32,000 nucleotides of DNA, from contig OU015322.1 of NCBI GenBank assembly GCA_907163225.1, positions 2,754,060 through 2,786,059 on the forward strand, written 5' to 3'. Position 1 is the first letter of the stretch. Each line of letters opens with the position of its first letter. The notes beneath the pieces are model-generated. The model was not told the DNA's origin and did not search any database. It saw nothing but the letters and a program-made list of their open reading frames with translations. The position numbers were made by a program, and so were the translations under genes. Origin of the DNA: an uncultured Rhodocyclaceae bacterium (GTDB taxonomy: Bacteria; Pseudomonadota; Gammaproteobacteria; Burkholderiales; Rhodocyclaceae). Shown here one piece after another: positions 1 to 32,000 of this stretch.

Positions 1-132
1 CCGCCACAGCTTGCCGAAGCGGTAGCCCCAGCGGCCGCGCAGGAGCAATGCGGCGATGACAACGAGCGGCGCGGTGAGGATCGACCAGACGACGGCATAG
101 GCCATGAACAGCGATGAACGAATGGCTTTCAT
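1..132 (-). CDS. 5' fragment of a membrane acyltransferase gene (PlsC-like lysophosphatidate acyltransferase is my guess); continues past the window start
   Basis: The minus-strand frame is open from the ATG at 132-130 to the window edge (MKAIRSSLFMAYAVVWSILTAPLVVIAALLLRGRWGYRFGKLWR...), with a hydrophobic N-terminus. The ATG overlaps the gmhB stop (ATGA). glyQS-gmhB-plsC synteny is recalled from Betaproteobacteria. It is absent from the ORF track because it is truncated. Confidence 0.4.
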   Translation of the reverse strand, partial: MKAIRSSLFMAYAVVWSILTAPLVVIAALLLRGRWGYRFGKLWR

Positions 133-680
133 GGCGTCGTTTCCTTGAGGATGGAATCGACGGCCGCCGACAAGTCCTTGAACGTCAGCGTGCCTTCCGG
201 CAAATCGCCATCAGCCTTGGTTTTCTCACCCTTGCCCGTCATCACCAGCATCGGCTGGCAGCCGAGTGCTGCGCAAGCCTGCAAATCGCGCAAGGAATCG
301 CCGATGGCCGGCACGCCCTTGAGGTCGATGTTGAGCGTCTCCGAAATGCGCTTGAACATGCCGGGCTTCGGCTTACGGCAATCACACTTTGAGTCGGCGG
401 CGTGCGGGCAGTAGAAAATGGCGTCGATCCGCCCGCCGAGCAAGACCACGGCCTTGTGCATCTTGGTGTGGATATGGTTCAGCATTTCCATGTCGAACAG
501 GCCGCGCCCGACGCCCGACTGATTGGTCGCCACGACCACCTTGTAGCCGCTCTGGGTGAGGCGGGCGATGGCTTCCAGACTGCCGGGAATCGGCTTCCAC
601 TCGGCTGGGTTCTTGATGAACTGGGCCGAGTCGAAATTGATGACGCCGTCGCGGTCGAGGATGACGAGCTTGGTGGGCAT
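129..680 (-). CDS. gmhB: D-glycero-D-manno-heptose 1,7-bisphosphate phosphatase (HAD family)
   Basis: 183-aa ORF. It has the HAD motif I DRDGVIN and the GmhB zinc-loop signature CPHAADSKCDCRKPKPGM, and lies directly downstream of glyS. Confidence 0.9.
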   Translation of the reverse strand: MPTKLVILDRDGVINFDSAQFIKNPAEWKPIPGSLEAIARLTQSGYKVVVATNQSGVGRGLFDMEMLNHIHTKMHKAVVLLGGRIDAIFYCPHAADSKCDCRKPKPGMFKRISETLNIDLKGVPAIGDSLRDLQACAALGCQPMLVMTGKGEKTKADGDLPEGTLTFKDLSAAVDSILKETTP

Positions 681-695
681 GGCGGCCTTTCCGGC

Positions 696-2813
696 TTAGG
701 CGGACAACTTCGAAATGTCGGCGACCTTGTTCATCGCCGCGTGCAGCTTGGCGAGCAGGCCAAGGCGGTTGGCGCGCAGGGCTGGCTCTTCAGCGTTGAC
801 CATGACGTCGGTGAAAAAGTTGTCGACGGGCGCGCGCAATGCGGCCAATGCCTGTAGCGACTCGGCGTAGTCGCCGGTATCGAAGGCGGCATCGGCCTGC
901 GGCACGATGTCGACCAAGGCGGTGTGCAGGGCGATTTCTGCGGGTTCCTTGAGCAGCGCGGTATCCACCCAGGCGTCGACGCTGTCTTCAACCTTCTTCA
1001 GGATGTTGCTGACGCGCTTGTTGGCGGCGGCCAGGGCGGCGGATTCCGGCAAGGCGGCGAAGGCGCGCACGGCGGCCAGGCGCTTGGGAATGTCGCCGAG
1101 GCGCTGTGGGCGTTGCGAAACGACGGCATCGACTTCCTGCGCCGTGTAACCCTGCTCGCGCAGGCTGCCGGCCAGGCGGTCGTAAATGAACTCGGCCAGT
1201 TCGCGGTCGGCGCTCTTGAAGCCATCGACGCTGGCAAAAGCGGCGGCTGCTACGGTCAACAGGGAATTTAGCGGTAAATCCAGATTGCCTTCCGCCAGCA
1301 TGCGGATGGTGCCCAGCGCGTGACGACGCAGCGCGAACGGGTCGCGGTCGCCGGTCGGGATCTGGCCGATGCCGAACATGCCGACCAGGGTTTCCAGTTT
1401 GTCGGCCAGCGCGACGACGGTGCCGACTTGCCCGCGTGGCAGGCTGTCGCCGGCAAAGCGTGGCTTGTAGTGATCTTCGATGGCGTCGGCGACTTCAACG
1501 GCGAGGCCGTCATGCAGCGCGTAGTAGCGACCCATGATGCCTTGCAGTTCCGGGAATTCGCCGACCATGTCGGTGACCAGGTCAGCCTTGGCCAGCACGG
1601 CTGCCTGTTCGGCATGCAGCGCAAGCGCTTCGCCGCCCAATTGCTGACCGATAGCGCGGGCAATCGCGGCTACGCGCTGAACACGCTCGCCCTGGGTGCC
1701 CAGCTTGTTGTGATAAACGACCTTGCCGAGGCCTGCGACGCGGCTTTCCAGCGACTTCTTGCGATCCTGGTCGAAGAAGAACTTGGCATCGGCCAGACGC
1801 GGGCGCACGACGCGCTCGTTGCCGCCGATGACGGCCGAAGCGTCTTCCGGGCTGATGTTGCTGACGACGAGGAATTTGTTGGTCAGCTTGCCGGCGGCGT
1901 CGAGCAGCGGGAAGTATTTCTGGTTGGCCTTCATGGTCAGGATCAGGCATTCCTGCGGCACGGCGAGGAATTCCTCTTCGAACTGGCCGATCAGCACGTT
2001 CGGGCGTTCGACCAGGGCGGTCACTTCGTCGAGCAGGGCGTCGTGGTCGTCAATTACCCTGCCGCCGGCCTCAGCGGCTTTGGTGGTGAGTTGGCGGGCG
2101 ATTTCGGCATAGCGCTCAGTAAACGAGGCGATGACGGCGCCGTCGGCGGCCATTTTGGCGGCGTATTCGTCGGCGTTGTTGATGACGACCGGATCGATGG
2201 CCGCTTCAAAGCGGTGGCCATGTGTTTCACGACCCGAGTTGAGTCCGAGAATGGCCAGCGGCACGACGTCACTGCCGTGCAAGGCAACGAGGCCATGGGC
2301 CGGGCGGACGAAATTGACGCTGCTCCAGCCGTCCCGCAACTGATAAGTCATGACCTTGGGGATGGGAAGCGCGGCGAGGGCGGCTTCGAGTGCCTTTTGC
2401 AGGCCCTCTTCCAATGTCACTCCTGTTACGACCGTATCCAGCATCAATACATCAGTTTTTCCATCGTTCTGGCGTTTGAGATTTGGGACCACTGAGTCAT
2501 CTAAACGCATGGACTGAAGTTTTTTACGCAAAGCGGGCGTGGCGTTACCTCCTGCATCCAATCCAACGCTGACCGGCATGAGTTTTACTAAAACGGACTG
2601 ATCGCCTGCTTTGGCATAAACACCAGAAATCAAAGCGCCGAGTCGTCTAGGCGATGCAAACCATTCATTTAAATTTGGCGCATCAGCGTCGATTAGATTT
2701 TGGCGCAATAACGAATTGCTAAGTTCGTTAAGAAAAAAAGTACCAAGACGGCGTAGCGCCTTGGGCGGCAGTTCTTCAACAAACAGTTCGACGAGCAGAT
2801 TCTTGGACGACAT
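696..2813 (-). CDS. glyS: glycine--tRNA ligase beta subunit
   Basis: 705-aa ORF that starts 1 nt after the glyQ stop. N-terminal LLVELFVEELPPKAL and a C-terminal anticodon-binding region are typical of GlyS. Confidence 0.95.
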   Translation of the reverse strand: MSSKNLLVELFVEELPPKALRRLGTFFLNELSNSLLRQNLIDADAPNLNEWFASPRRLGALISGVYAKAGDQSVLVKLMPVSVGLDAGGNATPALRKKLQSMRLDDSVVPNLKRQNDGKTDVLMLDTVVTGVTLEEGLQKALEAALAALPIPKVMTYQLRDGWSSVNFVRPAHGLVALHGSDVVPLAILGLNSGRETHGHRFEAAIDPVVINNADEYAAKMAADGAVIASFTERYAEIARQLTTKAAEAGGRVIDDHDALLDEVTALVERPNVLIGQFEEEFLAVPQECLILTMKANQKYFPLLDAAGKLTNKFLVVSNISPEDASAVIGGNERVVRPRLADAKFFFDQDRKKSLESRVAGLGKVVYHNKLGTQGERVQRVAAIARAIGQQLGGEALALHAEQAAVLAKADLVTDMVGEFPELQGIMGRYYALHDGLAVEVADAIEDHYKPRFAGDSLPRGQVGTVVALADKLETLVGMFGIGQIPTGDRDPFALRRHALGTIRMLAEGNLDLPLNSLLTVAAAAFASVDGFKSADRELAEFIYDRLAGSLREQGYTAQEVDAVVSQRPQRLGDIPKRLAAVRAFAALPESAALAAANKRVSNILKKVEDSVDAWVDTALLKEPAEIALHTALVDIVPQADAAFDTGDYAESLQALAALRAPVDNFFTDVMVNAEEPALRANRLGLLAKLHAAMNKVADISKLSA

Positions 2814-2814
2814 A

Positions 2815-3759
2815 TCAGGCAGCTTTCTTTGCGTTCTGCTCAGCGAGCTTGTTCAGGACTTCGGCGGCCCATTCCTTTGGGGCCATCGGGAAGCCGAGGC
2901 GGGCGCGGCTGTCGAGGTAGGCTTGCGCCACGGCGCGGGCGAGGTTGCGGATGCGGCCGATGTAGGCGGCGCGCTCGGTCACCGAAATGGCGCCACGGGC
3001 GTCGAGCAGGTTGAAGGTGTGCGCGGCTTTCAGGACTTGCTCGTAGGCGGGCAGGGCCAGTTGGTTGCCCATCAGGTGCTGGGCCTGCTTCTCGTGCGCG
3101 CCGAAGGCGTGGAACAGGAAGTCCACGTCGGAATGTTCGAAGTTGTAGGTCGATTGCTCGACTTCGTTCTGGTGATAGACGTCGCCGTAGGTCAGACCTT
3201 CTGTCCAGGTCAGGTCATAAACGTTTTCCACGCCCTGCAGGTACATGGCGAGGCGTTCGATGCCGTAGGTGATTTCGCCGGTGATCGGCTTGCAGTCGAT
3301 GCCGCCGACCTGCTGGAAATAGGTGAACTGCGTCACTTCCATGCCGTTCATCCAGACTTCCCAGCCCAGGCCCCAGGCGCCGAGCGTCGGGTTTTCCCAG
3401 TCGTCTTCGACAAAACGGACGTCGTTCTTCTTGAGGTCGAAACCGAGGGCTTCGAGCGAGCCGAGGTAAAGCTCGAGGATGTTGTCCGGCGCCGGCTTGA
3501 GGACGACCTGGAACTGGTAGTAATGCTGCATCCGGTTCGGGTTTTCGCCGTAACGACCATCCTTCGGGCGGCGCGACGGCTGGACGTAAGCGGCTTTCCA
3601 TGGCTCCGGGCCGATGGCGCGCAGGAAGGTGGCGGTGTGGCTGGTGCCGGCGCCGACTTCCATGTCGTAGGGCTGGAGCAGGGCGCAGCCCTGGTTGCTC
3701 CAGTATTGCTGCAGGCGCAGGATGATTTCCTGAAAAGTCGGTTTTTTGGTGGTGCTCAT
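2815..3759 (-). CDS. glyQ: glycine--tRNA ligase alpha subunit
   Basis: 314-aa [35 protein letters not shown] matches the highly conserved GlyQ N-terminus. Confidence 0.95.
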
Positions 3760-3879
3760 CGGATGCAGTCGGTGATGTTCGGAGACTCATGATTTTACTT
3801 GCTTTTGCCACGCGTGGCGCGGAACGAAGCCGGCGGCATACTGTCTTCACCATGACTTGAATGAAAACTGGAGTGAAAC

Positions 3880-4431
3880 ATGTCGGCAACGACGAAAACG
3901 CAAAAAATCACCCTGGCTGGCGGCTGTTTTTGGTGTACGGAAGCGGCTTTTGAGCAGCTTGATGGCGTGGTCTCCGTGCTGCCCGGCTACATGGGCGGGC
4001 ACGATCCGCACCCGACCTACGAGTCCATCTGTCGAGGCGATACGGGGCACGCGGAGGTGGTGCAGATCGAATTTGACCCGGCCAAGATTTATTTCGAGAC
4101 GCTGCTGACCGCCTTTTTCACCATCCACGACCCGACGACGCTGAACCGCCAGGGTCACGATGCCGGCACACAATATCGCTCGGCCATTTTCTTCCACGAT
4201 GCTGTCCAGCAGGCAGCGGCGCAGGCCATGATCGCCCGCCTTAACGGCGAGGGCATCTGGGGCGCGCTGATCGTCACCGAAATTACCCCGGCCACGACCT
4301 TTTTTGTTGCCGAGGACTATCACCACCAGTATTTCCGCCGCAATCCGGAGCAGGGCTATTGCATGGCCGTGGTTGCTCCGAAGGCGAGGAAATTGCGGCA
4401 GTTGTTTGCTGAACGATTGAAGACCGTCTAG
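3880..4431 (+). CDS. msrA: peptide-methionine (S)-S-oxide reductase
   Basis: 183-aa ORF with the catalytic GGCFWCTEA motif and a later YHHQYF motif. Confidence 0.9.
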   Translation: MSATTKTQKITLAGGCFWCTEAAFEQLDGVVSVLPGYMGGHDPHPTYESICRGDTGHAEVVQIEFDPAKIYFETLLTAFFTIHDPTTLNRQGHDAGTQYRSAIFFHDAVQQAAAQAMIARLNGEGIWGALIVTEITPATTFFVAEDYHHQYFRRNPEQGYCMAVVAPKARKLRQLFAERLKTV

Positions 4432-4800
4432 CCGAGTTTTCATGATCGTGGCGGCAAGGTTCGGGTCTGCGGTCAACCGGAAAAAATGAGCAAAAACGAA
4501 ATGCCCGCAAGGCGCTGAATCGGCCCGGCATTGGCTGCTTTGCGGCCTCAGTTTGCGATGGCTTGTGTTGCGGCGATGCAACACGAATCTCTCCCGCGTA
4601 TGTCTGCATAATTGACGAATCCCATATAAATCAATACACTGCAATTAATGCTGCGGTGCAGCATCGGTTTCCGCGGCAGTCAGGACGTTTCGCTGCGGTG
4701 TTCGATGGATTCGTGGTCGACTTGTTACCGATGCTGTATCCCCTGTAACCGTTCGCTGTCGAGGAGGCTTCCCGGCAGTGGCAACAGTGAAGGAGGTCGC

Positions 4801-5493
4801 ATGTTTCCCTCAACCGTTTTTCCCGCATCGATGTTGCAGCTATCTGCTGCTGCGTCTTCAATGTTCCAGAAATTCCTGATGTTGGCCGGTGTGTTTTTCG
4901 TGCTGGCATTTGCTGGTGTGCAAAGTGGCAATCCCACCATGCTTGGCGGCTTGAAATCGCTGATGCCGGCGAGCGAAGAAGTGGCGGTCGATGACGAGCA
5001 GGATGTTGTCGAAGAGATCGATCCCGCTGCCGAAACGCTCAGTGCCCGGATGCGCACCGCGATGAATTACGTTTCCCGGCGCTACCACGTCGCTCCCGAT
5101 GCCTTGCAGCCCATTTTCGCCACGGCGCAGGCGGCCGGGCGGCAATTGCATCTTGATCCGCTGCTCATCATTGCCGTCATCGGTATCGAGTCGCGCTTCA
5201 ATCCATTTTCCGAAAGCGTCGTCGGCGCCAAGGGTTTGATGCAGGTCATGCCGCGCTACCATCAGGATAAATTACCGGAAGATGCCGATCAGGCAGCCTT
5301 CCTCGACCCGGTCATCAATGTCCAGGTCGGCGCCAAGGTGCTCAAGGAATCGATCCGCCGCAACGGCGGGCTGGAGAGCGGCCTGCAGCAGTTTGCCGGT
5401 GCGATCGGTGATCCGGAGCGGCGCTACGCCACCAAGGTGCTGGCTGAAAAACAGCGCCTCGAACAGGCCGTCCAGAAACTCAGGACAACCTGA
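4801..5493 (+). CDS. lytic transglycosylase (SLT domain) with N-terminal membrane anchor or signal
   Basis: I start it at ATG 4801, which is preceded by GAAGGAGG; the ORF-track start at 4648 looks like an over-extension. It has the catalytic-Glu context IGIESRFNP, followed by AKGLMQVMP, both typical of SLT domains. Confidence 0.75.
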   Translation: MFPSTVFPASMLQLSAAASSMFQKFLMLAGVFFVLAFAGVQSGNPTMLGGLKSLMPASEEVAVDDEQDVVEEIDPAAETLSARMRTAMNYVSRRYHVAPDALQPIFATAQAAGRQLHLDPLLIIAVIGIESRFNPFSESVVGAKGLMQVMPRYHQDKLPEDADQAAFLDPVINVQVGAKVLKESIRRNGGLESGLQQFAGAIGDPERRYATKVLAEKQRLEQAVQKLRTT

Positions 5494-5500
5494 TTCCGCT

Positions 5501-6337
5501 TCAGTCCGGGGCGTTGACGAACTCGATCAACTCCCGGACGAAGCGTTCTCGCTGCCACTGGTGCGGCGAATGGTCCGTACCTTCGTAGATGCGCAGCACG
5601 GCATTCGGGATGTTGTCGGCGACGTACTGCGCCGTCGACGAGTGGTAGAAATTGCTCTCGCCGCCATAAACCAGCAAAGTCGGCAGCGGGATTTTGGCCA
5701 GCACGTCGCGGTAATCGGCGGCCGTCAGGCTCAGCCAGCAGTTGATCAGCGGCTCCGGGTTCTGCGCCTGCAGCGCGGCGCGTGAGCGTTGCCAGCCGGT
5801 GGCGTTTTGCAGGTACTTTTCCTCGGCTCGCTTGTTGAGCCCGTGCGCCGTCAATTTCAGCACGCCCTCGGCAAAATCGTCGCGCAGCCACGAAACCAGC
5901 TCATGGCTGCGGTCAACCGGAAAATTCCCGTAAATTCCGTGCTCCCAGTCATCGGCCGTCAGCAGCTTGGGCGACTGGTCGATCAGGCACAGCTTGCCGA
6001 GACCGCGCGTGCCATGGTCGCGCAGGTATTGCCAGAGCGTTAAGGCGCCCATCGAATGACCAACGGCGGTGGCGTCGTGCAGGCCGTAATGGTCGATCAG
6101 GTTCCGGAGGTCACGCGCCATGCGCTCGACCGTCGCGGAACCGTCATGGGCCAGCTTATGGCCGCCATGGCCGCGTGCGTCCCAGCGAAAAACGCGGTGA
6201 TGGGCGTTCAGCTCACCCAGAAAAGGGAACCACTCCTGGCTGCTCGACGTCCAGCCATGGAGCAAAATCAGCGGCGATCCCTCGCCGGAAATCCGGACAT
6301 GGATCTTCTCGCCATCGTCGGCCACGAAATGCGTCAT
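5501..6337 (-). CDS. alpha/beta-fold hydrolase
   Basis: 278-aa ORF with HGW near the N-terminus, the nucleophile elbow GHSMG and a C-terminal DHSPH. Confidence 0.8.
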   Translation of the reverse strand: MTHFVADDGEKIHVRISGEGSPLILLHGWTSSSQEWFPFLGELNAHHRVFRWDARGHGGHKLAHDGSATVERMARDLRNLIDHYGLHDATAVGHSMGALTLWQYLRDHGTRGLGKLCLIDQSPKLLTADDWEHGIYGNFPVDRSHELVSWLRDDFAEGVLKLTAHGLNKRAEEKYLQNATGWQRSRAALQAQNPEPLINCWLSLTAADYRDVLAKIPLPTLLVYGGESNFYHSSTAQYVADNIPNAVLRIYEGTDHSPHQWQRERFVRELIEFVNAPD

Positions 6338-6398
6338 CGGCTCACTCTTTGAAATCGTCAGGCCGCCAGTATAATCGCCGCCATCAATACGGAGGAGT

Positions 6399-7349
6399 AT
6401 GGAAATGTTCGACTGGAGAGACTACGGCAACGGCATCATCGCCTTCGACGCCGGCTACGTGCGCCCGATTCTGGCTGCCATCCACATGATCGTCGACGAC
6501 GACCGCGTCGCCTTCATCGACACCGGCAGCAACGACTCGCTGCCCAACGTGCTGGAAGCGCTGAACAAGGTTGGCCTCGGCCGCGATGCCGTCGATTACG
6601 TCATCCTGACCCACATCCACCTCGACCACGCCGGCGGCGCTGGCGCGCTGATGCGCGAATTCCCCAAGGCCAAACTGGTCGTGCACCCGCGCGGCTCGCG
6701 CCACATGGCCGAGCCGTCCAAGCTGGTCGCCGGCGTCACCGCCGTCTACGGAAAGGAATACGTTGACACGGTCTATGGCGACATCCTGCCCATCCCGGCC
6801 GAACGCATCATCGACGCCCACGAAGACCTGACCCTGCAACTCGGCAGCCGCGAACTGCTCTGCATCGACACGCCCGGCCACGCCAAGCACCACATCTGCA
6901 TCATCGACCGCAAGGCGGACGCCATCTTCACCGGCGACATGTTCGGTCTTTCGTACCGCGAATTCGACGTCGACGGCCGTCAGTTCATCTTGCCGACCAC
7001 CAGCCCCACCCAGTTCGACCCGGCCGAAATGCGCGCCTCCATCGACCGGCTGATGAGCTACAACCCGAGCCTGATGTACCTGACCCACTACGCCCAGGTT
7101 CACGACGTCCCGGCCCGCGCCGCTGACCTGCATCGCCGCCTCAGCCGCCACGTCGAACTGGTCGAAGCCCATGCCAACGACGGCGAAACCCGCCACGCCG
7201 CCATCAAGGAAGAACTGGCTGCCTATTTTCTCTCGGAGCTGCGCACCCACGGCTGTACGCTGCCGGACGCGACCATCCTCGACATTCTCGCCACCGACCT
7301 TGAACTCAATGTGCAGGGCCTGACGTGGTGGATGGATCACAGGGGCTGA
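6399..7349 (+). CDS. MBL-fold metallo-hydrolase
   Basis: 316-aa ORF carrying THIHLDHAGG (HxHxDH) and a later TPGH motif. The overlapping minus-strand ORF 6384-7340 has antisense-type V/G/A/D composition. Confidence 0.8.
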   Translation: MEMFDWRDYGNGIIAFDAGYVRPILAAIHMIVDDDRVAFIDTGSNDSLPNVLEALNKVGLGRDAVDYVILTHIHLDHAGGAGALMREFPKAKLVVHPRGSRHMAEPSKLVAGVTAVYGKEYVDTVYGDILPIPAERIIDAHEDLTLQLGSRELLCIDTPGHAKHHICIIDRKADAIFTGDMFGLSYREFDVDGRQFILPTTSPTQFDPAEMRASIDRLMSYNPSLMYLTHYAQVHDVPARAADLHRRLSRHVELVEAHANDGETRHAAIKEELAAYFLSELRTHGCTLPDATILDILATDLELNVQGLTWWMDHRG

Positions 7350-7424
7350 TCTACGGGTAGCCGAGCCTTGATCGAGCCTCGATACTACTTGCCGGTATGC
7401 TGACAGCCGCGAGAAAAAGCAAAG

Positions 7425-7449
7425 CGGGAGCCGAAGCTCCCGTCTTTTT
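7425..7449. terminator. bidirectional rho-independent terminator between convergent genes
   Basis: Hairpin CGGGAGC-cgaa-GCTCCCG followed by TCTTTTT on the plus strand. An A-run precedes it, which gives a T-run on the minus strand. Confidence 0.6.
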
Positions 7450-7468
7450 GGCGCATTGAGATGCGAAA

Positions 7469-8155
7469 TTATTTTTTCTTCTGGCGACCCGCAATGCCGC
7501 CGATCAGGCCAAGACCCGCCAGCAGCATGGCATAGGGCTCTGGTTCGGGAACCGGGGTTATGACCAAGGATGTGATGCTGCCGAGTACACCGTTCGCTCG
7601 TTCATAGACAAAAGCATTCTTGATGCCGTAACCACCACCGCCTTCGGATTCCGAAAAGGTAAAAGCATTCGCGTAATAATTTGAATAGGAACCTGTTGGA
7701 GAAATATCCCAAGCGTCAAATGCGACGGTTCCTGCATTGGGTGAATACCACAGCGGTTTTTCAACGCTGGCGCCATCAGGGGTCTGCAAATTTAAATTTG
7801 TAAGATTTGAGATACCCCAGGTTTTATCGCCGAATTGCACTGAGAAATTCTTGACGTTTTCGATCGGAATTCCGTACCAATTGAATTCTCTTGGTGGCTG
7901 GGAGCCATCGCTAAAGTCCCCGGCTGCTACAAGTATCGCGCCAGCTGTATCAAATTTGAACGAACTCGTAACCGTGTAAGAACCCGATGTCACTGGTACG
8001 CCCCAGATGGCTGTCAGAGGTTCGCCTGCATAAGATTTCGCCTGACTCATGTCGAATGTGACGTTGAACTGGACTGCGTAAGTCTCGGCTTTTGCCGTCG
8101 TGACGTAGCAGAGACTTAATAAAATGGCGGCGAGTGAAAGGTGTGAGGGGCTCAA
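7469..8155 (-). CDS. PEP-CTERM sorting-domain secreted protein
   Basis: N-terminal signal peptide (LAAILLSLCYVTTAKA). The C-terminus is VPEPEPYAMLLAGLGLIGGIAGRQKKK, i.e. a PEP motif, a TM helix and a basic tail. The gene is visibly AT-richer than its neighbours. Confidence 0.8.
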   Translation of the reverse strand: MSPSHLSLAAILLSLCYVTTAKAETYAVQFNVTFDMSQAKSYAGEPLTAIWGVPVTSGSYTVTSSFKFDTAGAILVAAGDFSDGSQPPREFNWYGIPIENVKNFSVQFGDKTWGISNLTNLNLQTPDGASVEKPLWYSPNAGTVAFDAWDISPTGSYSNYYANAFTFSESEGGGGYGIKNAFVYERANGVLGSITSLVITPVPEPEPYAMLLAGLGLIGGIAGRQKKK

Positions 8156-8401
8156 GATTTTTCCTGGAGGTATTTAAGGAAGCGGGTGTGGTTTGGAGGT
8201 GCGACAGCGTTATGACAAAAGTATAGCCGTTTCCGACGTCCAAAAATGAGACGACAAGCGATATCCCGTTAGGTCAAATGGACTATTTCAAGGCATTCCG
8301 ACGAAATATGGTGTCGATTGTGCAGCCTTCCACGGTCAACCAGAAAAATTGCTCAATTTTGTGAAATCCTAGCGCCACAGCTTTGCTGTGTTCTGGCGCG
8401 A

Positions 8402-9877
8402 TCATCCGGAGCGTTGTCGTGTTCCTGCTAAACCGAGCAGTCCCAAGCCCAACATCAACCCCAACGCCAGCCAGTTGCCAAAACGCACATAGGGCGTCAT
8501 GCCCTCGTGGGCGCGGACTTCGCCTTTCAGTACGCCGGTCGTGAAAGGCTCCAGCGCAGCCTGAACCCTTCCGTCGGCGTTGACGATGGCGGTCATGCCG
8601 GTGTTGGTTGCGCGCAGCATGGGGCGGCCGGTTTCGGCGGCGCGTAGCTGGGCGATCTGCAAGTGCTGCGGCTGGGCCAGCGAGCGGCCGAACCACGCCG
8701 TGTTTGAAAGATTGGCCAGGATGCCGGCTTGCGGCAGGGCGCGGATGATCTCTTCGCCGAAGACGTCTTCGTAGCAGATGTTGGCCGCGACGTGCTGGCC
8801 GGCCACGGCGAGCGGGGTCTGGACTTCCGGGCCGCGCGTGTAGGCCGACATCGGGATGTTGGCGTAGGCCATGAACCAGGCGAAGCCGGTCGGGATGATT
8901 TCTCCAAAGGGGACCAGATGGTTCTTGCTGTAGACCTGCAGCGGTGAGGTGCCGATGCTGACGGCGCTGTTGAAATAATTGTCGCCGACGCCGGTCAGCG
9001 TGCCGAAAATGATGTCTCCATTCTGGCGCTTGGCCAGGGCTTTGAGTTCGTCGAGGTAATCTGGCGGAATTTGGTCGAGGAAGACCGGGATGGCCGTTTC
9101 GGGCAGCACAGTCAGTTGCGCCGGGTTTTGCTTGATCAGGTCGTGGTAGAGGTCGAGGGTGCGGAAAAAGGCTTCCGGCCGGAATTTCATTTCCTGCGGC
9201 ACGTTGCCCTGAACGAGCGCAACGCTGACCGGTTCGCCGACCGGTGTTGTCCACGGCACCTGCTGCAGGCTGAATCCGGCAAGGCCCAGCGCGGCGAGGG
9301 CGGGCAGTCCGACGCGCCAGCGGGCGAGCAGGGCGCCGCTGTGTGCGACGATCAGCGACAGACCATGCACGCCAACGATGGGCGCGAAGCCGGACAGCGG
9401 GCTGGGGGCGGCTTGCGAGTAGCCGACGGTGAGCCACGGAAAGCCCGTGAAAATCCAGCCTTTTATCCAGTCGACCGCAGCAATCAGCGCGGCGAAGAGG
9501 AGGGCTTGCCGCCAGAATGCCGCCGGCTGCCAGCGCTTGAAGACATAGCCCGCAGCCATTGGAAACAGCGCCATGACCGTGCAGAACAGGAAGGCGGCGG
9601 GCCCGGCCATCCACCACGGCATGCCGCCGAAGACGGAGAGGCTGACGTATACCCACGACACGCCGGTCAGGAAGAAACCCATGCCGAAGGCGAGGCCGGT
9701 GAGCAGGCCCCGGCGGGGGCTTGCGGCGTCGCGCAGCAACGTGAAGAAGCCCAGCCAGATCAGCGGCGCCAGCCAGAACAGGCCGAAGGGGGCGAAGCAG
9801 AATACGCCGCCGACGCCGATCAGGGCGGCGGCGATGTAGCGGACTGCCCGATTTTTAGCCAGCAGCGTCGTCAGCAC
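8402..9877 (-). CDS. lnt: apolipoprotein N-acyltransferase
   Basis: 491-aa ORF with a multi-TM N-terminal half and a CN-hydrolase C-terminal half (LPETA..., ICYED...). It lies downstream of corC as in many proteobacteria. The start overlaps the corC end by 23 nt and could be further downstream. Confidence 0.9.
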   Translation of the reverse strand: MLTTLLAKNRAVRYIAAALIGVGGVFCFAPFGLFWLAPLIWLGFFTLLRDAASPRRGLLTGLAFGMGFFLTGVSWVYVSLSVFGGMPWWMAGPAAFLFCTVMALFPMAAGYVFKRWQPAAFWRQALLFAALIAAVDWIKGWIFTGFPWLTVGYSQAAPSPLSGFAPIVGVHGLSLIVAHSGALLARWRVGLPALAALGLAGFSLQQVPWTTPVGEPVSVALVQGNVPQEMKFRPEAFFRTLDLYHDLIKQNPAQLTVLPETAIPVFLDQIPPDYLDELKALAKRQNGDIIFGTLTGVGDNYFNSAVSIGTSPLQVYSKNHLVPFGEIIPTGFAWFMAYANIPMSAYTRGPEVQTPLAVAGQHVAANICYEDVFGEEIIRALPQAGILANLSNTAWFGRSLAQPQHLQIAQLRAAETGRPMLRATNTGMTAIVNADGRVQAALEPFTTGVLKGEVRAHEGMTPYVRFGNWLALGLMLGLGLLGLAGTRQRSG

Positions 9878-10706
9878 CGGCTTGCGGCTTGGGCGCCGGC
9901 GTCACCAGCAGGGTGTACAGGCGGCGGCTGTCGGCGCGGAGCACCTGGAAGCGGACGCCGTCGATGTCCATGATTTCGTTGCGCTTCGGCACGCGGCCCA
10001 GGTGGCGCAGGACGAGGCCGCCGACGGTGTCGAATTCTTCGTCGGAGAAGGTGGTCTTGAAGGCTTCGTTGAAGTCCTCGATCTCGGTGCGCGCCTTGAC
10101 GCGGTAGCGGCCGGTCGAGTCGAGGCGGATGTTGTCGTGCGCCTCGTCGAAGTCGTATTCGTCCTCGATGTCACCAACAATCTGCTCCAGCACGTCTTCG
10201 ATGGTGACCAGCCCGGCGACGCCACCGTACTCATTGACGACGATGGCCATGTGGTTGCGCGAGACGCGGAATTCGCGGAGCAGCACATTGAGGCGCTTCG
10301 ATTCCGGGATGAAGACAGCCGGGCGCAGCCAGTCGCGCAAATCGAAATCGGGTTCGATCTGGACGCGCAGCAAATCCTTGGCGAGCAGGATGCCGAGCAC
10401 CTTGTCGCGGTCGCCATCGACCACAGGGAAGCGCGAGTGAGCGCCTTCGATGACGACGGGAACGATCTCGCTCATCGGGTCATCAACGTCGATAACCCCC
10501 ATTTGCGCCCGGGGAATCATCACGTCGGTAACGCGGGTGTCGGAGGCGGCGAGCGCTCCTTCGATGATGGTCAGCGCATCGGCATCCATCAGGTTGCGCT
10601 CGTAGGCGCCATGCAGTATTTCCAGCAACTGTGCGCGGTCTTCAGGTTCGCGCAGCAGCAGGGAAGTCAGTCGTTCAATGAAACCGGGTTTACTGTCACT
10701 GTCCAT
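9855..10706 (-). CDS. corC: HlyC/CorC-family transporter-associated protein (CBS pair plus CorC_HlyC domain)
   Basis: 283-aa ORF with CBS-pair sequence (VTDVMIPRAQM..., HMAIVVNEYGGVAGLVTIEDVLEQIVGDIEDE). It sits in the ybeZ-ybeY-corC-lnt order. Confidence 0.85.
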   Translation of the reverse strand: MDSDSKPGFIERLTSLLLREPEDRAQLLEILHGAYERNLMDADALTIIEGALAASDTRVTDVMIPRAQMGVIDVDDPMSEIVPVVIEGAHSRFPVVDGDRDKVLGILLAKDLLRVQIEPDFDLRDWLRPAVFIPESKRLNVLLREFRVSRNHMAIVVNEYGGVAGLVTIEDVLEQIVGDIEDEYDFDEAHDNIRLDSTGRYRVKARTEIEDFNEAFKTTFSDEEFDTVGGLVLRHLGRVPKRNEIMDIDGVRFQVLRADSRRLYTLLVTPAPKPQAGADDAAG

Positions 10707-10711
10707 AATGT

Positions 10712-11182
10712 TTAAACCGCATACGGGTCTGGATAACCCATGGCGGCGAGAATCTCCCTTTCTTCGTCTTCCATGGCCTGGGCATCGTCGTCGTTTTCGT
10801 GATCCCAGCCTTGCAAATGCAGCATACCATGCACCGTCAGGTGCGCGTAATGCGCCGCCAGCGGCTTGTTCTGCTCCACCGCTTCGCGCGCCACGACGCT
10901 CGGACAGATGACCAGGTCACCGGTCACCACCGGCTCGGTGTCATACGGAAAAGACAGCACGTTGGTCGCGTAATCCTTGCCGCGATACTCGTTGTTCAGC
11001 GTCCGGCCTTCGTCGGCGTCGACCAGGCGGATCGTCACTTCGCCACCGCCGACCAGCGCGGCGCGCGCCCATTTCACGAAATCCGCGCGCAAGGGTAGGC
11101 CCTCGCGGTTACAGGCATATTGCACCGACAGGTTAAGGCGTTTGCTTGGTGTTGGATTCATAGGCTTCGACGATGCGGGCAA
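10712..11182 (-). CDS. ybeY: rRNA maturation endoribonuclease YbeY
   Basis: [16 protein letters not shown] is the YbeY zinc motif H-x-x-x-H-x-x-x-x-x-H. The start could instead be the ATG at 11161. Confidence 0.9.
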
Positions 11183-12128
11183 CCAGCGGGTGACGCACGA
11201 CGTCTTCCTTCTTGAAATGGGTAAAGGCCAGGCCGCGCACGCCTTTGAGGATGCTGATGGCTTCGTTCAGGCCGCTCTTGTGGCCCTTGGGCAGGTCGAT
11301 CTGGGTGATGTCGCCGGTGACCACGGCCTTGGCGCCGATGCCGATGCGGGTCAGGAACATCTTCATCTGCTCCGGCGTCGTGTTTTGCGCCTCGTCGAGG
11401 ATGATGAAAGCGTGGTTGAGCGTGCGTCCGCGCATAAAGGCGAGCGGGGCGATTTCGATGGCGCGTTTCTCATAGAGCTTGCTGACGCGGTCGGCGCCCA
11501 TGAGGTCGTAGAGGGCGTCGTAGAGCGGGCGCAGATAGGGGTCGATCTTCTGCGTCAGGTCGCCGGGCAGGAAGCCGAGGCGCTCGCCGGCTTCGACGGC
11601 CGGGCGGGTCAGGATGATGCGTTCGACCAGGTCACGCTCAAAGGCATCGACGGCACTGGCAACAGCGAGATAGGTTTTGCCGGTGCCGGCCGGGCCGATG
11701 CCGAAGGTGATGTCGTGTTCCTGGATGTGCTTCAGGTATTCAACCTGGCGCGGCGTGCGGCCGTGCAGGTCAGTCTTGCGGGTAACCAGCTGCGGACCAT
11801 CGACCGGGCCTTCGGCTCGCCGTGAAACGCGGCGCACGGGGGCGTTGAGAAATTCGATCAGGCCGAGCTGGATTTCGTCGACGGTCAGGGGCTGGCGTGC
11901 CATGGCGTAGAAGTGCTGGATGGCATCTGCGGTCAACCGGGATTTTTCGCCAATAATCGAAAACCGCTCGTTGCGGCGGCGGATGACGACATCGAAGCCG
12001 GTTTCGATCTGGCGGATATTTTCATCGAGCGGGCCGCACAAATTGGCCAGCATGACGTTATCGACCGGCGCAAGCGCGATCTCCACCGGCTTGGTCTTCG
12101 GGGCCGGCTTAGTCTTCTCGGATGACAA
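11133..12128 (-). CDS. ybeZ: PhoH-like ATPase (YbeZ)
   Basis: Walker [13 protein letters not shown], Walker [10 protein letters not shown] and the GDITQIDLP motif. Confidence 0.9.
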
Positions 12129-13446
12129 TTTCGCCCCTCAGCGTGTGCGAAAGCGAAGACGTGATGCGGACATCGACGAAGGTGTTGATTAGCCGCAGAT
12201 TGCCGGCGAAATTGACGATCCGGTTGTTGTCAGTACGCCCGGCCAGCTCAAGCACATCCTTCTTTGACGTGCCTTCGACCAGCACGCGTTGAATGCTCCC
12301 GATCATTGTCTGGCTGATCGCCTGCGCCTGCTCGTCAATGCGTTTTTGCAGGCGGAGCAGACGGGCCGATTTGACTTCGGCCGGCGTCGAATCCTCCATC
12401 TCCACTGCTGGCGTGCCGGGGCGCGGGCTGTAAACGAAGGAGAACGAGCTGTCGAAGCCGACGTCCTCGATCAGCTTCATCGTCTTCTCGAAATCCTCGT
12501 CCGTCTCGCCAGGGAATCCGACGATAAAGTCCGACGACAGCGAAATATCCGGCCGCGCCGCGCGCAGCTTGCGGATGATCGACTTGTATTCGATGCTCAT
12601 GTAGCCGCGCTTCATCGCCGCCAGAATGCGGTCCGAACCGGCCTGAACCGGGAGATGCAGGTGCGACACCAGCTTCGGCACATTGCGGTAGGTTTCGATC
12701 AGACGATCCGACATTTCGCGCGGGTGCGAGGTCGTGTAACGAATGCGCTCGATGCCCGGCACTTCGGCGATGTACTCGATCAACATCGCCAGATCAGCCT
12801 TTTCTTCGGTCTCCGCCATGTCGCCGCGGTAGGCATTGACGTTCTGGCCGAGCAGCGTCACTTCGCCGACGCCATTGGCGGCCAGGCCGGCCACTTCAGT
12901 CAGCACGTCGTCGAACGGCCGCGAAACCTCGCCACCACGGGTGTAAGGCACGATGCAGAAGGTGCAGAACTTCGAGCAGCCTTCCATGATCGAGACGAAA
13001 GCCGAGGCACCCTTCACTTCAGCCGGCGGCATTGAGTCGAACTTCTCAATTTCCGGGAACGAAATATCGACGGCAGCCTTGCCCTTGGCCTTGCGTTCGG
13101 CCATCAGCTGCGGCAAACGGTGCAGCGTCTGCGGCCCGAAAACGATATCGACGTACGGCGCCCGCGCCACAATCGCCTCGCCCTCCTGGCTGGCGACGCA
13201 ACCGCCGACGCCGATCACCAGGTCGGGATTGAGTTTCTTCAGGTGGCGTACCCGGCCGAGGTCGTGGAAAACCTTCTCCTGCGCCTTCTCGCGCACAGAG
13301 CAGGTGTTGAACAGGATGATGTCGGCTTCTTCAACGTTGTCGGTTCTGACAACAGCGTCGGAGGCATTGAGCACGTCGGCCATCTTGTCCGAATCGTACT
13401 CATTCATCTGGCACCCAAAGGTGCGGATGAACAATTTCTTAGGCAT
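12109..13446 (-). CDS. miaB: tRNA-i6A37 methylthiotransferase
   Basis: The canonical N-terminus [19 protein letters not shown] starts at ATG 13446, so the ORF-track extension to 13572 is rejected. It has the radical-SAM [11 protein letters not shown] motif and a C-terminal TRAM region. Confidence 0.9.
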
Positions 13447-13530
13447 GGGCAATACTTCGCAAAACAGTGAGTGCCGCTTAGGTTTAATCGCGGCAGAAAA
13501 GTTGGCCATTATAACCGACCGGAAATTCGG

Positions 13531-13560
13531 TTGACCGCCGAACCCCGCGCAAACTATAAT
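13531..13560 (+). promoter_or_regulatory. sigma70-type promoter of the tRNA gene
   Basis: TTGACC (13531-13536), an 18-nt spacer and TATAAT (13555-13560), followed by a GC-rich discriminator (CCGCGCCC). The mature tRNA 5' end lies 17 nt downstream. Confidence 0.5.
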
Positions 13561-13576
13561 CCGCGCCCTCAAGCGT

Positions 13577-13653
13577 GGTGATGTAGCTCAGTTGGTTAGA
13601 GCGGTGGATTCATAACCCACAGGTCGGCAGTTCAATTCTGCCCATCACCACCA
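13577..13653 (+). tRNA. tRNA-Met (anticodon CAT); a lysidine-modified tRNA-Ile2 cannot be excluded by eye
   Basis: Hand-folded cloverleaf. The acceptor stem is GGTGATG/CATCACC, the D arm is GCTC-AGTTGGTTA-GAGC, the anticodon loop is TTCATAA, the T arm is GGCAG-TTCAATT-CTGCC, and CCA is encoded. Confidence 0.9.
13606..13653 (+). repeat. attL core (3' 48 nt of the tRNA)
   Basis: Identical to 25641-25688 at every position by eye. Confidence 0.85.
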
Positions 13654-13688
13654 TAGATTCAACGAGTTAGGGCCGGCTTATGTCGGCC

Positions 13689-14702
13689 CTAGTCGTTTCT
13701 GCGACGACAAAGCGTCAACGGGTTAAATTCCTTCGCTTCCTTGAGGTGGTCCGGCGCCAGGTGCGCGTACCGCATGGTCATCGTCAGGCTTTGATGGCCT
13801 AGAATCCGTTGCAGCGCAAGGATATTGCCGCCCGCCATCATGAAATGACTTGCGAAGGTATGGCGCAGCACATGTGTCATCTGCCCCATCGGTAGCTCTA
13901 ATTCTGATCTTTCAATTGCTTCGCGGAAGGCCGCCCAGGCAGACTGAAATATTCGTTTCCCGGTTCCATGTTGTGCATGGTGGCCGATGATTTCCAGTTC
14001 TAGCGCGGTTTCTATTGGCACGGCCCTTGTCTTGCCTGATTTGGTTCTGGCGTATTGAACTATCCCATTCCTGATCTGCTGGATCGTCAGGTCTTCTGTT
14101 TCGCCCCACCTCGATCCAGTCGCCAAGCAAATTTTCGCAATCAGGGTCACATGGGGATTTCGTCCCTTGGGTAGTTCCGCGAGCAGCACGTCGATTTCTT
14201 CAAGCTTCAAATAGTGTCGTTCGTTTTCGACGATCTTGATTGCCTTGAACTTCGCCAAGGGATTGTCGCGAGTCCAGACGTCAAACGAGTTCAGAGTGTT
14301 GAACATCGCTTTGAGGTATTGCAACTCGCGATTCATGTTGTTCTGGGTGATGCCGGCAGCCAAGCGTTTGGCCCGGTACTCCGCAAAATCCTGAGCGGTG
14401 AATTTGTCGGCCAAAGGATTACCCATGGCCGAACACATGGCTCGAAGGCGTGTGGCTGTGTTTTCTCCATCCCGCAAAGTCACGCCGTGTCTGCTAGACC
14501 AAATTTCAACCAGGTCGAGCAATTTCCGGCCATCTTTCTTGGCCGGCATCCATTCTGGAGTTTCCTGTACCTTGGCCTGGATGTGCCTTTCCCAGGCGAG
14601 CGCTTCCGCTTTTGTCTTGAATGTTTTTCGTGTTCTGCGACCACCTCGTCCGCCTGGCTGGATGTCAACCTGCCAGCCAGTTTTAACCGGTTTGATCGTC
14701 AT
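13689..14702 (-). CDS. int: tyrosine-type phage integrase
   Basis: 337-aa ORF with the catalytic signature ATGSRWGE (Arg), HVLRHTFAS (H-x-x-R) and LGHQSLTMTMRYAHL (His, Tyr). It is adjacent to attL. Confidence 0.9.
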   Translation of the reverse strand: MTIKPVKTGWQVDIQPGGRGGRRTRKTFKTKAEALAWERHIQAKVQETPEWMPAKKDGRKLLDLVEIWSSRHGVTLRDGENTATRLRAMCSAMGNPLADKFTAQDFAEYRAKRLAAGITQNNMNRELQYLKAMFNTLNSFDVWTRDNPLAKFKAIKIVENERHYLKLEEIDVLLAELPKGRNPHVTLIAKICLATGSRWGETEDLTIQQIRNGIVQYARTKSGKTRAVPIETALELEIIGHHAQHGTGKRIFQSAWAAFREAIERSELELPMGQMTHVLRHTFASHFMMAGGNILALQRILGHQSLTMTMRYAHLAPDHLKEAKEFNPLTLCRRRND

Positions 14703-15321
14703 TTTTGTTCGTCAGTTCTCGAAGCAATGCGTTCGCTTTTAGGCGGTTGTTCATCATCCAGTCTTCGGTTTCGTATTGGCTTGATAGATCTGCGTTGTTC
14801 GCCAGAAATTCTTTGTACTTGGCTGTCCATAATGTCGACAGCTGGCTTATTTTGGTCGCAATTTTTCTCTTCTCCTCATCGGTTATTCCCCCTCCTAGTT
14901 TGAGTCTGTTCTTGAACGCTCGTGGTGCTATTGACGCGGCGGTCTGAAAAAACAGCGTTGTGAACTTGTAGTTTTCTGCTTGCTGCGCGATGTCCAGATC
15001 ATCGTCCATCGCCGGATAAGCAAATTCAGGGGTAGGGGCGAAGTGTCCGTGCTTCTCGTCGGATACGCCTGTCGCAATCCACAGTGCAAATTGAGGCCAG
15101 TGCCTTGCCAATGCCTCAAGCATCTCCACCGATGGTTTCGTTGATCCTCGGTTGTACTGACGCCACTTCTCTTTTGATATTCCCGTCGCCTCTTCCAGCG
15201 ATTTCCAGCCGTTTCGTTGATCTCTTGTCAACTCGTTGATCAGTACGCGCATCCGGAAGTCGGCGTCATATTTTTTTTCAATGTCATCGCTAAATTCTGG
15301 TGTTTTGGGCTTGACGTTCAT
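14683..15321 (-). CDS. CI-type HTH prophage repressor candidate
   Basis: I start it at ATG 15321, preceded by GGAGG. WKSLEEATGISKEKWRQYNRGSTKPSVEMLEALARHWPQFALWIATG resembles the phage CI-repressor HTH domain, which ends in W-L/I-x-T-G. It overlaps the int start by 20 nt and is divergent from the xis/rep genes. Confidence 0.55.
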   Translation of the reverse strand: MNVKPKTPEFSDDIEKKYDADFRMRVLINELTRDQRNGWKSLEEATGISKEKWRQYNRGSTKPSVEMLEALARHWPQFALWIATGVSDEKHGHFAPTPEFAYPAMDDDLDIAQQAENYKFTTLFFQTAASIAPRAFKNRLKLGGGITDEEKRKIATKISQLSTLWTAKYKEFLANNADLSSQYETEDWMMNNRLKANALLRELTNKNDDQTG

Positions 15322-15349
15322 TCCTGCCTCCGGTAATCTGCCGCGCATG

Positions 15350-15366
15350 GCGTTAAAAATTAACGC
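15350..15366. promoter_or_regulatory. candidate operator in the divergent repressor/xis control region
   Basis: Inverted repeat GCGTTAA-aaa-TTAACGC, centred between the two divergent start codons (15321 and 15418). Confidence 0.35.
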
Positions 15367-15417
15367 GCAGCGCGGTAAAACAATAACGTCGCTGCGTTTG
15401 TATTCGGAGTGACGATT

Positions 15418-15642
15418 ATGGGCGTTCCAGCGGAAAACTTAAATATGTCGGCGCTTGCATTGCAGCAAGTAACGCTTCCAATTTTGTCGCGCAAGAAATT
15501 CGCGGATCTTATCGGCGTCGACGAAGGTGTAGTCCTCGGTTGGGTCAATAAAGGCTATTTGAGCACTGTTCGTCTGGGTAAGTACTCGCTGATTAATGTC
15601 GAGGCGTTGCGCCAGTCCTGTGCCGAGAAGGTGCTTCGATGA
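15418..15642 (+). CDS. small HTH DNA-binding protein (excisionase/AlpA-like)
   Basis: ATG 15418 lies 8 nt after GGAG. LSRKKFADLIGVDEGVVLGWVNKGYLSTVRLGKYSLINVEAL fits the MerR/excisionase HTH_17 pattern. Confidence 0.5.
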   Translation: MGVPAENLNMSALALQQVTLPILSRKKFADLIGVDEGVVLGWVNKGYLSTVRLGKYSLINVEALRQSCAEKVLR

Positions 15643-15655
15643 CTCAGCCAACAAA

Positions 15656-15673
15656 ACTTTCGCATGCGAAAGT
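15656..15673. repeat. palindrome copy 1: ACTTTCGCATGCGAAAGT
   Basis: Perfect 18-bp palindrome, 14 nt after the xis-like stop. Its central ATG is the ORF-track start of rep. Confidence 0.9.
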
Positions 15674-16962
15674 CGGTTCCTGAAATGCGGATGCGTAAAC
15701 GCAACCATGCAGGCATGCCTCCCTCTACGGTTGAGGCTCTGCACGCTGTTGGTCAGTCTGGCGACATTGCCACGGCTGGCGACGCGCCCGCCCACAGCCC
15801 CCGCGAGGACGGGCGCGGCGCTAGCCGCAATGAAAACCACCTTACTAACAGGTGGGGGGTTAATCCCGAGAAGCCCAGTCTCGTCCTCTCTGATATTGGC
15901 ATGGTTGAACGTCTTTGTTCCTCCAACGTTGCCGGAAATCTCGTCGTGATCGATTGGTGTTCTATCACGTTTGTTCCTCCCGCTGACTGGCAACGGACTT
16001 CGTCCAGGTCGTTCGAAATTGTCGATGGTCCTCATATTGAGGTGCTCCCTTCCGCAACCGATTTGTCTGATCCAGTGCTTTCTGATGCTGATCTATTTGC
16101 GGGGCTTCTTGTCCTTGCTCAAGACTTATGTGGCTGGAAATTTACAGAAACGAAAGAGTTGGCGCCTGCAGGGTTCCGTCTAGGCAAGCAGTATGACAAA
16201 TGTGTTGTTTGTGGTTTTGGAGGCGTTGGCTCCCGTGTCATCTTGACCTTCACTGGGCAAGCTTTTGTTCGGGGGGATTTCATGATGCCGCGTCGAATTT
16301 TTGATTTCGTCGGAAATGAGTCGTCGTCACGAATCACCCGCCTAGATATGGCATTCGATGATTTTGACGGTTCGCATTTTTGCCCCTATCAGGCTTACCA
16401 AGACTGGCAAAGCGGTCAATTTGACTACCGGACTGTCCGTCCAAAGCTGCATACCGATGGTGATTTTCATCGTGCTGATCCGGAAAACAAAGGTGTCACG
16501 GTTTATATCGGCAAGGAAGGCAAGCAGCTTGTTATTTATCAAAAGGGTAAGCAACTGGGAAACTCTGATTCGCCGCACGTTCGCGCGGAAGTTCGTATTT
16601 CCCAAAACGCATACAGCATCACTCGCGATGCGCTTATAAATCCGACTCCTTATTTTTGCGGTGCTTACCCCTATCTAGCATTGCGTGTTGCCAATCTAAC
16701 TGGCGATTTGCTGCTTCGGAAATTTGAAGGTGTCGTTCGCGAAGGTTCCGACTCGATTGATCGGGTTTTGGAAGTTATCAAACACCAGTACGGCAAGCAC
16801 CTTCACTGGCTGCGTGAACACTTTTATGGCTCAGATGTTGAGCTTCTGGATGCAATTGTGCGCAACGACGGAAAGCTTCCTCCGGTTCTACAAAAAGCTC
16901 AAATGTTGTTGGACCGAGGCGAGCGCTTGGCTGCTGCCATCAACGAAAAACCACCTTTTTAA
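15664..16962 (+). CDS. rolling-circle replication initiator (Rep_trans / gpII / RstA-like)
   Basis: VVIDWCSITF, ITRLDMAFDDF and VTVYIGKEGKQLVIYQKGKQLG...VRAEVRI fit Rep_trans family motifs as I recall them. The start is uncertain: the first ~79 aa are low-complexity, and ATG 15901 (MVERL...) is an alternative. Confidence 0.75.
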   Translation: MRKSVPEMRMRKRNHAGMPPSTVEALHAVGQSGDIATAGDAPAHSPREDGRGASRNENHLTNRWGVNPEKPSLVLSDIGMVERLCSSNVAGNLVVIDWCSITFVPPADWQRTSSRSFEIVDGPHIEVLPSATDLSDPVLSDADLFAGLLVLAQDLCGWKFTETKELAPAGFRLGKQYDKCVVCGFGGVGSRVILTFTGQAFVRGDFMMPRRIFDFVGNESSSRITRLDMAFDDFDGSHFCPYQAYQDWQSGQFDYRTVRPKLHTDGDFHRADPENKGVTVYIGKEGKQLVIYQKGKQLGNSDSPHVRAEVRISQNAYSITRDALINPTPYFCGAYPYLALRVANLTGDLLLRKFEGVVREGSDSIDRVLEVIKHQYGKHLHWLREHFYGSDVELLDAIVRNDGKLPPVLQKAQMLLDRGERLAAAINEKPPF

Positions 16963-17024
16963 TTTTTTTGCTGCCCGGTATGAGCGACCGGGGGATCAGC
17001 CTAATCGAGCTCTAGGAGATTCAA

Positions 17025-17333
17025 ATGGCTTACAAGGAAAAGTTTCTGGTCGCTGGCGTAAAGATGTTTAACGACACCGTCGATGGCAAGCGCTACGACA
17101 ACACCAAAGTGTTTGTGACGATGGATCTGGATGACAGCAAGGGCACTGCCTTTGGCTATGCCACCGAAGCACTTGAATTCGGTTCCTCGCAGAACTTCGC
17201 CGCAATTCGCGACATGCTCAAAGCCGCTGGTGGCCCGGTGCTTTGCGAAATCGAGCTCAAGCAAACCACAAACGGCAAAGGCGGCATGAAAACGATTATC
17301 CAGTCCTTGGTGCAGGTCAAGAAAGCCGCCTAA
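17025..17333 (+). CDS. putative ssDNA-binding protein (gV position)
   Basis: 102-aa ORF with the RBS AGGAG 7 nt upstream. The assignment rests on its position after rep and its size. No motif was recognised. Confidence 0.4.
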   Translation: MAYKEKFLVAGVKMFNDTVDGKRYDNTKVFVTMDLDDSKGTAFGYATEALEFGSSQNFAAIRDMLKAAGGPVLCEIELKQTTNGKGGMKTIIQSLVQVKKAA

Positions 17334-17335
17334 TC

Positions 17336-17536
17336 ATGACGCCCTGCTTTCTCGTCCAGGATCGAGACACATATCAATTCATTGCTGTTGATGCCGACGG
17401 TATTTATTGCCTTCAGCCTTCGGTCAGATTTGCGAAACGTTTCAGCGATGGTGAGGAAGCAGGTTTAGCAGGGCTCGAACTGTGTGGCGAAGGTTTTTAT
17501 TTGTTCACCTGTTACCTGGACGATTGCAATGCCTAA
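17336..17536 (+). CDS. hypothetical small phage protein
   Basis: The ATG at 17336 lies 3 nt after the previous stop. It encodes 66 aa. Confidence 0.35.
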   Translation: MTPCFLVQDRDTYQFIAVDADGIYCLQPSVRFAKRFSDGEEAGLAGLELCGEGFYLFTCYLDDCNA

Positions 17537-17675
17537 CGCCGGTCAAATCCTCAATGTGCTTGTTTGTTCCGCCCAGCCCCCGGGTGCAGGTGCAGGACAA
17601 GTTTTTGGACCGGTTGATAGCACGTTGTGCCTTCAAACCCCGATGGAACGCTACAACGCAAGCAAAGGACGGTAG
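17529..17675 (+). CDS. hypothetical small phage protein
   Basis: The ATG overlaps the preceding stop (ATGCCTAA). It encodes 48 aa, and the coding call is weak. Confidence 0.2.
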   Translation: MPNAGQILNVLVCSAQPPGAGAGQVFGPVDSTLCLQTPMERYNASKGR

Positions 17676-17800
17676 AAAAAAGCGCTACGGGGACCAGAGG
17701 GCGGAAGATGAGCACGCCAAACGAGGTGATACGAGAAACGGACGAAGCGAGGAGGCAGCAAACCGGATTTGACCTAAGGTATAGGGGTCCTACGTTACGA

Positions 17801-17823
17801 GGGAGGGATAGGGGGAGGGGGGG
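17801..17823 (+). other. G-quadruplex-forming motif GGGaGGGataGGGGGaGGGGGGG
   Basis: Four G-tracts of at least 3 nt with loops of 1, 3 and 1 nt. It lies on the strand that carries the phage genes, inside a ~380-nt ORF-poor gap. Confidence 0.6.
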
Positions 17824-18059
17824 TACCGGTATAATGCGCACGCAGTAACTAGACTGGGCGGGTCCCGGAGCCTAACGCGAAATAAATAATGGCGCAGCAG
17901 GCGTGACAGCAAGACGACAAAAGTAGGGGGAGGGGAGAGTAGTTGCATGCGCGGAAAGCTCACCGACTCTAATAGTATGGTCAGATGTTACTAGCTTAAT
18001 ATGGCCAGCATAAAAAACAGTATCACCCACAATACCTGAGACCGTCTGTACGACAAGAG

Positions 18060-18293
18060 GTGATGATAAAACCCACAAACAGAGCGATGGAGGTTCTCCG
18101 GTTAACTTCAGTGCAATTTTGCCTACAAGTTGATCCCCGAGCTGATCCGACGACTGCTGTCCAGCTTGCCAAGACAGTCAGTATGGCGGACGCACAGTCT
18201 GCTGGTCTGATCGTTATCGGTCTTCTGGTTGCTGCTGGCGTCGTTCTCTGGGGCGGTCGTTTGGTGTTGTCCAAGTTCCAGCCGAAGCTGTAA
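18060..18293 (+). CDS. major coat protein candidate (gVIII position)
   Basis: The C-terminus GLIVIGLLVAAGVVLWGGRLVLSKFQPKL is a TM helix plus a basic tail, and TAVQ...hydrophobic...basic resembles the leaderless Pf3 coat. A strong terminator follows immediately, as after Ff gene VIII. The start is uncertain (GTG 18060, ATG 18063, 18087 or 18183). Confidence 0.55.
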   Translation: MMIKPTNRAMEVLRLTSVQFCLQVDPRADPTTAVQLAKTVSMADAQSAGLIVIGLLVAAGVVLWGGRLVLSKFQPKL

Positions 18294-18316
18294 GCGACTT
18301 ACTAGCTTACTGAGGG

Positions 18317-18338
18317 GGGGCATTCGTGCCCCTTTTTT
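18317..18338 (+). terminator. rho-independent terminator after the coat gene
   Basis: GGGGCA-ttcg-TGCCCC followed by TTTTTT. Confidence 0.7.
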
Positions 18339-18356
18339 CATTTTTGGAGCGCGATC

Positions 18357-18443
18357 ATGTCTGTCGAATTTTGGTATTTCGCTTTTTTCCTGGCTGGGAT
18401 TTTCTCGGGTATGGCGTTTGTTTCCGGCATCAAGGGGATTTGA
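18357..18443 (+). CDS. 28-aa hydrophobic protein (minor coat gVII/gIX-like?)
   Basis: It reads MSVEFWYFAFFLAGIFSGMAFVSGIKGI. Its stop overlaps the next start region (TGAGATG). It is not in the ORF track because it is too short. Confidence 0.3.
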   Translation: MSVEFWYFAFFLAGIFSGMAFVSGIKGI

Positions 18444-18444
18444 G

Positions 18445-19836
18445 ATGAGCGCCAAATTTATTGCCTCGGTTCTTGGCTTTGCCGTAATTTTCTTTTCTGG
18501 CTTTGCGCATTCAACGACGCTCATTTTCGATGCATCGGGAAATATCGTTGGAAGCGTTGCTGGTACGTGGGGAGGTGCAGGCGTTCAAAACCCCTCTGTT
18601 TCGAAGGTCGGAGCTGCAGTAGGGCAAGGCATAACGCAGACGCTTGTGAATCGGGGTTTTAGTGCATCCGACCCTCGCGTTACTTCCACCGTGAAATCAG
18701 TCGCCACACGAGTTGCTAGCACTGTTGCTGTAGCGGGTGCGGGTTCAAGTTGGCTTACTATTCTTTCACGAGCAAATACAGTCGCCGTAGCTGGTGTCCT
18801 TATTTACCAAGGATTGAGTTGGTATTTCGATGCAAAAACCGGACAGGTTACTACTCAACCTCCAGGCACTCTCGCGACACCTATTTTTTCCAACGGCGTG
18901 CAAACTGGACAAATGGCTTGGACGTTGGGTTCAGCTTGGTTCGGTTCGCCAGAGGAGGCATTTAGCTATTCGGTTGAAGGGCCAACACTTAAAAATTATG
19001 CCGACGCTCAGTTCCTGAATGTTGCCGTTACCAAGAACGCGACGTCGGCAACTATTAGCTACACACTTAAGGTTCCTTCTGCCTCAATCAATACGCCCTA
19101 TACAAAGACCGTAACAGGCCAGATCTGGAGCATCGCATCCGCCTGTTCTCCAGGATTCGGTTATTTGTCGGGAACTGGTTGTGTCTCTGCTGGACTCGAT
19201 AAATCACATTGGGCCAACAGCCCGATTCAAACCTATACACCTCAACAGGCGTATGACCAGCTTTCTCAGGCTGCTAAAGATTCGCAGATATCGAAGGAAC
19301 TCATGACTGAGCTGACAAATCGCGTCTGGAAGGATGCTGCTAGCCAGCCGGATTTTCAAGGTGTGCCGTGGTCGGCAAACAATCCGACAAAGCCTGATAC
19401 GTTCACGCCGTATATCACGCAGGAACCTCAAGCCTGGCCGAACACCAAAGAAATTGCATCGCCGGTTTCCACCGCAACGCCACCAGTGGCGCAACCGTTA
19501 GCCGACAACACTGCGATATCGAACCCTACCTCTTCTACGGCTACGAAAGTTGATCTAGGCCCAGATCCGGGTGTTCCTCCGCCCACGCTAGAAGATCCTC
19601 CGACAGACCTGTTTAAACCTATCAAGGATGTTATGGAGCCTTGGCTTTCTTGGCAGGTTCCTAACCATTCAACGGTTTGTCCGACTTGGCACGCTGCGCC
19701 GAGCGTAGCGGGTCACGTATTCGACCTTGATCTTTCTTTTCACTGCACGTTCATCGAAAAGTATCGCAATGCAATTGCTACGGCTGCCATTGTTTGTTGG
19801 GTGGTTGGTGCGGTGTTTATCGTCCTGTCAGCCTAA
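18445..19836 (+). CDS. gIII-like adsorption / minor coat protein
   Basis: I start it at ATG 18445, which gives a signal peptide (MSAKFIASVLGFAVIFFSGFAHS). It has Gly-rich and Pro/Thr-rich linkers and a C-terminal anchor AAIVCWVVGAVFIVLSA. It occupies the position after the coat gene. Confidence 0.6.
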   Translation: MSAKFIASVLGFAVIFFSGFAHSTTLIFDASGNIVGSVAGTWGGAGVQNPSVSKVGAAVGQGITQTLVNRGFSASDPRVTSTVKSVATRVASTVAVAGAGSSWLTILSRANTVAVAGVLIYQGLSWYFDAKTGQVTTQPPGTLATPIFSNGVQTGQMAWTLGSAWFGSPEEAFSYSVEGPTLKNYADAQFLNVAVTKNATSATISYTLKVPSASINTPYTKTVTGQIWSIASACSPGFGYLSGTGCVSAGLDKSHWANSPIQTYTPQQAYDQLSQAAKDSQISKELMTELTNRVWKDAASQPDFQGVPWSANNPTKPDTFTPYITQEPQAWPNTKEIASPVSTATPPVAQPLADNTAISNPTSSTATKVDLGPDPGVPPPTLEDPPTDLFKPIKDVMEPWLSWQVPNHSTVCPTWHAAPSVAGHVFDLDLSFHCTFIEKYRNAIATAAIVCWVVGAVFIVLSA

Positions 19837-19845
19837 GGGGGGCAT

Positions 19846-20163
19846 ATGTACGGAATTTTTCTTTCGGCGCTTTACACCGTTATATCGTTCATTTTTAGGC
19901 AAGTAATAGTCAAATTCATTGTCCTTTGGGCTGTTTACTTTGTGATTGCAGCGTTTGTGAACGCGCTAGCAGGACTGGTTGGTGGAACCAGTCGTTGTTG
20001 TTCTATTACGTTTGATCCATCGGGCTTATCGACGGCGCTATCTCAATTGCCATCGGAAATCTGGTACTGGCTCGATTTGTTTTCCTTTACGCAAGGAGCC
20101 TGTCTTGTCATGACGGCACTTATTTATCGCTTTCTGATTCGCCGCATTCCATTCATTGGGTGA
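19846..20163 (+). CDS. gVI-like small membrane protein
   Basis: 105 aa with several hydrophobic helices, located between gIII-like and Zot. Confidence 0.45.
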   Translation: MYGIFLSALYTVISFIFRQVIVKFIVLWAVYFVIAAFVNALAGLVGGTSRCCSITFDPSGLSTALSQLPSEIWYWLDLFSFTQGACLVMTALIYRFLIRRIPFIG

Positions 20164-20171
20164 GATAGAAC

Positions 20172-21221
20172 ATGGCCATCATTGCTTATACCGGCGTCAT
20201 GGGCTCCGGTAAAACTTACGAAGCTGTTAGCACTGCAATTCTCAATGCGCTCAAGATGGGACGTCGGGTCGTCACCAACATTTCGGGGATCAACTTTGAG
20301 GCAATTCGCGATCACTTGGGGCCGTTTGAAGATGGCTCCATGCTCACACCAGACAAAATTGTTCTGATCCAGTCGAAGCGCATTTCTGAACCTAATTTCT
20401 TTTTTGATCCGGAAGAGCAATGCGAAAGCGTTGTTGTACCGGGCGATCTGGTTTGCATTGATGAGGTCTGGGCCTTCTGGGGAACGGACTGCAAGCTGCA
20501 ACCGGAACACCAGAAATTTTTCCGGATGCACCGGCATTACACCGAGGTTGGTACAGGGACAAGTTGCGATCTGTGTCTCCAGATCCAGGACTTGATGAGT
20601 CTTCATCGTTCAATCCGTGGGGTGCTCGAAAGCACCTACAAATTCACGAAACTCAAAACAATTGGCTGGAGCAGCCGTTATCGAGTCGAAGTCTACGAAG
20701 GATCGAGACAACGCAAGGCTTCACTTGTTTCTGTCAGCGTCAAGAAATACGACAAACGTTTTTTCCCGCTTTACCAAAGCTATGAAGGCGGCTCAGGTTC
20801 CGAAAAAACGGTTGATGGCCGTCAGAACCTGTTCAAGAACAAATGGTTTTTAGCCTCAATGATCATTGCCGTGGTTGGATTGCTCTGGGGTGGATTTTGG
20901 TTTGCGCGGTGGGTTAGCCACATGCAAAGTGGTGGCAAAGATGGAGCGCCGAAAGTTCAGCAGCAGGCCGCACAGCCACAAGGGCAGACACCGGCTGCAA
21001 CTCAATCTTCATCTTCTCCATCCACGACCGCCGTAGCTGTGGATTTTCGTTTGGTCGCGGTTCTTGAACCCACCGCCGGCGAAACAATCGTGATCTTCCA
21101 GACGCAAGACGGACGCTTTGTCCGACAACGCATGAGCGCTGGAATTGTCGATGGCTGGCAAACAGTCGCTGGCTACCAGGGACGAATGGTTGGCTTCTTT
21201 TTCGGGAGCAAAAGCAAATGA
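20172..21221 (+). CDS. Zot / gI-type phage assembly ATPase
   Basis: N-terminal Walker A GVMGSGKTYEAV, Walker B LVCIDEVW and a central TM segment (WFLASMIIAVVGLLWGGFWFA), which matches Zot-family architecture. Confidence 0.85.
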   Translation: MAIIAYTGVMGSGKTYEAVSTAILNALKMGRRVVTNISGINFEAIRDHLGPFEDGSMLTPDKIVLIQSKRISEPNFFFDPEEQCESVVVPGDLVCIDEVWAFWGTDCKLQPEHQKFFRMHRHYTEVGTGTSCDLCLQIQDLMSLHRSIRGVLESTYKFTKLKTIGWSSRYRVEVYEGSRQRKASLVSVSVKKYDKRFFPLYQSYEGGSGSEKTVDGRQNLFKNKWFLASMIIAVVGLLWGGFWFARWVSHMQSGGKDGAPKVQQQAAQPQGQTPAATQSSSSPSTTAVAVDFRLVAVLEPTAGETIVIFQTQDGRFVRQRMSAGIVDGWQTVAGYQGRMVGFFFGSKSK

Positions 21222-22474
21222 TCAAGCTCTACAAAAAACTGGCCTTGTTGCTCGTGCTGCTGGCATGTAATGCCTATGCAGCCGATGCCTCACGACCAGG
21301 TAAATTTTCGCTTGCACTGGACAAGATTCCGGCGCAACAACTCGTCATGCTTTTTTACGACCAATGTGAAAACAAAGGGCTTGTGTTCGATCCGGCGATC
21401 AACAAACTGGAGGAAACCCTGACCGTCAAAACCTCTTCGTTGTCATGCGCTGAGACAAAGCAGATCCTGGGCGATGCACTCTCACGAGCTGGAGTTGTGA
21501 TCGAGCCCAAGAATGGTTACGACGTAGTTTTACTGGCTCGGCGCCAGGTCGAATATGAAGGGTGGCAACAAATGATCTATCGCCCTAAATACCGCGATCC
21601 GCTTGAGCTGGCCCAGATGACGTCGATCATGATTCACAAAGGAGGTTTTGCCCACCAGCGTAGAGGGGCGCAGGTGCAACAAATGGAGTCCAGCCCGGCA
21701 GACGTACCGGAAACGGGCTCGAACGGCGCTAGCATCGTTGCCAAAGCGATAGATAAGCTTGTTTTCTACGGCCCCCCATCGGAGGCCAAAGCAGTGGAAG
21801 CGCTTTTGAATTTGCTCGATGTCCCTTCGCCCCAGATCGAGATCACGGCAGGCATTTATGAATTTCAGAGCGGTCATGCCGAAGGCAGCGCCGTCAATGC
21901 AGCCCTTCGCCTGTTCGGTTCAAAGCTTGGCCTTACCGTGTCTGGCGGGACAACAACCGGAAGCACATTGAAACTTTCGCTGCCAAACCTCGATGCTGCG
22001 CTTTCGCTGCTGGACAGTGACTCCCGATTCAAATACGTCGCACAACCTAGAGTGATGACCAAAGATGGCCAACAAGTTGTTTTCACGTCCGGCCAAGACG
22101 TTCGGGTAAATGGTGCAGTAACCCTCAACGGCTCAGGTCAATCCGTCCAGTCCAAGACAACACTCACGGCTGGCGTATCCCTCCAGGCAACTCCATACAT
22201 TCGCGGTGAAGTCGTGGATCTGTCAGTGCGCCAACAGGTCAGCGATTTTGTCGCATCACCCAATGACGATCCTTCCGTGATGCGTCGAGAGCTCACAAGT
22301 CGCCTGGTTATGCAGCCAGGCTACGTTTATGTAATCGGTGGCCTCAAGACGAATCGAAGGCTCACCGGAAAACAATCGCTGTTTGGATTGCCAATAGGCA
22401 ACTCGCAGGATTCGTCAGATACCGAAATTCTGCTGCTTCTGACCGTCAAGCAAGACCAGCGAAACGACTCCTGA
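21218..22474 (+). CDS. gIV-type secretin
   Basis: It has a signal peptide and a C-terminal secretin signature (VYVIGGLKTNRRLTGKQSLFGLPIGNS...EILLLLTV). It shows ATGA start/stop coupling with Zot. Confidence 0.85.
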   Translation: MIKLYKKLALLLVLLACNAYAADASRPGKFSLALDKIPAQQLVMLFYDQCENKGLVFDPAINKLEETLTVKTSSLSCAETKQILGDALSRAGVVIEPKNGYDVVLLARRQVEYEGWQQMIYRPKYRDPLELAQMTSIMIHKGGFAHQRRGAQVQQMESSPADVPETGSNGASIVAKAIDKLVFYGPPSEAKAVEALLNLLDVPSPQIEITAGIYEFQSGHAEGSAVNAALRLFGSKLGLTVSGGTTTGSTLKLSLPNLDAALSLLDSDSRFKYVAQPRVMTKDGQQVVFTSGQDVRVNGAVTLNGSGQSVQSKTTLTAGVSLQATPYIRGEVVDLSVRQQVSDFVASPNDDPSVMRRELTSRLVMQPGYVYVIGGLKTNRRLTGKQSLFGLPIGNSQDSSDTEILLLLTVKQDQRNDS

Positions 22475-22475
22475 C

Positions 22476-22495
22476 GACTTTCGCATGCGAAAGTC
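22476..22495. repeat. palindrome copy 2: GACTTTCGCATGCGAAAGTC
   Basis: Perfect 20-bp palindrome that starts 2 nt after the secretin stop. Outer arms CTCCTGAC / CAGGAG extend it imperfectly. Confidence 0.9.
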
Positions 22496-22499
22496 AGGA

Positions 22500-22515
22500 G
22501 TGACAAAAAGGTGGC
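22500..22515 (+). repeat. GTGACAAAAAGGTGGC box, copy 1
   Basis: Recurs at 23828-23843 (exact) and at 23630-23646 (one extra A, GTGGTGC). Confidence 0.8.
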
Positions 22516-22560
22516 TTCCGGTAGCGGGTCAAAAATGACGGCAATCGGATGCTGAATTAA

Positions 22561-22803
22561 CTAAGCAAAAGCCCCTGACTGCATTTTCTTGAGAAGCCCA
22601 GCAACAACGTTTCGGCCTGCTATGGTGCCCATATAGCTATTTGGAGTAGCGTTGTTCAATGCTGGGTTGGGATCAGATAGCCATTGTTTTAACCAGGCGC
22701 TTGCATCAAAACCTTCAGCATTGCCTGATTCTTGAACAATTCCCTCAAGCAATCGCAGAAGGTTTGCCTCGGCTTGGGTGTGATTACGTTGTCTTGTGTT
22801 CAA
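22561..22803 (-). CDS. DUF2384 (MbcA/ParS/Xre antitoxin C-terminal, toxin-binding) domain protein, orphan
   Basis: ASAWLKQWLSDPNPALNNATPNSYMGTIAGRNVVAGLLKKMQSG fits the W-L-x-x-P-N-x-A-L-x-x-x-T-P ... G-x-x-x-V ... L pattern of DUF2384. There is no HTH half, and no RES-type toxin ORF lies downstream. Confidence 0.6.
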   Translation of the reverse strand: MNTRQRNHTQAEANLLRLLEGIVQESGNAEGFDASAWLKQWLSDPNPALNNATPNSYMGTIAGRNVVAGLLKKMQSGAFA

Positions 22804-22848
22804 TTTCCTCTCCTATGCGCATCTCAGTCAGCGAAACGAATCCTGAAA

Positions 22849-22866
22849 ACTTTCGCATGCGAAAGT
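22849..22866. repeat. palindrome copy 3: ACTTTCGCATGCGAAAGT
   Basis: Perfect 18-bp palindrome. It shares the flanks CCTGA..(pal)..CAGG with copy 2. Confidence 0.9.
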
Positions 22867-22898
22867 CAGGGAAGCCAAAAAAACTTTAAAATATTTAA

Positions 22899-22961
22899 GT
22901 TACGGTAACAAAAATCACTTGACACAGGCAAAGCATGATATATAATATCGTTACAGTAACG
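22899..22961 (+). promoter_or_regulatory. near-consensus sigma70 promoter bracketed by two GTTAC-N-GTAAC operator-like palindromes
   Basis: TTGACA (22919-22924), a 16-nt spacer and TATAAT (22941-22946), with an A/T-rich UP-like stretch upstream. The palindromes are GTTACgGTAAC (22899-22909) and cGTTACaGTAACg (22949-22961). The RBS AAGGAG precedes ATG 22981. Confidence 0.55.
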
Positions 22962-22980
22962 TAATTAAAGGAGTTTCAAA

Positions 22981-23358
22981 ATGTCTGAATATCAAGCAAA
23001 AGCTGATCTAATTTCTGGCCAGATCGTTGCAACGGCATCGTTTTACACAGGAAACGAAAATTACCAAATTCCCTCTGAATGGATGGCCAAGATTATCAAT
23101 GAAAGAGGAGTGGCTATCACCGTTGCCGAAAGCCAGCTGAAATCAAGAGCATTTTTGATTAAAACGGGTTATGAATTTGAGAATGGATTTGATGCCATCA
23201 TGTTCGCTATAACATTAGCCCAACTGACTAGCACTAGCGAAGATGAAATAGCGTACGCAAAGGAAACAACTAAAAACTGGATAGAAATTGGCGAAGCGGT
23301 TTTTGATGCGGCTCAGGCAGCGATTGCAGAAGCTAAGAAACAGACTGGCGCGGAGTGA
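22981..23358 (+). CDS. hypothetical protein (125 aa), no family recognised
   Basis: It has a good RBS and promoter, an AT-rich coding region and an acidic, helical C-terminus. Confidence 0.6.
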   Translation: MSEYQAKADLISGQIVATASFYTGNENYQIPSEWMAKIINERGVAITVAESQLKSRAFLIKTGYEFENGFDAIMFAITLAQLTSTSEDEIAYAKETTKNWIEIGEAVFDAAQAAIAEAKKQTGAE

Positions 23359-23401
23359 GTGTGATTGATATATTTCGCCGATGCCGTGGGGAGAGCCAGC
23401 T

Positions 23402-23596
23402 ATGCTTAAAGAATCCAAAGTCGAAGAAAAGCCTACTTCTCCGACAGCTAAAGAAAAGCGCCCTAGGGGTCGCCCTCCTAAGGAAGGAGTGGCTGCAACT
23501 GGTGCCCAGCGCATTGCTAAGCTACGTGCAGAGAGAAAAGCTTCCGGGCTATGTCCCTGCTGCGGTCAAGCACTGCCAAGCTCAAATCCGGATTGA
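23402..23596 (+). CDS. small basic protein with an AT-hook-like motif (KRPRGRPPK)
   Basis: ATG 23402 follows GGGGAGAG. The 64-aa product has an RGRP core followed by a basic helix (AQRIAKLRAERKA) and CPCC. Confidence 0.35.
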   Translation: MLKESKVEEKPTSPTAKEKRPRGRPPKEGVAATGAQRIAKLRAERKASGLCPCCGQALPSSNPD

Positions 23597-23624
23597 AATT
23601 AGCAGCTGCTAGAGTAGCTGCACC

Positions 23625-23647
23625 GAAAAGTGACAAAAAAGTGGTGC
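23625..23647 (+). repeat. GAAAAGTGACAAAAAAGTGGTGC box, copy 2 (degenerate)
   Basis: Compare with 23822-23844, GAAAAGTGACAAAAAGGTGGCGC. Confidence 0.7.
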
Positions 23648-23652
23648 CTCCA

Positions 23653-23775
23653 ATGCCCAACTTGAAATCCATCTGGTTGCCTTTGCTTCTGCTATTTCTT
23701 GCTTGGTTTTTGCCGTATTCAGGCATTTGGGCCATCATCAGGAACGCGATCCTCGCAGGATTCGCGCGTTCCTGA
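23653..23775 (+). CDS. possible 40-aa membrane peptide
   Basis: It reads MPNLKSIWLPLLLLFLAWFLPYSGIWAIIRNAILAGFARS. The RBS is poor, so the coding status is doubtful. Confidence 0.2.
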   Translation: MPNLKSIWLPLLLLFLAWFLPYSGIWAIIRNAILAGFARS

Positions 23776-23812
23776 TTTTAGGTTGCTTGTTTTAACCTTT
23801 CTAAATACTTCG

Positions 23813-23844
23813 CTTTTCGACGAAAAGTGACAAAAAGGTGGCGC
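23813..23844 (+). repeat. degenerate palindrome CTTTTCGaCGAAAAG fused to the GTGACAAAAAGGTGGCGC box (copy 3)
   Basis: It has the same two-part architecture as 22476-22515, a CTTTCG...CGAAAG palindrome followed by the GTGACAAAAAGGTGGC box. Confidence 0.7.
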
Positions 23845-24107
23845 ACTTTATAAGTCGCGCCCTCGTCAGCCCCCCCCTTCCTGCTGACTGCTTTTCAAAC
23901 CGCTAATTCACGCATGATCGTACCGCCTTCCCAGACGATGGCTGGTTGGCCACGGGCTTTTACCCTGTTATTGCACTCTATCGAGACAGAAAAAGTGCCT
24001 CATTCCGGCGACTCGTTGGGGTGTACCGATACGGTACGACCTATTCAGTTTCTAAGCGGCTTGATGGGTACACCGCAGAAAACGGAGAAAATCGTACGCT
24101 AAGAGAT

Positions 24108-24434
24108 TCAATGCGCCGGGCTGTCTTCGGAGTCGTCTTGCAGGATCGTTTCGTAGTCCTGGCCGCCGTAGAAAACGCCAATGATCGATACCTGCTCAGC
24201 GTCCACGTCAAAGGCGATCACGGCGCGTTTCTTGTAGTTGGTGATGCGCAGGCCGGGCCGCACGTCATCGCGCATGGTGCCGCGATGGGGAAAAGTGCTC
24301 AGGCTCTCGCAATAGCTCACGATAGCCTCGGTGTACCGCCCGGCGATGTCCGGAGAGGCCGCAGCGGCGATGTGTCCGTACAGGGCCACAAGCTGTTCCT
24401 CGGCCTCCGGAGAGAAAACGACGCGATAGTTCAT
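24108..24434 (-). CDS. parE: ParE-family type II toxin
   Basis: 108 aa. YRVVFSPEAEEQLVALYGHIA...RAVIAFDVDAEQVSIIGVFYGGQDYE is typical of ParE/RelE. Its start overlaps the antitoxin stop (ATGA). Confidence 0.85.
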   Translation of the reverse strand: MNYRVVFSPEAEEQLVALYGHIAAAASPDIAGRYTEAIVSYCESLSTFPHRGTMRDDVRPGLRITNYKKRAVIAFDVDAEQVSIIGVFYGGQDYETILQDDSEDSPAH

Positions 24435-24700
24435 CGCGCCTTGGCGTGTTCGGCAGCAAGGCGGGCGCGCACCTGGTCAATAGTGACAGCGCGGGACGGG
24501 TCTGCTTTGAGCGCATCGTAGGCCGGGCCTACCTGGTGTTGCAACCAGCTTTCGACGGCGCGATCACGCGCCAGGAGCGCACGTAAGCCGTCACGGATGA
24601 CTTCGCTTTCGGTGGCGTACTCGCCAGTCCGCACCTTGGCTTTTACCACGTCCGCCATGTCGTTAGGCAGGGTGATGCTCAGTTGTTGGGTAGTTCGCAT
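24431..24700 (-). CDS. parD: ParD-family (RHH) antitoxin
   Basis: I start it at ATG 24700, preceded by GGAGG. MRTTQQLSITLPNDMADVVKAKVRTGEYATESEVIRDGLRALLARD is ParD/COG3609-like. The ORF-track extension to 24844 is rejected. Confidence 0.85.
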   Translation of the reverse strand: MRTTQQLSITLPNDMADVVKAKVRTGEYATESEVIRDGLRALLARDRAVESWLQHQVGPAYDALKADPSRAVTIDQVRARLAAEHAKAR

Positions 24701-24715
24701 AGCGACCTCCAAAGC

Positions 24716-24744
24716 ATTTGGATAGGATTTAATCCTATCCAAAT
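24716..24744. promoter_or_regulatory. candidate parDE operator
   Basis: Perfect inverted repeat ATTTGGATAGGATT-t-AATCCTATCCAAAT (14-bp arms), 16 nt upstream of the parD start. Confidence 0.55.
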
Positions 24745-24790
24745 GGATCCCAATAGTCCAGCCCGTATTTCGCGGCCGTGAGTTGCAACT

Positions 24791-24942
24791 AATGTGAGCC
24801 CGCCACCATGGAATGCGAGCCCGGTTCGATAAATGCAAGCTCATTTGCAGTTATTGTGAGCCGGGTCGCGGCTTCACTTTCACTTAATTTGAGCCTGGGG
24901 TCGCGTTGAATGCGAGCCCGGCCAGTTTCAAATGCAAGCCGC
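24791..24942 (+). repeat. iteron-like array: 7 direct copies of AATGYRAGCCSG
   Basis: Copies start at 24791, 24812, 24832, 24853, 24886, 24909 and 24931, giving spacings of 21, 20, 21, 33, 23 and 22 bp. All copies have the same orientation. Confidence 0.65.
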
Positions 24943-25030
24943 TACAATTAGGCGTTACACAGCTCGTATCAAACCCGGTGGGATGATCGTCATTCCTCGG
25001 CCGCTCTTAACCAATCAAGGAATGGTAAAA

Positions 25031-25483
25031 ATGGATCGCTGCCTTATTGTTTTCGATTTGGACACAAAGCTGCTTGAGCAGCATTATCACAATGCCAGTT
25101 GGCGCAATGGTTACGCTGATATTCAGCGCGTCTTGAGCAGAAACAACTTCACGAACATTCAAGGAACGGTGTATTTGAGTGATGGAGGGGTAAGACAGGC
25201 TCATGGCACGCTTGCTTTGCAAGAGGTCGCTATTCGCTTCCCGTGGTTTGAAAAGTGCGTCTCCAACATCCAGTTTTATGACTTGGCGGACGACTTTAAC
25301 GCGCAATTCATTGTTGATGGTGTAGCGCAAGCGCGAGCGGCTTTTGAGCGGCGCTTAGCCGTGTTGCGGCAGCAGTTGCTTGATGCTGGACTGACCGTAG
25401 ATAAGATCGATGAAATCATTGGACAGCAACAGTTCTCACTGGAAAACCTATCGTCGAACGCGTTGCTAAAATCGGCTGAATAG
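25031..25483 (+). CDS. VapD-like (Cas2-fold) protein with a C-terminal helical extension
   Basis: ATG 25031 lies 9 nt after AAGGA. LIVFDLDTKLLEQHYHNASWRNGYADIQRVLSRNNFTNIQGTVYLSD aligns by eye with H. influenzae VapD (AFDL..YH..Y.DI..VL..F...QGS.Y). About 55 extra C-terminal residues follow. Confidence 0.7.
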   Translation: MDRCLIVFDLDTKLLEQHYHNASWRNGYADIQRVLSRNNFTNIQGTVYLSDGGVRQAHGTLALQEVAIRFPWFEKCVSNIQFYDLADDFNAQFIVDGVAQARAAFERRLAVLRQQLLDAGLTVDKIDEIIGQQQFSLENLSSNALLKSAE

Positions 25484-25640
25484 CGAAGCCCGGGCTATCA
25501 GCCTGCTCGATGGCCAATCATGTTGAGAAGTGACGACAAAGAGACAACGGCGTAGTTAGAAGATGGTGGGATGTAGTGCTGATTTCTTGTACAACTTGTT
25601 GTATTGTTGGATGAAGTGTTGCGATGTCGGATGTTTGGAC

Positions 25641-25688
25641 GGATTCATAACCCACAGGTCGGCAGTTCAATTCTGCCCATCACCACCA
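25641..25688 (+). repeat. attR core (copy of the tRNA 3' 48 nt)
   Basis: Identical to 13606-13653. Sequence to the left is island, and sequence to the right is chromosomal. Confidence 0.85.
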
Positions 25689-25701
25689 CCGATGCTAAAG
25701 G

Positions 25702-25725
25702 GCCCTGATTCTTCAGGGCTCTTTT
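25702..25725 (+). terminator. probable original terminator of the tRNA gene, now displaced by the island
   Basis: GCCCTGA-ttct-TCAGGGC followed by TCTTTTC, 14 nt after the attR copy of the tRNA 3' end. Confidence 0.55.
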
Positions 25726-25995
25726 CATTTGGGCGTCCTCCCGTGTCTCCGATTGGGACATTCAACGGGACAAACACGGCACCACGCCCAGACCATCCAG
25801 CCCTCTAACCCCCTACATGCAATTCGGGGTTTCGCTTCTTTTTTCGCTCGGCCCCACCCCTCCGTTATAAGACCGCGCAGGGGGTCTGGTCGTGGTCATT
25901 TCGATCTTCTCAGAGGATAATTGTTTAGTCGAATAACATACTTCAGGGAAAATAGATGAGCTATACCGACTACACCGGTTACTGGACGGGGACGA

Positions 25996-26760
25996 TTGAA
26001 GGCACCAATCAGGGGGGGATTTGCTCTCGATATTCGCCAGATTGATGACCAAATATCAGGTGTTGGGAAGTTCAGCGAACCAAGCCTCGGCCAATATGAA
26101 TATCTTCTGCAGGGTACGGTGTCAGAAGTGCTTTCTATACGAATGGTGCCGGGCCGAAGCTCCGGGATAAATCTGGGGACGGTTCACGTTGTTGGCTCAT
26201 TGGATGCAAATGGAAAGCTAGTTGGGCGCTGGAAATCAGATATTGGAACCGAAGGCACTTTTGCTGCGAAGCGGTTCGAGACAGATACCCTGACGAAGGA
26301 GCTTCCTAAAAGCAATTCAGTATTCTTGGTGCATGGACACGATGATGGCTCTAAACATGCTGTTGCTCGTTTCTTAGAGCAAATTGGGGTAAAGCCCGTA
26401 ATCCTTCAAGAGCAAATCAATCGAGGCATGACCGTAATTGAAAAGTTTGAGGAATTCGCTGATAGGGCTGGTTTTGCAGTAGTTCTAATGACTCCTGATG
26501 ATATTGGATACCCGGTGGGCAAAGAGGAGGAGAAAAAGCACCGCCCGAGGCAGAATGTAGTCTTGGAACTCGGTTACTTCGCCGCACACCTAGGGCGCGA
26601 TAAGACATTGGTTCTGACTAAAGGCGATGTTGAGATGCCTTCTGACGTCTTCGGTTTGGTATATGAAGCAATGGACCGCACCGATGGATGGAAAATGAGG
26701 CTAGCGAAAGAACTGAAGGCTGCGGGTTTCGAAATTGATCTCAATAAGGCCCTTGGCTAA
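25996..26760 (+). CDS. TIR-like nucleotide-binding domain protein (pfam10137 / Cap12-type); the reading frame appears split at a G7 tract, so it may be a pseudogene or phase-variable
   Basis: The C-terminal ~150 aa (VFLVHGHDDGSKHAVARFLEQIGVKPVILQEQ...FAVVLMTPDD...RQNVVLELGYF...PSDVFGLVY) match my recollection of the TIR-like family. An ATG at 25956 opens MSYTDYTGYWTGTIEGTNQGG in another frame. That frame would join this ORF if the G-run at 26012-26018 were one G shorter. Confidence 0.7.
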   Translation: MKAPIRGGFALDIRQIDDQISGVGKFSEPSLGQYEYLLQGTVSEVLSIRMVPGRSSGINLGTVHVVGSLDANGKLVGRWKSDIGTEGTFAAKRFETDTLTKELPKSNSVFLVHGHDDGSKHAVARFLEQIGVKPVILQEQINRGMTVIEKFEEFADRAGFAVVLMTPDDIGYPVGKEEEKKHRPRQNVVLELGYFAAHLGRDKTLVLTKGDVEMPSDVFGLVYEAMDRTDGWKMRLAKELKAAGFEIDLNKALG

Positions 26761-26870
26761 GTAATCCTCGCTAACCTACCTGAATCAGTTGGTTCAATAG
26801 TCTGGGGCTCATGGCTGATCGGCTTGATTTTCTCTTTTGACAATTGGATGTCTCGCCCAAAAATGTCCCG

Positions 26871-27527
26871 ATGCGCCGCATAGTTTTAGTGATACTGATT
26901 GCCCTCTCCAGCCAAAGCCGGGCGGATGAGTGCGAGCAGTTGCCGCCTCCGTCGGTGGTGATCAAGCGCTTTGAAGAGGGCGTGGCCATGAACAAGCAGT
27001 ACGGCTACAAGACGCTGACGAATCTGGGGGCGAAATTGGCGCGGCCCGGGAATCAGGTGCTGGGGCTGACGCGTGGCAATGCGGTTGTCCGGTTTTCAAT
27101 GAGTGCTCAGTCGATCATTGATCGTACAGGGCGCTGGGAGTGTTTTTCGCCGCAACTGACGCTCACTTATGGTTTTTCGCCGATGACCGTTTTTGTCGCC
27201 AGCGAGTTTCCTGAGGGCTCGTGTGCCTACAAGGAAATTTACGAACACGAGCTGCGTCATGTGAAGGCGTATCAGGAGCACATGGTCGGGATTGAAAAGG
27301 CGTTGCAGGAAACGTTGAGTCGGCGTTTTTCGACGAGTGGCCCGTGGCGCGGCCCGGTGGGGCAGAGGCGAGCCCAGTTGCAGCAGGAACTGGATGAGCG
27401 TTGGGCGCGCTATGTCGAGCGGGAAATTGCTCGGGTGGATGTTGCCCAGGCGCTGATCGATACGCCCGAGGAGTACGCGCGGGTGGCGAATTCATGCAAT
27501 GGGGAGATCAAGGCGCGTATTCGTTAG
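26871..27527 (+). CDS. secreted HExxH metalloprotease-like protein (DUF922-like)
   Basis: ATG 26871 gives the signal peptide MRRIVLVILIALSSQSRA. It has the YEHELRHV motif, and conserved Cys residues precede it. The family assignment is from memory only. Confidence 0.5.
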   Translation: MRRIVLVILIALSSQSRADECEQLPPPSVVIKRFEEGVAMNKQYGYKTLTNLGAKLARPGNQVLGLTRGNAVVRFSMSAQSIIDRTGRWECFSPQLTLTYGFSPMTVFVASEFPEGSCAYKEIYEHELRHVKAYQEHMVGIEKALQETLSRRFSTSGPWRGPVGQRRAQLQQELDERWARYVEREIARVDVAQALIDTPEEYARVANSCNGEIKARIR

Positions 27528-27550
27528 CGGGGGGGATTCGCCGCCATCAA

Positions 27551-27589
27551 TGACAAAGGCCCGTCTGAAAATGGCGGGCCTTTGTCATT
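27551..27589. terminator. 14-bp-stem hairpin between convergent genes (no clear U-tract)
   Basis: ATGACAAAGGCCCG-(11-nt loop)-CGGGCCTTTGTCAT, located between the DUF922-like stop and the ahpF stop. Confidence 0.4.
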
Positions 27590-27606
27590 CAATGTCCGGG
27601 CCTGAA

Positions 27607-29187
27607 TCAGGCGGGGGCGGAGGTGCGGATCAGGTGGTCGAAGGCGCTGAGCGAGGCCGTGGCGCCAGCGCCCATGGCGATGACGATTTGTTTGTAGGGC
27701 ACATTCGTACAGTCGCCGGCCGCGAATACGCCCGGCACGTTGGTCTGGCCCTTGGCGTCGATTTCGATTTCACCCCGATTTGTCAGGTTGACCGTGGGGC
27801 TGAGAGTTGCCTCCGTGGTTGTGGATTTCAGCCAGTCCGTGTTCGGCAGCAGGCCGATTTGCACGAAGATGCCTTCGAGGTCGATGCGCTTTGCTTCGTC
27901 GGTGTTGCGATCCTTGTAGACTAGGCCGTTGACCTTCTCGCCATTGCCGGTGACTTCAGTGGATAGCGCTTTGACGATGACCGTGACGTTGGGCAGGCTG
28001 AACAGCTTGCGTTGCAACACTGCATCGGCGCGCAACTGGCCGTCGAACTCGAGCAGTGTGACATGGCCGACGATGCCGGCGAGGTCGATGGCGGCTTCGA
28101 CGCCGGAGTTGCCGCCACCGATCACCGCGACGCGTTTGCCCTTGAACAGCGGGCCGTCGCAGTGCGGGCAGTAGGCGACGCCCTTGCCGCGATATTCCTG
28201 TTCGCCGGGTACGTTCATTTCGCGCCAGCGGGCGCCGGTGGCGAGGATGACGGATTTGCTCTTCACCGAGGCGCCGTTTTCGAGCTTGATCTCGATGAGG
28301 TCGCCGGGGGTCAGTTGCGTGGCGCGCTGCAGGTTCATCACGTCGACGTCGTAGTCCTTGACGTGTTCTTCGAGGCCCATGACTAGCTTGGGGCCGTCGG
28401 TGGCCTTGACCGAGATGAAGTTCTCGATGGCCAGCGTATCCATGACCTGGCCGCCGAAACGCTCGGCCAGCAGGCCGGTGCGGATGCCCTTGCGGGCGGC
28501 GTAGATGGCCGCTGCAGCGCCGGCCGGGCCGCCGCCGACGATGAGGACGTCGTAGGCTTCCTTGGCGTTGATCTTTTCGGCATCGCGGGCGGCGGCGCCG
28601 GTGTCGAGCTTGGCGATGATTTCCTCGATGCTCATCCGGCCTGCGCCGAATTCGGTCTCGCCCTGGAAGACGGTCGGTACTGCCATGATCTTGCGGCGCT
28701 CGACTTCGCCCTGGAACATGCCGCCGTCGATCATCGTGCTGGTAATGCCGGGGTTGAGCACGGCCATCAAGTTGAGCGCCTGCACGACGTCCGGGCAGTT
28801 GTGGCAGGACAACGAGATGTAGGTCTCAAAATTGAATTTGCCGGGCAGGGCCTTGATCGCCTCGATCACCGACGCATCGACCTTGGGCGGATGGCCGCCG
28901 GTCTGCAACAAGGCGAGGACGAGCGAGGTGAATTCGTGGCCCATCGGGATGCCGGCGAAAGTAATGCGCGGCGTCTCGCCGGGCTGGCCGATGGCGAAGG
29001 AGGGGCGTAAGGCGGCGCTGCCGTCTTCGCGCAGGCTGACCTTGGGCGAGAGTTCGGCGATGTCCGTCAGCAGGCCGCGCATTTCCTGGGCCTTGGCGCT
29101 ATCGTCGAGCGAGGCGACGAGTTCGATCGGGCGTTGCAGTTTTTCGAGGTAGGCCTTCAATTGGGCCTTGATGTTGGTATCGAGCAT
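27607..29187 (-). CDS. ahpF: alkyl hydroperoxide reductase subunit F
   Basis: I start it at ATG 29187. [35 protein letters not shown] is nearly identical in pattern to the E. coli AhpF N-terminus. It has CHNCPD and CPHCDG redox motifs and FAD/NAD GxGxxG motifs. Confidence 0.92.
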
Positions 29188-29271
29188 GGCTGTTCTCTCT
29201 GAGCTGAATTGCACTGGTTTTTTGCGATGGCTACGGTCAACCGGAAAAACCGCTGAAATCCAGGTTTTGAA

Positions 29272-29297
29272 AACCGCTCCCCGGTCGGGGAGCGGTT
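29272..29297 (-). terminator. ahpC-ahpF intergenic hairpin (attenuator/terminator)
   Basis: AACCGCTCCCC-ggtc-GGGGAGCGGTT. On the minus strand a short T-run follows it. Confidence 0.45.
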
Positions 29298-29310
29298 GGT
29301 AGCGGAATCT

Positions 29311-29874
29311 TTAGATCTTGCCGACCAGGTCGAGCGACGGAGCCAGCGTGGCATCGCCTTCGTGCCACTTGGCCGGGCAAACTTCGTTCGGGTGGGAGGC
29401 GGTGTATTGAGCAGCCTTCAGCTTGCGCAGGGTTTCGGAAACATCGCGGGCGATTTCGTTGGAATGGATTTCAACAGTCTTGATGACGCCGTCCGGGTTG
29501 ATGACGAAGGTGCCGCGCAGGGCCAGGCCTTCTTCGTCGATATGCACGTCGAAGGCACGGGTCAGGGCGTGCGTCGGGTCGCCGACCAGCGGGAACCGGG
29601 CTTTGCCAACGGCCGGGGAGGTTTCGTGCCAAACCTTGTGCGAGAAGTGGGTGTCGGTGGTAACGATGTAAACCTCGGTGCCAGCTTTCTGGAAGTCAGC
29701 GTAGTTGTTGGCAGCGTCTTCGATTTCGGTCGGGCAATTGAAGGTGAAGGCAGCTGGCATGAAAATCACGACCGACCACTTGCCCTTCAGGCTGGCTTCG
29801 GTCACTTCGATGAACTTGCCATTGTGGAAAGCCTGGGCCTTGAACGGTTGCACTTGGGTGTTGATGAGCGACAT
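29311..29874 (-). CDS. ahpC: alkyl hydroperoxide reductase subunit C (2-Cys peroxiredoxin)
   Basis: I start it at ATG 29874, after AGGAGAAAACA. MSLINTQVQPFKAQAF..., FTFNCPTE (peroxidatic Cys) and EVCPAKW (resolving Cys) are present. Confidence 0.95.
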   Translation of the reverse strand: MSLINTQVQPFKAQAFHNGKFIEVTEASLKGKWSVVIFMPAAFTFNCPTEIEDAANNYADFQKAGTEVYIVTTDTHFSHKVWHETSPAVGKARFPLVGDPTHALTRAFDVHIDEEGLALRGTFVINPDGVIKTVEIHSNEIARDVSETLRKLKAAQYTASHPNEVCPAKWHEGDATLAPSLDLVGKI

Positions 29875-29964
29875 TGTTTTCTCCTGGGTGGGTGTTGAAA
29901 ATTGAACACAACGCCATGTTAGACATGCTCGATTGATCAAGCTAATTGATTGATCAAATAGTGT

Positions 29965-29983
29965 GAATAGGCACTGGCTATTC
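29965..29983. promoter_or_regulatory. OxyR-like half-site pair upstream of ahpC
   Basis: GAATAG-gcactgg-CTATTC fits ATAG-N7-CTAT, and another ATAG lies 9 nt upstream. It sits in the ahpC/nap divergent region. Confidence 0.3.
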
Positions 29984-30163
29984 CGTGGCAGAAATTGTGG
30001 AGGCTGCCCTTCTAGATAAAAAGAACTAGTCTGTTATTGCCATTGGGACTAGGCTACGCCATACGGCAGTATGTAGTTGATACAAATCAAGTGCATGACT
30101 CTCAGGATCGGGATCATTGCCCTCCGTGGTGGCATGGGCTACCGAATTGAGGAGATTGGCCGG

Positions 30164-30424
30164 ATGAATATTTCCAGTGCCATTTTGTACATTGCACCAG
30201 AGCGCCTCGACGAGGCGTGTGAAGCCCTTCTTCAAATGGGCGGTGTTGAGATTCATGCCCGGAGTCCGGAGGGGAAGGTTGTCGTTACTTTGGAGGACGA
30301 CAACACGAACTCGGCTGCGGACAAATATGTAGCCCTGCATGGTGCTCCCGGCGTCGCATCGGTGGCCATGGTCTATCAATATAGCGACGACGAATCAGTA
30401 GATACCGAGGAGGTAGAGGCGTGA
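30164..30424 (+). CDS. napD: NapD, NapA signal-peptide chaperone
   Basis: ATG 30164 follows [50 protein letters not shown] is NapD-like. It lies immediately upstream of napA and is coupled to it (GTGA). Confidence 0.8.
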
Positions 30425-32000
30425 AGCTCAATCGACGAGATTTCATCAAAGCCAATGCAGCAGCGGCGGCGATTTCAGCAGCAGGTTTGACTGCGCCGGC
30501 TACGGCCGTGGCGCAAGGCAAGGACGATATTCGCTGGGACAAAGCAGCCTGCCGTTTCTGCGGCACCGGTTGCGGTGTGCTGGTGGGAACCCAGGAAGGT
30601 CGCGTCGTCGCCACTCAGGGCGACCCTGATGCACCGGTCAATCGCGGCCTGAACTGCATCAAGGGATACTTCCTGTCCAAGATCATGTACGGTTCTGATC
30701 GTCTGAAGACGCCGCTCCTGCGCATGAAGGACGGCAAGTACGACAAGAACGGCGAATTTACCCCGATCTCCTGGACCAAAGCCTTCGACATCATGGAAGA
30801 AAAGGCCAAGGCCACCATGAAGGCAAAAGGGCCGAATGGTCTGGCCATGTTTGGCTCAGGCCAATGGACGGTCTGGGAGGGGTATGCCGCATCCAAGCTG
30901 ATGAAGGCCGGCTTCCGCACCAATAACCTCGACCCCAATGCCCGCCACTGCATGGCATCGGCCGTGGCTGGCTTCATGCGCACCTTCGGCATCGACGAGC
31001 CGATGGGCTGCTACGACGACATCGAGCATGCCGATGCCTTCGTGCTGTGGGGCTCTAACATGGCCGAGATGCACCCGATTTTGTGGACGCGCATCACCGA
31101 CCGCAAGCTGTCGAACAAGGGCGTCAAGGTCGCCGTGCTCTCCACTTTCGAGCACCGCTCCTACGAGCTGGCCGACATCCCGATGATCTTCACGCCGCAG
31201 ACGGATTTGGCGATTCTCAACTACATCGCCAACTACATCATCCAGACCGGCAAGGTGAATCAGGCTTTCGTCGACAAGAACATCAATTTCAAGAAGAGCG
31301 CCACCGACATCGGCTACGGCCTGCGTCCGACGCACGCGCTGGAAAAGGATGCGACGAGCAACGGTTATCCTGGTGCTGACGGCAAGCCGAAGGGCGACAC
31401 CGGCAAGTCCGAGGCGATCACCTTTGACGAGTTCAAGAAGTTCGTCTCCGAATACACCGCCGAGAAGGTTTCCAAGCTGTCTGGCGTGGCCGAGAAGGAT
31501 CTCAAGGCGCTGGCCGAGCTTTATGCCGACCCCAAGGTAAAGATCATTTCCTTCTGGACCATGGGCTTTAACCAGCACACCCGCGGCACCTGGGCCAACA
31601 ACCTCGTCTATAACATCCACCTGCTGACCGGCAAAATTTCCGAGCCGGGCAACAGCCCGTTCTCGCTGACCGGCCAGCCGTCCGCCTGCGGTACGGCGCG
31701 TGAAGTCGGTACCTTCTCGCATCGCCTGCCGGCCGACATGGTCGTCACCAATCCTGAGCATCGCAAGCACACCGAAGAGCTGTGGCAACTGCCGGAAGGC
31801 ACGATCCCCGACAAGGTCGGCCTGCATGCCGTGGCCATGGCCCGCGCCCTCAAGGATGGCAAGGTCAATTTCTACTGGCAGCAGTGCAACAACAACATGC
31901 AAGCCGGTCCGAACATCAACGAAGAGCTGTATCCGGGCTGGCGCAAGCCGGAGAACTTCATCGTCGTCTCTGATCCGTATCCTACGGTCTCGGCGATGGC
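30421..32000 (+). CDS. napA: periplasmic nitrate reductase catalytic subunit NapA (5' part, runs off the window)
   Basis: I translated it by hand from GTG 30421. The product is [23 protein letters not shown] (twin-arginine signal), then [12 protein letters not shown] (4Fe-4S), ...[11 protein letters not shown]..., ...MGFNQHTRG... The frame is open to nt 32000. It is not in the ORF track because no stop codon is reached. Confidence 0.92.

Follow-up and report, generated by a model that had tools for sequence, protein, structure and literature searches.

A frameshifted beta-barrel-TIR gene, a candidate single-gene anti-phage locus, beside a tRNA-Met integration hotspot of a Rhodocyclaceae bacterium

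The window analyzed here, a stretch of 32,000 nucleotides from the genome of an uncultured Rhodocyclaceae bacterium (assembly GCA_907163225.1, contig OU015322.1, positions 2,754,060 to 2,786,059 of the forward strand), contains an interrupted gene near a tRNA-Met gene and an integrated filamentous prophage (Table 1). A 29-codon reading frame that begins at ATG 25956 (MSYTDYTGYWTGTIEGTNQGG followed by ICSRYSPD) ends at TGA 26043-26045, according to both the sequence and its open reading frames, and a long open reading frame (25996-26760, 254 aa counted from TTG) lies in the +1 frame relative to that ATG. The homopolymer at 26012-26018 consists of exactly seven G residues, and deletion of one of them produces an 804-nt open reading frame of 267 aa that contains ...GTNQGGFALDIRQIDDQ.... 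The first-pass annotation of this DNA had described the early stop, the G7 tract, the displaced long frame, and the fusion of the two frames into a 267-aa protein by removal of one G, and all of these were reproduced, as was its description of the gene as AT-richer than the backbone (48.7% G+C for the gene, versus 56.2% in the window as a whole and 60-65% in its core flanks and neighbouring core genes). The start codon is preceded by a Shine-Dalgarno-like motif and, ~35 nt upstream, by a promoter-like site (TGGTCA-17-GATAAT); the count of such sites is not above shuffle expectation, which leaves this one as a plausible promoter at most. No credible RNA element or riboswitch was found in the leader with Rfam, the sole match being a snoRNA (E 0.2).

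Table 1. Features of the interrupted gene and its surroundings (window coordinates).
Feature	Coordinates	Strand	Evidence or remark
tRNA-Met gene	13577-13653		
Integrated filamentous prophage (integrase, Rep_trans, DUF2523, Zot, secretin, ParDE)	13654-25640		
attR, 53-nt direct repeat of the 3' part of tRNA-Met	25641..25693	+	Bounds the 12-kb filamentous prophage on the right
Promoter-like site	25893..25921	+	Consensus scan
Shine-Dalgarno-like motif AGGGA	~25945-25949	+	Read from sequence
Whole probable pseudogene: beta-barrel-TIR single-gene defence candidate, PDC-S35-like, with +1 G frameshift	25956..26760	+	PF10137, PDC-S35, homologue coverage
5' fragment: 21 genuine N-terminal codons, 8 out-of-frame codons, TGA	25956..26045	+	Residues 1-21 are the invariant N-terminus of the family
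G7 frameshift site; in-frame state G6 (CAG GGG GGA = Q19 G20 G21)	26012..26018	+	
Remainder of N-terminal domain, residues 22-112, +1 frame; predicted barrel together with residues 1-21	26020..26292	+	AlphaFold2, Foldseek
CAP12/Pycsar-type TIR domain, residues 122-240, with NVVLELG motif	26320..26676	+	PF10137, profile match, Foldseek
Glu204 codon of the NVVLELG motif	26566-26568	+	Aligned to solved TIR motifs

With the repaired protein as query, 3,781 homologues were found, the best intact ones being 266-271 aa long, 65-79% identical, and aligned over 100% of the repaired protein from residue 1. The intact family is strongly conserved, at 65-79% identity, among Proteobacteria, Verrucomicrobia, Acidobacteria and Desulfobacterota. 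Six residues (G8, W10, G12, G16, T17 and G21) do not vary in either of two alignments, of 17 and 106 sequences (105 homologues), and all six are encoded by the short upstream frame of the window. Because these upstream residues are invariant, the 21 codons that precede the tract encode the true N-terminus and the in-frame state of the tract is G6; because full-length homologues align with the whole repaired protein, the first 21 residues included, a real conserved gene has been interrupted. The frameshift breaks a genuine conserved gene, beyond chance. All of the diverged homologues are contiguous single open reading frames, and three other members of the family are also broken in species-representative genomes.

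The TIR-like (Cap12-type) identity proposed from the sequence was borne out by the PF10137 profile, which matches residues 122-240 of the repaired protein over profile positions 2-118 of 119 (130 bits versus a gathering cut-off of 24.7, E 6e-38). The only solved relatives recovered by the family profile are the Cap12 TIR-STING chains 9lmq and 7un8 and PycTIR (8jsj). E204 of the NVVLELG motif, invariant in 106 sequences, is aligned with the glutamate of NVVFEFG in both Cap12 chains, and we take this glutamate of the NVxxExG motif to be the catalytic residue of TIR NADases. In the AlphaFold2 model of the full protein (pLDDT 84.8, with residues 121-255 mostly at pLDDT 80-90), residues 122-240 are predicted to have a TIR (flavodoxin-like) fold; the best Foldseek matches are SfSTING (7un8, E 7.9e-6) and the TIR domains of TIR-STING (9lmq/9lmr), followed by those of SPARTA, MyD88 and SARM1.

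Among catalogued defence systems, the closest is PDC-S35 of PADLOC, five profiles of which match the repaired protein (E 4.5e-68 to 1.7e-45), the match being confined to residues 74/108-265 (TIR domain and C-terminal helices) and, for the best profiles, to residues 108-265. The PDC systems are 145 predicted candidates identified through 'guilt by embedding' (Payne et al. 2024, bioRxiv 10.1101/2024.01.29.577857), and no mention of PDC-S35 was found in the literature searched. The window's gene resembles PDC-S35 in being a single gene for a protein of ~265 aa that has no conserved partner, but differs from it in that the best profiles leave the N-terminal domain uncovered, its place is taken by a helical N-terminal domain of ~150 aa in the most frequent relatives of the TIR module, and the window's copy is frameshifted. 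The intact protein is a member of this catalogued candidate family and a single-gene TIR defence candidate.

The repaired protein and Cap12 (TIR-STING) share the TIR subfamily PF10137 and the aligned glutamate of the NVV-E-G motif, and Cap12 is its closest solved structure by sequence profile (E 1.8e-8) as well as by fold (E 7.9e-6). Cap12 hydrolyses NAD+ after ligand-driven filament formation (PMC9402430), and by analogy NAD+ hydrolysis is the chemistry that would be expected of the window's protein. Unlike Cap12, however, the repaired protein has no STING domain in either the Pfam scan or the AlphaFold2 model, its sensor-side domain is N-terminal and is predicted to be a beta-barrel, the NCBIfam Cap12 models match its TIR part only (33.8 and 32.1 bits versus a cut-off of 450), and no CD-NTase is found among the scanned open reading frames of the window or beside the homologues. 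PycTIR of the Pycsar/Pucsar systems (8jsj), which is activated by cyclic pyrimidines, has the same TIR subfamily and a similar two-domain design of ligand sensor plus TIR (PMC11224242), but its match is limited to the TIR part (E 2.2e-10 for the PADLOC PycTIR profile, E 0.002 for the PDB), the window's protein has no cyclic-nucleotide-binding domain, its N-terminal barrel giving no cNMP-binding match, and no pyrimidine or purine cyclase is adjacent. The ThsB-type TIR domain of Thoeris (PF08937) has no match in the repaired protein, and no ThsA/SIR2-SLOG gene is present among the scanned open reading frames of the window. Membership in CBASS, Pycsar or Thoeris was rejected because the sensor domains and partner genes of these systems are absent.

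The N-terminal domain of ~110 aa, which the first-pass annotation had left unassigned, remains without a Pfam family, no match being obtained for residues 1-110. When this domain is modelled by itself (AlphaFold2, pLDDT 90.7, pTM 0.78), it is predicted to form an up-and-down beta-barrel of eight antiparallel strands, the first of which comprises residues 8-16, and the structures ranked first by Foldseek are designed ligand-binding minimal up-and-down barrels (TM 0.73-0.78), then avidin, nitrobindin, lipocalin and FABP-like proteins. A specific structural homologue, such as a cyclic-nucleotide-binding barrel, was sought and rejected, since only generic calycin, avidin and designed barrels were matched, with weak E-values. 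A profile of the barrel gave 372 matches among 1.8 billion representative proteins, nearly always at the extreme N-terminus, where its partners include KAP-family P-loop NTPases (weakly similar to QatA, PifA and PDC-S20), a Ser/Thr kinase that matches PD-T4-6 (E 1e-50), DUF4062-TPR proteins that match PDC-S60, other TIR domains, a nucleoside deoxyribosyltransferase-like domain, and unassigned C-terminal halves of ~230 aa in proteins of ~345 aa. The TIR module of the window's protein is likewise joined to at least five other N-terminal domains. Module shuffling of this kind, around both the barrel and the TIR domain, is typical of immune sensor-effector proteins; nothing usable on effector-associated domains with this barrel was found in the literature searched.

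The gene stands alone, as had been described. No cyclase, CD-NTase/nucleotidyltransferase or ThsA-like domain was detected among the open reading frames of the window scanned with Pfam (most, not all, of those of at least 90 aa, the segment at ~29.9-32 kb being partly scanned), in agreement with the earlier statement that a CD-NTase, pyrimidine cyclase or ThsA-like partner is missing. No conserved neighbour was found at 26 loci with full-length relatives, the sole protein cluster common to more than five of them being the gene itself or its antisense shadow, and no second open reading frame with the barrel domain occurs in the window or within +/-10 kb of any homologue. The neighbours of the homologues are variable and often mobile or defence-like, such as DarT-NADAR (locus L001), a resolvase (locus L003), BrnT/BrnA and a DNA methyltransferase in Zoogloea, and DUF4917 and Bro-N in an Oxalobacter MAG; the Opitutus terrae homologue, 400 nt downstream of a tRNA-Phe gene, stands by itself amid metabolic genes. 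These loci also bear on the possibility that the protein is a non-autonomous effector, its barrel pairing, in the manner of effector-associated domains, with the barrel of a KAP NTPase or kinase sensor encoded elsewhere or binding the nucleotide signal of an unlinked cyclase. The characterized PF10137 TIR proteins, Cap12 and PycTIR, all respond to a second messenger (PMC9402430, PMC11224242), barrels of this fold typically bind small ligands, and the same barrel forms the N-terminus of KAP NTPases, of a PD-T4-6-like kinase and of DUF4062-TPR proteins, all of which would suit such an effector; with no conserved neighbour at the 26 loci, no second barrel nearby, and a solitary gene in O. terrae, we nevertheless regard dependence on a partner as unlikely.

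The position of the gene just outside attR at a tRNA integration hotspot, as first described, was upheld by the repeat itself: attR is 96% identical to the 3' end of tRNA-Met (repeat D1), has an exact 32-nt core for which 0 chance matches are expected, and lies 263 nt upstream of ATG 25956. The Zoogloea homologue is located in the same lnt-corC-ybeY-phoH-miaB-tRNA-Met hotspot as the window's gene, and this shared site and the gene order suggest a betaproteobacterium as the source of the window. One contig (L016) represents the empty site, its intact tRNA-Met gene being joined directly to the spacer and G7 gene found in the window. Thus, the TIR gene is not cargo of the prophage, and the frameshift either predates or is independent of prophage integration. 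An older islet with a third att copy 3' of the gene was also considered and rejected, no further repeat of the tRNA end being found with up to 3 mismatches, and no plasmid relatives of the locus were found by blastn.

The tract reads G7 in all 22 other contigs of this lineage, which come from ~20 metagenome samples, at least seven accession series and several assemblers; these counts are taken from assembly consensus, in which a minority G6 subpopulation would be invisible. Contigs L098 and L099, which also have G7, match the window with 100% identity over 2 kb. The frameshift is confined to this one lineage, at least 99.7% identical. No in-frame allele of the lineage is present in the 90% cluster of a collection of 15 billion proteins, which also lacks exact matches to the G6 and G9 products. 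At the same codons, 17 of 19 intact homologues have a run of 2-3 G and the other two have runs of 4 and 6, and the nearest intact relatives (~86% nucleotide identity) read CAG GGT GGA. Another tract, at 27529-27535, is G7 in the window and G6 in sister strains, and so tract length is resolved by these assemblies and is variable elsewhere. These data all but dispose of the suggestion that the organism has an intact gene and that the extra G is a sequencing or assembly error: some platforms are prone to homopolymer errors and the lesion is a single base, but the same G7 was assembled independently in all 22 contigs, by assemblies that distinguish G6 from G7 at 27529-27535, and with 22 concordant contigs the error was rejected.

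A second lesion affects most of the sister strains. In 19 of the 22 contigs, an IS4-family element (encoding a 441-aa transposase with Nterm_IS4 and DDE_Tnp_1 domains, and bounded by 17-bp perfect terminal repeats) replaces everything upstream of 26004, removing the start codon and the promoter and leaving the G7 tract in place; one of the IS-truncated contigs also has a G144E substitution at a near-invariant glycine. The remainder of the gene is well preserved, with an omega of 0.06 between the repaired gene and its nearest intact relatives, the same as between intact relatives, and deviation of the window's protein at only 1 of 120 columns that are at least 90% conserved. Since omega is low and only one conserved column deviates, the lesion is recent.

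Continued expression of the G7 allele, through +1 frameshifting, transcriptional slippage, or internal initiation at TTG 25996 or a downstream GTG with a shortened N-terminus, was weighed and appears very unlikely. The +1 frame is open from 25996, and tRNA-Gly can re-pair in the +1 direction within GGG GGG A and so give exactly the conserved NQGGF. However, no known stimulator (an A-site stop or rare codon, or a properly spaced upstream Shine-Dalgarno sequence) accompanies the tract, an internally initiated product would, on the predicted structure, miss barrel strand 1, and the IS-truncated majority allele shows that the 5' end is dispensable. Because the frameshift occurs in a single lineage at least 99.7% identical and the diverged homologues are contiguous open reading frames without the tract, it is not a conserved programmed event, and programmed frameshifting of that kind was rejected.

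A contingency locus, in which slippage would switch a costly abortive-infection effector between OFF (G7) and ON (G6) so that only a subpopulation expresses it, was the favoured reading of the first-pass annotation and is here considered distinctly improbable. The tracts of translational phase variation usually sit near the 5' end of the gene, as does this G7, 56 nt into the open reading frame, and a G7 tract can slip; the downstream open reading frame is undamaged, with a low omega, and the tract at 27529-27535 shows that G-tract length is polymorphic in the same strains. Like the poly-G phase-variable genes of Campylobacter and Neisseria, the window's gene has a G tract within its first 60 nt, the length of which sets the frame. 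Unlike those contingency genes, its tract shows no length polymorphism across the 22 contigs, is absent from orthologues, is only 7 nt long, and lies in a gene that sister strains are losing to an IS element. A tract of seven G residues is at the short end of those known to switch at useful rates. Toggling is further opposed by the uniform G7 consensus, the lack of an ON allele in the protein collection, the failure of homologues to keep a G run at the site, and the irreversible loss of start codon and promoter in 19 of 22 contigs that retain G7. Five G/C runs of at least seven were observed in the window versus ~6 expected (calculated) from base composition, and so long G/C tracts are not enriched. 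The undamaged remainder of the open reading frame was also counted against a pseudogene, since a gene still in occasional use would look the same, as was the change of G-tract length in the lineage at 27529-27535.

The locus is probably a copy of a single-gene anti-phage candidate of a horizontally mobile kind that was inactivated recently, and a fixed pseudogene rather than a switch; the fresh pseudogene that the first-pass annotation had listed second is favoured by the fixed G7, the second lesion and the otherwise pristine open reading frame. The intact 267-aa protein would consist of the ~110-aa eight-stranded barrel, a short linker and the Cap12/Pycsar-type TIR domain. If the protein works like TIR-STING, with its filaments (PMC9402430), and PycTIR (PMC11224242), the barrel may be a regulatory or sensing module that binds a small ligand or a phage-derived cue, and its occupancy would cause the TIR domains to oligomerize and hydrolyse NAD+, aborting the infection. 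One G was apparently added to an ancestral G6 (CAG GGG GGA) at codons 19-21, so that translation from the native ATG would now end after 29 codons and the remaining 254-codon frame would have neither a ribosome-binding context nor the first barrel strand, and function has presumably been lost. The frameshift, which is fixed in the sampled strains, probably arose in their common ancestor before the lineage split; in one branch, the IS4-family element would then have replaced all sequence upstream of 26004, and in the window's branch, the filamentous prophage would have integrated into the adjacent tRNA-Met gene.

Highly improbable, by comparison, is the combination of a reversibly OFF G7 allele, a self-sufficient barrel-TIR abortive-infection protein, and a barrel that is a novel sensing or adaptor module shared by many proteins. 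If it were true, rare G6 revertants would be selected under phage attack, and the barrel module would also serve KAP NTPases, PD-T4-6-type kinases and DUF4062-TPR proteins in immunity. As a probable pseudogene, the window's copy provides a clean example of the rapid turnover of defence genes at a tRNA hotspot, with a frameshift first, truncation by an IS element in sister strains, and a prophage arriving next door, and has little significance beyond that. Of broader interest is the intact family, whose compact single-gene TIR protein has a barrel that belongs to no Pfam family and recurs on defence-type scaffolds; the ligand of this barrel, once identified, would give TIR-based immunity a further known sensor module.

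Directly 3' of the TIR gene, the beta-barrel-TIR defence candidate interrupted by a +1 G frameshift, is a conserved ORF of 218-227 aa with a signal-peptide-like N-terminus and a HELRH motif, which had no Pfam match and is kept in all contigs of the near-identical sister strains. Over positions 26761-27700 the window differs from these strains at 23-24 positions, about 20 of them clustered within approximately 200 nt (27494-27700) at the convergent 3' ends of this ORF and ahpF; the cluster looks like a recombination patch. The TIR gene itself has only one differing base, which is synonymous (26304). An intergenic tract just past the conserved ORF is G7 in the window versus G6 in sister contigs L005, L007-L012 and L016, and is therefore a genuine G-tract length polymorphism within the lineage.

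In most sister strains an IS4-family element of approximately 1.4 kb (present in contig L017 and also in L005, L007-L015 and L100-L107) has taken the place of the TIR gene's 5' end. The element encodes a 441-aa transposase and possesses 17-bp perfect terminal inverted repeats, plus a 12-bp perfect subterminal hairpin. On the far side of the element in L017 is not the tRNA but the 3' end of an ORF (presumably methyltransferase-like, by the look of its translation); this arrangement points to a deletion or rearrangement associated with the IS.

The window also includes a 12-kb filamentous (inovirus-like) prophage integrated at tRNA-Met, a site that is unoccupied in contig L016. Within the prophage a 22-nt palindromic motif (AAAACTTTCGCATGCGAAAGTC) occurs three times, twice inside 53-nt repeats spaced 372 nt apart, and these palindromes may be operator or terminator elements.

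Features of the prophage and of the TIR gene flanks (window positions unless a contig is named)
Feature	Position	Strand	Remark
Prophage	13654-25640		
Integrase	13689-14702	-	prophage
22-nt palindromes	15653-15674, 22474-22495, 22846-22867		prophage
Rep_trans	15664-16962		prophage
Major-coat-like ORF	18060-18293		prophage; 77 aa
pIII-like ORF	end at 19836		prophage
DUF2523	19846-20163		prophage
Zot	20172-21221		prophage
Secretin	21218-22474		prophage
ParE toxin/ParD (RHH) antitoxin pair	24108-24844	-	prophage end nearest attR (right-boundary tRNA-Met repeat)
Conserved ORF	26844-27527	+	directly 3' of TIR gene
Intergenic G7 tract	27529-27535		just past conserved ORF
IS4-family element	L017 902-2326		joined to the window sequence at 26004

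Further members of the barrel-TIR family, the homologues of the repaired product, are broken in representative genomes (L039 4704-5500, L040 4630-5401 and L041 10001-10788). The member in a Moraxellaceae MAG has an in-frame stop and a frameshift, and those of an Acidobacteriota MAG and a Methylotenera MAG have a single frameshift each.

Barrel-TIR homologues are located just 3' of tRNA genes in other phyla (L111 5410-8807; L108 7528-8807), in Zoogloea at the same miaB-tRNA-Met hotspot as in the window, and in Opitutus terrae downstream of tRNA-Phe. These locations suggest that barrel-TIR genes are delivered by small tRNA-targeting elements.
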